From IMG/VR virus record IMGVR_UViG_3300017963_000228, positions 1 through 64,000 of that record: a DNA stretch of 64,000 nt. One strand, 5' to 3'. The stretch's first letter is position 1. Each line of letters opens with the position of its first letter. Made by a program: the position numbers and the translations under genes. The notes under the pieces were generated by a model. That model did not search any database. It had not been told where the DNA came from and saw only the letters and a program-made list of their open reading frames with translations. Shown here piece after piece: positions 1-64,000 of the stretch. Source of the DNA: a virus.

Positions 1-19
1 GAAAAAGGGATAATTGATA

Positions 20-628
20 ATGGCAAAGGGAAAAAGTTTTGAAAGAGATACAAGCAGAGAATTATCCTCTTGGCTAACCAATGGAAAAGATGATGATGCC
101 GTATGGTATACCAAATCATCTGGTGGTAGAGCTACAAGAAGAAAAAAACTGTATAATGAATCACGAAAGTATGATCATGGAGATCTTGGACCTGATGATT
201 CAACAACAGAATATTTCTTTGATCGATTTAGCATTGAATTAAAAACAGGATATGCATCAAAGCGTAAAAAAAGCTATCAATTATGGTCTATACTGGATGC
301 ATTAGATTCAAATCAAAGTACGCCTTGGTTCTATCAGTTTTGGACTGAAGCTAAGATAGATGCTGATGCATCTAAACGTGAGCCAATGCTGATTTTCAGA
401 CGTTTACGGAGATTGCCATGTATTGCCATGCATGAAGATATTTTCAATCAATTTAAAAAGTGCGCTCTTGATGCACCCATTGATCATATAACTGTTAATA
501 TCAACAATGAACATCCTGTAACCGTTGCTAATATGCGTCATTTTTTCTATTGGACAAAAGGAATGATGAATCAAATATTCATAAGTTTTAGAATTAACAG
601 AGCAATTATGCATAGGAGACATGGATGA
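20..628 (+). CDS. Holliday junction resolvase, PD-(D/E)xK (Hjc / T5 D14-like)
   Basis: KGKSFER..SSGGRA..GDL..SIELKTGY..EPMLIFRR motif order. ATG at 20 follows AAGGGA; the track used TTG at 14. Confidence 0.75.
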   Translation: MAKGKSFERDTSRELSSWLTNGKDDDAVWYTKSSGGRATRRKKLYNESRKYDHGDLGPDDSTTEYFFDRFSIELKTGYASKRKKSYQLWSILDALDSNQSTPWFYQFWTEAKIDADASKREPMLIFRRLRRLPCIAMHEDIFNQFKKCALDAPIDHITVNINNEHPVTVANMRHFFYWTKGMMNQIFISFRINRAIMHRRHG

Positions 629-1188
629 AAAAGAAAAAGAAAACATTAACACGTCATGCAAATTGGAGGTTTGAAGATCGAACCGACCAATCTGTAAGTC
701 GTAAGAAGATAATCAATTATCTTCAAAATGGTGGTGAAATTATATATGCTAAACGATTGACCATTACCCGATCTTTAGCCTATCTGCCAATTGATAATGA
801 AATATTCAAAGTCATTATCAATCGTAAGAGTAGAATTATTGTGTCTATTCTTCCTTGGCAGGATGTATTCAAAGCTACATTCATATTCTTCAGTAAATAT
901 TACGATGAAAAAGATTATATCGTAGAATTATATCCTGATTGCTTTTTAGAAACAAAATCAAAACATGCTCTTACCAAAATCTATATGGGTAAAGATAAAA
1001 AACCAATTGGATATAATCATCCTTTCTTTGAAGGATTATTTGAAGCTGCATGGAATATGCATTTAGCTGGGAGAAAAATAAATGGTAAAAAAACTGAAGC
1101 TAAAGAGCAAACCACAACGTTTGAATTTGAAAAAAAAGAAGACAATAATAAAATCGAATCAGAAGAATCAACATACTGCAACCTATGA
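625..1188 (+). CDS. hypothetical protein with a THAxxR-type N-terminus (possible RelE-like fold)
   Basis: ATGA overlap with the previous stop; LTRHANWRFEDR motif. The last 107 nt overlap the next ORF. Confidence 0.5.
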   Translation: MKKKKKTLTRHANWRFEDRTDQSVSRKKIINYLQNGGEIIYAKRLTITRSLAYLPIDNEIFKVIINRKSRIIVSILPWQDVFKATFIFFSKYYDEKDYIVELYPDCFLETKSKHALTKIYMGKDKKPIGYNHPFFEGLFEAAWNMHLAGRKINGKKTEAKEQTTTFEFEKKEDNNKIESEESTYCNL

Positions 1189-1510
1189 TAAGTTTTTTAT
1201 TAATAAAGTTAGTGAAAAAACACATACCCCTGAAGAAGCATTGACAATATTGCTGGAACAAAGGAATAAAGCTCCATTTGTAAATGAAAAAAACAAATGG
1301 TTTGAGATCAATGAATATTTACCACCAATAAAGTCAATACAAATAATGACTTTTGAACGCAATAGCAGTTATGTAATTCATGATTGTGTCAATTCTTGGG
1401 CTTTTCTACAACACTACCTTTTAAATAAATATTATTACACTGATAAAACTGGATGGTCTAAAAGAATATCTCATTTTATGATTTTGGGTGAACCCGATGT
1501 TGATAAGTGA
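1082..1510 (+). CDS. hypothetical protein with a basic N-terminal tail
   Basis: GGAG upstream of ATG; fills the gap to the next gene. Confidence 0.55.
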   Translation: MVKKLKLKSKPQRLNLKKKKTIIKSNQKNQHTATYDKFFINKVSEKTHTPEEALTILLEQRNKAPFVNEKNKWFEINEYLPPIKSIQIMTFERNSSYVIHDCVNSWAFLQHYLLNKYYYTDKTGWSKRISHFMILGEPDVDK

Positions 1511-2564
1511 AATAATACTCCACAATTTTCAAATTCATAAAGACCTACATATTAAGTTACAGCCGGGAGTCAATGTCATTCTTGGTGATACTGATGCTGG
1601 TAAGTCAGCAATCATCAGAGCATTGAAATTGATTCTTGATAATCAACCCCGTAGTGGTGAATCCATATTTCAAAATAAACACAATAAAGATCCTCTTAGC
1701 ATTGAAATCGTACATGCTAATGGTAGTCGTGTTAAAAGGGAAAAGCGCCGATACTATCTTAATGGAGAATTATTAAAAGCATTCGGTACAGATACCCTTG
1801 CGCCTATCAAAGAACTATTTCCACTAAAGGATATCAATTGGCAACGACAATTAGAACCTCATTTTCTTGTTCTTCAAACTGGTGGTGGTGCAACTAAATT
1901 ATTAAATGCTTCTACTGGAATGGAAGATCAAGAACTATTAATCAAAGAAGTTAAAACGAAGATAACTGAATCAAAATCCAATATTAAACGAATCAGTAAA
2001 AATAATGAGGAACATAAGGAAACTATAGATCGATTGCAAAATGTTAATCGATTTATGGATGATGCTCTATATATAAAAGCCGAAATAGATCAATATTATG
2101 ATCTTACTAATACTAATAAAGAATTAAGAATAATATTAGATAAAATCTATCAATGTCGTAAAAATAGAATCAATATTAAAATAATAAATGATCGATTAAA
2201 AGATATTACAACCATTGAAAGTGGAATTAAATCAATCAAAGGTAAAAAAGCAATAATTGCTGGTTTACAGGATTTACTCAATCACTTAAAAGAAGCACAA
2301 ATAGAAGTTCATAATAAACGTATCTATAACAAGCGTCTTCACTCCATAAATTTGATAATTGAGAAACACAATCAATTTTTCAAAACTACTTCAATAATAA
2401 AACAATTATTCAAGCTAATCCAACAAATCCAACAAATCAAAAAGGATAAAATTGCTGCTAAAAAGGAATACAAACGATTAGAGAAAAAATTGAATAATTA
2501 CCTTCTTGAGTTAGGCTATTGTCCCACTTGTGGAAGATCTATAACGGAGGAACACAAATGCTAA
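1497..2564 (+). CDS. Rad50/SbcC-like ATPase, N-terminal half (Walker A, coiled coil, zinc hook)
   Basis: LHNFQIH; Walker A GDTDAGKS; Q-loop WQRQ; long coiled coil; ends in CPTCG. No signature motif or Walker B. Confidence 0.85.
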   Translation: MLISEIILHNFQIHKDLHIKLQPGVNVILGDTDAGKSAIIRALKLILDNQPRSGESIFQNKHNKDPLSIEIVHANGSRVKREKRRYYLNGELLKAFGTDTLAPIKELFPLKDINWQRQLEPHFLVLQTGGGATKLLNASTGMEDQELLIKEVKTKITESKSNIKRISKNNEEHKETIDRLQNVNRFMDDALYIKAEIDQYYDLTNTNKELRIILDKIYQCRKNRINIKIINDRLKDITTIESGIKSIKGKKAIIAGLQDLLNHLKEAQIEVHNKRIYNKRLHSINLIIEKHNQFFKTTSIIKQLFKLIQQIQQIKKDKIAAKKEYKRLEKKLNNYLLELGYCPTCGRSITEEHKC

Positions 2565-3490
2565 TTCTACATGTTGGGGATGGTCATCTTACCGGAAAGA
2601 ATCCAATAGCAAGGGTAGATGATATTGTAGAAGTTCAATTTAATAAATGGAAGGAAATTGTACGCATAGCCAATAAATTTAACTGTCCTATTATTACACC
2701 GGGAGATATCTTAAATGTTCCAATTATTGCGAATTCAATTCTTACACGTTTTGGTAGCATTCTGCAAGCTCTTGAGCATCCTATCTTTTTTACTTGGGGT
2801 AATCATGATCTTATGTATCACTCCCTTGATATGTGGAATCGCACTTCTTTGGGTGTTCTTTGGTCTAACAGCCCAAAGGTTAAACACATCTCCCAATTCC
2901 AAAGAGATTATGGAATAGCATGGGATTACATTGATTGGAATCAAGAATTAGTCAGTAATAATTCTCCTTTTTTACTTACACATAAAGCGGTTGTCTACAC
3001 CAAACAAATTGGTAAAAATTCTTGGATTCTTGATGATCCTGATTTTGCCTATAATATTGATGACGATAAATTCTTGGAGAAATACAAATTAATTATTTGT
3101 GGTCATTGGCACCGTCAATATCAATTTAAAAGAAAAAATACCACTGTTATCAATGCTGGTGTTATTTTAAGAAGAACAATAGAAGAAAAAGATATTCCCT
3201 GTGTTAATCTGATTAATCTGGATAATATGTTACGTACAAAAATTAAGTTAAAGTCAGCTAAACCTACAAGTGAAGTTATATCCAAAAAACACCTAAATGA
3301 AAAAATACATATTGTACAACATGATATCAAACAATTTGTTGATTCATTAAGAAATACCAAAATAAAAAATTCAGCTAAATTCCTTGATAATTTAATGAAC
3401 CTATTAGATAACCATGAATTAAATCCAGCAATTGAAAATATATTACGACAAATGATTGCTCAAGTTATGGAGAAGAAAGGGGGGCAATAA
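2558..3490 (+). CDS. Mre11/SbcD-like metallophosphoesterase nuclease
   Basis: DGH, GDI, GNHD, THK and GHWH motifs; GGAGG before ATG 2558. Confidence 0.9.
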   Translation: MLILHVGDGHLTGKNPIARVDDIVEVQFNKWKEIVRIANKFNCPIITPGDILNVPIIANSILTRFGSILQALEHPIFFTWGNHDLMYHSLDMWNRTSLGVLWSNSPKVKHISQFQRDYGIAWDYIDWNQELVSNNSPFLLTHKAVVYTKQIGKNSWILDDPDFAYNIDDDKFLEKYKLIICGHWHRQYQFKRKNTTVINAGVILRRTIEEKDIPCVNLINLDNMLRTKIKLKSAKPTSEVISKKHLNEKIHIVQHDIKQFVDSLRNTKIKNSAKFLDNLMNLLDNHELNPAIENILRQMIAQVMEKKGGQ

Positions 3491-3559
3491 TAGGAACACA
3501 TTTTAACTTGAATGATTGAGATTTTGACTTTTTAAAAATTTTGGGAGGAGAAATTCAAA

Positions 3560-3811
3560 ATGTTAGAAATTGTACGTAAGGCAGTTAAAATCGAAGATAA
3601 GTACTGGTCTGTTTACAGTAACACACGTCATGAAGAAGGAGACTTTAAGGCGCAATTTCATTGTGCTATCTGTGATCCTGAAGGAAAGAAATTTTATCCT
3701 AAACTTGTTAAAGTAGATAGTTTTCTCGTATGTGGACACTGTGTTATGAACATGACTAAGGCATTAAATAAAGCAACCATCAGTGATTGTAAAAAAGGAG
3801 AAAGGCATTGA
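3560..3811 (+). CDS. small zinc-finger protein
   Basis: GGAGGAG RBS; CAIC...CGHC. Confidence 0.65.
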   Translation: MLEIVRKAVKIEDKYWSVYSNTRHEEGDFKAQFHCAICDPEGKKFYPKLVKVDSFLVCGHCVMNMTKALNKATISDCKKGERH

Positions 3812-3942
3812 AATCAGAGGAACAGATCAGAAGGAAATTAGAAGAAGTTAAAGAAAAAAGAAGTAACTGTCCATTTCGATTCATTGAAATTTACAAAGAA
3901 AAAATTAGAACATTACAATGGGTATTGGAGGAAAAAAAATGA
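3808..3942 (+). CDS. 44-aa hypothetical protein absent from the ORF track (MKSEEQIRRKLEEVKEKRSNCPFRFIEIYKEKIRTLQWVLEEKK)
   Basis: AAGGAG RBS; TTG start overlaps the upstream TGA and its own TGA overlaps the next ATG, exactly filling the gap. Confidence 0.65.
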   Translation: MKSEEQIRRKLEEVKEKRSNCPFRFIEIYKEKIRTLQWVLEEKK

Positions 3943-4691
3943 AACCTGTTTTTATTGAAGCAAGAGATCTAAACGATGCTTATTTCACATTACTTTGGGA
4001 ACTGTGGAATCATGGACATGAATACAAAATTGATGCAGGATCTTTTGCTGGATCAAAACGATTGGAATTCTATTATGCAGCAGGATTCATTCGTAATCCT
4101 CATGCAAGACCATTAGCACCTATAATGCCACAAGGTATTCCTCCGACAACCACTGATGAAAAGCTGGAACAGGATTATTTTCCAAACTATCTGATGGACC
4201 CCTTTCTTTCAAAAAATGAGCATTACCGTTATTCTTCATGGATTAATGGAACAGAACACTACTCTGAATTTGGCCGAATGTCAGAGCATCCGACAGATGA
4301 AACACCTATTGAATGGGTAATTCGACACTTCAAAGAAAAAGGATATCATAATAATCATTGCTACATTAACATTGGTAATGTTGATTCTGGTTTCAATTAT
4401 GATATTCCCTATACTAATGAAGCTAATCGTTTAACATCACCTTGTTTTCGTGGAATTGATTTTAAAATAAAAGATGAAATGCTTTTAACATCCGTTGTTT
4501 TTCGTTCATGGGATCTCTATGCTGGTTTCCCTGAAAACATGGGTGGATTCACATTGCTCAATGAATACGTAGCTGGCGAACTAAACATTCAACCGGGACC
4601 ACTATCCTTTGCATCGCAAGGTCTTCATGCTTACGACTATCAAATAGAACCAATTGCTGCTATTCTAAATAAAGAATACAGTCTATTCTAA
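3939..4691 (+). CDS. thyA: thymidylate synthase family (short ThyA type, dUMP-specific)
   Basis: Catalytic SPC; FRSWDLYAGFPEN with Asn at the specificity position; GLHAY. Confidence 0.8.
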   Translation: MKPVFIEARDLNDAYFTLLWELWNHGHEYKIDAGSFAGSKRLEFYYAAGFIRNPHARPLAPIMPQGIPPTTTDEKLEQDYFPNYLMDPFLSKNEHYRYSSWINGTEHYSEFGRMSEHPTDETPIEWVIRHFKEKGYHNNHCYINIGNVDSGFNYDIPYTNEANRLTSPCFRGIDFKIKDEMLLTSVVFRSWDLYAGFPENMGGFTLLNEYVAGELNIQPGPLSFASQGLHAYDYQIEPIAAILNKEYSLF

Positions 4692-4705
4692 ATAAAGAAT
4701 ACAGT
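4660..4705. repeat. perfect 23-bp tandem duplication (ctattctaaataaagaatacagt x2)
   Basis: Copies read at 4660-4682 and 4683-4705. Confidence 0.95.
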
Positions 4706-4750
4706 AAAGAACCACATATTCGATAACCCAAAGGCGATTTGGAGATCATC

Positions 4751-5005
4751 ATGCCAACTGAGGAAGAAAAAAATATTACTGAAATAAAAGAAATGCTTGA
4801 ACAGAAAAAAGCAATGTCTGACAGAGCTGAAGTGCAAGAAGAATTCCTTCTTAAACAATTAAAGGAAACGTTTGATGTTAATTCAGTTGAAGAAGGAGAA
4901 GAATTAATTAAACAATTAACAGAAGAAGCAGAAGAAAACAAAAAGGAAAACAGTAAACTATTTAACGATCTCATAGATCGCTTAGAAAAAGATGGAATAT
5001 TATGA
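4751..5005 (+). CDS. small acidic coiled-coil protein, probable partner of the split Rad50
   Basis: GGAG RBS; heptad-like E/K/L content; ATGA-coupled to the Rad50 C-half. Confidence 0.7.
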   Translation: MPTEEEKNITEIKEMLEQKKAMSDRAEVQEEFLLKQLKETFDVNSVEEGEELIKQLTEEAEENKKENSKLFNDLIDRLEKDGIL

Positions 5006-5577
5006 TAGACACAATCATAGATCGTTTAAATAAGTTACAAACTGAATACAATCTTGCAAAAAAGAAGTATTCAAAAAATGTCATAGCCATAGCAAAGGAG
5101 AAAAAGTATATTGAACAACTGGAATTATGCAAAGCTATTCTGATAAAAGTTGGAGAAGATACCCAAAAAGAGCTAAAAAAGTATATCGAAGAAACAACCA
5201 CCATGGCACTACAAACCGTGTATGGTGATGACTATGAATTCCTGATAGAATTTGACTATACCAAACGAGATCAGATTGAAATCCGCTTTTTTATCAAGCA
5301 TTTAGGAATCAAATTAGAACCCCGAAAAGATACTTGCGGTGGCGGCGTAATTGATGTATGCTCATTTGCGCTTCGCATGATATGTCTAACGTTAGAAGAA
5401 CCCGATGTTGCTGCGGTTTTAATCCTTGATGAACCATTTAAAAATGTTTCTGCTAAATATGTTCCCTTGGTTGGACAAACAATTGTTGACATTGCTGATT
5501 TATTAAATCTTCAAATCATTATGGTTACGCACATCGAAGGATTTATTGAAACCGCTAACAATTTAATCTACATCTAA
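5002..5577 (+). CDS. Rad50/SbcC-like ATPase, C-terminal half
   Basis: Short coil, signature-like CGGG, Walker B LILDEP, H-loop MVTH. Confidence 0.85.
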   Translation: MIDTIIDRLNKLQTEYNLAKKKYSKNVIAIAKEKKYIEQLELCKAILIKVGEDTQKELKKYIEETTTMALQTVYGDDYEFLIEFDYTKRDQIEIRFFIKHLGIKLEPRKDTCGGGVIDVCSFALRMICLTLEEPDVAAVLILDEPFKNVSAKYVPLVGQTIVDIADLLNLQIIMVTHIEGFIETANNLIYI

Positions 5578-6398
5578 TGAAGAAAGGATTTAAAGTAATG
5601 TCAGGAATGCCACAACCTATTGAACCGGGATTGTATGATGGTCTAAAAGTATTCTCATTTGATTCTTCGCACTTCTTAAATATCGATTTAAAACTTCTTG
5701 ACATTTTTTGTGTAGCTGGAGATAGCATACTGTCTAAAGGAATTCGCTTTGTTACAAAAAATCAAAATCCAGATCGTGAATCCGAATTTAATCATACGGG
5801 TATTTTATCCGGTGGATCATGCACCCTTGAGTGTCTTTGGACATTAACAAGTAAAAATCTTTTCTATCACTATCAGGGTAAAAGAATATTAATTGGACGT
5901 TGGAATAAAATAAATGATAATTTAAGATTAAAAGCAATGTTAGCGACCAATAAACATATTGGTCAAATCTACCCTGCTTATCGCATTCCCCTTCATCTTA
6001 TCAATATAGCACATATATTCCACTGGAAAAAATTAGTATGTTCTGAATACGTTGCTAAAGTTCTTTTTAAAGCTGGCGCAAGGCATCACAATTTCTATGG
6101 CACCAATCCAGATCACTTAGCTGATGAAATTAGATGTGCTTTGAATGAAGAACGCACTGGTCCCAAGTATACTATTCTTTATGATGATTATCTTCCTGTT
6201 TTTTATTATCGGTATTGTCCTCTATGTAATAGTGTTCATCCAACACCTTATTTTAAAAATAAACTAATGTCTGTACATGAATGTCCAATACACAAACAGC
6301 CCTTAATGGAAATTACCCCTTCCTTCCAGTATAAGTATCCTATCATTAAAAAAATAATTAATTACGAAATAGACCTTACCAATTATATAACCAAATAA
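5577..6398 (+). CDS. permuted papain-like NlpC/P60 (YiiX/YebB-like) protein with a C-terminal Zn ribbon
   Basis: His (FNHTGI) precedes Cys (LVCSEYVA); CPLC...CPIH at the C-terminus. Confidence 0.6.
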   Translation: MKKGFKVMSGMPQPIEPGLYDGLKVFSFDSSHFLNIDLKLLDIFCVAGDSILSKGIRFVTKNQNPDRESEFNHTGILSGGSCTLECLWTLTSKNLFYHYQGKRILIGRWNKINDNLRLKAMLATNKHIGQIYPAYRIPLHLINIAHIFHWKKLVCSEYVAKVLFKAGARHHNFYGTNPDHLADEIRCALNEERTGPKYTILYDDYLPVFYYRYCPLCNSVHPTPYFKNKLMSVHECPIHKQPLMEITPSFQYKYPIIKKIINYEIDLTNYITK

Positions 6399-6413
6399 TA
6401 CAGGGGAAGTGCT

Positions 6414-6845
6414 ATGTTTTGCAAGAAGTTCAAATGCACTTTATCCACGGATGCCTGTATTAAACGTCAGATACTTATAAAGGAAGGGTTGATAATAAAA
6501 GAATTAAAATCATCATTTGATCAATGCCTTCAATGCAATCAGGGAAAAAGAGTAATTAAAAATCCAAAAAGATTCATTAACAGAGATGTTAGAATCCTGA
6601 TGGCAAAACAAATACAGGTAATAGAGGATAGAGGATTTGTATTAAAATTAAGTACTCTTGAAATCGAAGACACACTATGGAGGAAGCACAATGAAAAATG
6701 TATTAACGGATCAATCAAGCGAACGGTTACTTCAGGGGGAAGAATTATTAAATTTCATGGATTGCAACGGCATACTTCAAGAAATAAATCGTACATTCCT
6801 TCATCCCTTAGGAATAGAATTAAGACCAAACTACGAAAAAAATGA
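6414..6845 (+). CDS. Cys-rich hypothetical protein
   Basis: AGGGG RBS; CKKFKC..C..CLQC. The last 155 nt overlap the next gene. Confidence 0.5.
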   Translation: MFCKKFKCTLSTDACIKRQILIKEGLIIKELKSSFDQCLQCNQGKRVIKNPKRFINRDVRILMAKQIQVIEDRGFVLKLSTLEIEDTLWRKHNEKCINGSIKRTVTSGGRIIKFHGLQRHTSRNKSYIPSSLRNRIKTKLRKK

Positions 6846-7350
6846 ATTTGAATTTTATACCAGTGATGATCCCAAAGGATATTTGCTGGACAAAATATCT
6901 CAAATGAAACGACAGGCATTTCAAAAATTCAATCTTCGTAGACAAACAGAACGTAATAAATTGTTGGGTTTTGGTATTCAAACTCAGGATCTATTCCGAT
7001 CTGAAAACATGACCAAATTAGCTGGCCTTGTCCTTGCACCAGATCGTGTTAAAATTGAAGCGATCACTGCTTGTTTTAATATTTTTTGTCACATCGTTTA
7101 TTCCAAAATCATGAGTAAACATAAAAAGTACGATAGCAATTTTGATCCAGAACAATTTTCCAAAGATGAATTGCTGGAAAATTTAAGAAAAAATTTAAGG
7201 GATGAAGATTGGGTTGATGTTGCAGCACTTGCCATGATGTTCAATCAAAAGGATGAATTACAAAAATCCATGGTAAAATGTTTAGAATACCGTGATAAAT
7301 ATTATGAGAACCAAAAGAAATTAGAAGAATCAAAGAAAGGAATTAAGTAA
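6691..7350 (+). CDS. hypothetical protein; C-terminal helical DWVDVAALAMM motif weakly recalls all-alpha NTP pyrophosphatases
   Basis: GGAGG before ATG 6691; TAATG coupling to RNR. Confidence 0.55.
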   Translation: MKNVLTDQSSERLLQGEELLNFMDCNGILQEINRTFLHPLGIELRPNYEKNEFEFYTSDDPKGYLLDKISQMKRQAFQKFNLRRQTERNKLLGFGIQTQDLFRSENMTKLAGLVLAPDRVKIEAITACFNIFCHIVYSKIMSKHKKYDSNFDPEQFSKDELLENLRKNLRDEDWVDVAALAMMFNQKDELQKSMVKCLEYRDKYYENQKKLEESKKGIK

Positions 7351-9716
7351 TGTACAGTGAGAATGCAATCGCAGTATATAAACGTTTATACTTTGATCAG
7401 TTGAGAAATGAATCTGAACCTTGGGAAGTACATACCAGAGTTGCCAATGCAATTGGTAAATCTCCACAAGAAATAGAAGAATTTGAAAATATATTAAATG
7501 AAAAAATATTTCGTCCCAATAGTCCCTGCATGATAAATGCTGGTCGTAGATCTGATAAGGCACATGATAAACAATTGGCAGCTTGCTTTGTGCTGGGCCT
7601 TGAGGATTCAATGGAATCCATCATTGAAATGTGGGGAGTATGCTCTAAAATATATGCATCCGGTGCTGGATCAGGTATTCCCATTACCAATCTTCGTGAA
7701 AATTCATCTCCTATTTCTACTGGTGGTATTGCTTCCGGTCCACTTCGTTATTTACGAGTTGTTGATTTAATAAGCGATACCGTTAAATCTGGTGGACGAT
7801 CAAGACGTGCCGCCAATATTGGTGTATTCCGATATGATCATCCTGAAGCAATGGATATCATTACTGCTAAATCAAATGGAAATGAAACATTACAAAGTTT
7901 CAATCTATCCATGTCGATTGATGATGAATTCATGCGTAAAGTAATGGAACAAGGAGAAGCAAATAAAGCTGTTAATATTGTTTCTCCTAATAAAAAACAA
8001 ATAGTAGGCACAGTCAATGCCGATGAAATATGGAATAAGGTCGTAAAATCAGCTTGGGAATGTGGTGATCCCGGCCTTTTATTTATCAATGCAGCAAACA
8101 AATACAATGCATTTCCGTCCGTCAGTAAAATTGATTGCACCAATCCTTGTGGTGAAGTTCCCCTACCACCTTGGAGTGTATGTAACATTGGTTCAATTAA
8201 TATAGTTCCTTTTATCCGTACCTCTCCCGGTATGGCTGATCCTGATTTTAAACCATTCTTTAATTGGGATGCCTTTAAAGAAAGTACATTTACAGCCGTA
8301 AAATTTCTGGATAATGTCATTGATGTATCAACATACATTCATCATAAATTTAAAGAGAATAGCCAATCACAACGTCCAATCGGTTTAGGTATAATGGGTT
8401 TTGCTGATGCCTGTATTAAGCTTGGTATCAGCTACGGTTCTGATGAATCCATACAATTTTTTGAAAGAATTTGTTTTGAATTAACCAAAAATGCAATCGA
8501 TGCTTCCATATCCCTTATTGAAAAGGAAGGTCGGACACCAATTGCTATACCTGAAAAAGATTTAAATCATTTTGTAAAATTACTGAAACACTATACTAAA
8601 AATGATGAAGAAATCATTCAACGCTTTGTCCATTTTGGTATTCGTAATTCCACATGGTCTTGCATTGCTCCAACAGGATCTATATCAATCAGTTCCGATT
8701 GTTCTTATGCTTGGGAACCTTTAATGGCACTGGTTTGGGAGAAACCACTGGTCGATTGCAATGACGTTTTAAAAATAGTACATCAGGATTTTGAAAACGA
8801 TTTAACAAAATGGATTCGTAGTAATATACATGATAGCAGTAAAAATGAAACTGAAGTTCAAAGACGTAAAACGATTATTATGAATAAGATCGTTGAAAAT
8901 CATGGATCAATTCAAAATCTAACTGAATTGCCCGAAAGTATGCGAAAACTATATAAGGTAGCTCATGATATTGATCCAATGCGTAAAATTGATATGCAAG
9001 CAGCAGGACAAAAATATATTTCTCTGGCTATTTCTTCTACATGTAATCTTCCCAATACCGCAACAATAGAAGATGTTGATAACATTTATCGTGAAGCATA
9101 TAAAAAAGGTCTGAAAGGTGTTACCGTATTCAGAGATGGTTGCCGTGATTCAGTTGTTCACTTTGGTAAAATGAAACGCAAAGAAGATCAAGTTATAGGA
9201 TTTGATCGCCCCATCAAACGTGTTGGGGAAACAGTTGAAATTAAAACTCCCTATGGTAAACTGTTTATCACTTGTAATTTTGATAATAAAAAGAAACCAT
9301 TTGAAATCTTCTTCCGCGTTGGAAAACAAGGAGCATTGACCAATGTTCTGATTGATGCTTTGGGACGTGTCTGTTCTAAAGCATTACAGGGTGGTATCCC
9401 TATGGATATTATCATTGATACCCTTCGTGGATTAAAAGGTGAGAAATTTTGGTTCAAAATCTCTGATGATATGACCAAAAGTGATAGTGCTGAATCAATC
9501 GTTGATGCCATTGCTAAATTGATTGAGTATCATTGGGATCAGAAAAACAAACGAGTAGATGCATTCATGGAATCCAATATCGGTGATGTTAATATGGATT
9601 GTATTTCTAAAACACAACAGGATACGTGTCCTATTTGTTATCGGAATACATTAAGACATGACACTGGTTGCCGTGGTGGTTATTGTACGGCTTGTGGCTA
9701 TAGTTCATGTGAATAA
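7350..9716 (+). CDS. nrdJ: class II (adenosylcobalamin-dependent) ribonucleotide reductase with TSCPD domain and C-terminal Zn ribbon
   Basis: PNSP, ACF, GGRSRRAA, TNPCGE, IAPTGSIS, KGVTVFRDG; TPYGKLFIT..PFEIF TSCPD region; CPIC..CTACG. No small subunit nearby. Confidence 0.9.
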   Translation: MYSENAIAVYKRLYFDQLRNESEPWEVHTRVANAIGKSPQEIEEFENILNEKIFRPNSPCMINAGRRSDKAHDKQLAACFVLGLEDSMESIIEMWGVCSKIYASGAGSGIPITNLRENSSPISTGGIASGPLRYLRVVDLISDTVKSGGRSRRAANIGVFRYDHPEAMDIITAKSNGNETLQSFNLSMSIDDEFMRKVMEQGEANKAVNIVSPNKKQIVGTVNADEIWNKVVKSAWECGDPGLLFINAANKYNAFPSVSKIDCTNPCGEVPLPPWSVCNIGSINIVPFIRTSPGMADPDFKPFFNWDAFKESTFTAVKFLDNVIDVSTYIHHKFKENSQSQRPIGLGIMGFADACIKLGISYGSDESIQFFERICFELTKNAIDASISLIEKEGRTPIAIPEKDLNHFVKLLKHYTKNDEEIIQRFVHFGIRNSTWSCIAPTGSISISSDCSYAWEPLMALVWEKPLVDCNDVLKIVHQDFENDLTKWIRSNIHDSSKNETEVQRRKTIIMNKIVENHGSIQNLTELPESMRKLYKVAHDIDPMRKIDMQAAGQKYISLAISSTCNLPNTATIEDVDNIYREAYKKGLKGVTVFRDGCRDSVVHFGKMKRKEDQVIGFDRPIKRVGETVEIKTPYGKLFITCNFDNKKKPFEIFFRVGKQGALTNVLIDALGRVCSKALQGGIPMDIIIDTLRGLKGEKFWFKISDDMTKSDSAESIVDAIAKLIEYHWDQKNKRVDAFMESNIGDVNMDCISKTQQDTCPICYRNTLRHDTGCRGGYCTACGYSSCE

Positions 9717-9734
9717 ATAGAAAAGGAGATCGTT

Positions 9735-10298
9735 ATGCCCCGGTTAAAGTTGAATGCAAAACGACCTAAGTTAAAAACCAAATCAATTATTAAAAAAGGA
9801 ATGACTATTTCCCGTACTGTTACATCTGATACTCCAATTGTTCATGACGATTCTGATTTAGCATATTTAAGTTTCTTTGATCCAATGATAATGAAAATAT
9901 CAAGGGTTGATCGTTATTCTATTCAGCTTTATATAAAAACAAGAGTAAATGATGAACCAAAATGGGATAGAATATACGATCTTCTTTTTTATCCTTCCGG
10001 TCCCGGTATGGAACAAATTGAGGGATTTGCTACAGATGAAACATTTGTTGCCACTACTGGATTAGCGAATCAATTAACACATCGATTAAATCAACTGAAA
10101 GAATATGGTAATCCACATTGGCATATAGATGTGGATTACCAGATTACCTTTGACAATTGGAGAAACCTTTTCAAAAAATCAGAGTATAGTACAGTGGTTG
10201 ATGCAGTTCCTAAAAGAATGCCACTCAAAACTAAAACAATTAAAAGAGTAAAACTCAAACCCAAAAAGAGAATGAAACTAAAGGTTGCTTCCAAATGA
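9735..10298 (+). CDS. hypothetical protein with basic KLK-repeat termini
   Basis: AAGGAG RBS; ATGA overlap with the next gene. Confidence 0.7.
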   Translation: MPRLKLNAKRPKLKTKSIIKKGMTISRTVTSDTPIVHDDSDLAYLSFFDPMIMKISRVDRYSIQLYIKTRVNDEPKWDRIYDLLFYPSGPGMEQIEGFATDETFVATTGLANQLTHRLNQLKEYGNPHWHIDVDYQITFDNWRNLFKKSEYSTVVDAVPKRMPLKTKTIKRVKLKPKKRMKLKVASK

Positions 10299-11203
10299 AA
10301 AGACATAATTTAAAAATAAAAGATGAAACTGGTGAATGTATTATGTTCATCGATGGAAAGCACCTTGTCTATCGATCACAGTATAGTAGCAATGTTTCCA
10401 GTTTATCATACGAAGATCAAGCAACGGGTATTTACTTTGGGTTTTTTAATACCTTAAAGTCAATGGCAAATCTATTTAATCCAGTAAACACAATTATTCT
10501 TTGGGATTCTTTTCATGATTCCGTTAGAAAACAAGAATATGCTGGATATAAAGAAAGAACCAGTAATCTAACTGATGAACAAGCTGAAGCAAAAAACAAA
10601 GTGCATGAAGAATATCCATTAATTGTGGAAATGTGTGAACAGCTTGGTTTTGCCAGTGAATTGCTTGAAGGATATGAAGCTGATGATTTGTTTGCTTTAT
10701 ACGTAAATAAATATCCATATTTAAATAAGGTTCTCATAACCAGAGATGAAGATCTTTATCAATGTCTGGATGAAAACACTATTATATATAGTCCTGACGA
10801 TAAAAAGAAAAAAGATCGCAAATGGTTCATACGTAAATATGGTATTGTCCCTGAACAATGGGGATTGTATAAAGCATTAGCTGGATGTTCTTCTGATACG
10901 GTGCCGGGAATAAAAGGTATCGGACCCAAAGGAGCATTAGCCTATTTAAAAAATGAAGCAAGCTCTAAAATATCCAAAAAAATTTCAGATAATATAGACC
11001 AATATGAACTTTGTAAACGATTAACTGTACTACCTCACCCTGATTTAAAAGAATACAATATTCGTTATAAAATAACGAATTTAAATATACTAAGGTGGTT
11101 TGAAATCTGTCAACAAATGGGTTTCAAATCGTTTATTGAAAGGATGCATGAATTTGAACGTGCATTCCAAAATCGTTTTTATAAGGAGATTGAAAATGGC
11201 TAA
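10295..11203 (+). CDS. 5'-3' exonuclease / flap endonuclease
   Basis: IDG, WD, YKE.R, EADD, TRDEDLYQ, and the SDTVPGIKGIGPK helix-hairpin-helix. Confidence 0.92.
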   Translation: MKRHNLKIKDETGECIMFIDGKHLVYRSQYSSNVSSLSYEDQATGIYFGFFNTLKSMANLFNPVNTIILWDSFHDSVRKQEYAGYKERTSNLTDEQAEAKNKVHEEYPLIVEMCEQLGFASELLEGYEADDLFALYVNKYPYLNKVLITRDEDLYQCLDENTIIYSPDDKKKKDRKWFIRKYGIVPEQWGLYKALAGCSSDTVPGIKGIGPKGALAYLKNEASSKISKKISDNIDQYELCKRLTVLPHPDLKEYNIRYKITNLNILRWFEICQQMGFKSFIERMHEFERAFQNRFYKEIENG

Positions 11204-11951
11204 AAAGAAAACTGAACGTAAACCTTTAAGAGCAAAAACCAGTGCAGCAGAAATCGCAAATTTCGGAGAGAAATACTTTAAAGATCGTCTTGCTCAAGGA
11301 ATCAATTATGCCTACTATGGAGATTGGCAAAGAAATTATGCAAAGTTACTTGTTTCTATTACAGATGTAGTTGAACAAGCAGCAAATGATCGTACTGCTC
11401 TTTTTGTTGATCTTGGAACTGCTTGTGGTGTCAATCTTCTTGGAATGAAAGAAACCAAAGTATTTGGAAATGTTAAAGGCTTTGATATTTCTGAATACAT
11501 GATTGATCTTGGCAAAAGAAGACATGGATTCTCTGATGATGAAATGCAAGTATTAAATATTGCAACAGAAGAACTTCCTCTGGAAGATAACTCTGTTACA
11601 ATGATCCATTGCTCTCATACTTTAGAACATGTGGATACAGATGGTATCCCATTCATCCTTGAAGAAATGAACCGTGTATTAAGTGAAGACGGTGTGGGTG
11701 TTATTGTTATTCCTGCTGTTAAAGTAGGAATGTCAAAAGATGACATTGAACTTGGAGATCAAACTCACATTAATGTTCAAACAGAATATTGGTGGAAAAA
11801 GAATATCTCAAAATTCCTTTCAATTGATTCCGCTATTCGTGAAAATTTTAAAGAAAATAAATTTAGCCCATCAATGGAAAAAGATGCACCATCTTTTTAC
11901 CAAAATTACAAGGATAGTTGGACACTTTTTGGAGTGCATAAAAAGAATTAG
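11196..11951 (+). CDS. class I SAM-dependent methyltransferase (small-molecule/glycan type)
   Basis: VDLGTACG, GFDIS, SHTLEHV, HIN....WW; AAGGAG before ATG 11196. No DNA MTase catalytic motif. Confidence 0.8.
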   Translation: MAKKKTERKPLRAKTSAAEIANFGEKYFKDRLAQGINYAYYGDWQRNYAKLLVSITDVVEQAANDRTALFVDLGTACGVNLLGMKETKVFGNVKGFDISEYMIDLGKRRHGFSDDEMQVLNIATEELPLEDNSVTMIHCSHTLEHVDTDGIPFILEEMNRVLSEDGVGVIVIPAVKVGMSKDDIELGDQTHINVQTEYWWKKNISKFLSIDSAIRENFKENKFSPSMEKDAPSFYQNYKDSWTLFGVHKKN

Positions 11952-11966
11952 AAAGGATATCAAACT

Positions 11967-13370
11967 GTGTCTTATACTTCTGGTGCATTGAAATTCAATA
12001 ATCACTTTTTAAATCAGATCATCCTTCATTGTATCCAGAATGACGATTTTATCAAAAAAGTTAGACACACTGTTCCTCTGGACATTTTCAAAACCAGAGA
12101 TAAAAAATTCCTTATTGAGATATGCTTTGAGTTCTTCGATGATTTTAATGCTGCACCACAGGATAACTTTTTCGATATCTTTAAAGAACGTGAAAAGTCT
12201 ATTCCTTCTGATCTATATGATCGTTGCATTAATCTCATTGGAGTTCTCAAAGACATATCAGGATCAAACCCTGAATACATATTAAAAACGATTGATGATG
12301 CGATTCGACACTTCAGATTAGAGGAAGCAAGTGTCGAATTCGCTTCATTAATTAAAAGGGGTAAGTACAATGATGCCAAACTACTTATTCTAAAGGCAAT
12401 CAAAGATCCTGTTATTGAGGAACCATACTATAACTTTTTGGAAGATCGCTCATTCATTCATGATCGTATAAAAGAAAATCGTTTTGACATGTCAACCGGC
12501 ATCGATGTTTTAGATGCAACCATAGGGGGATATCGAAACTCTTGGTTAGTAACAGTATTAGGAGCAACCAAAGGTGGTAAAACTTGGTTCTTAATTGAAA
12601 TGGCTGTTACCGCTGTATTTCAAGGCAAACGTGTACTATTCATTTCATTAGAAATGGGTAAGGAACAAATTGATGAACGTTTTGACATGACCATTGGCTT
12701 TATGACTTCCCGTATGAATGGTGATAATGTAGAGGTCATGAGAAAAGTTGGTGAAGATTGGATCAAAAGTACTGAAAATATAGACAGCATTTACAATATC
12801 AATAAGGTTGTTGAAAACAGAAATCGAATGCGTAAAATCGGTGGTGGTGATTTGCGTGTCGTTGCTTTTAATCGTGGTCGTTTAAATTGTTTTGATGTTG
12901 AACGTATCATTGATGAATTAGAAGAATCAGGATTCTATACTGATGTAGTTATCGTTGACTATCTTGGTATTATGAAAGAAACTGCTGCTGGGCAAAGTAA
13001 GAAAGAAAGGATCAGTGAAAATTGTATTGGTTTAAAAGATCTAAGTGGTCGTAAAAATATGATTGCTATTTCTGCTATGCAGGGAAATCGTAAAGCCATG
13101 ACCGCTGAAATATTTCACTCTCACCTTGTTGCTGATGACATTGATACTATTTTTAACAGTGATCTTGTACTTGCATTCTGTCAAACTAAATTTGAAGAAG
13201 AACAAAATAAATACAGATTATATATTGCCAACTATCGCCATGGTAAACAGCACATGCAAATTGGTTTAGTGCGTGATCTGGAGATAGGTCAGGTTGCTCT
13301 TGATACCTATGAACTGAAAGAAAAACAAGATGAAGACGATAAATCTGCTGAAGCTGGAGTTGATTATTAA
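11967..13370 (+). CDS. DnaB-like replicative helicase
   Basis: GATKGGKT, FISLEM, VIVDYL, SAMQ, ANYRHG. Confidence 0.9.
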   Translation: MSYTSGALKFNNHFLNQIILHCIQNDDFIKKVRHTVPLDIFKTRDKKFLIEICFEFFDDFNAAPQDNFFDIFKEREKSIPSDLYDRCINLIGVLKDISGSNPEYILKTIDDAIRHFRLEEASVEFASLIKRGKYNDAKLLILKAIKDPVIEEPYYNFLEDRSFIHDRIKENRFDMSTGIDVLDATIGGYRNSWLVTVLGATKGGKTWFLIEMAVTAVFQGKRVLFISLEMGKEQIDERFDMTIGFMTSRMNGDNVEVMRKVGEDWIKSTENIDSIYNINKVVENRNRMRKIGGGDLRVVAFNRGRLNCFDVERIIDELEESGFYTDVVIVDYLGIMKETAAGQSKKERISENCIGLKDLSGRKNMIAISAMQGNRKAMTAEIFHSHLVADDIDTIFNSDLVLAFCQTKFEEEQNKYRLYIANYRHGKQHMQIGLVRDLEIGQVALDTYELKEKQDEDDKSAEAGVDY

Positions 13371-14776
13371 TGGATAAATCTTTAAAAATTAAAGAAATTC
13401 ATGCTGGAAGTTTCCGTTGTGAAAACAATGTTACGGGGGCATTTGTAAAAAATATATTATCCTATAAAGAAAAAAGAAAATACTTTGATAAATCAATTGG
13501 AAAAGAAATAGTAAAAGATGTGACATTTGATTATGGAGCATCACGTTATGGATTATACTATTTTCCAAGTGGTCTTGTAGGATATGTAAAACGAAAAGGT
13601 CTTTTATTAAGAAGACAAACAGTGGAGATCATTCGATCACCAGATTCTTATGAACTACCCCGTAAATTAATGCCATCCCTACCGGGAATTGAATTTGAAC
13701 CATATCAAGCAAAGGTATTCCGCAAAATAGGTCCGAATAAAATGGGTATCATTGTCGGACCTACTGGAATGGGTAAATCAATTATATTAGGTGGCATTAT
13801 TGATAAATTATACTGTCCCAATACCCTTCTTATTGTACCAACCAAATCAATTGGTAAACAAATGTATGATTCTTTTAAGAATTGGTTTGGTGATCGTGTA
13901 GGTATGATTGGTGACGGTATTTATGATCAACGGGATATCACTATCTGTTTATTTCAATCCCTTAATAAATTCACAGTCTCCAGAAATAATATTCAGCTTA
14001 TCCTATGTGACGAAGTACATTTAGTTAATGAAACAATAAAAAAATTTCTTAATAAAAATGGAAAAAATATTTACTATCGGTATGGTGTTACAGCCACACC
14101 ACAAAAATTCAAACATAATTTGAAAAAAACGTTTAAAATGATGGGTTGCTTTGGCAATATACTAAGTGAAGTCACTGATAAAGAAGCATCTAAACGAGTT
14201 CTTCCTGTTAAGGTCAACATGGTAAGCTACTATTGTCACAGTCCTCAAGGAATTGATTACAAATCAGTTATGCGTGAGGATATTCTATACAGTAAGATAA
14301 GAAATAATAAACTATTAAAAGCAGCAAAATCTCTGGCTATTTCAAAAGGAATGACTGTTCTATATTTGGTAGATGAAACTAAACAGGCATTAATTGTTGA
14401 AAAATTAGCATATCAATTAAATCTCAATCCCTACGTTGTCCATGGAAAAATGGATAATAAAGAAATCAATTACATAAAAGAAAATTTAAATAATAGAAAA
14501 ATTAATTTATGTATAGCAACAAGAGTATTCAGTGTCGGAACAGACATTCCTAACGTTGATTGTATTGTGCTGGGATCTGTACGCAAATCTGAAATTGACA
14601 CTCTCCAAAAAATAGGGCGTGGAAGAAGACGTACCAAACATGAACATCTCTTACTCATTGATTGTGTCGATAAAGTAAGAGATAAAAAATTCAATAAATA
14701 CTTCTACGGATACTCCATGCAAAGAATGCAAATATACAGAGAGAAAGAATGGGAAATAAGAAAAGTAATTTTATAA
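13370..14776 (+). CDS. superfamily 2 helicase (UvsW-like)
   Basis: GPTGMGKS, DEVH, TAT, VGTDIP, QKIGRGRR. Confidence 0.9.
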   Translation: MDKSLKIKEIHAGSFRCENNVTGAFVKNILSYKEKRKYFDKSIGKEIVKDVTFDYGASRYGLYYFPSGLVGYVKRKGLLLRRQTVEIIRSPDSYELPRKLMPSLPGIEFEPYQAKVFRKIGPNKMGIIVGPTGMGKSIILGGIIDKLYCPNTLLIVPTKSIGKQMYDSFKNWFGDRVGMIGDGIYDQRDITICLFQSLNKFTVSRNNIQLILCDEVHLVNETIKKFLNKNGKNIYYRYGVTATPQKFKHNLKKTFKMMGCFGNILSEVTDKEASKRVLPVKVNMVSYYCHSPQGIDYKSVMREDILYSKIRNNKLLKAAKSLAISKGMTVLYLVDETKQALIVEKLAYQLNLNPYVVHGKMDNKEINYIKENLNNRKINLCIATRVFSVGTDIPNVDCIVLGSVRKSEIDTLQKIGRGRRRTKHEHLLLIDCVDKVRDKKFNKYFYGYSMQRMQIYREKEWEIRKVIL

Positions 14777-15768
14777 ATGAAAACTATCGTGATGATCCAA
14801 GATATGTTCTCGCGGCTGATAAATTTGATATCCTTACATTCCTTAGTGATAATGATGTTGATTACACTATGGATGGTAAAAACGTTGGAACAGATTTTAT
14901 CGGCGTAAACCCTTGTCCTAATTGTGGTGATTCAAGAAATCATTATGGTATAAACATTAAAAAAAAGTATGGTTCATGCTTCATTTGCAAGTATCACATA
15001 AGTCTTATCGGAATTATATGTCTTTATGGTAAAATGTCATTTGAGGAAGCATTCAAATATTTAATAGAAGAACAAGATGAAAATAAAGATGTTGAACAAA
15101 GAGTTAAAGAAATAATATATGGACAGGTAATACATGAAGAACATGTGTATCAAACAAAAACAGATGTATTACCAAATAGTAGATTAATTACAATGCGAGA
15201 TCTAAGAATAAATCCTCACCTGAATACATTTTTTAAAGAAAAAAAATTAAATTTATGGCACGTAAAACGATATGGCTTACGGATAGGTACTGAAAAAAAA
15301 TATCAAAATTATATTATATGGCCTGTATGGTATAAAAATCGATTGGTTTCTTATCAAAGAAGAAACTTTAAAGAAAAAAGATATTACAACCCAAAGAATC
15401 TTCAGCACTATATTTACGGATATGATTGGATCATCCCCGGCAACCCTTTGATTTTGGTAGAAGGATTTTTAGATTATACAAGAATTGATACTTATTTAAG
15501 GTGCTACCATCCAAATAATATATCAATTACCTCTGGATTATTAAAATCTATATCCAATAAACAAATTCAAATGATAATAAACGCAAAACCTTCTTCAATA
15601 ATTGTTATGTTTGACAATGATTCATGGTTTGATTACTGGCGTATTAGAAACTCTTTTCCTTTTAACGTATTCTTTGTTATCATACCAAAAGGTTTAGATC
15701 CAAACATGATGAATTGGAGTCAAATCAATAACATTTTTAAAAAGGAGATCCTAAATGTCATATCCTAA
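14749..15768 (+). CDS. DNA primase (Zn finger + TOPRIM)
   Basis: CPNC..H..CFIC, LVEGFLD, FDND, GLDP. Confidence 0.85.
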   Translation: MGNKKSNFINENYRDDPRYVLAADKFDILTFLSDNDVDYTMDGKNVGTDFIGVNPCPNCGDSRNHYGINIKKKYGSCFICKYHISLIGIICLYGKMSFEEAFKYLIEEQDENKDVEQRVKEIIYGQVIHEEHVYQTKTDVLPNSRLITMRDLRINPHLNTFFKEKKLNLWHVKRYGLRIGTEKKYQNYIIWPVWYKNRLVSYQRRNFKEKRYYNPKNLQHYIYGYDWIIPGNPLILVEGFLDYTRIDTYLRCYHPNNISITSGLLKSISNKQIQMIINAKPSSIIVMFDNDSWFDYWRIRNSFPFNVFFVIIPKGLDPNMMNWSQINNIFKKEILNVIS

Positions 15769-16228
15769 ATTTAATATCTACCAGTTCATTGAAAAAATCA
15801 ATTATATTATCATTCATCATTCCCTTACCAAAGACGGTACTACGGTCAACTGGCAAGCAATCAGACGCTATCATACAATCGATTTGGGATGGATTGACGT
15901 TGGATATCACTATGGATTAGAACTTATAAATAATAAAGTGGAGATACTGGCAGGAAGACCCCTACATACCAAAGGGGCGCACTGTAAACAAGGTGGTAGG
16001 AATCATGATTCAATTGGTATCTGTTGTGTTGGAAACTATGACAATTACCCCATCTCATTAAGCATGTTTTCTAAATTAACAGATCTATGCACTTCCCTGT
16101 GTTATACCTTCTCCATTCCAGCAGATAAAATAAAGGGGCATACAGAATATGCCCCTTATAAATCTTGTCCCGGTAAATTATTTGATATGGATAATCTAAG
16201 ATCTACCGTATCACTCCAGCTTGGTTAG
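15755..16228 (+). CDS. N-acetylmuramoyl-L-alanine amidase (Amidase_2, T7 lysozyme-like endolysin)
   Basis: IIIHHS, GWIDVGYH, GAHC, SIGIC, GH..KSCPG. Confidence 0.92.
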   Translation: MSYPKFNIYQFIEKINYIIIHHSLTKDGTTVNWQAIRRYHTIDLGWIDVGYHYGLELINNKVEILAGRPLHTKGAHCKQGGRNHDSIGICCVGNYDNYPISLSMFSKLTDLCTSLCYTFSIPADKIKGHTEYAPYKSCPGKLFDMDNLRSTVSLQLG

Positions 16229-16523
16229 GTGGTGTTGGGGAATTGGTTGGAACAACTCTGGCATTGACATTAATCACAGCATTATTCTTTTCCAGTTTAT
16301 GACCGATTCCCCAAACCGTAAATGCACCACCAACACCCGCAATAATAAAACCAATAAATTCAAGCCATGGTTCCATATCTGGATAAGGTGCTAATTTAGA
16401 AGAACCAGAAATAGTCCCTCCAATCGCAACCATTATTGCACCAGCCTTTGTTTTCCATCCTGTCATTGCCGGTGGTGCCGGTGGTGCAGTATAAGTTTTT
16501 GTTACTTCAACTGCCTTTGTCAT
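16203..16523 (-). CDS. putative holin (two TM helices)
   Basis: GWKT followed by two hydrophobic segments and GIGHKLEK; last gene of the late operon. Alternative start at 16529. Confidence 0.6.
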   Translation of the reverse strand: MTKAVEVTKTYTAPPAPPAMTGWKTKAGAIMVAIGGTISGSSKLAPYPDMEPWLEFIGFIIAGVGGAFTVWGIGHKLEKNNAVINVNARVVPTNSPTPPNQAGVIR

Positions 16524-17359
16524 AACCATTCCCCTTTCTGAGTAAGAATTCTAAAAATACTACCATCCTTATACGAACTAACTTTAGTTGTAGAAATATG
16601 ACATGGCATAAAGTGATCGTGACGTTTACCATTAATCAAACCAATCAAACGATCATGGCCAAGTAATGCTCCAGCCAAATAGATAGGACCGCTATCTATT
16701 CCAATAAAAAATTTACATTTTCCTATTTCTTCAATCATACGTTTTAAATCTGGTTCTTCAAAACGTAGAGAATTTTTTTTCGTTGCAAGACAAAAATCAT
16801 CTGTTCCACGATCAGAACATTTGTACTCTTTGGAAAAACCGGGGCGCATGTGCATTTCAAATGGTTCAAAACCAGCGTCTTCAATTTCTTTCCATACTTT
16901 ATAAACAATTTCCTGCGGTACAAATTTATCAAGCATTCCAGTATGACCAAAGAAGTGAACACCCACTCTTTTTGAATCAGGATTAAATGTTTTATTGGTC
17001 ATCCTAAATGGTTTCCAGATAAAATCACGCATACCCATTTCATGAATAGCACACAAATATGGTTTTGCTGGCTCATTATGAAGCTCAATAGGATAATGAG
17101 AATCAATAGAATCAGGATAATGAACACGATAATGAATATCATATCGTGATCGTATATCTGTATCGTTTCCAACTATAATAATTTTGGGATCAATAAGATT
17201 AAATTGTCTCTTGGAACTGGAACCAAGAGTAACCTTTATTTTTGATTGACGACAAAATTCTTTATGAACAGGAAGATAATTTATAAGATCTCCCAAACCA
17301 TGTTCAAAAACGAATAATGCACCCTTGACTGACCGCTTAACCAACTCCATTGGTTTCAT
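16520..17359 (-). CDS. GT-B glycosyltransferase, GT9 / heptosyltransferase-like
   Basis: HGLGDLI near the N-terminus; FIGIDSGPIYLAGAL. Confidence 0.7.
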   Translation of the reverse strand: MKPMELVKRSVKGALFVFEHGLGDLINYLPVHKEFCRQSKIKVTLGSSSKRQFNLIDPKIIIVGNDTDIRSRYDIHYRVHYPDSIDSHYPIELHNEPAKPYLCAIHEMGMRDFIWKPFRMTNKTFNPDSKRVGVHFFGHTGMLDKFVPQEIVYKVWKEIEDAGFEPFEMHMRPGFSKEYKCSDRGTDDFCLATKKNSLRFEEPDLKRMIEEIGKCKFFIGIDSGPIYLAGALLGHDRLIGLINGKRHDHFMPCHISTTKVSSYKDGSIFRILTQKGEWL

Positions 17360-18162
17360 ACTTCCGTAGACCATGTTCCCCTCGCAGCAACAATGTTATA
17401 GATTTCATCAACTTTATCAGGAAAAGGAATCACATTATCAATATTCCCATCATAATCAATAAACAGAATTCCAGAAGAAGAAGTATCTTTTTCAACAAAA
17501 GCAATCCAATACCCACCATCATACGGGTCTTCTATCACACCACGAAAATAACAATTTGGATCAAGATGGAAAATATCATCGCCACAATGAAACAAACTAT
17601 GTCCTGATTCAAGGAAGCATAGTCTATCTTGAGAATTAAAAAAAATATTATTGGGATCTTCAATGCCAGAAAATACTACACGTTCATTTGATAAATCATA
17701 AATCCGTTTTTTCTCAAAACAGCTAATATACCACATATGACGATAAGCATATAAACAGTTTAATTTAACAGGACACTGATCTTTGCCTATTGTGTAATGG
17801 ATATCATCTTTAAAAGTACTAAAATTAACAGGATCATAATCAATAGATTCAATTGTTCTCGTTCCAGCAGAATCTACAAATAGTTTACCGGGAAAAATAG
17901 AAATAATGCTATTTATAAATTCACAATTAGTACATTGAAATATTTCTGTATTTTTAGTTATTGAATTTTTTACAAATAAAAAATCTTTCTTTTTATCCTT
18001 TCTTCTAAATGAAATAACGAGATCACTTCCAGAAAATGCTATTCCTCTACTAAATAATGTATCTTTTGGTAATAGAGAAATAAATTTACTATTGCCTTTT
18101 ACAGTATTAACAAACAGAAGATGACTTTTATGATGTTTCAGCGTAATCAACAATTTCATCAT
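17356..18162 (-). CDS. hypothetical beta-rich protein, possible propeller
   Basis: RGIAFS and FRGVIED blade-like motifs; coupled to both neighbours. Confidence 0.5.
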   Translation of the reverse strand: MMKLLITLKHHKSHLLFVNTVKGNSKFISLLPKDTLFSRGIAFSGSDLVISFRRKDKKKDFLFVKNSITKNTEIFQCTNCEFINSIISIFPGKLFVDSAGTRTIESIDYDPVNFSTFKDDIHYTIGKDQCPVKLNCLYAYRHMWYISCFEKKRIYDLSNERVVFSGIEDPNNIFFNSQDRLCFLESGHSLFHCGDDIFHLDPNCYFRGVIEDPYDGGYWIAFVEKDTSSSGILFIDYDGNIDNVIPFPDKVDEIYNIVAARGTWSTEV

Positions 18163-18686
18163 TATCTTTCCTTTTCTCTCTGGTACATGGCATTCATTCT
18201 ATTTATAACTTCTCGATCTCGCATAATCGATTCTCGCCAGAATGAACGTAAACCTTCAATAGTATTAAGTGTATGCATATTATACATATTGGTTATCGTC
18301 AACATTAAATTAACACGATGTTTTAATTTCTTTTTTGAAAAGGGATATTCAATAAAATCAAATAGATCTTTATGATAAATAACAGAAAGATCATCCCAAT
18401 CATTATCACGTATTTCTGTATCCATTATAAAGAGAAAAGGAACAATACGCAATCGTCCTTTTTGCTCAATATAAAGATTACGACCATCATAACCATTCTT
18501 TAAATCTACATCTGAAACAAACACATCAGCCGATTTAAAATCATTAGAACATAGCAATGCTAATGGATCATTATAAGATGCAATTCGCACGTCCTGAATC
18601 TCAATGATCGCAGATTTGTATTCATCAATCCTTTCATCATTTTTTCCCATTACAACAACTAACTGTTGCTTTGAATGTTCAATCAT
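18162..18686 (-). CDS. CheY-like receiver-domain protein (atypical)
   Basis: DVFVSDVDL..YDG, VPFLFI, DFIEYPF (KP Lys replaced by Tyr); GAGG before ATG 18686. Confidence 0.65.
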   Translation of the reverse strand: MIEHSKQQLVVVMGKNDERIDEYKSAIIEIQDVRIASYNDPLALLCSNDFKSADVFVSDVDLKNGYDGRNLYIEQKGRLRIVPFLFIMDTEIRDNDWDDLSVIYHKDLFDFIEYPFSKKKLKHRVNLMLTITNMYNMHTLNTIEGLRSFWRESIMRDREVINRMNAMYQREKER

Positions 18687-18723
18687 TTTACGTTTTCCTC
18701 TCAATACTACAGAAATAACAGAT

Positions 18724-19116
18724 TTAAGGTGTTGGAACATTGGGCCATAGACGGTAAATAAGACCAATAAGAGCAATGATAGCTGAAGTCATTAATGTCA
18801 ATACTCCAAATACCTTTATATTTTGTTTGTAATGTCCTTGATCTGTATTTTTTTGAGAATCAGACATTGCTTCTTTTAAATCAGTAAGGTTATTAGATCT
18901 CTGTTCTCTACATGTAGCATGATGCTCACTTAATATTTTTAAAATTTCATCAAGTATTAAATTTGTTTTTTCAGAAATACCACTATAACTCTCCTTCATT
19001 AAAGTTTTTAATTGCTCTTGACCAGCAATTAAATTCAAATTAGACTCAATGACTGTTTTGTATGAGTCCATCAATAGCATTAATTCTTCTTTTGTTACTG
19101 ATCGATCTCCCGACAT
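18724..19116 (-). CDS. coiled-coil protein with a C-terminal TM helix
   Basis: GGGAG RBS; VFGVLTLMTSAIIALIGLIY. Confidence 0.7.
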   Translation of the reverse strand: MSGDRSVTKEELMLLMDSYKTVIESNLNLIAGQEQLKTLMKESYSGISEKTNLILDEILKILSEHHATCREQRSNNLTDLKEAMSDSQKNTDQGHYKQNIKVFGVLTLMTSAIIALIGLIYRLWPNVPTP

Positions 19117-19166
19117 AATTGGCTAACTCCCTCTGGCAACGTACCGGAATATGGGAACTTGTAACC

Positions 19167-20522
19167 TCATACAATTATCATAGATATAGGTTTAACACTA
19201 CTATATGTATAAATACCCTGACGAATGGCATCCATATCTTCAGTGGTAATAGAAGTATTAAAAATAACAAGTTCATCTAAACATATATCAGCATAATCCG
19301 CGTCATCAACAGCAGAACCAATTTGAACCGCATTTGAATTTGCTACCAGATTAACATTAACATTTGGAATATAATTGCCTAAAAGACTATCCGCTGAATA
19401 ATCCCAAATTCTAATTTGCATATAATTAGATCCAGAATCATAAGAAGCAGAAATATGATACCATTTATCCTGTTCGATAGTTCCTGAAACAGAATATCCA
19501 TCATTATCAAGATACAATGTTAATTGTGGTGTAGAACTACGAATAATACCTAAAGAAAAAGCAGTTCTACCTTTAGAAAAAATAAGATGATCTTTATCCC
19601 AAGCAACAATCGTATTAAATTTTACCCAAACACAAATGGCAAAATCAAAATTACTCTGACCACTCTTAAATGGAAAATTAGAAGATAAATTCGCATCATC
19701 TATATACATATACTGACTATTAGTATCATCAAGATCAACTGCAAAATTTCCCTCTTTATGATCTCCAAAAAAAGCAGTTGGTGGTGATGCTGATAATGTT
19801 AGATCATTTGTTCCTTTTGAATCTTTACCAATTTCAAAATCCTCAAACTGGTAAACAGAAATACAATGTGGGTTCCGTGTGAATCTATTATTTCCCAATC
19901 TTGCTTCTTTTAAAATAGTATATCCAACCGCTTGTGAAATACCACCAGTAGATTTTAAAACAGAATATCCATTAGCTTGAGAAATACCACCAGTAGATTT
20001 TAAAACAGAATATCCATTAGCTTGAGAAATACCCATCATAGGTATAGCATCATCTGCTGCATAAAATATTCTTTTATAAGAACTATTGGAATAACTGCCA
20101 AATGGATCTGAGGGACCATCACTGTAAGTATCAACATTATATTTATTAATACCTGATGAATAACCTGAAGCATATACGTCTACAGTGGTATCAACGATAA
20201 TTCCTAACCAATAATAACCAGCAGATAAATTAACAGGGGATGAAAATGGAAGATTTATAATATTTGCAACATCAGAACCTATAACTTCATTTGTAACTGC
20301 AATTAAAGCATCTGGTACACCAGCATTGTCTGAATAAATAAATCCTTTAATTTTAACAGTTGGTACTGTTTGTCTAATTCCTAATAAAACTAAAGAATAA
20401 ATATCATCTACCGAAAGTAATTCATATCTACCAGCATATTTATTATTTGCTATTAATACAGTATTATACTGATATGCTATCGAATCATTTCCAAATATAT
20501 ATGGATAAATAGAAAGAGACAT
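19167..20522 (-). CDS. array partner B3: B domain + three strand repeats + LamG/ConA-like domain
   Basis: DTYSDGPSDPFG shared with B1/B2; ISQANGYSVLKS repeats; FAICVWVK..KWYHI..LDELVIFN LamG motifs; ends SMIIV. Confidence 0.7.
   Translation of the reverse strand: MSLSIYPYIFGNDSIAYQYNTVLIANNKYAGRYELLSVDDIYSLVLLGIRQTVPTVKIKGFIYSDNAGVPDALIAVTNEVIGSDVANIINLPFSSPVNLSAGYYWLGIIVDTTVDVYASGYSSGINKYNVDTYSDGPSDPFGSYSNSSYKRIFYAADDAIPMMGISQANGYSVLKSTGGISQANGYSVLKSTGGISQAVGYTILKEARLGNNRFTRNPHCISVYQFEDFEIGKDSKGTNDLTLSASPPTAFFGDHKEGNFAVDLDDTNSQYMYIDDANLSSNFPFKSGQSNFDFAICVWVKFNTIVAWDKDHLIFSKGRTAFSLGIIRSSTPQLTLYLDNDGYSVSGTIEQDKWYHISASYDSGSNYMQIRIWDYSADSLLGNYIPNVNVNLVANSNAVQIGSAVDDADYADICLDELVIFNTSITTEDMDAIRQGIYTYSSVKPISMIIV
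19936..20033. repeat. perfect 45-bp in-frame tandem repeat (2.2 copies)
   Basis: 19936-19980 equals 19981-20025, plus 8 further bp. Confidence 0.95.
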
Positions 20523-20545
20523 TTTAAATCCTTTTCAATTCTATT

Positions 20546-21535
20546 TTACGCAGTAGATTTGGATTTAAAAGCCAATTGAAGGGCATCTATTTCAACTGGA
20601 GTAAATTGACTTATTGTTTCTGGATTTTGATCATAAAAAACTTCATATTGATTCCACGTACCCTCTAATATAATTGTATCTCCCAAATGAACAGCACCAT
20701 TAGTTTTAATACCCATCTGCATACCAGTATCACCAGTACTATCTGTAGATCTGGCAATTATCTTAACTCCTTTACAAATAAAATTTCCTGCTGGCATACC
20801 TGTAAGATTAAATTGTACATCTTGTTCTACAACATTCGTATAAACTGTATCTGCATCATTTGCAATGATATCATCAATGTCCGTATAAGCACCTGTCCAT
20901 TGATTTGTATCTCCAGCAGCATTTGGAGCTAAAGTTTTTAAACTCATTAATCGTGTATCTTCATCAGCTACAATAATTTCTGATATAAAAGTTGACCAAT
21001 TATTATCCAATACACGTAACATTACTTGATCAAAATTGGTTGTTGTTCCTACACGAATATCTCCAGAATAAGTTAATAGTAAATGGCCATCTACATAAAA
21101 ACTAATAATTCCATTAGAACCATAGGTATCAATATGCAAATCATATTGAATACAATCTCCATTAAAAGTTTTAGAATTTTCTGAAACAAACCATGTAACT
21201 GTTCCATCTGAGGTTCTCTTACCTATTGACCAGTATTCATTAGTATCAAAACCAACACCAATAGCATCTCCTGTAACACTATTACATAGACTTATTGGAA
21301 AACAATCAACATCTATAGCAGCAATGCTTTGATGATACATAAACCAATGAAGCCAAATACCACTGCTTACGGGAGTAAAAGTATTAGAATAATAAGGACC
21401 ACCACCATCACCAAGTTGTATACCTCCGCGTGACATAGAAGGACGATAATAAGTGGAAGAATTTCCAAATTTAAGTGAAGCAACTGTGTTTTTCTTAAAA
21501 TCAATTGGTTCACCACCACACCATATTATACTCAT
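20546..21535 (-). CDS. array lectin-like protein A4 (putative virion adhesin)
   Basis: MSIIWCGGE..ISEIIVADEDTRLMSLKT..GIKTNG..NPET..EIDALQL; paralog of A1-A3. Confidence 0.7.
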   Translation of the reverse strand: MSIIWCGGEPIDFKKNTVASLKFGNSSTYYRPSMSRGGIQLGDGGGPYYSNTFTPVSSGIWLHWFMYHQSIAAIDVDCFPISLCNSVTGDAIGVGFDTNEYWSIGKRTSDGTVTWFVSENSKTFNGDCIQYDLHIDTYGSNGIISFYVDGHLLLTYSGDIRVGTTTNFDQVMLRVLDNNWSTFISEIIVADEDTRLMSLKTLAPNAAGDTNQWTGAYTDIDDIIANDADTVYTNVVEQDVQFNLTGMPAGNFICKGVKIIARSTDSTGDTGMQMGIKTNGAVHLGDTIILEGTWNQYEVFYDQNPETISQFTPVEIDALQLAFKSKSTA

Positions 21536-21564
21536 TTTATTCTCCTATATAAATATTGATTATG
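21506..21564. repeat. 59-bp perfect direct repeat, copy 1 (partner stop + RBS + first codons of A)
   Basis: Identical to 23122-23180. Confidence 0.95.
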
Positions 21565-22174
21565 TAATAATCATTGATACGGCTTTATTTTGATAGTTCA
21601 CTTCTTTTAATACGGCATAGTAAACAACCTGAGATACACCAACTGTTACTTCTGTTGATAAAACAGCATAATAAACAGCCTTAGAAGCATCAAGCGTTTC
21701 CCTAAATTGTGCGCCATAAATAAGAAGATGAAAAGTACCCCCAGTACTATAAGAACCAAATGGATCTGAGGGACCATCAGCATATGTATCAGCATTATAT
21801 GGATAGTCATCCTGATAATAATAATCAAACTCTAAACGTATCGTGGAATCAACAATAATCCCTAACCAATAATTTCCTGCGGTTAAATTAACTTGCGATG
21901 CAAATTTAAGAATATTATAAAAACCTTGAGACAAACCAATATGTTCCTCTGTTGTTGCCAACAAAGAATCTGGTGCGCCAGCATTATCAGAATAAATAAT
22001 TCCCTTAATTTTAACAGAAGGATAATCACCAGCACTATAAACATTTAAAACATCAATATAATTGTTTGTTCCTAAAGTATATGGAGAAACATATTTATAA
22101 TTAGCAGATATGTTACGATCATAAACTGTAGTGCCGGGAGTCCAATCACCAATTATTTGACTTGCAATTGCCAT
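21560..22174 (-). CDS. array partner B2
   Basis: VKIKGIIYSDNAG..YWLGIIVD..DGPSDPFG; two YYAVL strand repeats; ends SMIIT. Confidence 0.7.
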   Translation of the reverse strand: MAIASQIIGDWTPGTTVYDRNISANYKYVSPYTLGTNNYIDVLNVYSAGDYPSVKIKGIIYSDNAGAPDSLLATTEEHIGLSQGFYNILKFASQVNLTAGNYWLGIIVDSTIRLEFDYYYQDDYPYNADTYADGPSDPFGSYSTGGTFHLLIYGAQFRETLDASKAVYYAVLSTEVTVGVSQVVYYAVLKEVNYQNKAVSMIIT

Positions 22175-22188
22175 TATAAACCCCTATT

Positions 22189-23151
22189 TTAAGTAGTTGA
22201 ACGCGAAACAATAGCACCCTGCAAAGCATTCAATTCAGTAGTAGTAAAACGATTCATTGTATCAGGATTATAATGCCAAATTTCTTCTCCTAATTCCCAA
22301 ACACCACCCAATACTTTTGTATCTCCAAGGTATTGTGTACCATTAGTCTTAAAACCTATTTGCAAACCCATTCCACCAACACCATCTGTTACACGGTGAG
22401 CAGCTTTAAGAGCTTTACAAATAAAATTCCCTGATGGTATATCACTTAATTCACAATTATATGTTTTATCTGGTACATCTGTATAAATCGTATCATTATC
22501 ATTATATTCAGTTTCATCTATATTTGCATAGGTGCCATTCCATTCATTAACATCTCCATCAGCAACAGGTTTCATTGTTTTTAAACTCATTAAGCGAGTA
22601 TCTTCATCAGCAATAATTATTTCAGAAATAAAATGAGAACCATTTCCATAACCACGACAAAATGCTCTATTAAAATTACTTATACCTGAAATAGTTAAAT
22701 CACCCTCATAACGAATTATTTCATTACCACCAATATAAACAATAGCTACACCTGAAACTCCATAATCTACATAAAAATCAAGTTTATAAACAGTTGATAT
22801 TACTGTTACCGAACTTGATGTTTCTAAATCTGATCCCGTACCACCTTCAAATTTTCTAATAATATATGTATCTCCACGACGAAAAACACAAATTGAGTTT
22901 GAAAAATCTTTTCCAAATGTAAATCCCATAAGATAACCATCATAAGCTTCACCATTATGAAAATAACGATAGTGTATTGATCCCCATAATTCTGTATAAG
23001 TAGAAGAAAATTCTTGAGTATAATGTGTCGTTCTTATATCCAAAGCACATCTTGCAAAATCAGAACGATAATATATATCTGAAGTTTGTAAATTATAAAC
23101 ATTTGTTGGATCAAGATCTTGTGGTTCACCACCACACCATATTATACTCAT
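22189..23151 (-). CDS. array lectin-like protein A3
   Basis: MSIIWCGGE..ISEIIIADEDTRLMSLKT..ELNALQ. Confidence 0.7.
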   Translation of the reverse strand: MSIIWCGGEPQDLDPTNVYNLQTSDIYYRSDFARCALDIRTTHYTQEFSSTYTELWGSIHYRYFHNGEAYDGYLMGFTFGKDFSNSICVFRRGDTYIIRKFEGGTGSDLETSSSVTVISTVYKLDFYVDYGVSGVAIVYIGGNEIIRYEGDLTISGISNFNRAFCRGYGNGSHFISEIIIADEDTRLMSLKTMKPVADGDVNEWNGTYANIDETEYNDNDTIYTDVPDKTYNCELSDIPSGNFICKALKAAHRVTDGVGGMGLQIGFKTNGTQYLGDTKVLGGVWELGEEIWHYNPDTMNRFTTTELNALQGAIVSRSTT

Positions 23152-23180
23152 TTTATTCTCCTATATAAATATTGATTATG
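23122..23180. repeat. 59-bp perfect direct repeat, copy 2
   Basis: Identical to 21506-21564. Confidence 0.95.
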
Positions 23181-23847
23181 CAATTATTATAGATGTAGCC
23201 TGATTTCTTTTTACTAATTCTTCTAAAACAGCATAGGATACAACTTTGGGAACTAAAAGAGATTCGGGTGGTGCCAAAACTACTTGAGACATTGTTTTCG
23301 GAACTATAAGAGATTGTGGTTGTCTGTTTACTGAGGTTGCTGATGCGATATTTAATTCCGTAAAATTACCAGTTAAATATCCAGTGGCATAAGCAGTAAA
23401 AGAAACATAAGTATCTATTGTGCCTGTACCAAAAGGGTCGCTGGGTCCATCTGAATATGTATCAGCATTAGTTGATGGATATTGACCTGCTACTCTATAA
23501 TAAAAACCTCTACAATTAATATTAGAATCACATATAAAACCAACATAATAATCTTCCAAAGGAAATGACTGATTAACAACAAATTCTGTTAATCCTGAAG
23601 GATTTGTTACTTCAGAAGAAGTCCAAACTAAATTTCCCGGTTGATCACTTCCTGCATAATCATATAATAAAGCTTTAACATTACCTGTTTGATTATCATA
23701 AAATTGAATCCAAATTGATTCAATATAAAATTGGCCAAAACCAAGTGAATAATCTAAATGCCTTTCAAAAAAACTAACTCTTTTATTATTTGCATCTACA
23801 GAAATAGTAGATGTATTATTTTGTTTTCCAAGTATTATAGAAGACAT
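23176..23847 (-). CDS. array partner B1
   Basis: NADTYSDGPSDPFG; SLIVPKTMSQVVL / SLLVPKVVSYAVL repeats; ends SIIIA. Confidence 0.7.
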   Translation of the reverse strand: MSSIILGKQNNTSTISVDANNKRVSFFERHLDYSLGFGQFYIESIWIQFYDNQTGNVKALLYDYAGSDQPGNLVWTSSEVTNPSGLTEFVVNQSFPLEDYYVGFICDSNINCRGFYYRVAGQYPSTNADTYSDGPSDPFGTGTIDTYVSFTAYATGYLTGNFTELNIASATSVNRQPQSLIVPKTMSQVVLAPPESLLVPKVVSYAVLEELVKRNQATSIIIA

Positions 23848-23862
23848 AAATAGTACTTTCTT

Positions 23863-24879
23863 TTATTGTGTTTTAGATCTAAAAACAATTTGAAAAGCAT
23901 CTAATTCAGACCATGTAAAAGGATTGGACGTTTCTGGATTTACTAAAAATACTTCATTACCATTGATCCAATCACCTAAAAAATCTTGAGTAGAACCAAG
24001 GTGTATAACTCCATTGGTTTTAATACCAGTTTGCAAACCAATATTACCACTATTTCCATTAATGGCACGAAAATTAATTTTTAAACCAACACAATTAAGA
24101 CCAATGGTATTATATTCACGATCAAAAGAATCAGTATTTAAAATTATATCTTCTTCTGCTGTATCTGTTCCAACAGCATTTCCATCATCATTTAATTCTT
24201 CTGGAACAGAATATAAAACTGAAGAATCACCATCCCATTCAAAAGTATCAACACTCTCAGGCTCATGAGATCTTAAATACATTAAACGAGTATCTTCATC
24301 AGCAATAACTACTTCAGAAACAAACAAACTATATATACCTGAAGCATTATAAGCAAAAAACTGATCTAAAGAAGTTTGACTTAGTACAGTTAAATCTCCA
24401 GTATATTCTCCATCTAATTTACCATCAATATAATATTTTACATTTCCATTATTTGTATCATTATAATTTGTAATTTGAATATCAATATTAACTCTATGAA
24501 ATCGATTATGTCTATAAAGATTTGTCGCACTATTTATTAATGTAGTTACTGTTGTACCATCATATTTTACTAAATTAAAACGTTCATCACCAGCCATTAC
24601 ACCAATAAAGGCATCGGTTCCACTTTTAATCAAACCAACACGTCCCATTGGTTGTTGTTCCATCCCTGCCACAAATTTTAACCAAATAGATGTTACTGCT
24701 GGACTAAGAATATCTGCTGATGTTATATACCCACCTTCAGTTAAATCCATAGAACCGCGTACAAATTCAGAACGGCGTGTGTCTGTAACTCCAGTAGAAA
24801 ATAAACTATTTTTACCAATTAAATTAAAACCAGTAACATTAAAATCAGCTAACTCTGTTCCCCACCATAAAATAGACAT
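23863..24879 (-). CDS. array lectin-like protein A2
   Basis: VSEVVIADEDTRLM..GIKTNGVIHLGS..NPETSN..ELDAFQ. Confidence 0.7.
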   Translation of the reverse strand: MSILWWGTELADFNVTGFNLIGKNSLFSTGVTDTRRSEFVRGSMDLTEGGYITSADILSPAVTSIWLKFVAGMEQQPMGRVGLIKSGTDAFIGVMAGDERFNLVKYDGTTVTTLINSATNLYRHNRFHRVNIDIQITNYNDTNNGNVKYYIDGKLDGEYTGDLTVLSQTSLDQFFAYNASGIYSLFVSEVVIADEDTRLMYLRSHEPESVDTFEWDGDSSVLYSVPEELNDDGNAVGTDTAEEDIILNTDSFDREYNTIGLNCVGLKINFRAINGNSGNIGLQTGIKTNGVIHLGSTQDFLGDWINGNEVFLVNPETSNPFTWSELDAFQIVFRSKTQ

Positions 24880-24901
24880 TTTAAAAAATTCCTCTATAAA
24901 A

Positions 24902-25897
24902 TTATACAGGTGTTTTACTTCTAATAGTTAATTGAAGTGCATCTATTTCAGCCGGAGTAAAACGATTAGATGTTTCTGGATTAACTTGATATAATACTGA
25001 ATAATTAAAATAGTAACCATCCAAATTTTCAACACTGCCAAGATGTATAACTCCATTGGTTTTAATACCAACCTGTAAACTAATTCCACCGGAAACACCA
25101 CCATCGGCAGCATAACAATTTATTTTAAGTGCTTTACAAATAAACTCTCCTTCTGGTGGCATTCCTGTTACAGCACATTGAAAATCCTGATCAACTGTAT
25201 CTGTATGAATAATCTCAAGTACATCTACATTTATATCATCAACGTAATCATAACTGTTATTCCATTGATTCACATCTCCAGCAGCATTTGGAACTAAAGT
25301 TTTAAGACTCATTAAACGAGTATCTTCATCAGCAATAATTATTTCTGAAAATTCTGGTTGATAAGTATTACCATAATAATAATATGGAAATATATGTATA
25401 TTTGTTAAATCCGTAACACCAGAAACGGTAACATCACCAATATAATTTGATGCCAAAACACCATTTATATAAAAACGAATAAAACCAGAAGAACTATAAT
25501 TAACATTAACATCTATTTTATAAGGAATACCGGGAGTAGATTGTCCAATAAATGCCGGTGGTGCTACAGGTGTATTCAAATCTGTATGTGCAGAACCATC
25601 CCATGTTGTAAAATACACCGCATAATTTTCATCAATACGTACAGTTAAACCCTTCTCAGAAGAATCTTCAAAACGGAAAATAGTAACACCATCTTGTTGA
25701 GTAGATTTAGAATATTGACAACTAAACCAAAATGTATTTGTAGATAATGGAATATGAATATAAGAACTACTGCTATTCATCGCCAAAGAACATCTGGCAA
25801 AATCTGATCTTACAGCATTGCCCGGACTTTCAAATTGTATTAATCCTATAGCATCTTCAATATCTTCTAATTCACCACCAGCAAATAAAATAGTCAT
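24902..25897 (-). CDS. array lectin-like protein A1
   Basis: MTILFAGGE..SEIIIADEDTRLMSLKT..EIDALQL. Confidence 0.7.
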   Translation of the reverse strand: MTILFAGGELEDIEDAIGLIQFESPGNAVRSDFARCSLAMNSSSSYIHIPLSTNTFWFSCQYSKSTQQDGVTIFRFEDSSEKGLTVRIDENYAVYFTTWDGSAHTDLNTPVAPPAFIGQSTPGIPYKIDVNVNYSSSGFIRFYINGVLASNYIGDVTVSGVTDLTNIHIFPYYYYGNTYQPEFSEIIIADEDTRLMSLKTLVPNAAGDVNQWNNSYDYVDDINVDVLEIIHTDTVDQDFQCAVTGMPPEGEFICKALKINCYAADGGVSGGISLQVGIKTNGVIHLGSVENLDGYYFNYSVLYQVNPETSNRFTPAEIDALQLTIRSKTPV

Positions 25898-25914
25898 AAT
25901 AAATACCTTTCTAT

Positions 25915-26664
25915 TTACTTACGATTACCTTTCAAGGTAATTCCAACATCAGCCAAAGTCGCATCAGCCGATGCCGGGGCAGTAATGGAAACCACATCTC
26001 CATCATTCAAATCAACGGCATTATTAAAGGTAAAACTACCTGAAGTCTGACCTGTCAAAATAGTAGCTGTTCCTTTAGAAACCCCATTCACCTTTATATC
26101 AAAATCAGCCTGTGCCGATGGTGATGTTCCACATTTTATTTGACTATAAAAAAGTTTTTTAGGCAGTTCAATATCTTCTCCACCAACTACCACATGAAAA
26201 AGAATTACCTGTTCATCTTCAAATGTTCCCGGCGCACTAACACCGATTACATAAAGATTACTTAATTTGGAAGGTTTTGCTGGAGTTTCTTCAGCATCAA
26301 TTACACCTGTTGCACCATTCCAATAAACAGAACCAACAGGAACCTGATTTGCCAAATTCCAAATGGTTTGAGATGCTGAAAGAACTCCATCAATATCGTA
26401 AGAAAAATACCATTGACCCGCTACGTCATCAATCACTACAAAATCTTCTTCCGTTTTTTCATAACGCACACCAAATGCATAAAAAATAAATGAATCACCA
26501 ACAGGGGTAATAGAAAATTTACGGGTAGGATCATCAAAGGCAAGAGTACTGGCAGCAGGATCAACAAAACCAGTGGAATCATTTACTTCATTATAATTAT
26601 TAATTACATTTGTTATTTCAGTTCCACCACCACCACCGCCCAGCATATTAATAGAAGTTGGCAT
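25915..26664 (-). CDS. virion/tail-associated beta-sandwich protein
   Basis: AAGGAG RBS; beta-rich; C-terminal ..DGDVVSITAP..ATLADVGITL domain. Confidence 0.6.
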   Translation of the reverse strand: MPTSINMLGGGGGGTEITNVINNYNEVNDSTGFVDPAASTLAFDDPTRKFSITPVGDSFIFYAFGVRYEKTEEDFVVIDDVAGQWYFSYDIDGVLSASQTIWNLANQVPVGSVYWNGATGVIDAEETPAKPSKLSNLYVIGVSAPGTFEDEQVILFHVVVGGEDIELPKKLFYSQIKCGTSPSAQADFDIKVNGVSKGTATILTGQTSGSFTFNNAVDLNDGDVVSITAPASADATLADVGITLKGNRK

Positions 26665-26678
26665 TTTGAATCTCCTTT
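26655..26678. repeat. 24-bp direct repeat (RBS + MPT start), copy 1
   Basis: aagttggcattttgaatctccttt, identical to 28371-28394. Confidence 0.9.
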
Positions 26679-26685
26679 TAAATAA

Positions 26686-26889
26686 TTAAATAATAACAGT
26701 CAATAAAGGTTTTACCCCTGAAGATACTTTACTCAATACTTCTATACATACATTAGATAAATTTACATCTAAATTGGTATCACCAGAACGCATAATTTCA
26801 ATAAATGATTGTGAAAGACGTGCATCTAAATCGGGATCACCAGAACGTAAAGTTTCAATAATTGTTTGAGAAACATATGCATCTGCCAT
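26686..26889 (-). CDS. minimal array partner C (67 aa: three strand repeats + C-terminal strand)
   Basis: VSQTIIETLRSGD / LSQSFIEIMRSGD / LSNVCIEVLS; ends KPLLTVII. Confidence 0.7.
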   Translation of the reverse strand: MADAYVSQTIIETLRSGDPDLDARLSQSFIEIMRSGDTNLDVNLSNVCIEVLSKVSSGVKPLLTVII

Positions 26890-26902
26890 TTAAAACACCC
26901 CT

Positions 26903-27940
26903 TTATGTTGTTACCTTTACGCCAGCTTCAAATGCATTGATATCTGTTTCTTCCCATACACTGGAATCATCAGGATTTAACTCCCAAACCTCTCCAAAAA
27001 ATTCATGTTCTACTGATAAAATAGTATTAGATGAATAAGTATAATTAGTTCCATTAATACGAAATACTCCAGCTAATGTTCTTGCTGCCGCATCTGTTTT
27101 TCTTGCTTGATAATTTATTTTTATTCCATAAATAGTTTTTGTATAAGTAGTAACAGGAAGATCTCCAAATGCGTATAATTCAATTTCATTCAAAGCATCC
27201 AGAGCTACATAATCAGTATCACCATTTGCATCTAATTCATCCACACATTCATAATTAGATCCTGCTGATGCTGTTCCATCATTTTGATTACCATTAGCCG
27301 TGGGATAAATAGCATCAACACGAACATTTCCAAGAAAATCATTATTTTCTGAACCAGAATTATCACAAATATATATATCATCATACCGAGCTGCTCCACG
27401 ACCAGAAAATCGTATTCTATTTATATATTCATTTGATCCGGTATTAAGTGTATCTATTCCACTAAGCAAATATAAAGGCACACCATTTACTCTTGCCTGT
27501 ATATATCCTGATGTATTACTCAATTTCATTTTTACTTCAAAAAAATTCCATTTTGATACATCAAATAAATTAGAATCAGAAGTATAAATTGTAGGATCAT
27601 ATGCACTTCCTTTTTTATAACTAACACTACCAGCCGGACCACTAAAAATTACAGTAGCTTGTTCATTATCATCATTATTACCAAAAGATATAGTCCAACT
27701 ATATTCAGTGGTACCTCTTTTACATGCTATTCCAAATATAACTTCTTCATAATTAGAAGAAAAATATTTTACTAAATTAAAAGCAGTAGCAATAGAAAGA
27801 TAGGCACATCTTCCAGAACCAAATCGTGTATCATTTGAATAATCAAAATAACTCGCTGACAAACCACCATAATCATTAAAAAATGGATGAAGCATATTAT
27901 TAGTTTGATTTTCAAATCCTGTGAAATCAATTAAAGACAT
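26903..27940 (-). CDS. divergent array lectin-like protein A0
   Basis: ConA-like N-domain (WNFFEVK..YDDIYICD); C-domain ends NPDD..W..DINAFEAGVKV, matching the architecture of A1-A4. Confidence 0.65.
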   Translation of the reverse strand: MSLIDFTGFENQTNNMLHPFFNDYGGLSASYFDYSNDTRFGSGRCAYLSIATAFNLVKYFSSNYEEVIFGIACKRGTTEYSWTISFGNNDDNEQATVIFSGPAGSVSYKKGSAYDPTIYTSDSNLFDVSKWNFFEVKMKLSNTSGYIQARVNGVPLYLLSGIDTLNTGSNEYINRIRFSGRGAARYDDIYICDNSGSENNDFLGNVRVDAIYPTANGNQNDGTASAGSNYECVDELDANGDTDYVALDALNEIELYAFGDLPVTTYTKTIYGIKINYQARKTDAAARTLAGVFRINGTNYTYSSNTILSVEHEFFGEVWELNPDDSSVWEETDINAFEAGVKVTT

Positions 27941-27951
27941 AATAATACTCC

Positions 27952-28380
27952 TTATTTACGTTCTTCAACATAAATAGTAGCTTCAGCAGGAAACTCACAA
28001 ATAACCTGATTTACATTATCACCAATAGGGATAATTCGTTCAGTATTCGGAAAAGATTTCAAGGGAGGAGTATTTGTTTTAGCATTCAAATAAACATTAA
28101 CAATCTGATCAGATTGATTCAAAATAGAAATTGTATTCGTATAACGATTAATTGATACTGTCTGATCATCTCCCGGTCCCGTTGACGTAACTGTTGCTCC
28201 AGCAGCACTCAATGGATTATAAAAGGGAGCATCACTGGTCTTTGTCAAATTGGCATTTAAAAGAATATATTGTGTCTGTAGTGTCTTTCCCGCTTCAATC
28301 GTTATTGTACGGTCCATGCCATCTACTGTACGGATTTTTTCTTTAATCGTTGCGGAAGTGTTATTCGTGTAAGTTGGCAT
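27952..28380 (-). CDS. hypothetical virion protein
   Basis: AAGGAG RBS; T/N-rich beta composition. Confidence 0.65.
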   Translation of the reverse strand: MPTYTNNTSATIKEKIRTVDGMDRTITIEAGKTLQTQYILLNANLTKTSDAPFYNPLSAAGATVTSTGPGDDQTVSINRYTNTISILNQSDQIVNVYLNAKTNTPPLKSFPNTERIIPIGDNVNQVICEFPAEATIYVEERK

Positions 28381-28394
28381 TTTGAATCTCCTTT
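28371..28394. repeat. 24-bp direct repeat, copy 2
   Basis: Identical to 26655-26678. Confidence 0.9.
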
Positions 28395-28427
28395 CAAATG
28401 GTAAAAAAATTAATTGATTTTAATAAT

Positions 28428-28456
28428 ATTTTAAGCTAAAATTAAAAGTTTCGCAA
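28428..28456 (-). promoter_or_regulatory. candidate sigma70-type promoter (TTGCGA-N17-TAAAAT)
   Basis: Lies in the 84-bp gap upstream of the array. Chance matches are common in AT-rich DNA. Confidence 0.3.
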
Positions 28457-28464
28457 TCCTTTTA

Positions 28465-29379
28465 TTAATTAGGACATAAATCCATAAGTTCCTGATATAT
28501 AAGAACTTCACCAGCAATCATTTCTGGTGTTATCATTGTCATGCATGGTGGAAATCGTTGTTCATCATTTATTTTGTAACATTCTCCAATTTGAGTTTTC
28601 CAACATCCTTCATTTTCACAACAATCTAACTGACCAACACTACTCAAATAAGAGTGACCATTATACTTCTCCCAAGATGGTTCTTCTCTACCTCCAGCTA
28701 TTACAACACAAGGTTTATCAAATGCTGCGGCTAAATGCATTTGCATACTAATCGGTCCAATCATGCCATCGGCATGATAAGCCAATGCAAAATATTCACG
28801 AAGATCATTAGTACGACCAATAAAATTATGAACACCATCCAATCGGGGATGAAGATGGTGTGAATGTCCTGTTTGTATAAGATGGATTCTACCATTTGTT
28901 TTCTCATTAATTATATTAACCACCTTTTGATACAGAGAAGGTGGATATTGTTTAAGAGGGATATCTGATTTTATACCAGCATTAATTAACCAATAAGGTT
29001 TTTTAATTCCATATTTACACAAAAAATGTTTTTCACTTTTTTCTGCTGGATGCAACTCAACATGTGGAAATGGTGAAGATTTATGAATCTTAATTTTCAA
29101 TATATTTTCTATCATCGTAATAAAACAGTCGGAAAAATGCATACCACTTCTACGAAACTCTTTTAAATACGGACCATAATCTAAATTATAATGGGGAACT
29201 TTTGGATCATTCTTTGGAATATAAGTTATATATGGATTTAAGAAAAATACTTCAGGGTAACAAGTAATAACATCAGTTTCATAAACAAAAGGATGTGTCT
29301 TATGAAGATCACGCAACGCGACAGTCAGCATTAAAAGATCACCGGGAGCTTGCATTTGTTGGAAGATAATTTTATTCAA
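28465..29379 (-). CDS. GT9 (ADP-heptose:LPS heptosyltransferase-like) glycosyltransferase
   Basis: APGDLLML, NFIGRT.DLR, SMQMHLAAAFDKPCVVIAGGRE, Cys-rich C-terminus. Confidence 0.8.
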   Translation of the reverse strand: MNKIIFQQMQAPGDLLMLTVALRDLHKTHPFVYETDVITCYPEVFFLNPYITYIPKNDPKVPHYNLDYGPYLKEFRRSGMHFSDCFITMIENILKIKIHKSSPFPHVELHPAEKSEKHFLCKYGIKKPYWLINAGIKSDIPLKQYPPSLYQKVVNIINEKTNGRIHLIQTGHSHHLHPRLDGVHNFIGRTNDLREYFALAYHADGMIGPISMQMHLAAAFDKPCVVIAGGREEPSWEKYNGHSYLSSVGQLDCCENEGCWKTQIGECYKINDEQRFPPCMTMITPEMIAGEVLIYQELMDLCPN

Positions 29380-29403
29380 TTAAAAATCTCCTATTAATTT
29401 TAA

Positions 29404-30615
29404 TTACGCAACACGAATATATTTGTACATTCCTGATATCGGTTGACCTGAAAAATGTGGAAGTTGAAAATGAGTAGATCGATCATAAGGAGTACCAGTA
29501 GATCTATAAATTCCTCTACGCTCATTATAATAGGTAAAAAACACTACCCAATCATCAGTATTATGACAAGCAGCAGTCTGACCGCCAATGTCAATTGGAA
29601 AGTTTTGCCAATTATATCCATCTTTACTAATCAAAATACCATTTCCAGAACTATTAAACATAATAAAATGCTCACCAGTATGAATCATATCAAGAGGGCC
29701 AAAACTACCTCCTTCAATAAAAGCGGGTGGATAATAATGTGGAATCCAATTTTCTTGGGTTATTGGATTCGCATCTTCATTAATCCAATAACGATGACAA
29801 CCTGTATATGAATAAAGACCAAACCATTTTCCATCCAAATATCGTATAACATCTGGCCAAGATTGGGAAACATCATAAAGCTGACCTTCAAATTTATCAG
29901 ATCGTGATGACCAATTTATTCCATCAGACGTAGTGTAAAAATACAAACCATCATAAGCACCAGAAGCTTGATCAGCAGTTAATATAACTGTATAAGAACC
30001 ACTTGAACCTAATGTATATACCTCCTCACCACTATAAGGTATAGAATAAGAAGTAAAAGAAGTCCCACTGGTAGAATAAAGATAATTTCCGGTATCATCA
30101 TAATGAAAAACAAGAAAAGCTGAACCATCGTAAGTCATCCAACGCCAATTAGCAGAAGTAGGTAAATTAACTTGAGTCCAAGTTGCTCCATAATTATCTG
30201 AATAAGCCGCAATGCTGGAAGCAAATTGTACTGCTACAAAACGAGAACCATTATTAGCAAGACAATACCATGTTCCTGACGATGGTAAATTTGTATTTGT
30301 ACTCCATGTTTCACCACCATCATCAGAATGCCAAACCCAATTACCAGCACCGATTATTACAATGTAATCTCCAATATTACTTATTGCTCTTATATAATTT
30401 GTATTATTAGCATCAACTGTAATGTATTCCCAACTATTCGTTCCCCATATTTTAGGATGCAATTCTACATCTGGAGCAGCCACATAATCAGGGTAATTTG
30501 ATTGAGATAGTATAGAACCATCGCATTTTAACCAATTGGAATTTGGGGGACCAACAGCATCAAGCATAAATCCAATTGGAAATTCATTTGATTGAACATT
30601 TAGTAAATCAGCCAT
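29404..30615 (-). CDS. tail fibre: split collar domain with a BNR/Asp-box beta-propeller insert
   Basis: FPIG..NWLKCDGSILSQSNYP; SDDGGETW, SDNYGATW and SDGINW repeats; FQLP..YIRVA. Confidence 0.75.
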   Translation of the reverse strand: MADLLNVQSNEFPIGFMLDAVGPPNSNWLKCDGSILSQSNYPDYVAAPDVELHPKIWGTNSWEYITVDANNTNYIRAISNIGDYIVIIGAGNWVWHSDDGGETWSTNTNLPSSGTWYCLANNGSRFVAVQFASSIAAYSDNYGATWTQVNLPTSANWRWMTYDGSAFLVFHYDDTGNYLYSTSGTSFTSYSIPYSGEEVYTLGSSGSYTVILTADQASGAYDGLYFYTTSDGINWSSRSDKFEGQLYDVSQSWPDVIRYLDGKWFGLYSYTGCHRYWINEDANPITQENWIPHYYPPAFIEGGSFGPLDMIHTGEHFIMFNSSGNGILISKDGYNWQNFPIDIGGQTAACHNTDDWVVFFTYYNERRGIYRSTGTPYDRSTHFQLPHFSGQPISGMYKYIRVA

Positions 30616-31763
30616 TATTTTACCCTTATGTATTTTTTAAGTTTAGTTATGTGTGCATAATCCTGAATTGCTTCAGAACTTGGTAACTGAAAATAAGTAG
30701 ATTCATCATAATAGAAATCTTTTTCAGCAATACATATGGTATCTTGATATCCATAAAGAATTAATTTTTCAGTGGTAGAATTATAAATAATATCGTAAAA
30801 TTCACCATCATCTAATACATTAATTGGTTCCCATACTTTTCCTTGATCCATAGAATATGCAAAATTATAAGTACCCCAACCCACAATAAAATACATATTA
30901 TCTACTTCACGTATACGATAAGGAGAAAATTGATATTCATTAACACTGCGATAATTATTTTTTTCCATCACACCGCACTTTTGGTATTCCCAAACTAATC
31001 CATCCGTAGAAAAACCAATTTCCCCTGTCTCTCCAGCACTTACAAATGTGCTATCAATAACACTAACATTACGACACGTTGTTGGAGGAATAATTTTATA
31101 ATCCCATGTCACACCACTATCTTCTGAATAAGCTAAATCACCACCAGAAGATAAAGCAAATACAATATCGGCATTTGCTCCCATGGCATAATACGTATCA
31201 GATTTACAAGTTCCCACTGTAGCCCAAGTGATTCCATCAGTAGAACGAATCACTGTTCCTGAATTATAACCCACTGCATAAAAATACGTTCCATCCCAAA
31301 CAACATCATACCAAGTGCCAGATACATTAAGTGTTCTTTGAGTCCATGTAACACCATCTGAAGAAGTAACAGCTATAGCAGAACTCTTTTGTATTCCTAA
31401 AAAAATAGAACCATTCCAAATAACATTATAACAATAATTTGTATGTGCGGCTGTTCCTTCCGTCCAATTCTCTCCATCCGTAGAATAAAAAGCCTGATTA
31501 GAAGTTAAAGCCACATAATTCGTACCATTATAAGCAATACAAAACGGTCCCTCATAACTCCCTTCTTCAAAAGCTTGCTGAACTTGCCATCTACCAAAAC
31601 GCAATGGATGTGGATTATCCATTAAAGAATAAAGAACAGGGTAATCAGCCTGTGCTAAAATAGAACCATCCAAAGGCAACCAGTTTTCATTCGGTGGCGC
31701 ATACGCTTCAGCTATTGATCCAATAGGAAACACTTCTGATGATTGTATAGGATGAAGTAACAT
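30615..31763 (-). CDS. tail fibre paralog: split collar + Asp-box propeller
   Basis: FPIG..NWLPLDGSILAQADYP; STDG.NW / SSDGVTW repeats; FQLP..YIRVK. Confidence 0.75.
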   Translation of the reverse strand: MLLHPIQSSEVFPIGSIAEAYAPPNENWLPLDGSILAQADYPVLYSLMDNPHPLRFGRWQVQQAFEEGSYEGPFCIAYNGTNYVALTSNQAFYSTDGENWTEGTAAHTNYCYNVIWNGSIFLGIQKSSAIAVTSSDGVTWTQRTLNVSGTWYDVVWDGTYFYAVGYNSGTVIRSTDGITWATVGTCKSDTYYAMGANADIVFALSSGGDLAYSEDSGVTWDYKIIPPTTCRNVSVIDSTFVSAGETGEIGFSTDGLVWEYQKCGVMEKNNYRSVNEYQFSPYRIREVDNMYFIVGWGTYNFAYSMDQGKVWEPINVLDDGEFYDIIYNSTTEKLILYGYQDTICIAEKDFYYDESTYFQLPSSEAIQDYAHITKLKKYIRVK

Positions 31764-32224
31764 TAAGTCACCCCCACATAAACTGAAATAGTATCACTGG
31801 CAGAAAGACTTGTTACATAAATTTTAATACTTTTAGCCCCAAAATCATTTGAATAAACAACATTTGTTCCAATATAACGAGAACCATCAAGAATAGCTAA
31901 ATTACTAATGGTTATTTCATTCGTATATCCAATCAAAGCATCAGCCGTATCATAGAATGCAATTCTATATTTTGCATTTGCTGCATTATCATTAAATGTA
32001 TTTTTACATATGATATAAAATCTACCTTGAACATCAATGTAGCTGGCTGATGGATAATGTCCCGTTGCTGATACGGCATCTAACTGTGGAGTGCTGGGAA
32101 GTGTAATAACACCCATCCCCTGTATAGCACGTTCAATCTGAACATTCGTAGAATTGATCGTTGCCTGTACAGAAGATACATTCTTACCTGATCCCTCTGT
32201 TACAGCAATATATGATTCAGACAT
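31763..32224 (-). CDS. hypothetical tail-region protein
   Basis: GGAG RBS; TAATG coupling. Confidence 0.65.
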   Translation of the reverse strand: MSESYIAVTEGSGKNVSSVQATINSTNVQIERAIQGMGVITLPSTPQLDAVSATGHYPSASYIDVQGRFYIICKNTFNDNAANAKYRIAFYDTADALIGYTNEITISNLAILDGSRYIGTNVVYSNDFGAKSIKIYVTSLSASDTISVYVGVT

Positions 32225-32236
32225 AATTATTCTCCA

Positions 32237-32740
32237 TTAAACATCTTGAGAATTAATGGAATACGTCACATTTAATACTTCCGCAGCAATAAATGGACGT
32301 GGTGTACTGAATCGGGTAGCACACCACATAATACCAACACCACTGGCATTATCCCCTTTTGTTGAAACATTCACCACATATGATCCATAAATTGTAGTGC
32401 TTACACCAGTAGATGCCGTAAACGAAACTTGATCACTTAATGTATGATTAGAAATTGAACCGGGAGTCCATGTAGGACGTGCCGTTTCATCATAAGAAGT
32501 GAACTCTGTTTGATCCGTACCAATATCAGCATAAACCCAACCAGCAGCAGGGGTAGAATCTGAGTTAAAAAGAGCAACATACCAAGAAGAATATGCCGTT
32601 CCTCCCAAAAAAATAACATCCAATGAATGATCAATGCCTTCATCAACCACAATGTTTGGAATAACTTCCACCCATTTCAATTGACCATCAGGATAAAAAC
32701 ACTCAAATTTCCACCAATTATTTCGCAAACCACGTTTCAT
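32237..32740 (-). CDS. conserved-looking minor tail/virion protein
   Basis: NIVVDEG..LDV..WYVALF..LNVTY pattern; GGAGG before ATG 32740. Confidence 0.65.
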   Translation of the reverse strand: MKRGLRNNWWKFECFYPDGQLKWVEVIPNIVVDEGIDHSLDVIFLGGTAYSSWYVALFNSDSTPAAGWVYADIGTDQTEFTSYDETARPTWTPGSISNHTLSDQVSFTASTGVSTTIYGSYVVNVSTKGDNASGVGIMWCATRFSTPRPFIAAEVLNVTYSINSQDV

Positions 32741-32753
32741 AATTCTTCCTCCC

Positions 32754-33002
32754 TTAAAAACTGTGAATAACGTTCCAAGCACTATTATAATATACCTTTA
32801 ACTGATCATTACCTGTATCAAGCCACTGCATTCCATCAGTAGGAGTTACATCAGGATAATTATTAGTATGTCCCGGTGGATCACTGCTGGGAAAACCAAG
32901 CAATGCTGCTTCAATAATATCATAATTCAAATTTGCTTCCAAATCATAACGCAGTGTTTGATAAGGAGGTTTTGAAAGATGAAACGCTGGAGTAAAAGCC
33001 AT
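32754..33002 (-). CDS. small tail-fibre-like protein
   Basis: LSKP..N.NYDII; DGMQWLDT..LKVY.NSAW fibre motif. Confidence 0.6.
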   Translation of the reverse strand: MAFTPAFHLSKPPYQTLRYDLEANLNYDIIEAALLGFPSSDPPGHTNNYPDVTPTDGMQWLDTGNDQLKVYYNSAWNVIHSF

Positions 33003-33013
33003 TTTAAATCTCC

Positions 33014-33814
33014 TTAATCCTCATGATAAACCTTTAATGCATCCGTAAGTAAAGCTTTTGCAAAAGAATATGTGCCATTGCTATCTTTTACAAATACTTC
33101 TATTTCCACCTGATCTGAAAAAACACCCCCACTAAAAGAAACATTATTTGCTGCCGTTAAAGTATAAGTAGCGTCAGCATCAGGATCACCTGTATCCGTA
33201 ATAGTGATAACTTGTTTCGTTAATCGATCTACATTATTAGGAGTCGTGCCATCAAGATATCTTGAATTACTTGGGCCATTAGGTTTCCAAATATGAATTT
33301 CAAAAGAGACAAGATTAGAAGCATCACCATCACCATAAGAAACAATAGCACCATACTCAGCAGCACCGTATCCATAAGATGGATCAACATTCGTGCGTGT
33401 TCTCCACGTAAATGTAATATCATGAGGATTATCAATTATATTATATCCAGTTAAATCAAAACCAATTGTTTCATTACAAGTAATATTATTCGATAATGCT
33501 CTTTCTACCGTATCATTAAAGGCAATTGTTTCCACTAAATAAACATTAAAGGTATCATCACCTGAATCATTTAATCCAATAGTTTCTTCTAATAAAACAC
33601 TAAATGCCGATTCTGATGAATCTCCCAATCCAATTGTTTCAGTTATTTCTTCAAATTTAATTTCAACCGGGATTCCACGAAGACCAATTGTATCCTCAAC
33701 CAAAACAGATGATGAAGCAATGGATAAAGTTTCACCAAATCCTATTGATTCATCAATAACAACATCAAGTCCCGGTCCTTCACCACCTTCTAATGTGAAT
33801 TTAAGTACATGCAT
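33014..33814 (-). CDS. tail protein with six E-[ST]-I-[GA]-like repeats and a C-terminal Ig/FN3-like domain
   Basis: ESIG / DTIG / ETIG / ETIG / ETIA / ETIG spaced ~17-20 aa apart; DITFTWRTRT. Confidence 0.6.
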   Translation of the reverse strand: MHVLKFTLEGGEGPGLDVVIDESIGFGETLSIASSSVLVEDTIGLRGIPVEIKFEEITETIGLGDSSESAFSVLLEETIGLNDSGDDTFNVYLVETIAFNDTVERALSNNITCNETIGFDLTGYNIIDNPHDITFTWRTRTNVDPSYGYGAAEYGAIVSYGDGDASNLVSFEIHIWKPNGPSNSRYLDGTTPNNVDRLTKQVITITDTGDPDADATYTLTAANNVSFSGGVFSDQVEIEVFVKDSNGTYSFAKALLTDALKVYHED

Positions 33815-36800
33815 TTATAAATTCCGTTCATACCTTAAAAGAGTTGGTGAATATGGACGCCCACCAACGGGACCACGAAGAAGCAAATTAAAATAAGGTG
33901 CTGTACTGTAATCTGCTTCTTCTCCATAAGCTGAAAGAGAAACTGCTTTAATTCTAAGTAAAGGCTGATCATATTCGATTTGACTTCCTTCTGTTTGTGC
34001 TTGTTCTGCTGTCAAATCCACAAATTCAGAGGTTACTGGAAAAGAAAAAGTATTATAATTAGCTAATGTAATTAAAGGGTTTGTCCAATTTAAATAAGTA
34101 TCAGGGGCATCAACAGCATACTGTTCATCAGGAACTTCAACACATCGCACACATCCAATAAATTTATTATTAATTGTATCAATACCATTATAATAAATTA
34201 ATTCTTGATTTACCCAAATATAACCAGATGCGGGAAAAGTTCCCAACATTGTTGTTGAATCATATGGTATTTCCGTATAGATATATTCATAATTTTTTTC
34301 TTCACAATATTTACTAATTGTCTCAGCCATTACTGACGTTTCTGTTGTGCCTGTAGAACTAAAAATTACATTTGGTGTTACACTTGAACTAAAAGCAGTT
34401 CCAACAAATTGATCATTACCACCATCAATAGAACAATATATTTTAGCACCCAACCAAAAATTAGTTTCCACAGGACTATAAAAAGTAATATAAACTCGTT
34501 GAGTTACATAATCATAATAAGCAAAAAGTCTTCTTACATGAAATGGAATAATATTTGGACTCATATTTGTATTTAAGATACCGGATGAACCTGTTTGAAT
34601 ATGTATTTCAGAATAATCATTAAATATTTCCCTTTTATATTCTTCAAGAAGTAATTTACATTCAAAATCATCCCCAATTTCTTCTATACTTTTAATTCTA
34701 AATAATTTAATAAACCATCCGGTAACATTATGTGTTACTCCTACAATATCTCCAACGCACAGAGCATAACCAATTAAATCAGTATCAAAATTACAACTCC
34801 ATTCTATATAATTTTCATAATCTAAATAACGAAAAGCCATTCTACTTGCTTGTGTTGCACGACAAATTCCGCGCATATCCATTTGTTTAATATGTACATC
34901 TCCATCGTAAACATCTTGTCTATAATGATCACTTGCTTCCACAATATCTACATCATAACCTGTCATACGATTTGTAAACTCAACACGTACCTTATTAATT
35001 CTATCTACATTAGATTTTTTAAAATAAGAAAATGATCCTTCTTTAATATTTTGTTTTGAAATAAAAACTTCAACTCCATTAGGAGCATAAACTGGTAAAT
35101 CATCAGAAAGTCGTATGTAAGTACTTCCTTGTTCTATAATAATTATTTCATAATTAACATTATCAACTTTAATATAACCAATATCTCCTTTCCAGTAATC
35201 CTCTGGATAATCTTCAAAATTTATAAAAATAACATCATATTCATTAGAAAGAGCATTTGTAACAAAAGTGTTTTCATCAAATCCAAAATAAAATGAAACA
35301 GGTTCATTAGGTGTTGGAACTATAAGTCTATATGCCTTTAAATCATTATGACTATCGGGGCCACTAAAACCGGGACACCGATAAAACGCCCCTTGAAAAG
35401 TATCCAAAACTTCATCTATATAATCTTTCGCACTTTTTCTTTGTTCATAAGATTTTGAAAAAAGATATCGTCTTTCAACAATATCAAATGTACGTCCAGC
35501 ATAATTAATTTTAGCAGGAACATATTCTTGAATTTTATCATCTACATCTAAAGGAGTGTATAAACCTGTATAAGAATAATGAATAGGAGTGGTTGATTTA
35601 CTAATAATTGAACTAATAGCACCAACTGGATTAGCATCACACTGATAACTATAAACATGATTACCATCAACAGAACAAGCATATTTACAATTTCTTATTG
35701 TATAATTAAGAGAACCTTGTGTTACAGTACTTACTCTTGCCCTATCATTATTTCCATCTAAAGGATAAGCATATCCTGCTTTATTATATTCATTTGGGGG
35801 AAAATAGCACCAAGTTTCAAATTCACCACCAAGAGCATATGGAGGTCCGTTCTCATAAGAAAAAATTAATTTATTATCAAAATCAAATTTTCTTAAATTT
35901 GGACTATCTGTTCTGGTACTACGACTTTCTACATACATAGTCGTATAAAGTGGTCCCGTTGCCCAGCCACCTCTACGATACCATTTAACTAATCCTGCCA
36001 CATTAACACCTATAGCTAATGTAGAAGAATAATCTCCTTCTTCTGTACTTACAGGTTGATCTGCCGCAGGAAAAATACCTTGTGTTCCTAAATCCAGAAT
36101 ATATGCACCATTACTTGCATATGGTCCCAAATACTCATATAAAAGGGCATACCAACGCCATTGATAAGAATTTGATGCTAAATCAAAAACATATGCTTTT
36201 ACAGCACCCCTATAAACATGACCACTTAAATGAAGGTTTGTTCCTCCAAACTGACTTCTTCCTGCTCTATTATATGACTTTATCGAAAGATCACTTTTAT
36301 TAATTACAAGACCTAAATGGCGTTGAGTATTCGTTTGCATTATTAACCATGTAACAGCTATTTCAGAATCAGTAGATACCGAATGTATAGCCGAAGTTCC
36401 AGTATGTGGAATACAAATTTCAAATGCATCAGCGCCAGCATTATAAGCAAAAGGATAATTTTGATAAAGTTTTCCTAAATATGCCCCCGTATTTTTATTA
36501 AAACGTAAAACAACTAAACGTTCAAAACCATCAGCATGTAAAGAAGTATTAAACCAACTATTATATTCTAACACATTAAAACCAATATCCCAATCTATAA
36601 TTGGCAAATTATCTTCTTCTTCAAGTCGATTAAATAGATATTCGTAAAACCATTCATCTGTAGGATTATAATATCGATAATAATCTGAATCTGCCCCATC
36701 CCATCTATCATACACATCAGAAGAAAATGTAAAAAATATTTTATCTCCAACTACTGGATCACGATGTAATGAATCTGAACCAAAATCCACCCAAGAATTT

Positions 36801-38572
36801 CCTTCATCTGCAATAACAGTTAATGCTCTTGCTTCATACTCCCAATCTTGTGTCCATACTCCATCATAAGTTAATAAATAGGCACGATCATAATCCTCAT
36901 GCTGTTCTGGTACTATTTGAGGATTAAATATATCTGGTTTAACAACAATTACCCTATCTCTTGTACTTCCTTCACCCACATATCCCCAATCTGCTTGATA
37001 ACTTCTTTTTCTTGTAACACATACTTTATTTCCTACTTTTGGATAACACCCAAATTCTCCCTGTACATCTATATAAGTAGATGTTTGATGTATAACCTTT
37101 CTTCTTTCATAATGATTTTTTGTAAAATAAAACCATGTATAAGGTTCTTCCATATTAACCCAATAATTATCAGGGTATCCACTCCAATCGGCATAAATAC
37201 GATGAAGTGTACCATATACTGGATCTTCTATTAATTCTGCTTCTTCAGTCATATAACGATAATCATACATTATATTCCAAGACTGATATTCCCATCCAAA
37301 TACAAGAATTTCATCCCCAACAACTTCCATACTCTGACAATAAATGGGTGGAATAGCATTTGATACCTGATTTTGTCCGTTAATTGTTATTCGATTAGCA
37401 CGAATTACAGAATGAATTGTATTATCACTACGATCTAAATAAAAAATATCATATTCAAGAGAATAAGGCACATGATGTGTCTGCCAAACACTTCCTCCCC
37501 AATGATAATTTCTTCCTAAAAAGAAATACATATGATCAGGATTATCATCAATATCCTGTCTCCAAAATTTTTGACTATTATTATATCCTTTAGTTATATC
37601 ATCATAGTTTTTTTGAAGATCTTCTCCACCATATAAATATTCTTCTTCATTTAATAAATGATCATATTTAAAAAAACGTGGCAAACCATCATCATATACA
37701 GATTCAAATGTTAATGCATAAGAATAATCATTTTCGTTATCACGATAGGTAATCGAATATACTTTATTATTAGAATCTTTAAAAGCATAAGTACCACCTA
37801 AAGCACTATTACCTGTAACTTCAGTTTTAATATTAGGAAATTTATTATGAACATTACCAAGAACAGCATATTCTGGTTTTTCTAAGGAATACAAAAGAGT
37901 GCGTATGGTTTTTTGTGGTGCAGGGTCATTTATTATTCCTTCAAATTCAATAACATTATTATATGCATGATGCATATAACCATAAATTACATCCGTAGAA
38001 GAAGAATATTGATGAAAAATGGTGTAATGAGGAGTATCTGTATTGGCCTTTTGATATAAAAAATCATCCAAACGCATTAACATCCACCAATGTTTGCCAT
38101 CAAACCATGTATTATTTACAATACCTCCATCAACACTTGATAGACAAACAAAATGAGTTGTATATAAATTTGGTTCAATGGTTTGATCACTTCCAAAAAA
38201 CCCACCATCAATTTCTTCTACAAAAGTTTCTTCTAAAATACCACCATAATAACTTGCAGGATAAAGACCTGATTTTTGAACGTCTAACCAAATGCAATTA
38301 TTTGTTGAAATAAAAGTTCCTACCACAAAAGGTGCTGGAGATCCCTTAGTAATTTGTTCTGGACGAAGTAGTAAATTTGGAGCAACATTTTTGGCATCAT
38401 CTTTATTAAGCAAAAGACCTAACACTGAAACAAACATCATAATACCGGGGAAAGAACCAAGGTAATTAAAAAATTGATTAATACCTTGACCCATTCCTGC
38501 TCCGATAGAAGACATACTATCCATAACATATGGCTGAACAGTACCGCTTCCTTCACTAAAATTTGAAGTCAT
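33815..38572 (-). CDS. large tail-tip/hub protein (lambda J / GTA megatron-like), paralog 2
   Basis: NIKEGSF..RVEFTNR..GICRATQASRMA..TDLIGY..GDIVGVTH..TGW..FRI; large insertion relative to paralog 1. Confidence 0.75.
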   Translation of the reverse strand: MTSNFSEGSGTVQPYVMDSMSSIGAGMGQGINQFFNYLGSFPGIMMFVSVLGLLLNKDDAKNVAPNLLLRPEQITKGSPAPFVVGTFISTNNCIWLDVQKSGLYPASYYGGILEETFVEEIDGGFFGSDQTIEPNLYTTHFVCLSSVDGGIVNNTWFDGKHWWMLMRLDDFLYQKANTDTPHYTIFHQYSSSTDVIYGYMHHAYNNVIEFEGIINDPAPQKTIRTLLYSLEKPEYAVLGNVHNKFPNIKTEVTGNSALGGTYAFKDSNNKVYSITYRDNENDYSYALTFESVYDDGLPRFFKYDHLLNEEEYLYGGEDLQKNYDDITKGYNNSQKFWRQDIDDNPDHMYFFLGRNYHWGGSVWQTHHVPYSLEYDIFYLDRSDNTIHSVIRANRITINGQNQVSNAIPPIYCQSMEVVGDEILVFGWEYQSWNIMYDYRYMTEEAELIEDPVYGTLHRIYADWSGYPDNYWVNMEEPYTWFYFTKNHYERRKVIHQTSTYIDVQGEFGCYPKVGNKVCVTRKRSYQADWGYVGEGSTRDRVIVVKPDIFNPQIVPEQHEDYDRAYLLTYDGVWTQDWEYEARALTVIADEGNSWVDFGSDSLHRDPVVGDKIFFTFSSDVYDRWDGADSDYYRYYNPTDEWFYEYLFNRLEEEDNLPIIDWDIGFNVLEYNSWFNTSLHADGFERLVVLRFNKNTGAYLGKLYQNYPFAYNAGADAFEICIPHTGTSAIHSVSTDSEIAVTWLIMQTNTQRHLGLVINKSDLSIKSYNRAGRSQFGGTNLHLSGHVYRGAVKAYVFDLASNSYQWRWYALLYEYLGPYASNGAYILDLGTQGIFPAADQPVSTEEGDYSSTLAIGVNVAGLVKWYRRGGWATGPLYTTMYVESRSTRTDSPNLRKFDFDNKLIFSYENGPPYALGGEFETWCYFPPNEYNKAGYAYPLDGNNDRARVSTVTQGSLNYTIRNCKYACSVDGNHVYSYQCDANPVGAISSIISKSTTPIHYSYTGLYTPLDVDDKIQEYVPAKINYAGRTFDIVERRYLFSKSYEQRKSAKDYIDEVLDTFQGAFYRCPGFSGPDSHNDLKAYRLIVPTPNEPVSFYFGFDENTFVTNALSNEYDVIFINFEDYPEDYWKGDIGYIKVDNVNYEIIIIEQGSTYIRLSDDLPVYAPNGVEVFISKQNIKEGSFSYFKKSNVDRINKVRVEFTNRMTGYDVDIVEASDHYRQDVYDGDVHIKQMDMRGICRATQASRMAFRYLDYENYIEWSCNFDTDLIGYALCVGDIVGVTHNVTGWFIKLFRIKSIEEIGDDFECKLLLEEYKREIFNDYSEIHIQTGSSGILNTNMSPNIIPFHVRRLFAYYDYVTQRVYITFYSPVETNFWLGAKIYCSIDGGNDQFVGTAFSSSVTPNVIFSSTGTTETSVMAETISKYCEEKNYEYIYTEIPYDSTTMLGTFPASGYIWVNQELIYYNGIDTINNKFIGCVRCVEVPDEQYAVDAPDTYLNWTNPLITLANYNTFSFPVTSEFVDLTAEQAQTEGSQIEYDQPLLRIKAVSLSAYGEEADYSTAPYFNLLLRGPVGGRPYSPTLLRYERNL

Positions 38573-38591
38573 TATATTTTCCTAAAAAACT

Positions 38592-40844
38592 TTATGAAAT
38601 AATAATAGAATCTTCTGGTGCTGTATCAAAATCAGCTTCAATACCAACTATATTTTGTGATACAGCTTTAATATACCATGTACTTCCAACATCAGAAGCA
38701 TCAAAGGTTATATAACTATACATATTAGATCGTTTGTTATGACAATATTCGGTATCTGCATGAGAAGCAGCATTACTTCCTCTGGTACATCCCTCAAATT
38801 GATCTAATGTATCATTAATAGATGTATAAGAGATTAATTCATCTTCAATCCAAAATTCTCCTGAATCTGGAAATGTTCCATAAATAGTACTTAAATCGTA
38901 AGGAATAGAAGTTTGAACATCATCAATACCACCCGTTGCCAATTTTACACTTGAGGTAACAGATGATAATACTTTTTCTGCATTATACTCACCACTAACT
39001 CCCTTTTTTATGTAAATCATTGCACCATAAAACCAATTTTGATTTTCTGGTCTTTTAAAACAAATATACAGAATATTATTTGTTTCATCCTGAACAACAT
39101 GTAATCTTTCCACATGAGCAGGGGATGAATAAACAGATGGAATCATATATCCACTTGTTTCATATAGTTGTTGTGGTATTTCATCATCAAAAATAGTTCG
39201 ATCATATTCCATACAATTTATTTTTATTTCATCACTTTCTATTTCTTCTAAAGAAATAATTCTAAATTCTTTTCGTACCCATCCAGTTGTTGAATGAGAA
39301 ATCCCAATAATATCTCCAACTTTATAAAAGTAACCAACTAAATCCGTAGAGAATTCACAAAACCAACGCATACCCCTACCAGCATCACAATAATATTTTG
39401 CTAAACGAATTGCTTGTGATCTTCTTTTTACGCCAGCACAACGTATTTGTTGAGTTTTGTCATCTTCATTTTCAACTTCCAAATATGGATCTGGTGATTC
39501 CCATTCAACAACATCCCACTGATATTCGTTTGTATTACCTGAAACTAAATCTTTAAAATTTCTATTAATAAATTCAACTCTGCAAATTTTTACAATATCT
39601 AATTTAGATGTTTTACTAAAATTAAAAGTACCTTCTTTTATATTATCTTTTCTAATTGTAAAAGTTTCATTGGTAGGTGCAGAAGGAAGACTATCAATCA
39701 AATCAACATAATCTGTTCCCATTGTATTAATCGTAAATTCATATTCTATTCCACCCAATGTAATTTTTCCAACTTCTCCTTCCCAATAACCTAAAGGTTC
39801 TGTAAAAGCGGAACTAACATAAATACGATCAACAGTGCTTGACCCTGTAGCCGTAAAAGTTTCCTCATGTTCGTCACTAAAATATCCTTGTACTTCTTCT
39901 AAATCATTTTCAATAATAATATAAATTTTACCTTGACACCACGTAAGAATACCACGACATGTCATTAAAATATCTCTTACAAAATCATATCCTTTTGCTC
40001 TTGTATCAAGATAGTTTGAATAACGAAATCGTGGTTCCTGTATTGTGCTTCCTTCTTCATTTACATAAGAAACTATTTCATCACAATAATCAGCCGCAAT
40101 TTTCCAAGAAGAATCTACAGTATCAGGATCACCATCAAACCAAGCAGAATCAATAGCAGCACCTACTCTTGTATCCGTTAAAAAATGGTACAAAACCCTA
40201 ACTGGATTTGCATCTTCTTCTCCAGATTCAGTAAGAAATGCTTTCACTTCAGCAGAAAAAGAAGGTACATTATTAAAATACCCACCATCAAAAAAAGCAT
40301 AAACATATGAATATGTCGTATAAATATAAGGAATAGCAGGGGCAGCAGATCCAGAAAGAAAGGAATCTATAGAAGGATCTACAGTTTGACTATTAGTTCC
40401 TAAATAAGATCGAATAGTAAAATATTGGTCATCTTGAATATTTTCACCAATTGTTTTTTCATTAATCCAATATTTTAAAAATTCAATTGCTGGACCCTCA
40501 CAATGGGCAATAGCAAATTCCATCCACATTTGAGGGGTATACTCTGGATTCTTTTTACTTCCTCCTTCATCCATTTGCACACCCATATCACCTAACCACA
40601 AACAACCTCCATGTAATTTACATTGTCCATATGCTAATGTAACTGGAGCATTACGAATATAGGTGTTAATCCCAACATCTCCTAAAGGTGGAGGATTAGG
40701 AGCAGGGGGAGGATCAATCCAACCACCAATCATACCACCGATAGCCATACCCTGCATAGCACCGGGAAAATTTCCAATAACACCACCAATAATAGCACCA
40801 GCAACACTTCCAACAATTTGCCCCGTTGTCATATCACCAGACAT
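38592..40844 (-). CDS. tail-tip/hub protein (lambda J / GTA-like), paralog 1
   Basis: Gly-rich N-terminus, PVTLAYG, CEGP, ANPV..RVEFINR..GVKRRSQAIRLA..GDIIGISH; canonical position after NlpC. Confidence 0.8.
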   Translation of the reverse strand: MSGDMTTGQIVGSVAGAIIGGVIGNFPGAMQGMAIGGMIGGWIDPPPAPNPPPLGDVGINTYIRNAPVTLAYGQCKLHGGCLWLGDMGVQMDEGGSKKNPEYTPQMWMEFAIAHCEGPAIEFLKYWINEKTIGENIQDDQYFTIRSYLGTNSQTVDPSIDSFLSGSAAPAIPYIYTTYSYVYAFFDGGYFNNVPSFSAEVKAFLTESGEEDANPVRVLYHFLTDTRVGAAIDSAWFDGDPDTVDSSWKIAADYCDEIVSYVNEEGSTIQEPRFRYSNYLDTRAKGYDFVRDILMTCRGILTWCQGKIYIIIENDLEEVQGYFSDEHEETFTATGSSTVDRIYVSSAFTEPLGYWEGEVGKITLGGIEYEFTINTMGTDYVDLIDSLPSAPTNETFTIRKDNIKEGTFNFSKTSKLDIVKICRVEFINRNFKDLVSGNTNEYQWDVVEWESPDPYLEVENEDDKTQQIRCAGVKRRSQAIRLAKYYCDAGRGMRWFCEFSTDLVGYFYKVGDIIGISHSTTGWVRKEFRIISLEEIESDEIKINCMEYDRTIFDDEIPQQLYETSGYMIPSVYSSPAHVERLHVVQDETNNILYICFKRPENQNWFYGAMIYIKKGVSGEYNAEKVLSSVTSSVKLATGGIDDVQTSIPYDLSTIYGTFPDSGEFWIEDELISYTSINDTLDQFEGCTRGSNAASHADTEYCHNKRSNMYSYITFDASDVGSTWYIKAVSQNIVGIEADFDTAPEDSIIIS

Positions 40845-41298
40845 ATTTTATATCCTTATGCTTTAAAAAATAAGCAAACCTTTTATAATAACCAGAAGAA
40901 TGTAAATCTTCTAAATGAACTCCACGTAATCTACGAATTCGTGAACTACTGGCATGAATAAATTGGTTTTCATTAATCATTATACCAACATGATTTACTG
41001 GAACATCTTTACCAAATAGTCGAAAAGTTATTAAACATCCTTTTAAATAATCTGAAACTATTTCAAAACCACCAAAATTTGTTAATCCATTTAAAAGTCT
41101 TTCCCCTTGATACTTTTTATCTTTCCACCACGTAGGAGGATATGAAAGACCATCATTACGAACTAAAGATAACCCAGCCCTACTATGAGATAAATACACA
41201 AGACCCAAACAATCTAAACCAATTGTAGATCGTCCATAATGACAAAATGGAATTCCAATAAGTTTCTTGGTTTCCTGTACAATTCTTTCAGAATCCAA
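40834..41298 (-). CDS. NlpC/P60 tail-tip assembly peptidase
   Basis: GIPF.H.GR..GLDCLGLV..HVGI..FIHA. Confidence 0.85.
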   Translation of the reverse strand: MDSERIVQETKKLIGIPFCHYGRSTIGLDCLGLVYLSHSRAGLSLVRNDGLSYPPTWWKDKKYQGERLLNGLTNFGGFEIVSDYLKGCLITFRLFGKDVPVNHVGIMINENQFIHASSSRIRRLRGVHLEDLHSSGYYKRFAYFLKHKDIKYVW

Positions 41299-41312
41299 TT
41301 TATTCTCTCTAA

Positions 41313-42143
41313 TTATATTATGGGTTGTTTTGGAACGTGAGGATAACCACCGTAGTTATTATAATTATTAAATATGTTTTGACAGGCATCTGGATTTTTA
41401 GCACACAGTTTTTGAATTTTTATTTCTGTACCAGATGTAATTGTATAGCCAAATGGGATTCTAACAGTAACACTATTTGTATCATTAGAAAGAACTGGAC
41501 GTACATCTCCAGCATATTCCCCATCCATAATTTCAACATATCCCGGCACATAATAATCGGTACTATGAGCATGATTGCAAGAAAGTGTGGTTCCATCAGA
41601 TTGAGCAGTTAATACTACAGTATCATTATAATTGTTAATATTTATATCACATTGATTTGGTGTTCCAAATAACCAATTACATCCAATTTGATAAACACGT
41701 TTAGGAAACTCACGGTCCAATAAAGGTAAGGGTCTTAATGTCATGGTAAGCCAGTGTTCATCTCCTTTAGGAGCATCTAACAATCCATAAAAAATTGGAA
41801 CTGTTCCTGCAACATTATAACCTCCAGAAAAAGGATATCCAAAAACAAGTTCAATCATACACCAACGATTATCATATAAACCTTTCATTACATCTTGTTT
41901 AAATGATAGATTAACATTATCAAGTCCAATTTCAACTTCATTCATTACAGTTCCTTCTTCAGATTTAATTGTAGACCTTTTTATAGCCAACGCAGTATAT
42001 TCATCAATATCTTCGTTGTTAGCTATAAAATATGTATCCCAAGAAGGATATGAGGAATTAATACAAAAACGATATCCTGTCCAAACCACAGTGGATTTTT
42101 TAAAAAAATATGGAAGTAAATTAGAATTTATTTCTTTAGGCAT
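41313..42143 (-). CDS. DUF2163 / BR0599-like minor tail protein (gpL equivalent)
   Basis: P.R.YQ.GC.W.F..C and C.K...C..FNN..N.GG.P.VP Cys pattern. Confidence 0.8.
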   Translation of the reverse strand: MPKEINSNLLPYFFKKSTVVWTGYRFCINSSYPSWDTYFIANNEDIDEYTALAIKRSTIKSEEGTVMNEVEIGLDNVNLSFKQDVMKGLYDNRWCMIELVFGYPFSGGYNVAGTVPIFYGLLDAPKGDEHWLTMTLRPLPLLDREFPKRVYQIGCNWLFGTPNQCDININNYNDTVVLTAQSDGTTLSCNHAHSTDYYVPGYVEIMDGEYAGDVRPVLSNDTNSVTVRIPFGYTITSGTEIKIQKLCAKNPDACQNIFNNYNNYGGYPHVPKQPII

Positions 42144-42502
42144 TACGGTAGTTCCTCCAAAAACGTAATTTCAAAATTCCATATATTATTCATACCAGCA
42201 ACATGAGTGTAGCTAAAACTTTCATAAGTTACGTAATATGGACTTCCACCAGTACTATCAAACCATGCTGGAGTAACAGTCCAATTAAAAGGAGTTAATC
42301 CTGCCGTCTGACCTGTATAATGAGCAAGAATTGCATCCTTTTCAGCATTTGTTCTACCACGAATTTCAATAGACCAACGACTTTGTGGTAGAGAAGATTT
42401 TAACCTTCTTTTAATTCTCCATCCCTCCATTTTTGTTTGAATAATATTATAAACTGGAGGTTCAGGATTAAAACTATGAATTTCAAATGTAAAATCAGCC
42501 AT
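42143..42502 (-). CDS. distal tail protein (gpM/Dit-like)
   Basis: 119 aa directly after the TMP; G...PF.WT..FLE. Confidence 0.7.
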   Translation of the reverse strand: MADFTFEIHSFNPEPPVYNIIQTKMEGWRIKRRLKSSLPQSRWSIEIRGRTNAEKDAILAHYTGQTAGLTPFNWTVTPAWFDSTGGSPYYVTYESFSYTHVAGMNNIWNFEITFLEELP

Positions 42503-45500
42503 TACATACCCCTCCGTACCATACTACGAATATTTTTATTATTTCTAAAAGATTTAGCAATGCTTGCTTCAATTACACTTTGATTCTGCATAATAAATTC
42601 AACTCCGGTACGAGTATCGATAGCATTAAGATTCAATGGCATCTGAAAAATAACCTGTTGAGAAGAACCACCCATATCTTTAGCTCTTTCAAACCATTCG
42701 CTAACAGGTGTTACCATTTCAGATTTACCATTCTTAGCAAATTCATATGTCTTTCCAGTTTTCATACCCTTACCAACAACAGGTTCCGTAATCATACCAC
42801 CAGTATCAAATAAACTAAAACCTCCTCCTAAACCACTTCCACCACCAAAGTATGAAGTAACAAACCCTAATGCTGTTTTTACATAACCCATGATATCACT
42901 ACCACCACCACCGCCGCCACCACTTCCACTTCCACCACCAAAAAGACCACCAACAAAATCAAAGATTCCTCCAAATAAATCTTTACCTCCTTGTACAACC
43001 CCACTTGCTAAAGTTGTTACAACTTTTCCTATCCATCCAAAAACTTCAGAAAATCCATTTTTTAATCTTGAATTAGTTTCCCCAACATTTTCTTCTATAA
43101 CAGCAGTACTTTCCTTTACGGCTTCCGTAACTTTAGTTTGTTGTGCTGCCATCATAGCTCTTGTATTTTCCGTATAACCAACTATAATTACGGGAACTGG
43201 ATTAGAAAAAGTATTCCCTAATCCAGATTTATTTTCTATAATAGATTTTTCTCTACCTTTTTCTCCAATTTTACCCAAGGCAACCGCAGCAGAACCAACT
43301 TGTTCAATATTCGTTGGTGGAGCATTCATAGTTGCTGTTCCTGCTCCAGATCCTAATTTATCCATTAAATTATCAACAACGAGTCTTTTAATGGATGCTT
43401 TTACCATATCTCTTACAATAGATTCCCAAAGGGATTTCATCGATTCGCCAAAATTTTCAAAATCCAAAACAAGATCAGTGAGAGAATCAGACAATCCATC
43501 AGCCCAATTCTTACTCATTTCAATCATGTCATTCCAAAGTGGATGTTGCTTTTTCCACAATTCTTCTTCAAATGTTTTTTGAATTTGAATAAATTCAGCT
43601 TGCAAAGCAGCAGAATATCTTTGAGCATTCTCAGCACCTTCTTTCCAATTACCCGCATCATCTTTCCATTTAGCATCAATTTCTTCCATTTGAGACTGAT
43701 AATTAATCAATGCTTTTTGCTGCTCAACATGTAATTGAAGCACTTCTCCTTCAAGTTGTTTAATCGGACTATAACTATTTACCAAACGAGAAGCTTGAGC
43801 ATTTTGAGCATCAAGTATTTTTAAACTTGCTTCTCTTGTTTGATTAATTTTTTCTAATTCAATTCGTTCTTTCTTTGCATTCATTACACCTTGCAGAGCT
43901 AACAGTTTATCATCTTCACTGAGTTCTTCATTAGCTCTTATTTTTTGACTGAGCTTATCCATCTCAGCATTTATTTCTTCATAAGGATTCATGACCTTAT
44001 GAGAATTAATGGTGTTAAAAAGCTCAATTAATTCTTCTTTATATTCTCTGGCGTCTTGAAGCTGGCGTTTCATAAAACCAAGATCCAATGCTTTCATCAA
44101 TGAATCAGCATTTTCTCTGGCAATCTCATTTGTATGGGTCATCTCAATGATTCGTTCTTCCATCAAGGTTTTCCACTTATTCGTTTTATCTTCCCTTGTT
44201 TCAGGACGATCATAGAGTTCAGTCATCAGTACATTAAACTGACGTTTTGCTTGAGCATATGCTTTTGTTTCTTTTTCATTTAAATCTTCAAGAGCTTTAT
44301 GACGTTTCTCTGCTGCTGCTTTTTCTACATATTCTATTTGAGCAAGGTATTCTTTAAAACCCTGAATTTGAGTAGCAAGAACTTTTTGTTCCCCAGCACC
44401 CAAACCAATACCCGCTTCATATGCACTTTGTAAAAATGCAATATTTTCTTTAAGTTTTCTTTTTGTTTCATCTAATCCTTCAACATCAATTTCATACTGA
44501 ACTTGAATTTTTTCTTTGTCTGATGCTGCGGCTTTTCTAAGCTCTTTAAATTTAGTACCAAGTTTACCCATTTCTTCAGCCATATTACTAAATGGATGTG
44601 GAATGGTTTTAAGTTTACCCAACTCTGTTTGTTTTTTAGCAGTTTTATCTAATGCTTTATATGCATTTTCAATTGATTTATTAATATCCTTCCAAATTTG
44701 GGGTATTTCAGCTAATTTACTCTTAAAATCGCCTGTAAGTGAATCAGAATTTTTTATAGCAGCATAAAACTGATCTACACCACTTTTAATTACTGGCATT
44801 TGCCATGTAGCGATACCATACAGAATATCACCCATTGCTTTAAACATGCTAAGAATAAATCGTACTCCAGTAGACCATCCTTCTGTTAATGCTTGAATTA
44901 CTGTCATCCATGAACGAATAATACCAAGAACCCGCATTATACCTTCAAAAACAACTCCTACTAATTTCATCTCTCCTTGAAACTTATTTGCATTATCAGA
45001 CAAACCACCAAACAAAGTAGTAAATATAGAACTAATTACACTTAATTCAGAAACAATTGTTTTGATTAAACCCCATATGGTCATAGTCACCTGTTGTACA
45101 GTTTCCATTGCCATACCAAGTCCAGTAGCAATTTCTTTACCTCTTTCTGTAAGCTGTAATCCCTTATCTGTTACTGTAGCTATAGATTCTGCCAAATTAA
45201 AAAGTTTTTCAGAAATTTCCACTAAAGTATATTCAGCACCAATACGTTGAATTAATCCCCAAATCGCTTTTAATCTATTTATTACTGCACCAAATTCTTT
45301 TTCCATTCTGCGGTTCATTTCATCAAATGGACGAAGTGCATCAGCTAAAGCATCAATCATATTGACGCCTTCTTCTCTGGCATCTTTAATTACCTGTTGA
45401 ATATCAATTCCGATAAATTTAAACATCATTGCTAATTGGTCTGTAGCTCTTTGTCTTCCAGCAATAATAGCATAAAGTTCCTGACGCATCTGTACACCAG

Positions 45501-47997
45501 CATTAGCCATACCCTCAGTCAATGCTTTAATTGCTGTACCAATTGTAGCAATATTTTGTATATCTTTATCAGTTTTTGGAATAATTCCAGCTTGAGCAAA
45601 AGTCTTTGTCAACATCAACATATCTTCGACAGTAAGAATTGTTTTTGCTGCTTGCATTTCAAGCTTAACCATTAAATCTCTTGCATATTGATATGCTGTT
45701 TCATAAGTATCTGATATATTGCCAATCATCTGCATAGAAAAAGATGCTGCAAGAGACATAGCATCCATTCTAAATTGTTGAATATTATTTAAAACAGCCA
45801 AAACAGTTCTTTGCACTGTCATAACTGCTCTTGAAATAAGATATATTACTGCTGCTACTTGCCAACGGAAATTACGAACAGATTCCCACGCATTTCTTAC
45901 AAAACTTTTTGATGCTTTTTTATTTATTTGATTCATTTCATTTGTAGCACGTCTATACTCATTACTTAAATTACGATAATGTCTCCTCATTTGTGAAATT
46001 TGATTTTCAAGAGCATCAGTTTGTTTTTGAATACCGGCTGTACCAAGTCCTGCTTTCTGAATTTGATTAAGTTTAGCCAATTGTTTCTGTGCATGTTCTA
46101 AACGATTACCATATATACGTGTTGCTTTTTCTAACGCCTTGGTTTTACTTTCTACTTCTTCAATATGTTTTGTATTAATAAAACGTTTTTGACTTAATTT
46201 ATTTGTTAAAACCTGTAAATCTCTAAAATCTTGTTTAATACGATTAAATTCTTCTCTTGGAAATGTATTGTTCGCAAAAGTTCTTCTGATAACATTTTGA
46301 GTGCGTTTAGCAACATTTTCAATTTCTACGAATTGTTTTTGTATATCACTTCGATTTACAACCTGTTTATTTATAACTCCTTTAACTTGACTAAGCTTAC
46401 CACGTAAAGAACGAATATATTTTTCATAAAGCGCAATTCGCTTTTTATTTGTTTCATTATCCTGTGCTAAAGTCGCATCATTAAGAATTTTCCGTGCCGC
46501 TTTAACTTGTTTATCAAGTTCTTTTCTTTTTCTACTATATTGTTCATAAATTTTTTCTGATTGTTGAACACGTTTATTTATCTCAAGAAAATTTTTGCTG
46601 TTAATGTCACCATAACTTTTAGTAACTTTAGATAATTTCTCATACTGTTTTCTCAATTTTCCTAAATCAATTGTACCATCAAATGTGGGCTTTTTGAGCA
46701 TAATTGATTGAATATTTTTCTGCTCTTGTTTATATCTCGCCCAAAATTTCTCATACTGTGCAAGAATAGATTTTACTTTAGAAATTTCTCCACTGGCATC
46801 AACCAAACCAGTAGCCTGTAATGCTTCCGCTTGCTGTTTATATTCTTTTAATTTAGCAATTTTTGTATTAAGAGATTTTTCTATAAATCCAGATTTTTGA
46901 ATGGAACTTTGCATTCCTTTTTGCAGACTTAAACCAGCGGCACGTCCATACTCCGTTAATTGTGTATCTAAATTTTTTAATTCATTGGTAATACTTCTGG
47001 AACTAATACCTTTAGCTAAAGAAGTTTTCAATTCTCTCGCAAGTGTATTTGTTTTGGCTTTTACTTTATCTACCTGATTACCATATTCCTTAACAGCATC
47101 TTGAATATTTGCATAACCCTTACGTACTTCACGCAAAGCCATTACAGAATCTTTTAACTGTGATCTGGCTTGCTTTTTTAACTTTTCATCGGTTTGATCA
47201 ATAAGAGCTTGTTTGCTCTTTTCCATATTCAATTCAGATTCAGCAACACGTTTTCGTTGTGCAGATAAAGCAGTATCCAAGGATGCCTTTTGCTTCTCCA
47301 TCCCGGCACCCATCTTCTTATACTGAGTAACACCCTGAATCCTATCAACTTCTTTTAACTTATTTTCTAATTTATTTAATTCAGCAATAGTATCTTTCGT
47401 GGTTGCTTTAACCGCATCTACTGCTGTTACAGTCTGTTTCGCTAATGCTCTATTTGCAGCAACAGAAACAGATGCCCACATTTTATTAAATTCACTGACA
47501 ATGCGTTTCTGTTCTGCTTTTCTTTTTTCCTGCAAAGCATCATATTGTGCTTGAGCTTTATCAAGCTTTACTTCTGCGGATTTACGAGAAGGATGTGTTG
47601 GATCATCTTCATATTTTGCAGCAATTCCAGCTTGTTTTTTAATGTGATCTTTTAACTTTGCTGCTTCAGCAATAAATTGACGTTGACGTGCAGTAAGTTT
47701 ATCAAAGCGATCAATATAAGTATCGATTACTTTGATACCCTGATTGCCAACCTGTTTCATTGCTCCTCTTGCTTGTCCAAGAGAAGATTTAATATTACGT
47801 TGAGTCTGATCAAACATTGAATCAACGCTTGAAGATACTTGCTTGGCAAGGCTATCAAATGAACCACCAAGACCACGTACAGTCTGACCCGTTGATTTAA
47901 CAAAACGGGTATATGAAGCCGCAGCATCTTTCAGAACAGATTCAAAGTTGGTTTCAAGATTTAATATTATTTTCTCAATATTTTCATTATCAGCCAT
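42502..47997 (-). CDS. tail tape measure protein
   Basis: 1831 aa, helical/coiled-coil with hydrophobic patches and a Gly-rich FDTGG C-terminus; follows the chaperones. Confidence 0.9.
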   Translation of the reverse strand: MADNENIEKIILNLETNFESVLKDAAASYTRFVKSTGQTVRGLGGSFDSLAKQVSSSVDSMFDQTQRNIKSSLGQARGAMKQVGNQGIKVIDTYIDRFDKLTARQRQFIAEAAKLKDHIKKQAGIAAKYEDDPTHPSRKSAEVKLDKAQAQYDALQEKRKAEQKRIVSEFNKMWASVSVAANRALAKQTVTAVDAVKATTKDTIAELNKLENKLKEVDRIQGVTQYKKMGAGMEKQKASLDTALSAQRKRVAESELNMEKSKQALIDQTDEKLKKQARSQLKDSVMALREVRKGYANIQDAVKEYGNQVDKVKAKTNTLARELKTSLAKGISSRSITNELKNLDTQLTEYGRAAGLSLQKGMQSSIQKSGFIEKSLNTKIAKLKEYKQQAEALQATGLVDASGEISKVKSILAQYEKFWARYKQEQKNIQSIMLKKPTFDGTIDLGKLRKQYEKLSKVTKSYGDINSKNFLEINKRVQQSEKIYEQYSRKRKELDKQVKAARKILNDATLAQDNETNKKRIALYEKYIRSLRGKLSQVKGVINKQVVNRSDIQKQFVEIENVAKRTQNVIRRTFANNTFPREEFNRIKQDFRDLQVLTNKLSQKRFINTKHIEEVESKTKALEKATRIYGNRLEHAQKQLAKLNQIQKAGLGTAGIQKQTDALENQISQMRRHYRNLSNEYRRATNEMNQINKKASKSFVRNAWESVRNFRWQVAAVIYLISRAVMTVQRTVLAVLNNIQQFRMDAMSLAASFSMQMIGNISDTYETAYQYARDLMVKLEMQAAKTILTVEDMLMLTKTFAQAGIIPKTDKDIQNIATIGTAIKALTEGMANAGVQMRQELYAIIAGRQRATDQLAMMFKFIGIDIQQVIKDAREEGVNMIDALADALRPFDEMNRRMEKEFGAVINRLKAIWGLIQRIGAEYTLVEISEKLFNLAESIATVTDKGLQLTERGKEIATGLGMAMETVQQVTMTIWGLIKTIVSELSVISSIFTTLFGGLSDNANKFQGEMKLVGVVFEGIMRVLGIIRSWMTVIQALTEGWSTGVRFILSMFKAMGDILYGIATWQMPVIKSGVDQFYAAIKNSDSLTGDFKSKLAEIPQIWKDINKSIENAYKALDKTAKKQTELGKLKTIPHPFSNMAEEMGKLGTKFKELRKAAASDKEKIQVQYEIDVEGLDETKRKLKENIAFLQSAYEAGIGLGAGEQKVLATQIQGFKEYLAQIEYVEKAAAEKRHKALEDLNEKETKAYAQAKRQFNVLMTELYDRPETREDKTNKWKTLMEERIIEMTHTNEIARENADSLMKALDLGFMKRQLQDAREYKEELIELFNTINSHKVMNPYEEINAEMDKLSQKIRANEELSEDDKLLALQGVMNAKKERIELEKINQTREASLKILDAQNAQASRLVNSYSPIKQLEGEVLQLHVEQQKALINYQSQMEEIDAKWKDDAGNWKEGAENAQRYSAALQAEFIQIQKTFEEELWKKQHPLWNDMIEMSKNWADGLSDSLTDLVLDFENFGESMKSLWESIVRDMVKASIKRLVVDNLMDKLGSGAGTATMNAPPTNIEQVGSAAVALGKIGEKGREKSIIENKSGLGNTFSNPVPVIIVGYTENTRAMMAAQQTKVTEAVKESTAVIEENVGETNSRLKNGFSEVFGWIGKVVTTLASGVVQGGKDLFGGIFDFVGGLFGGGSGSGGGGGGGSDIMGYVKTALGFVTSYFGGGSGLGGGFSLFDTGGMITEPVVGKGMKTGKTYEFAKNGKSEMVTPVSEWFERAKDMGGSSQQVIFQMPLNLNAIDTRTGVEFIMQNQSVIEASIAKSFRNNKNIRSMVRRGM

Positions 47998-48000
47998 TTT

Positions 48001-48276
48001 TTATACCCTCAACGCATTAAGTTTAGATTGCCAATCAGGGTCTTTTTGTTTCCAATCAATAGATGGTTTCCCACCTTTTACATTTTTACTCAAATACTGA
48101 TCTAATTCTTTATTCAATTGATTAAGGAGAGGTTTCGGATCATTAAATCCTCTATTAAAATCGTAGATTCTGGAAATGCGTGATGCCGTAGATTCAATCT
48201 CACATGCTCTTTTTAATATAAGATATTTTTTTACTGGCATGTTAATCAATTCATTGAAAGTAACGGCACCACGCAT
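48001..48276 (-). CDS. tail assembly chaperone T part (reached by -1 frameshift)
   Basis: The -1 frame is open from the A8 run through ILGEVREYVRICHY into MRGAVTF; EL.NMP motif. Confidence 0.75.
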   Translation of the reverse strand: MRGAVTFNELINMPVKKYLILKRACEIESTASRISRIYDFNRGFNDPKPLLNQLNKELDQYLSKNVKGGKPSIDWKQKDPDWQSKLNALRV

Positions 48277-48311
48277 ATAGTGACAGATTCTAACGTACTC
48301 CCGAACCTCTC

Positions 48312-48734
48312 CTAAGATTTTTTTTCAGATTCAGTACCCGCAACATCTCCAATAGTGATCGACATTTGTTCATTAATCAATTGCATAATTTTAGCACGAA
48401 GTTTTACCGGCCAAGATGCAAGATCACTATCAGAGAGTGATTCATCAATGCTTCCATCTACTCCTTTTTTCATAACCGCAGCAAGAAGATATTCATCTTG
48501 CATATCAAAAAAATCATTGGTTTTATCCAAATCATCTTTAGATATTTCACCTTCTTCTTCCGGTAATTTAGGTTCAGCATCAGTAAAAGCCACAAATTTG
48601 CGGCTAATTGACATTAGTTTGTCCAATTGTTTTTTAGTGAATGCAGGAATATAATAGATATTTTCTTTAAATTTAAACTCCAGCACATCATCCAGATCAG
48701 AAAAGTCCAAAATCTCATTAACATTTTTACTCAT
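48312..48734 (-). CDS. tail assembly chaperone G
   Basis: Acidic 140-aa protein before the TMP; ends GAA AAA AAA TCT TAG. Confidence 0.8.
   Translation of the reverse strand: MSKNVNEILDFSDLDDVLEFKFKENIYYIPAFTKKQLDKLMSISRKFVAFTDAEPKLPEEEGEISKDDLDKTNDFFDMQDEYLLAAVMKKGVDGSIDESLSDSDLASWPVKLRAKIMQLINEQMSITIGDVAGTESEKKS
48318..48325 (-). promoter_or_regulatory. programmed -1 frameshift slippery site (A AAA AAA)
   Basis: X XXY YYZ heptamer in register, with an open -1 frame. Confidence 0.75.
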
Positions 48735-48764
48735 TTTCCATCTCCTTTAACAATAAGTTAGTTT

Positions 48765-49115
48765 TTAATCATGAATAACAGATTTTTTCAGTATAAAATC
48801 GATGACAGTAGATTTATCAATATCATCGGTTGTAAAGGTGGATTTTAATTCACTGACGTAAGAACCGGGTTCAAGAGCAACCGTATCAGAAGCAGTGATT
48901 GTCAAGTGAACATACCCCGTAGAAAGATCAGCTTTATCAAATGCAGCATCTAATTTTTCAAGAATATAGGATGAATCTTCCCTTTCTACTTTAACAGCCC
49001 ATTTAAACGTAGGAGCAGGGTTTAATGAAGACATATCATATGCCACTCCATTACGTTTAATTAAAAATGAATACGTTTTCGATTCACCTTTTTTAATTGT
49101 AATCTCAGATGCCAT
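48765..49115 (-). CDS. BppU-N-like Ig-fold virion protein
   Basis: I.KGE...F..G...D.....G.V.LTITASDT..L..G.Y..EL. Confidence 0.6.
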   Translation of the reverse strand: MASEITIKKGESKTYSFLIKRNGVAYDMSSLNPAPTFKWAVKVEREDSSYILEKLDAAFDKADLSTGYVHLTITASDTVALEPGSYVSELKSTFTTDDIDKSTVIDFILKKSVIHD

Positions 49116-49116
49116 T

Positions 49117-49398
49117 TTATACCTCTACTGTTATTTCGTTAGACTCAAGAGTTATTTCAATCTGATCTTCCGTTGATTCTTCATCTTCCATTAATTCAAT
49201 TTCGATTGTTTCTGGTTCAATTAAAATAATATCAATAACTGCTTCTACTTCCTGTGTTTCAATCGTTACCGTTTCGGTGTCTACTTCCACATCAAAGATT
49301 CCTTCCACGTATTCCGTAACAGTTTCACCGGGACCAGTACCCGTACCTGTTCCAGTGAAATCTGGCAACATTCCTTTCGTTGCTAATGCTAAACTCAT
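49117..49398 (-). CDS. highly acidic beta-repeat protein
   Basis: ATG 49398 overlaps the upstream stop; SLALATKG, GT linker, alternating I/V-E/D pattern. Confidence 0.6.
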   Translation of the reverse strand: MSLALATKGMLPDFTGTGTGTGPGETVTEYVEGIFDVEVDTETVTIETQEVEAVIDIILIEPETIEIELMEDEESTEDQIEITLESNEITVEV

Positions 49399-50789
49399 AC
49401 CTTCACCACCTGATAAGATGTGCATTGACCATTAGACCAAGTAGCCGTAACTTGATACGTGGCCAATACAGACATTAACGTTTCATCCGTATATGTTCTT
49501 ATTCTTGCACTGGTTAATAGTTTAGCACCATTATAATCCTGATACGTTTGATTATCCAAACGATAGTTTTCCTGCATCAATCCAAGAAGTCTTGGAAAGG
49601 TTTGAAGCATATTATTGTAATCACCACCAATAGTACCGGGAGTTGTATGTGCATCAGTTGGAGTATCCCAAACCATTTTTGTGATTACTGATGGATTAAT
49701 AAGATAATCGGTATTCACAACAGCCGTTCCACCACTATTATCAATTACCTGACCCACTCCCCGAACTGTTATCTCCCCTGCTATCACCGTATTGTCCAGA
49801 ACTACCATTCCCGAATTCAGATCGATGCTTATCTGATTGTTTCCCGTTAAATTTTTTATTCCTATGGCCCCGTTGTAGTTTCTCATAATCAAGTCTTGAC
49901 CCGTACCACCCATATCGATGTAGGGGATGGTGTCCTGACTTGCTGATCCACTCCAACAATCTATGAATTGGGCCACGTTGGACCCTCCTAAAACTATATC
50001 TCCTGCGTCCAAAAGGCATTGTTCAACAATCCCGTAGATATATGATAAATTATTTAAAATACATCCTTTGACTTTACAATTACCATCCAAAACACCCTTT
50101 ACCGTAGCATCATAAAATTCAGAACCAATTACAGAAGCAGATGTATCAATATCAAATGTTGTTTTGGATTGTGATTCACCAACGAAAATAAAACCATCAA
50201 AATCGTTCAGCCCATCAATATCAGCATCTCCAATTACATAAAACGTAGTAAACCCACGTTCTAAAGCAATTGTAAGTGCATCTGGAAAATTATTAACCGG
50301 CTGTTGTGGTGTTCCTATAGGATAAACAGTTCCAGAATAAGAGGAAGTTCTATCAACAGTTACCCCACCACCAAAAGAAGCATACTCAATTTCAGTTAAT
50401 TGTTGAACAGTCGAATCAACAAGAGAAGATACTTGCTGCATAATACGAACTGTATATGTGCCTATAGGATCAAGGAAAGGATCAGAACCATCAGCAGCAT
50501 AAAGGTTGCCATTGATGGTCATGCGATGACTTGCATTATACGGTCTGATTTTCCAATCAGATGATAAAAAGAAAGTAGTTCCTAATGCTTTCTCTCCCGG
50601 CAATGGATTACCACCAACAGCCGAAATGGGAAAAACAAACTTTCTTAAATTTTCGTTATTAACCCAATCTTCTTTTCCATCACTATATAAATCCGTTTTA
50701 ACATCAATGAAAATTTCCCCATCAACATCGGGAGCAATGGTGATATTAATTATTTTATTTATTTCATCGAAGCTGACCTTTTCTCCCAT
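49395..50789 (-). CDS. virion accessory protein with a probable beta-helix
   Basis: DLYSDGKEDW..WKIRP..I.GNL N-domain; GTPQQPVNN followed by repetitive beta strands. Confidence 0.6.
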   Translation of the reverse strand: MGEKVSFDEINKIINITIAPDVDGEIFIDVKTDLYSDGKEDWVNNENLRKFVFPISAVGGNPLPGEKALGTTFFLSSDWKIRPYNASHRMTINGNLYAADGSDPFLDPIGTYTVRIMQQVSSLVDSTVQQLTEIEYASFGGGVTVDRTSSYSGTVYPIGTPQQPVNNFPDALTIALERGFTTFYVIGDADIDGLNDFDGFIFVGESQSKTTFDIDTSASVIGSEFYDATVKGVLDGNCKVKGCILNNLSYIYGIVEQCLLDAGDIVLGGSNVAQFIDCWSGSASQDTIPYIDMGGTGQDLIMRNYNGAIGIKNLTGNNQISIDLNSGMVVLDNTVIAGEITVRGVGQVIDNSGGTAVVNTDYLINPSVITKMVWDTPTDAHTTPGTIGGDYNNMLQTFPRLLGLMQENYRLDNQTYQDYNGAKLLTSARIRTYTDETLMSVLATYQVTATWSNGQCTSYQVVKV

Positions 50790-51067
50790 TCTTCGGCCTC
50801 CACAATTCCATCGGGAGTAATTACAGGAACAACTTTCTCAAGTTCATCATGCCATTGTTCCTCTAATGATTTATCTAAAGGGATTACTCTCCATGGATCA
50901 TCTGGATGTACATCCCATGTAACGTGATAATTAATCCATCCTTTAAAATGTTTTTGAATTTCAAATGATCTTTTAAAACCATTAGGTAAATCTAAATTAT
51001 GATCACGGTCCAGTTCAATTTCAGATTTAATAAGAGCAAGAAGTCTTTTTACGTTTAGATCGCTCAT
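50759..51067 (-). CDS. hypothetical protein
   Basis: AGGAG RBS. Confidence 0.6.
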   Translation of the reverse strand: MSDLNVKRLLALIKSEIELDRDHNLDLPNGFKRSFEIQKHFKGWINYHVTWDVHPDDPWRVIPLDKSLEEQWHDELEKVVPVITPDGIVEAEEWEKRSASMK

Positions 51068-51097
51068 TTCTCTCCTAAAACAAATATTAATAGAAAT

Positions 51098-51128
51098 ATG
51101 CCCAACCCATGAAAAAGCGGTTGGGCAT
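51098..51128 (-). terminator. intergenic hairpin, possible weak terminator
   Basis: 10-bp stem atgcccaacc/ggttgggcat; poor U-tract. Confidence 0.45.
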
Positions 51129-51149
51129 TAATTAAACATCAGTTTTTAA

Positions 51150-53039
51150 TTAAGTCGGATTTTCGTAGTTAAGTTCATCAACCGCATTAATCGGAATTGT
51201 TTGACCAGTAGCTTTGGTAATTGTATAAGATGCCAAAACATACTGAGCGCCATCATAAGCAACGGCTACCACATATACCGGAGCATCCGAATCGGGTGTC
51301 CGTCCAGCTTGATTGTTATTGGTATAATCAAAGTCAAAACCAATATTGGCTGATGTAATCTGACCATCGATATTTACACCAGCATTATTGTCTACAATTT
51401 CAGCAGCAGGAGATTCAAACGGATTTTCAAGTGCAGTACAAGCTTCAGCCGATGCATTCGCTGGTGCCACACCATCAGCTTTAGTTGCTGTAACTGTATT
51501 TGATGAAGGCGCACCAGTAATTTCCCACAAACCATTATTTCCAGTTTCCGTTACAAAACCACTAATTTTTACATAATCACCATTTTGCAAATGATCCAAT
51601 TTACCCGTATCACCGGACCAATCCAGTGTTGCATTATCTCCAGAAGCACTCGTAATAGCAAGTGAAACAGAAGTACTGGTGATATACTGAAAATACATTG
51701 TGTATCGTGTTTCACCATCCGGTTCATCCACAAAATTCTGTGAGAAAACCAAACTCCCAGCAGCAGTATACGGAAACACACGATTAGTTGTATCAAGTGG
51801 TGCATCTTCTGAATCAAGACCACCACCATCAACTGTAATATCCCAAAAGACCATATCATTTTTATCATTAAGATCAAAATTATCGATATAGACTCCCGGT
51901 TGCGTATGGAGAGTGGAACCAACAAAATACGTAAATGGCAATGCTACATTGCCATAAACAGTTCCATAACCATCACCATTCACATCATCATTAATATCTC
52001 CGGTTTGTCGAAGTTGGTATTGCGCCCAAGAATGTATTTCCTGCAATCTTGCTTTAAAACTATTGGTAGTATCCTGCACATCCAAAATACGATTAAATGC
52101 ATAATACGAAGTACCAATCTGACGTTCACCGGGAAAGGATTCAAATACAGCCGTTCCTGCACCACCCATTGCCCCAAGATCATTGGCATCTGTAGCATCA
52201 ATCGTTCCCTGAGTTGTACAACGATACCATCTACCAGCACCATCCTGAAGAACTTCACCTACATTAATGGTTCCAATATTATTTGCTGCTAAACCAAACA
52301 AACTACCCGTAATGTAATCAATAGTTAATTCAGAATATTTAACACCTGAAACTGAACCAGCATCCGTAGTACCAATTACAGTATCATCATCAATTACGTT
52401 AAGATCGATGGAGTTAGCAAGCGGAAGACGATAAGCCTGATAGGTAAGAGCAGCAAGACCCTGCTCCACCAACAGGTTATAAGAAGCAAATGCTTTTCCT
52501 GCTTCACGAAGAAAAACCTTCAAATAACCGGAATAATCGGGAGTACCACCAGTACCTATAATGGCGATATTTTCATTTAATTCTCCGGTCTTGTCAAAAA
52601 CAGTTGTGGTTTGATCAAAACCAGTAATCTGAGCATAATACGCCAAATCGTTAGCAGAATCATTCATGGAACCAAGGGAGATAATACAAGCATTTTCACG
52701 ACCATCAACTTCCTGAAAACCAGCATCACGAATAAGATCTCTTGTTTGATCATCTTTTGGACCCCATCCATTAATCCACACAAATGATGCTTCATAAATC
52801 ATTTGAATGGGAAAACGATGCTTATTTAATGCATTATCATCTTTCCAAATCTCTTTCAATTTGGAATAAAGACATTTCCCCGAAATACCGGAAGTCGCAC
52901 CGGGAGCAGCATCCGATAACGTACCTTGAGGAAGCAACTGTATTGTCTTTGCACCAGTTTGGATCTCCATTTCATCAGATCCACCGGCAGTAGTATCGAC
53001 AACATAACTAATGTCATCAGGATCTACAATTTTAGCCAT
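51150..53039 (-). CDS. large acidic virion structural protein
   Basis: 629 aa, D/T/G-rich, codon style like the capsid gene; LYSKLKEIW motif resembles the N-domain of 49395-50789. Confidence 0.65.
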   Translation of the reverse strand: MAKIVDPDDISYVVDTTAGGSDEMEIQTGAKTIQLLPQGTLSDAAPGATSGISGKCLYSKLKEIWKDDNALNKHRFPIQMIYEASFVWINGWGPKDDQTRDLIRDAGFQEVDGRENACIISLGSMNDSANDLAYYAQITGFDQTTTVFDKTGELNENIAIIGTGGTPDYSGYLKVFLREAGKAFASYNLLVEQGLAALTYQAYRLPLANSIDLNVIDDDTVIGTTDAGSVSGVKYSELTIDYITGSLFGLAANNIGTINVGEVLQDGAGRWYRCTTQGTIDATDANDLGAMGGAGTAVFESFPGERQIGTSYYAFNRILDVQDTTNSFKARLQEIHSWAQYQLRQTGDINDDVNGDGYGTVYGNVALPFTYFVGSTLHTQPGVYIDNFDLNDKNDMVFWDITVDGGGLDSEDAPLDTTNRVFPYTAAGSLVFSQNFVDEPDGETRYTMYFQYITSTSVSLAITSASGDNATLDWSGDTGKLDHLQNGDYVKISGFVTETGNNGLWEITGAPSSNTVTATKADGVAPANASAEACTALENPFESPAAEIVDNNAGVNIDGQITSANIGFDFDYTNNNQAGRTPDSDAPVYVVAVAYDGAQYVLASYTITKATGQTIPINAVDELNYENPT

Positions 53040-53056
53040 TTTCTTACTCCTTTAAA

Positions 53057-54676
53057 TTAAGTTGGATTGTAATAATTTTCATCTTCAAACATTGTTGCCT
53101 TAATAGATGAATTACTACTTGGTAATGTAATTCCATATTGATTAGAAATATCCGGTTTATATGATGGATGATGAATTAGAATATCAACCGATGCTCCCCC
53201 TGAATGTGAATACGTTACTTGATACTTACCATCACCATCTGAAGTTGTTGCATTTTCAACGTTGAACAAAACCGTTGTTGTTCCCGCCGTGACAATGGTT
53301 ACTTCAGTGTTTAATTCTAAACCTGTAATGGTAAATGAATAATTTGCAACGAGAGTAGTGCTTGCACCAGTACCATTGCGAACAGAAATATTTGCTACAC
53401 CACTCCCACCATCTATATTTATAGTGACAGCACCACCAGAATCGTTATAAATAACCTCATTACCTGTATTACCATCTGATGTTGCATAACCACTTACTAA
53501 AAGATTAGTTAATGTATAAGAATTTCCAGCACAAGCCGCTGTCAAACGAATTGCATGATTACTTCCATCAGATTCAAAATAACAATTTGTTACAACATCT
53601 GGATCATCAACTAAAAGGGATACAGCATCAGACATTTCAACAAAACTGCATCCATCAAAACTTCCTCCTCCCTGTGTGACCTGACCACATCTACGAAAAA
53701 TATTATCATTAATAGACGCATTTGAATCAAAAACAAAAGTTGCCATATCTGTAAACTGACAACTATTGAAAGTAAGAGTGGCATTAGCATTCATTATAAA
53801 AGCACCGGGAGATACCGTTCCAAGTGCTTTAAAAATAACATTATTCCAAGTCACAACTGAACTTGCATTATTTATTTCAATTAAATTAAAACCAGATGTA
53901 CAATTCTCTACAGCATCAATCAGAACAAAAGCATTGGAATCTACAAATTCACAAGCATTAGTAGTAGTACCAATCTGCATTCGACCTTTCCAGAGATAAC
54001 CACCACCATAAACTGAAAACAAACCCCATTTATTATATCCATTTGTTGCATCATTAGCGTCATTTTTTATAGCAGCATCAGAAAAATTTGCATAACCATC
54101 GGCTAAACTGCCATATTCAAAAATGATTGAACATCTTCCATATCGAATAGCATCAATTTTAAACGGTTGTCCTTTTGTCGGACCAGCAGCCGTTAAACTA
54201 ATTGCCATTCCAGCATATCTAAATGTTGTTCCCGGTCCACCACCAGCTTGATAATCATATGTTCTCGCTGTTGGATTAATTGCGTAATTATACCATCCAC
54301 CATAGGGATTTGGAATTCTATCATAACCACCAGCTTTCCATGCATTCCATGCAGAAGCAGATGATCCTATAACAATTCGCACACCACCATTAACCGTGGT
54401 TGCCAACAAACCACCAGCATCAAACTTATTCCAAATAAGAATAGCACCATCAGTTGGAATTGTGACACCACTACCGTAATCTGCATATATTGATTGAAGC
54501 TCACCAACTTTCAAAGAGCATTGTGCGCTTGTTAAATATGTTCCTTGAATGGGATCATCTATATCAGTACTATCTGGTGATCCACCATCGGCCATTCCTG
54601 TAAATTCACCGAAAGTGCCACTATTTTCACACAAATTAAAAGTACTGAGATCAGTCGTATAAGATGGAACCGTCAT
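53057..54676 (-). CDS. virion accessory protein: lectin-like N-domain, beta-helix, Ig-like C-domain
   Basis: GGWYNYAI..IDAIRYG; N/C-F ladders (NSCQF, DNIF, DGCSF, NCYF); ITGL..TEV. Confidence 0.6.
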   Translation of the reverse strand: MTVPSYTTDLSTFNLCENSGTFGEFTGMADGGSPDSTDIDDPIQGTYLTSAQCSLKVGELQSIYADYGSGVTIPTDGAILIWNKFDAGGLLATTVNGGVRIVIGSSASAWNAWKAGGYDRIPNPYGGWYNYAINPTARTYDYQAGGGPGTTFRYAGMAISLTAAGPTKGQPFKIDAIRYGRCSIIFEYGSLADGYANFSDAAIKNDANDATNGYNKWGLFSVYGGGYLWKGRMQIGTTTNACEFVDSNAFVLIDAVENCTSGFNLIEINNASSVVTWNNVIFKALGTVSPGAFIMNANATLTFNSCQFTDMATFVFDSNASINDNIFRRCGQVTQGGGSFDGCSFVEMSDAVSLLVDDPDVVTNCYFESDGSNHAIRLTAACAGNSYTLTNLLVSGYATSDGNTGNEVIYNDSGGAVTINIDGGSGVANISVRNGTGASTTLVANYSFTITGLELNTEVTIVTAGTTTVLFNVENATTSDGDGKYQVTYSHSGGASVDILIHHPSYKPDISNQYGITLPSSNSSIKATMFEDENYYNPT

Positions 54677-55128
54677 CTATACCACTCCTTTTTTAAATCA
54701 ATTACTTTTTTTATTTCAACCATAACATCTTGTTTATCCCATCCTTCAGGTAAAAACATTTCAGAATTATTTTTTGTTTTTAAAATTAATGGCCTACCCT
54801 TTTTTCTTAATTTTTCAATTACTTCTAATATTTCTTTTTCTTTCCAAGCATCCGGTCTTGCTGGATCAACAGATATAAGAATGGTAAAAACTCCCGGCAA
54901 TGCTTCAAATATAACTTTACATTTATCCGGTCTATATTTATCGGGCCAACTTTCTGCTCTCCAAAAACAATGATAGCCCTTACAAAAAGGTGGGCGACTA
55001 TCATGAATAGTACATCCACCTTCTTTTCTTCCCGGTTCACAATAAGGACACCATTCACCAGCTTCAGCAAGACCGGGAACTGCTATTAACTTACAACAAA
55101 GGGAACATTCACCACAATCTTTCATCAC
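54673..55128 (-). CDS. CxxCxxCC (YkgJ-like Zn/Fe-chelating) protein
   Basis: CGECSLCCK..CPYC..CTIHDSRPPFC..C. Confidence 0.75.
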   Translation of the reverse strand: MMKDCGECSLCCKLIAVPGLAEAGEWCPYCEPGRKEGGCTIHDSRPPFCKGYHCFWRAESWPDKYRPDKCKVIFEALPGVFTILISVDPARPDAWKEKEILEVIEKLRKKGRPLILKTKNNSEMFLPEGWDKQDVMVEIKKVIDLKKEWYR

Positions 55129-55445
55129 TAATTCCCAATTCGTTTTTGCATAAGAATATTTAACTGACGATCAAGTTCTTCTTTTTTGTTTTCATAATCC
55201 ATATAATTTTTATAGGCATGTTCTGGCAAATCTTTTGGATCACGTTTATTACATCGTGTCATGATATATGCCATTTGATCCTGATACCATCGAATATCAT
55301 TTTTTATTTGTATAATTTGAATTTCAATTTTATTGGATTCAACATCTGCTGCTTTTGCATATTTGGTATCAAACCACACATAACCACTAACAAGTGATCC
55401 CAATAATACCAAAGCTCCAAGAACACCAGATATCTTCTTCCACAT
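55128..55445 (-). CDS. membrane-anchored coiled-coil protein
   Basis: N-terminal TM ISGVLGALVLLGSLVSGYVWF; AAGGAG RBS. Confidence 0.7.
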   Translation of the reverse strand: MWKKISGVLGALVLLGSLVSGYVWFDTKYAKAADVESNKIEIQIIQIKNDIRWYQDQMAYIMTRCNKRDPKDLPEHAYKNYMDYENKKEELDRQLNILMQKRIGN

Positions 55446-55461
55446 TTTATTTACTCCTTAT

Positions 55462-55500
55462 AAAAAGGGGAGTCTCCCCATCTCCACAGAGGAGACTCCC
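55462..55500 (-). terminator. rho-independent terminator after the tail tube gene
   Basis: 10-bp stem gggagtctcc/ggagactccc followed by CTTTTT on the - strand. Confidence 0.7.
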
Positions 55501-55535
55501 ATCTGATGGGGGTGTAACGGTACTACATTGGTGGA

Positions 55536-56051
55536 TTAACTGGACGAGGAAAATCCACCAATTCGGAACAACTGATCCCCATGATCCCGCGCATCGTCAA
55601 TAAGACCAACAAAACGACATGCGAAAACCCGCTGGTTATCAGTAGTATAGGAGATTTCAACAGCACCACCAACGTTGGGTGCCGCATTGTAAACCTGAAT
55701 AATGTCAGATCCATCAATCGGTTCCAGAACCAGTTCTCCAGTATTAACTGGCTCACCAACAGGCTTACCAAAGGTAAGGTAGGTGGTTTCATCAGTAGCC
55801 GAAGCAAAAAGAATCTTCAAATTGGCAAAGGTTGCTTCAGTCATGTTTACCGTAATTTCCAAAACCAGACCAGCATCCAAAACACGCAAAGGCGTATCAC
55901 CATACTGATCCGATTTCAGTTCATACGTGTTCTGAGTTACGGACATGGTAACACCACCAAAGGTGTGACCAACGTGAGTACCAGCAAAGTACACGTAGGC
56001 GGGACCAATGGAAATGTTATCGGAATTCCAATTAGTAGAGTAGACGGTCAT
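55536..56051 (-). CDS. major tail (tube) protein
   Basis: I.IGP..V......GHT.GGV....SDQ.G..P; E.T..NL. Strong codon bias; follows the terminator gene. Confidence 0.8.
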   Translation of the reverse strand: MTVYSTNWNSDNISIGPAYVYFAGTHVGHTFGGVTMSVTQNTYELKSDQYGDTPLRVLDAGLVLEITVNMTEATFANLKILFASATDETTYLTFGKPVGEPVNTGELVLEPIDGSDIIQVYNAAPNVGGAVEISYTTDNQRVFACRFVGLIDDARDHGDQLFRIGGFSSSS

Positions 56052-56080
56052 TTAAAATGTCCTCCTTAAAAATAAATCAA

Positions 56081-56374
56081 TTAAATTGTTGTCATTGTGT
56101 TACAAAATTTGCATTTTATGTGAACTTTATCCTGTTGATGATAATTCCGATCAGCATAACCAAGAATGAATCCACACTTCTCCCCTGCTTTTTTCCAAAG
56201 AGGTCGTCCACATTTTGGACAATAACCTTCTTTGACTACTTTTTTAGATTCATCGGTTTCACCATCTTCTTTGCAAAATTCACATGTCCTTATGGAACCC
56301 TCACAAACAATTCTTTGCATGGAATAACTATATCCAGCAGTTCCATATCGATTGTTCTTACCATTTTCAACCAT
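56081..56374 (-). CDS. double zinc-ribbon protein (Mu Com-like with a nested finger)
   Basis: IVC..[CEFC..CPKC]..CGFILG..IKCKFC. Confidence 0.55.
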   Translation of the reverse strand: MVENGKNNRYGTAGYSYSMQRIVCEGSIRTCEFCKEDGETDESKKVVKEGYCPKCGRPLWKKAGEKCGFILGYADRNYHQQDKVHIKCKFCNTMTTI

Positions 56375-56820
56375 TATGTACCCCTTCTAACTGTAACAGA
56401 GAAAGTAAATGAAACATTTTTTGACATAATGGGCTTTGTCGGAGAACCTTCATTCATACCATCAGCATAACCGACCAACTCTATCCACTTTACAGCCCAA
56501 TTGGTAGAAATTAAAGATTGTTGATCAAATAACTCAATTAATCTTTCAGAAACTTGTCTGAGCTTCAATTGAGAAATTGACAACACTCTAAAGAAATACA
56601 GCATATCGGGCATTTGCGAAGGATACGACCAATTAAAAGGTCTTCCTCCCAAACTATTCCGATAAACGATACAAACTTCTTTTTGTCCAACAACATATTC
56701 AATATCAGTCGCAGGATACCATGCGTAAACTCTGGTATCACCAGCAGCAATGCCCATTAAAGATATCATTGTTGAATCAGTTTCAATTTGATTAACGACT
56801 AATGTATCTAATTCAAGCAT
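56374..56820 (-). CDS. tail terminator protein
   Basis: Size and position before the tube; TRVY..P motif. Confidence 0.65.
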   Translation of the reverse strand: MLELDTLVVNQIETDSTMISLMGIAAGDTRVYAWYPATDIEYVVGQKEVCIVYRNSLGGRPFNWSYPSQMPDMLYFFRVLSISQLKLRQVSERLIELFDQQSLISTNWAVKWIELVGYADGMNEGSPTKPIMSKNVSFTFSVTVRRGT

Positions 56821-56829
56821 TGTATTTTC

Positions 56830-57528
56830 CTATTTAAAATAAACTTTAAAAACAATTGCACGACGAACACTTATTCTTCTGGTGGCTTTATTTAATGCTT
56901 TACGTGCTTCAGATCTTAATTTTTCACGATAACTTTTGCGAAGATCCAGCATTAACTCTTTAAACCATGTTAAATTTTTTGAACCACCACGAATCTTATT
57001 TAATTTGTTCCAATAATGATGTACAGGTTGCGAAGTTGTATCAGGACCGATTAAAATTTTACCACCGTAATATGCCGTAGATTTAAATTCTCTACCTGTA
57101 GTAAAACCGGGATTTAATAAACCAACGCTTAGATACCCTTTTGCATTAATTTCATACTGGATTCCTTCTACTAAAGACCCCGTAGGTGGTAAAAGTGGAT
57201 TACCAGTATTAAAACTAACGGGGGGTCCAAGATTAGATCCAGCAGTATAATCTTCTGCTATTTTTGTTTGTCGTTGACCATAAGGAGCATCAGGATTCCA
57301 TTCATAAATTTTATATGTTCTTCCCGTTCCCTGCCATGCCAACATATATGTTTTAATTTGTTCTGTAAGCCACTTACCAACGTTATCAAGAATATAAGGA
57401 TACTGTTCCTCTAAACTTTTTAAAATAGGAAAAAGAACATCTTCAGTAACCTTTTGAGCTAACTTATTACCAAAGGTCACTTTAATTAATCTTGCTCTTT
57501 CTTCCTCTATATCCTGACCTATTGACAT
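56830..57528 (-). CDS. neck / tail completion protein (HK97 gp10-like)
   Basis: TGRTY..PP...TGSL...I motif; position. Confidence 0.6.
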   Translation of the reverse strand: MSIGQDIEEERARLIKVTFGNKLAQKVTEDVLFPILKSLEEQYPYILDNVGKWLTEQIKTYMLAWQGTGRTYKIYEWNPDAPYGQRQTKIAEDYTAGSNLGPPVSFNTGNPLLPPTGSLVEGIQYEINAKGYLSVGLLNPGFTTGREFKSTAYYGGKILIGPDTTSQPVHHYWNKLNKIRGGSKNLTWFKELMLDLRKSYREKLRSEARKALNKATRRISVRRAIVFKVYFK

Positions 57529-57873
57529 TTAAGATTCCTGTAAGCCAAACATAACTTCCAAATGGTGAATCTGACTTCCCGCAGCAAAAATCGGATTAAC
57601 TGGACGTGCATACAAATAAACATTTTGCCAGTATATCCTATCTCCTGCTTGAATATCTGTATCAGATGCAAAGTAGCCGACATAATCATTTCCAGTAATT
57701 TGACCATTAGGCGTTTGTGAAATATAAGAAGAAGTCACAAACATATAATCAATTCGACAATTAACGTTATCAGCAATTAAAGTCCAAGTAGATTCCGTAA
57801 AACGTTGCTCACTAACTGTTGTCGTTTTACGATAAATGCTGCATGTTTGTGTTAATAGCGATTGATAAGTCAT
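57529..57873 (-). CDS. head closure protein (SPP1 gp16-like)
   Basis: LL.QTC.I.R..DIQAGDRI..HHLEV. Confidence 0.75.
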   Translation of the reverse strand: MTYQSLLTQTCSIYRKTTTVSEQRFTESTWTLIADNVNCRIDYMFVTSSYISQTPNGQITGNDYVGYFASDTDIQAGDRIYWQNVYLYARPVNPIFAAGSQIHHLEVMFGLQES

Positions 57874-58520
57874 CCGATTGCTTCCTTACGATAACGTTTT
57901 AATTCATTATAAACTTTAGGAGAGTATCCACTTAATGAATTGAGAAAATAAGGAGACAAAACCTTATAACTGTAATTACCAATTTTTTCAGATTCAAAGG
58001 TTTCGTTGTTGGGAGAGTTAATATAATCTTTCATTGCAGATATACACAGAAAACGCAAATGACTCATTTCAGCAGAATCTTCTGGATATCCACCTTTCCA
58101 TACTACCTGAATATTCTGAAGGTAATTATAATCAAATCCACCTTCATAAACTAAACGACCAGTACGCTTATTAAGAATGTAACCATCATCAGCCACATAA
58201 CCTGTAGCAGCAGTTATTTCAACACTGGAAATATAAAAACTGGTTATTGAAGCAACTGGATATGTTGGAAACCAGAATATATTTTTAGGTGGTGCATCGA
58301 AGATAGCATATTCAGGAACATAATAAATGTCATTCTGTGCAGATTCATCACCTTCAACATAAGTGTATGTTCTCTCTTTTAGCTTTCGATTACAAAACAA
58401 TTCAAAAGCAAGAGACATGGCATTTATAATGTTATCCAAACGATCAGGATCAATATCCTGACCCTGCCACATTTGATCAAAGAATGTTTTATCAATTAAT
58501 GCGTTTTCATTTAAAGCCAT
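57870..58520 (-). CDS. head-tail adaptor (gp15/gp6-like)
   Basis: I.A.S..E.FCNR; NIQV...GGY; SEKIGNYSY; L..YR. Confidence 0.8.
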   Translation of the reverse strand: MALNENALIDKTFFDQMWQGQDIDPDRLDNIINAMSLAFELFCNRKLKERTYTYVEGDESAQNDIYYVPEYAIFDAPPKNIFWFPTYPVASITSFYISSVEITAATGYVADDGYILNKRTGRLVYEGGFDYNYLQNIQVVWKGGYPEDSAEMSHLRFLCISAMKDYINSPNNETFESEKIGNYSYKVLSPYFLNSLSGYSPKVYNELKRYRKEAIG

Positions 58521-58535
58521 GTCAATAACCCTTTT

Positions 58536-58838
58536 CTAAATTTGAGGGAACAATGTATCATTAGGACCGGGAAATGGACTTGTTATATTTTTAGGTATTG
58601 AAGAAAAAGTCTTTTTCTCTGGAGGAATCCACATTGTTTTATCCTCTGGAGGTCGATCACGATCTTTCTTACGTTTATCTTCAAACCGTTTCTTTTCATC
58701 TTCAGGTTTTTTTTCATCAACTGCAATTGCCCTTCCTGCTTTAATATATTTTCGTGCATGTGAATCGTTTATTATTGCTATTGTTGAACCAACCAAACGA
58801 ATTAAATCACGATCAAGAAGTTTAACTTTGATAGGCAT
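58536..58838 (-). CDS. small basic head-region protein
   Basis: ATG 58838 lies downstream of the terminator; AR.YI.AG.A..PP.DK motif. Confidence 0.55.
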   Translation of the reverse strand: MPIKVKLLDRDLIRLVGSTIAIINDSHARKYIKAGRAIAVDEKKPEDEKKRFEDKRKKDRDRPPEDKTMWIPPEKKTFSSIPKNITSPFPGPNDTLFPQI

Positions 58839-58871
58839 TCGTCCATACCCCCATTTTATCTCTTTTATAGT

Positions 58872-58906
58872 AAAAAAGGGGTACAAACCGGAATCTGTAC
58901 CCCTTT
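58872..58906 (-). terminator. rho-independent terminator after the capsid genes
   Basis: aaaggggtaca/tgtaccccttt stem with a T6 tract on the - strand. Confidence 0.8.
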
Positions 58907-58945
58907 AAAAATCCGGCCAAATTAGCCAGCAGAAAATACTAATTT

Positions 58946-59401
58946 TTAATCAATGGCACCACCGACCTTACCAACACGACCAGTACCAAAAGTCGCAGTA
59001 AGAGCAGTACCCTGCTGAGTAACCGGACGGCGCTGATTCTCAAACGTAAGATAAAGTGCCGACCAAAGAACGGCATCCGTACCCACCGTAACATTAAGGC
59101 GAACATAACGCATAGGATCAGGAACCATGTAGTAATACAGACCAGCTTCATCAATCTGATCAAACGTAATAAAATCTGCATCCCACGTAGACTGATCCGG
59201 TGAATCCTGAACAATAATATCCAATGTTCCACCAGAACCAACTGAACCAACATCAGCAATCAAAATGAAACTGTTCGGAAGTTGATTATCGGCCCAAAGA
59301 TCAATACCGTCATCATCGGGAGCATTTGCAGCAGCAGCCGCAGCATCGGAAACGGCTTGCTGAAAATAACCAATCTTGTAGTTGTTTACGAAATCATACA
59401 T
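58946..59401 (-). CDS. capsid decoration / head accessory protein
   Basis: Follows MCP with a GGAGG RBS and the same codon bias; LD..VQDS.D...W..RYVRL. Confidence 0.7.
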   Translation of the reverse strand: MYDFVNNYKIGYFQQAVSDAAAAAANAPDDDGIDLWADNQLPNSFILIADVGSVGSGGTLDIIVQDSPDQSTWDADFITFDQIDEAGLYYYMVPDPMRYVRLNVTVGTDAVLWSALYLTFENQRRPVTQQGTALTATFGTGRVGKVGGAID

Positions 59402-59480
59402 TGATTGTTCCTCCGTAATTAAATGTTTTATTCATCAAAAAAATTATTATCAAACTCCTTATGTAAAGATTGATTTTTAA

Positions 59481-60722
59481 TTAACTAACGTCATCCAGCA
59501 TCACAAATGCTTGCGGTACTGCTGCCTGTCCATCCAACCGACCAGAGCAACGGAGGGAAGTACGGTTATGACGGAAACGATAATGACGCGAAGAATCCAT
59601 GCTGAAATCCTGACGGAAACCAATATAATACCACTGCCATGCACCCAGCACCACATCACCAGCAGTACCCAATGCAGGAACTTTACCATCAGCCAGCATA
59701 GCCGGTTTACCAAGAATGGTCATGTCATAACCATCCTTCAGATTGGCATAGGATTCCTGAAGAACAAGTTCATCGGAAGTTGCGGAGACTTTCTGACCGC
59801 GAAGGGCAGCACGTCCGGTCTTTGTAATAAACCAAACTGCGGCGGCATCAAACATGGCAGGAAGACGTGCATCCATGTTGAGAATATCGTCAACAACTAC
59901 CGTACTGGCAGTTTGACGATTGACAGTGAGAATATTGGGATCATTGAGAATACCCAGCGGTTTCTTTCCACCACTGCCATTGAGGAATTCTTTATCCGTA
60001 TACCAGTACCATGCTGACCGGAAAATACGGGTAAGATAATTCATGAGGTTAATAACAGAATCGTCCAACAGAGTATTGGTCAGTTCAGTGTAACCGGCCA
60101 ATTCATGGACGATCATTTCAACCAAACCGAATTCCGGTTGCGTTTCCTGCTTCTCGCCACCTTCCTCAGTCCACTCAAAAGATACACCAGCAAAATGATC
60201 AAAATCTTCCGATTGCACATCGGGATTCTGCATCAGTTTGGGGAAAGCCAGTTTTTCACCGGCCATCGGCCATACAGTGGCGCGGGACCATACCAGCGTG
60301 TCTTCCATATCGTACATGATCATCAATGCACGAAATTCTTCCGGTACGAGATAACCACCATCGTCATCCACTGCGGAAGAAAGCAGTTTGGAAGTCTGTC
60401 CAGTTTTGAGATACTTGGAGAAGTCGGTAGCCCACTGTTTTACTTCATCGGAAACCATCAGCCATGGATTCTGACGGTTGCGAAGATTGATGATTGATCC
60501 CTGTTTGGTGGTCATCATATGACCATCCATGGAAACAAAAGGCATACGTTGAACAAGCTGAGTACCAGAATGCGGCTGAAAAGGCGTCTGCACATCATTC
60601 TGGAGATCCTTTACCATATCCTGAATGGTTTCTTTCACCAGATTGCTGAAATCATCGCCACCCATAACATCCGAAACTTGGCCCTTCAACAATTCAATGA
60701 GTTCATCCTTGGTCAATTTCAT
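59481..60722 (-). CDS. major capsid protein (HK97 fold)
   Basis: DGGYLVPEE, WTEEG, LLDDS, GSG.KKPLGI, ILGKP, R..GRLDG. Confidence 0.95.
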   Translation of the reverse strand: MKLTKDELIELLKGQVSDVMGGDDFSNLVKETIQDMVKDLQNDVQTPFQPHSGTQLVQRMPFVSMDGHMMTTKQGSIINLRNRQNPWLMVSDEVKQWATDFSKYLKTGQTSKLLSSAVDDDGGYLVPEEFRALMIMYDMEDTLVWSRATVWPMAGEKLAFPKLMQNPDVQSEDFDHFAGVSFEWTEEGGEKQETQPEFGLVEMIVHELAGYTELTNTLLDDSVINLMNYLTRIFRSAWYWYTDKEFLNGSGGKKPLGILNDPNILTVNRQTASTVVVDDILNMDARLPAMFDAAAVWFITKTGRAALRGQKVSATSDELVLQESYANLKDGYDMTILGKPAMLADGKVPALGTAGDVVLGAWQWYYIGFRQDFSMDSSRHYRFRHNRTSLRCSGRLDGQAAVPQAFVMLDDVS

Positions 60723-60764
60723 TTAAAAGTTCCTCCTAATAAATAGAATTAAATAAATAAAAAA

Positions 60765-62408
60765 TTAATCGATTTTCCCCGAAGCAGTTTTCATCGCTTC
60801 AGATAATTTTTCCCGCAATACATCCATCAACGTAGACTTCACAGAATCAACCACGACAGTTTTGGATGAATTCAGTATTTCATCGTCTATTTCGATTTCA
60901 TCTGTTTCAGAATTGGTTTTTTCATTGGCAGGGGAAATCAATGAATCATCCAATTCTATCAGATCATCGTTTTTAGTCGAATCCGTATCAGAATTCTCCA
61001 AACCCTGAGTCTCAATAGCATCATTATCAGTTATTTCATTAGGATTATCAAGGTCTTTTTTATCCTTGAGATCCGCAATGGATTTTTTCAATGCTTCAAT
61101 CTCGTCTTTAAGCAAAGATATCAGCTTGTTAGCTTCCAATTCATCGTATTCCGACAGCGTTTGCAGTTCCGCATTGGTTCCAATGATAATTGTCTGTTGA
61201 TCCAATACGTTACCTTCTACATCTTTCAGTGTTTTTACAAGCTCAATGGTACGGTTCAATGAAACCACTTGTTCAATCGGTGCCACATGATCCTTATCTT
61301 CAATTTCAGGATCATCCTCCGCGTCACCATCTCCATCGGTCTTGTTCTCACTATCGGCATCGTCAGGGGCATCTGATTTATTATCCTGATCATCTGAAAT
61401 CTCAATTTCATCTGCTTCAGTGTCTTTCTCCCCATCCTCCAAAGAAATATCTTGATCCGTATCAGTCTCAGAAGATTTAGTATCCTCAGTATCAGCAACA
61501 TCAACCGAAACAGATTCTTCAAATAATTTGATTGGCATTTTTTCTTCAACCGTATCCAAAACAATGCCGCCTTTTTTATCCACTTTGATATCAAAGTATT
61601 TTGTTTTCCATTCCTGTTCCACATTCTCCTTAATCCATTCATTAGCGGTTTTGTCATCAAATTGCTCTGGATCAAATAGATAGGCAACAGGATCTTTAAC
61701 AGAAATATCTTCATCAAGCGGAACAGCTTTAATGGCTGTTACCCCATCAGCAACTTCAAACTCTTTAGGTTGTGTAAAAATAGCAATATCCATAACGGGG
61801 TAAAAAAGACCAGATTTGGTTCTGGCAAATACTTCAGGATATCCCAAAGTAATCAAATTCTGATACTCTTTATCATTTTCACCCATACCCATATGAACAT
61901 TGGCATTTGGGTTAGCAGGAACAGCACAACAGGAAATCTCCAGTAATTCTTGTGAGGTAAATTCCCGACCTCCCCACCATTTATCATCTTCATCACGAAA
62001 ATCAAATTTAAGTCCCATAAAACCAACAGAGAAAGAAGTCAAAAATCCATTTTTATATTTGTTGAATATCTTCATGGATTCATCATCATTCTCGTCAAAC
62101 TTGGGCTGAAACAATAATCGATTAGTACTTTTATCAACCCATGTTTTCATTGATCTGGCAACCGGGACTCCATAATAGTTATGGGACCACGGAACCACAG
62201 GATTCTTCTTGAAATTAGACATTTTCCAACCGGATTGACGTACAATATCTTTGTCCCGGTCTTCATCTTCAGTTGAAGCAACCGCAATGAACGTTTTACC
62301 TTTTTCATCTAATTCCATCAACTTTATATTTGATACATTTGTTGCCAGAACGCTCTTACCTTTTTTCTTAAACGGAAGACCTTTTTCATTACGAAGTTGA
62401 TAAGCCAT
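60765..62408 (-). CDS. HK97-type prohead protease with an acidic scaffold-like extension
   Basis: ASTE..DRD.D, NPVV.WSH, SFSVGF, LLEIS..PAN; AAGGAG before ATG 62408. Confidence 0.9.
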   Translation of the reverse strand: MAYQLRNEKGLPFKKKGKSVLATNVSNIKLMELDEKGKTFIAVASTEDEDRDKDIVRQSGWKMSNFKKNPVVPWSHNYYGVPVARSMKTWVDKSTNRLLFQPKFDENDDESMKIFNKYKNGFLTSFSVGFMGLKFDFRDEDDKWWGGREFTSQELLEISCCAVPANPNANVHMGMGENDKEYQNLITLGYPEVFARTKSGLFYPVMDIAIFTQPKEFEVADGVTAIKAVPLDEDISVKDPVAYLFDPEQFDDKTANEWIKENVEQEWKTKYFDIKVDKKGGIVLDTVEEKMPIKLFEESVSVDVADTEDTKSSETDTDQDISLEDGEKDTEADEIEISDDQDNKSDAPDDADSENKTDGDGDAEDDPEIEDKDHVAPIEQVVSLNRTIELVKTLKDVEGNVLDQQTIIIGTNAELQTLSEYDELEANKLISLLKDEIEALKKSIADLKDKKDLDNPNEITDNDAIETQGLENSDTDSTKNDDLIELDDSLISPANEKTNSETDEIEIDDEILNSSKTVVVDSVKSTLMDVLREKLSEAMKTASGKID

Positions 62409-62413
62409 AACTT

Positions 62414-64000
62414 TTACTCCTTTTCCATTGTAATTGTGCAATCACAATTAAAACTTAAAATGTCACCGGGAAATCGCAGTTTAGATCCCCCAACAAAAAA
62501 GTTGTCTTTTGAAACCATATTTTTTAATCGGCCTTTATGACCACATTCATTACTATTCACTACCCATACAACGTTTTTATCCAAATGACTTACCATTTGC
62601 CATTTGGTATAGTTTATACAAGATTTCAAAAGAGCATTGATAATTTTTGACAAACGGGGATTGGCGTTGAATTGTTCCTTAAAAAATTCTTTCCAATCCT
62701 TATCTTCCCATCCAGAAATCATTTTAATCGTTTTGTTATACTCAAACGCTGCTTTTTCAGCAATCTGCTTAATCCATTTATCATTTAACCATTCAAGCAA
62801 TGTTTCCTGATATCCAAAATGTTTGGCATAAACTTCAACAGATGCTTCTACACAATCTACCAGAATATCTTTTAAATATGTTTCAAAATTACTTGGGTGA
62901 ATGTCTTTCATAGCCTGAAAGATCATATCGTTCCAAGTCTCCCTTGACAATGTGATTAAATTAAAAAAATCATCTAATTTATTAATTTGTTTTTGATTAG
63001 TAGGTTCAACAGAACGTCCATCAGTGGGATTATCATCACGATCATCTGTTCCATCAGGATTGGTATGTGGTTCGTCATCATCACGATCACGATCTCCATT
63101 TGCCGGTGGCGCAGGGGGATTCGCCGCTTGCTGGGAGATCTTTGGTAAATCTTTTAACAATACATGGTTTGCAGGAATAATAATTTCGTCACCACCAGCA
63201 ATGGCCGGTTTATTCTGTATTTCTTGACGAAATTCATTAATCGTCATTGTAGGAACACCAACATATGCTTTGGATTCCTGAACCTCCAGTTGACGATCAC
63301 GCGGAATAGGATTCTTATGACGCAATTGAAGACGTTCATCAAATGATTTACAAACCCCATCTGTTAATTCTTCGTCCCAAATATTTAAACGTGGTGCAAT
63401 TGACTCACGGTTAAAAGAGATATCAGTATATACAGCCCCGGCACGATTGGAGTCCGTAGATCCCAGCTTGTTTGTTGGCACCCGATAAGCCGATAGGATC
63501 TTTTCCTTAGACCATCCTGCCAAAGACATAAATTCAAAATCTTTATTGGTATACTCCAACGGTATTGGTTTTAAGCCACTATCCAAAACAGCTACTTGGT
63601 GAAATGTTCCCTGATATTTTTCCATCCATCGGGCTTTTAATTCATCAGCTTTTTCTTGATCAATTTGAGCATCCGTTGTTAATGCAAAATCAATTCTTGC
63701 ACTATTTTTAAAGAAGTCCCGTTCATATACTTCAACATAAGTATCAATGTCAGTCGCATATGCTTGTGCTTGAATAGGACTCATACCCGACCATGGATCA
63801 ATAGGATGGGGATAATTGATAACAATCAATTCATTAATATCAAAATCAATATATCCTCCCGCTTTACCGGATTTAAAAATATATTTAACAGAAGGATTAA
63901 CAGGATTATCTGAAACTTCTACTTTCATAAAATCATTCATATTCAAAGGCCATAATTCCCAAACCTGCCCCAGCTTATTTTTGGCCTTATAAATAACGGT
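62414..64000 (-). CDS. HK97-family portal protein (5' end beyond the window) with a MuF-like C-terminal extension
   Basis: GMSPI, FFKNSA, VLDSG, D.EF, I.SAYRVP, TINE.R..GGD. The frame stays open to 64000. Confidence 0.9.
   Translation of the reverse strand, partial: TVIYKAKNKLGQVWELWPLNMNDFMKVEVSDNPVNPSVKYIFKSGKAGGYIDFDINELIVINYPHPIDPWSGMSPIQAQAYATDIDTYVEVYERDFFKNSARIDFALTTDAQIDQEKADELKARWMEKYQGTFHQVAVLDSGLKPIPLEYTNKDFEFMSLAGWSKEKILSAYRVPTNKLGSTDSNRAGAVYTDISFNRESIAPRLNIWDEELTDGVCKSFDERLQLRHKNPIPRDRQLEVQESKAYVGVPTMTINEFRQEIQNKPAIAGGDEIIIPANHVLLKDLPKISQQAANPPAPPANGDRDRDDDEPHTNPDGTDDRDDNPTDGRSVEPTNQKQINKLDDFFNLITLSRETWNDMIFQAMKDIHPSNFETYLKDILVDCVEASVEVYAKHFGYQETLLEWLNDKWIKQIAEKAAFEYNKTIKMISGWEDKDWKEFFKEQFNANPRLSKIINALLKSCINYTKWQMVSHLDKNVVWVVNSNECGHKGRLKNMVSKDNFFVGGSKLRFPGDILSFNCDCTITMEKE

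Follow-up and report, generated by a model that had tools for sequence, protein, structure and literature searches.

The locus described here raises the question of why a tailed phage should carry, at the end of its tail genes, a row of interleaved genes from two protein families. The window analysed comprises 64,000 nucleotides of an 88.7-kb siphovirus-like IMG/VR record from an uncultured marine phage. Its ORF list places nine ORFs, five A genes and four partner genes, at positions 19167-27940 of the minus strand, within the tail gene block and downstream of the tail-tip genes, which bears out the gene arrangement proposed in the sequence-only reading. Read 5′ to 3′ along that strand, the order is A1 (26903..27940, 345 aa), P1 (26686..26889, 67 aa), T (25915..26664, 249 aa), A2 (24902..25897, 331 aa), A3 (23863..24879, 338 aa), P2 (23176..23847, 223 aa), A4 (22189..23151, 320 aa), P3 (21560..22174, 204 aa), A5 (20546..21535, 329 aa) and P4 (19167..20522, 451 aa). 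All four partners lie directly 3′ of an A gene and start 14-24 nt past its stop, again as proposed. A2 is followed by A3 with no partner between them, P2 being one partner for both. T, a short tail-fibre-like protein assigned to phrog_7049 ('tail fiber'), is a sixth gene type within the array and did not figure in the earlier description.

The A proteins match, over their full length, two uncharacterised phage protein families of PHROG: A2-A5 (A-type) align with positions 1-327 of 328 of phrog_6368 (E 4e-28 to 4e-17), and A1, of a divergent A1-type subfamily, aligns with positions 22-334 of 335 of phrog_2448 (E 3e-31). A variable N-terminal and a conserved C-terminal domain had been described for all five. 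Within A2-A5 this holds moderately (identity 23-33% in the N-terminal and 36-51% in the C-terminal part), and the identity of A1 to A2-A5 is 15-24% in N- and C-terminal parts alike. The better conserved C-terminal half comprises about 135 residues and is beta-rich; the motifs reported for it (EIDALQ, ELDAFQ, ELNALQ and DINAFE) were indeed found 8-11 residues ahead of the stop. The description of the N-terminal domain as ConA/LamG-like drew no support from Pfam (no family at E≤1 for any of the five A proteins). Searching all PDB chain sequences with the A3 profile returned two chance-level matches only (E 0.28 and 0.29), the former a weak lead to a PL7 alginate lyase jelly roll; a further weak lead is an ESM Atlas feature neighbour (score 0.94), 77% of whose members have Laminin_G_3. 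The N-terminal half is probably a ConA-like binding domain.

The partners carry the strand motifs VSQTIIETL, LSQSFIEIM, VSQVVYYAVL, VPKVVSYAVL and ISQANGYSVL and the hydrophobic ends LTVII, SIIIA, SMIIT and SMIIV, all present as quoted before. The repeat length of about 12 aa given with them needs correction: the actual period is 15-19 residues, made up of a strand of about 10 residues and a Pro/Gly-rich linker. The two to three tandem copies claimed are three in P1 and P4 and two clear ones in P2 and P3, both of which have a degenerate third repeat slot besides. Repeats of class 1 follow the pattern S-K/Q...Y-x-V-L and those of class 2 S/T-Q...E-hydrophobic. P1 consists, as had been noted, of nothing but three 19-residue class-2 repeats (here S-Q/N...E-hydrophobic; about 26734-26877) and a hydrophobic C-terminal tail (about 26689-26709). 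Class-1 repeats are found in P2 (two, about 23224-23304), P3 (two, about 21608-21688) and P4 (three, about 19908-20042, a 45-bp tandem at the DNA level), with hydrophobic tails at about 23179-23202, 21563-21586 and 19170-19193, respectively. Also common to P2-P4 is an N-terminal domain (about 150 aa) that had gone unmentioned and for which, in P3, DUF4082 is a lead only. Residues 268-428 of P4 (about 19239-19721) match Pfam Laminin_G_3 (PF13385; E 9e-11, 42.5 bits with the cut-off at 27.6), and P4 alone in the array has a Laminin_G_3 or concanavalin A-like match above gathering score. P2 gave a FlaF_Ig-like match below the Pfam cutoff, and no Pfam family was retrieved at E≤1 for P1 and P3.

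Association of the two families recurs in other phages, as the sequence-only reading would require. The 52 sources gave 54 unique A-gene runs with sufficient downstream sequence; 39 of these were directly followed by an ORF with tandem repeats of 14-21 residues (raw count 42 of 60). Only 47 of the 5,243 ORFs scanned in these sources had the tandem motif, and 39 of the 47 begin between 7 nt before and 24 nt after an A stop, a pattern far beyond chance. A cruder adjacency count gave 29/59 versus 3/905 (Fisher 1e-35), a value that, like the other Fisher and rank tests reported here, overstates independence because neighbouring genes are inherited together and the loci are not unrelated to one another. 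In the reverse search, a DNA pattern for two class-1 repeats identified nine IMG/VR stretches, all nine on contigs already retrieved through their A genes. No partner was directly downstream in 15 of the 54 runs; in nine of these a repeat ORF was nearby, fused or ambiguous. The loci of the most distant A homologs (L046, L047, L049, L050 and L051) had no detectable repeat ORF, and L036 showed a two-repeat segment under a looser rule only. The phages concerned include DUF2460-Dit siphophages, phages with a GP46-type baseplate and N4-like podophages. Named phages with the same two families and repeat classes are phiCbK (gp102-gp103), the Brevundimonas phages Strzyga and Fanboy, Loktanella phage pCB2051-A, Mesorhizobium phage Cp1R7A-A1, 'Tetraselmis viridis virus S20' and Dinoroseobacter phage DS-1410Ws-06; their gene pairs are labelled 'hypothetical protein' or bear an unrelated label, and none has been characterised. 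In phiCbK and other cultured phages, too, the tail genes end with the module, the order in phiCbK being gp101 (tail protein), gp102, gp103 and endolysin. Unlike in the window, the partner precedes the A gene in phiCbK and DS-1410Ws-06, and repeats are fused to the Dit or hub in Strzyga and S20.

Repeat class goes with A subfamily. Class-2 repeats occurred in 6 of 8 runs with an A1-type gene versus 1 of 34 A-type-only runs (Fisher 3.6e-5). In pCB2051-A, against this rule, an A-type protein is accompanied by class-2 repeats. The number of repeats per run rises with the number of A genes (Spearman 0.41, p 0.01; Mann-Whitney p 0.007, with only six multi-A runs in the comparison): single-A runs mostly have 2-3 repeats, and multi-A runs have up to 14 as counted by regex. 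At locus L014, a run of seven A genes, six of A1-type and one of A-type, precedes a partner that combines three class-1 repeats with 12 or more of class 2. The window itself provides a counter-case, A2 and A3 sharing the two clear repeats of P2.

Fusions of the repeats to baseplate proteins were found in at least five lineages, the fused protein being a DUF2460 Dit (Strzyga, L011 and L017), the hub (Gp84_N + BR0599; S20) or GP46 (L025). Minimal partners in relatives (47-82 aa) consist of repeats and tail alone, and in many partners of other phages the repeats are N-terminal and followed by Ig-like or lectin domains. Hydrophobic tails occur on partners that have no fused baseplate anchor domain. 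The C-terminal domain of T (about 110 aa) is encoded again immediately 5′ of A genes in other phages, and an uncharged hydrophobic tail was present on 11 of 11 partners with such a T-domain gene before the A run, versus 10 of 25 others (Fisher 7e-4).

Together, pairing, class match, count scaling, fusions and tails fit a multivalent scaffold anchored by its terminal strand, and the comparative support for this idea is strong. The earlier reading, which took the partners for multivalent scaffolds displaying interchangeable lectins, is thus supported in part. Pairing of genes and classes, scaling of counts and domain fusions are shown; we infer physical binding, the A domain that binds, the strand-addition geometry, the location in the virion and the target of the tail. 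On balance, the array is probably a plug-in device for displaying adhesins at the tail tip. Its cargo would be the A proteins, with a putative binding domain in the variable N-terminal half, and the partners would be scaffolds whose 15-19-residue repeats each receive the conserved C-terminal half of an A protein. Pairing would follow class, A1-type proteins going with S/T-Q...E-hydrophobic repeats (P1) and A-type proteins with S-K/Q...Y-x-V-L repeats (P2-P4). In the present phage the scaffold may be fixed to the virion through its short uncharged hydrophobic C-terminal strand, possibly onto the T-domain fibre protein; in other phages the repeats are part of the distal tail protein, the hub or a baseplate wedge protein itself. 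If the chain-like fibres discussed below are taken as a guide, the contact would be beta-sheet augmentation at the edge of a complete fold and not the supply of a missing core strand.

The earlier reading had instead taken the A C-domain for an incomplete beta-sandwich, unstable alone, to which a partner repeat donates the missing core strand in the manner of a pilus. Every A protein and nearly all relatives do stop at one point shortly past xALQ, the partner repeats resemble amphipathic beta-strands, and the pairing statistics suit strand donation as well as edge augmentation. Fused homologs continuing with a strand after xALQ had been anticipated, but none of the A family relatives examined continues in this way: about 137 of the best 150 of 15,312 family matches end within 5 residues of the match end, the nine C-terminal extensions read among 17 sequences were Ser/Thr-rich or low-complexity in eight cases and partner-tail-like in one (P0223), and a search for longer A forms found none. 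The '(T/S)Q..VEV' strand ascribed to single-chain relatives is real, but lies on separate partners such as phiCbK gp102. Moreover, the ESM Atlas models the A5 monomer with confidence (pTM 0.84, pLDDT 0.81), the hydrophobic pattern of the C-terminal part, as read by eye, suggests about eight strand-like segments, the full count of a jelly roll, and A homologs without a detectable partner exist. An incomplete fold is not favoured by this indirect evidence, and we regard strand donation as unlikely.

Alternatively, the repeats could be the partner's own shaft or oligomerisation segment within a small fibre, with the A proteins standing apart and not docked on them. The fibre shafts of adenovirus and reovirus are built of periodic strand-turn repeats, which the strand-turn units with Pro/Gly linkers resemble, and the many partners with N-terminal repeats ahead of Ig-like or lectin domains recall the proximal part of a fibre. 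Two or three repeats would, however, make a very short shaft and the minimal partners would be headless fibres; a self-contained shaft, which we consider rather unlikely, also leaves unexplained why repeat number follows the number and subfamily of the upstream A genes. That the partners are assembly chaperones of A, binding transiently through their repeats and perhaps absent from the virion, appears distinctly improbable given the fusion of repeats to permanent baseplate proteins, the lectin or Ig domains of partners themselves and the absence from P1-P4 of any Pfam match to a tail-fibre assembly chaperone family (e.g. Caudo_TAP). In its favour, the partners are small in many phages and lie directly downstream of their cargo gene, the usual place of fibre chaperones such as lambda Tfa and T4 gp38, encoded just downstream of the fibre genes. 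The module could, finally, be a late non-virion product that acts on the infected-cell surface or outside, for instance as a secreted adhesin. An N-terminal signal peptide right before the conserved start in 7 of the 17 A relatives read hints at non-virion uses of some homologs. In addition, phiCbK gp102 and gp103 are outside the eight virion proteins given from gel-band mass spectrometry in the accessible part of the source (PMC3556154), a weak argument from a survey that found eight proteins and also missed the head filament. Such a role is nevertheless highly improbable for the array, as no signal peptide is present in the A proteins of the window, the genes lie inside the tail gene block and the Dit, hub and GP46 fusions tie the repeats to the baseplate.

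The closest printed mechanism to the proposed display is the rope-plus-dimer 'chain-like fibre' of the podophages GP4, VP1 and A1002, a solved precedent for subunits docking on a rope. The fibre of GP4 (PDB 8JOU) was reportedly described by Zheng et al. in 2023 in J Mol Biol (435:168258), and that of VP1 by Pang et al. in 2024 in Structure. As described in a further source (PMC13730344), chain-like fibres consist of a rope with tandem docking sites to which small subunits bind by an augmented beta-sheet. In GP4 the rope is a protein of its own, whereas A1002 has it as a domain of the nozzle (core tail protein) and attaches two subunit types to one rope. The present family similarly has tandem repeats (2-3 per window partner, up to 15 or more in relatives), free partners as well as Dit-, hub- and GP46-fused repeats, and two repeat classes on one partner. 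No sequence relation was detected: the A and partner profiles found no real match among PDB sequences, and the A3 profile did not match GP4 gp80, VP1 gp11 or A1002 gp40 among PDB chain sequences. The chain-like fibre subunits are dimeric and of 140-171 aa, whereas A proteins have 320-345 aa and an extra N-terminal domain, and the phages are podophages with nozzle attachment, whereas the window comes from a siphovirus-like phage, in which the contact is a putative one.

In the BppU/BppL (BppA) system of lactococcal TP901-1/Tuc2009-type phages, receptor-binding proteins are held multivalently on a scaffold anchored to the Dit ring. The proposed display would likewise hold binding proteins non-covalently on an anchored scaffold, but the BppU/BppL scaffold is helical and trimeric instead of a string of short strand repeats, no BppU/BppL family match to the array proteins was found in Pfam or PHROG, and the known examples infect Gram-positive hosts. 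In chaperone-usher pili, a subunit without its own last strand is completed by an extension of the next identical-type subunit. The proposed short strand joining the sheet of another chain is similar, but in the array a separate scaffold protein carries several strands in a row, and there is no indication of an incomplete A fold. The scaffold of the cellulosome consists of repeated whole cohesin domains that bind a calcium-binding helical dockerin tag on the cargo. Repeated docking units, interchangeable cargo and type-specific pairing would be shared with it. In the array, by contrast, the scaffold repeats peptides of about 17 residues and the cargo bears the folded domain; Pfam found neither Cohesin nor Dockerin_1 in A1-A5 or P1-P4.

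More broadly, and as a tentative proposal, thousands of tailed phages of all three tail types, phiCbK included, may share class-coded docking, in which tags of about 17 residues on a scaffold or in a distal tail protein, hub or wedge capture the conserved beta-domain of lectin-like proteins, and a second tag, the hydrophobic C-terminal strand, plugs free scaffolds onto a T-domain fibre. If this is true, the number and class of the tags would determine both the number and the kind of binding modules on the tail tip.

In the window, which is the first 64 kb of a linear IMG/VR source record of 88,662 bases (estimated 82% complete) and has a G+C content of about 32%, the late operon on the minus strand reads from the major capsid protein (59481-60722) through a tape measure-sized protein of 1,831 aa, a tail assembly protein (phrog_778), a J-like protein (38592-40844) and a Phage-tail_3 protein of 1,585 aa, followed by several small genes and then by the array (19167-27940). 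The gene order of the array, 5' to 3' on the minus strand, is A1, P1, T, A2, A3, P2, A4, P3, A5, P4. An ORF listing of the window bore out every coordinate and length that the sequence-only reading had assigned to the five A proteins (320-345 aa) and their four repeat-bearing partners P1 to P4 (67, 223, 204 and 451 aa), and the motifs it had quoted were found in both families; the repeat period, put there at about 12 aa, is in fact 15-19 residues. T (25915-26664, 249 aa) is tail-fibre-like and belongs to phrog_7049. A2 to A5 share 23-33% pairwise identity in their N part and 36-51% in their C part, while A1 is only 15-24% identical to the others throughout. A2 to A5 match phrog_6368 and A1 matches phrog_2448 over their full length, both PHROGs being of unknown function. 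Given that no A protein matched a Pfam family, the ConA/LamG-like character proposed for their N-domain stays a lead; an alginate-lyase-type activity was set aside, as it rested on a single match at E 0.28. P2 to P4 have in common an N-terminal domain of approximately 150 aa, for which DUF4082 is a lead from the Atlas only, and P4 contains a Laminin_G_3 domain (Pfam). Only 10 relatives of P3 were found.

We assembled related loci by scanning IMG/VR with an alignment of 46 A sequences, which yielded 49 loci, and by tblastn, which reached cultured phages; together, 51 loci and the window made 52 sources. Megablast of the whole array and tblastn of P3 against phages gave no match, and a search for related loci with an alignment led by the divergent A1 gave no confirmed locus. 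A genome-contig scan returned a single locus, from Mesorhizobium, which says little since one narrow pattern was used. All ORFs of at least 40 aa (5,243) were called and searched with an A profile and an A1-type profile, and repeat-bearing ORFs were defined by at least two motif matches spaced 14-20 residues apart; a looser, non-tandem expression was rejected as a measure because 38 of the 905 control genes, mainly those for long proteins, matched it as well. The tandem rule selected 47 of the 5,243 ORFs, 39 of which share their strand with an A gene and start between -7 and +24 nt from its stop codon. The other eight comprise the Dit protein of phage Strzyga, also directly after an A gene; two partners upstream of A, just upstream or at 319 nt (L044 and L029); one partner two genes downstream of A (L003); one A protein itself; and three ORFs (L003, L008, L048) that precede an A gene by about 3 kb.

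The two families occur together in other phages: across the 52 sources, a tandem ORF directly follows 39 of the 54 unique runs of consecutive A genes with room downstream (raw count, 42/60). Among the 15 runs lacking a direct partner, nine have a repeat ORF that is adjacent upstream, one or two genes away, fused or ambiguous, one (L036) has a two-repeat segment detected only under the looser rule, and five, which have the weakest A matches (69-105 bits), show no detectable repeat ORF in the locus. In the reverse direction, a DNA pattern for two class-1 repeats (see below) found nine stretches in IMG/VR, all nine on contigs already retrieved via A. At L019, three class-1 repeats are fused N-terminally to an A module (9027-9938) and one more precedes a fragment of an A C-part (9935-10717); this contig contains ambiguous bases, and the fusion may be an assembly fault.

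The repeats fall into two classes. Class 1 (S-K/Q, three residues, Y/F, small, V, L) occurs in P2 to P4, and class 2 (S/T-Q, three or four residues, E, then hydrophobic) in P1 and in gp102 of phage phiCbK. Class-2 tandems followed six of eight runs with an A1-type gene versus one of 34 A-type-only runs (Fisher 3.6e-5; 5.7e-5 with duplicates removed; related loci treated as independent). The two misses, Strzyga and L039, carry class-2-like repeats by eye that the expression did not catch, and Loktanella phage pCB2051-A is an exception to the pairing. Partners that follow one A1-type and one A-type gene have both classes (L013, 3+3; Fanboy, about 3+6 in a partner of 460 aa). After two further A1-type genes, L013 also encodes a protein of 160 aa (13441-13923) with an apparent third kind of repeat, of about 17 residues, that the expressions do not score.

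Repeat number also followed A gene number. Single-A runs had two repeats in 16 cases and three in 14, with four, five and six found once each, versus 2, 3, 4, 4, 6 and 14 repeats for multi-A runs, two of these being undercounted by the expression when judged by eye (Spearman 0.41, p 0.01; Mann-Whitney p 0.007; six multi-A runs, related loci treated as independent). The clearest case is L014, in which six A1-type genes and one A-type gene precede a partner that is truncated by the contig end and carries three repeats of class 1 and at least 12 of class 2. A role of the repeats as glycosylation or lipidation sites was set aside, no feature being found in its support.

Baseplate proteins of other phages contain these same repeats. 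In Strzyga, L011 and L017 they lie N-terminal to a domain of DUF2460, to which g12, the distal tail protein of RcGTA, belongs; in 'Tetraselmis viridis virus S20' they precede a hub protein (Gp84_N 1e-37, BR0599 1e-20) at its N-terminal side, and in L025 they are N-terminal to Big_2 domains and GP46. RcGTA g12 is described as Dit (PMC7296036). Among the remaining partners there are Ig-like, F5/8-type-C, glycine-rich and Laminin_G_3 domains, and minimal partners of 47-82 aa consist, like P1, of repeats and a short, uncharged hydrophobic C-terminus. In 15 of the 52 sources, proteins of 174-1,102 aa end with the C-terminal domain of T (about 110 aa), and 11 unique modules have this domain immediately upstream of the A run. 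Partners in these modules had the hydrophobic tail in 11 of 11 cases versus 10 of 25 elsewhere (Fisher 7e-4; related loci treated as independent), and the T-domain fibre is thus a candidate receptor for that tail. Although its record lists a green alga as the host, S20 (L064, NC_020840.1) belongs to Caudoviricetes by classification and its tail tip is GTA-like (DUF2460 Dit, hub), so that the host label seems doubtful.

The sequence-only reading had gone further and proposed that the A C-domain is an incomplete beta-sandwich completed by a donated partner strand. A profile of the five A proteins retrieved 15,312 cluster representatives at E<=1e-3 (7,367 at E<=1e-10) among 1.84 billion proteins, and in about 137 of the best 150 of the 15,312 the match ends at most five residues from the protein end. 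We inspected the sequences of 17 of these 150, picked for N- or C-terminal overhangs: none of the 17 had a strand repeat after the A end, eight had Ser/Thr-rich or low-complexity C-terminal extensions, and P0223 ran into a hydrophobic stretch resembling the partner tail. No A5 relative of 577-2000 aa was found, which the search tool itself rates as weak evidence; nearly all Atlas neighbours of A5 are viral, and the Atlas's own monomer model of A5 has a pTM of 0.84. An incomplete fold appears not to be favoured by these sequences and this model. In seven of the 17 inspected homologs (P0195, P0199, P0207, P0212, P0218, P0080 and P0223), an N-terminal signal peptide ends immediately before the conserved I-L-W-x-G-G-E start. 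The 483-aa homolog P0140 carries the partner-type N-domain of P2 to P4 (...ADTYSDGP...) inserted in its A C-part, indicating that this domain is a mobile module of its own.

The best-supported reading of the sequence comparisons is a putative docking scheme, in which the conserved C-half of A would dock at the partner repeats, repeat class would determine which A binds at which repeat, repeat number would set the valency, and the scaffold would be attached to the tail tip through fusion or through its own tail. The nearest solved precedent is the chain-like fibre of podophages, whose rope binds 5-11 fibre dimers, each via an augmented beta-sheet, and is separate in GP4 but part of the nozzle in A1002 (PMC13730344). 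No sequence link of these fibre proteins to A or partners was found, neither the A profile nor the partner profile matching anything real among PDB sequences, and the contact between A and repeat is putative. The rival readings, namely repeats that build a self-contained shaft, partners that act as assembly chaperones, and a role outside the virion, account less well for the scaling of repeat number with A number or for the baseplate fusions.

At the DNA level, two junctions (21497-21590 and 23113-23206) share a block of 94 nt at 86% identity, although the genes they join have otherwise diverged. The block runs from the last codons of a partner across the spacer into the beginning of the following A gene and is likely a recombination joint. 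The three P4 repeats form a 45-bp DNA tandem (19908-20042), with copies 2 and 3 being 87% and 73% identical to copy 1, which suggests recent gain of a putative docking unit. Both features fit cassette exchange and recent valency change. Nearly the whole array was present in two metagenome runs from two studies, one of sediment (2018) and one of seawater (2021), and either may be its source; no RNA run was listed among the sequencing runs that contain it.

The array is flanked on both sides by GT9 (heptosyltransferase)-like genes, at 28465-29379 (Pfam Glyco_transf_9, E 1.6e-7, above cut-off) and 16520-17374 (E 0.007, below cut-off), both also present in the closest relative, L003. In other phages, several A homologs and neighbours terminate in long runs of Thr/Ser; the virion may be glycosylated. 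Two proteins encoded in tandem (403 and 382 aa; 29404-30615 and 30615-31763), with weak, below-cutoff N-terminal Phage Tail Collar matches and BNR-like hints, probably represent additional fibres of this tail tip.

Among cultured phages, phiCbK has the order tail protein gp101, gp102 (69 aa; three class-2 repeats and a tail), gp103 (A1-type) and endolysin gp104 (gene numbers from PMC3556154). In that paper, gp102 and gp103 are not among the eight virion proteins identified from gel bands, which says little because the survey missed even the head filament. The pair is also found in Brevundimonas, Loktanella, Mesorhizobium and N4-like Dinoroseobacter phages, annotated as hypothetical throughout, and a search of open PMC and bioRxiv literature turned up no paper on the A family or its repeats, nor on what gp102 and gp103 do. 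Given the presence of the pair in phiCbK and other cultured phages of non-pathogenic Caulobacterales, docking is open to direct bench testing. If real, it would assign a function to a very large phage protein family that lacks annotation, the 15,312 representatives, and would extend to siphophages and beyond a rope-and-subunit principle so far found only in three podophages. To multiply or exchange receptor-binding modules, phages would then add or swap short peptide tags and cassettes and leave the baseplate as it is.
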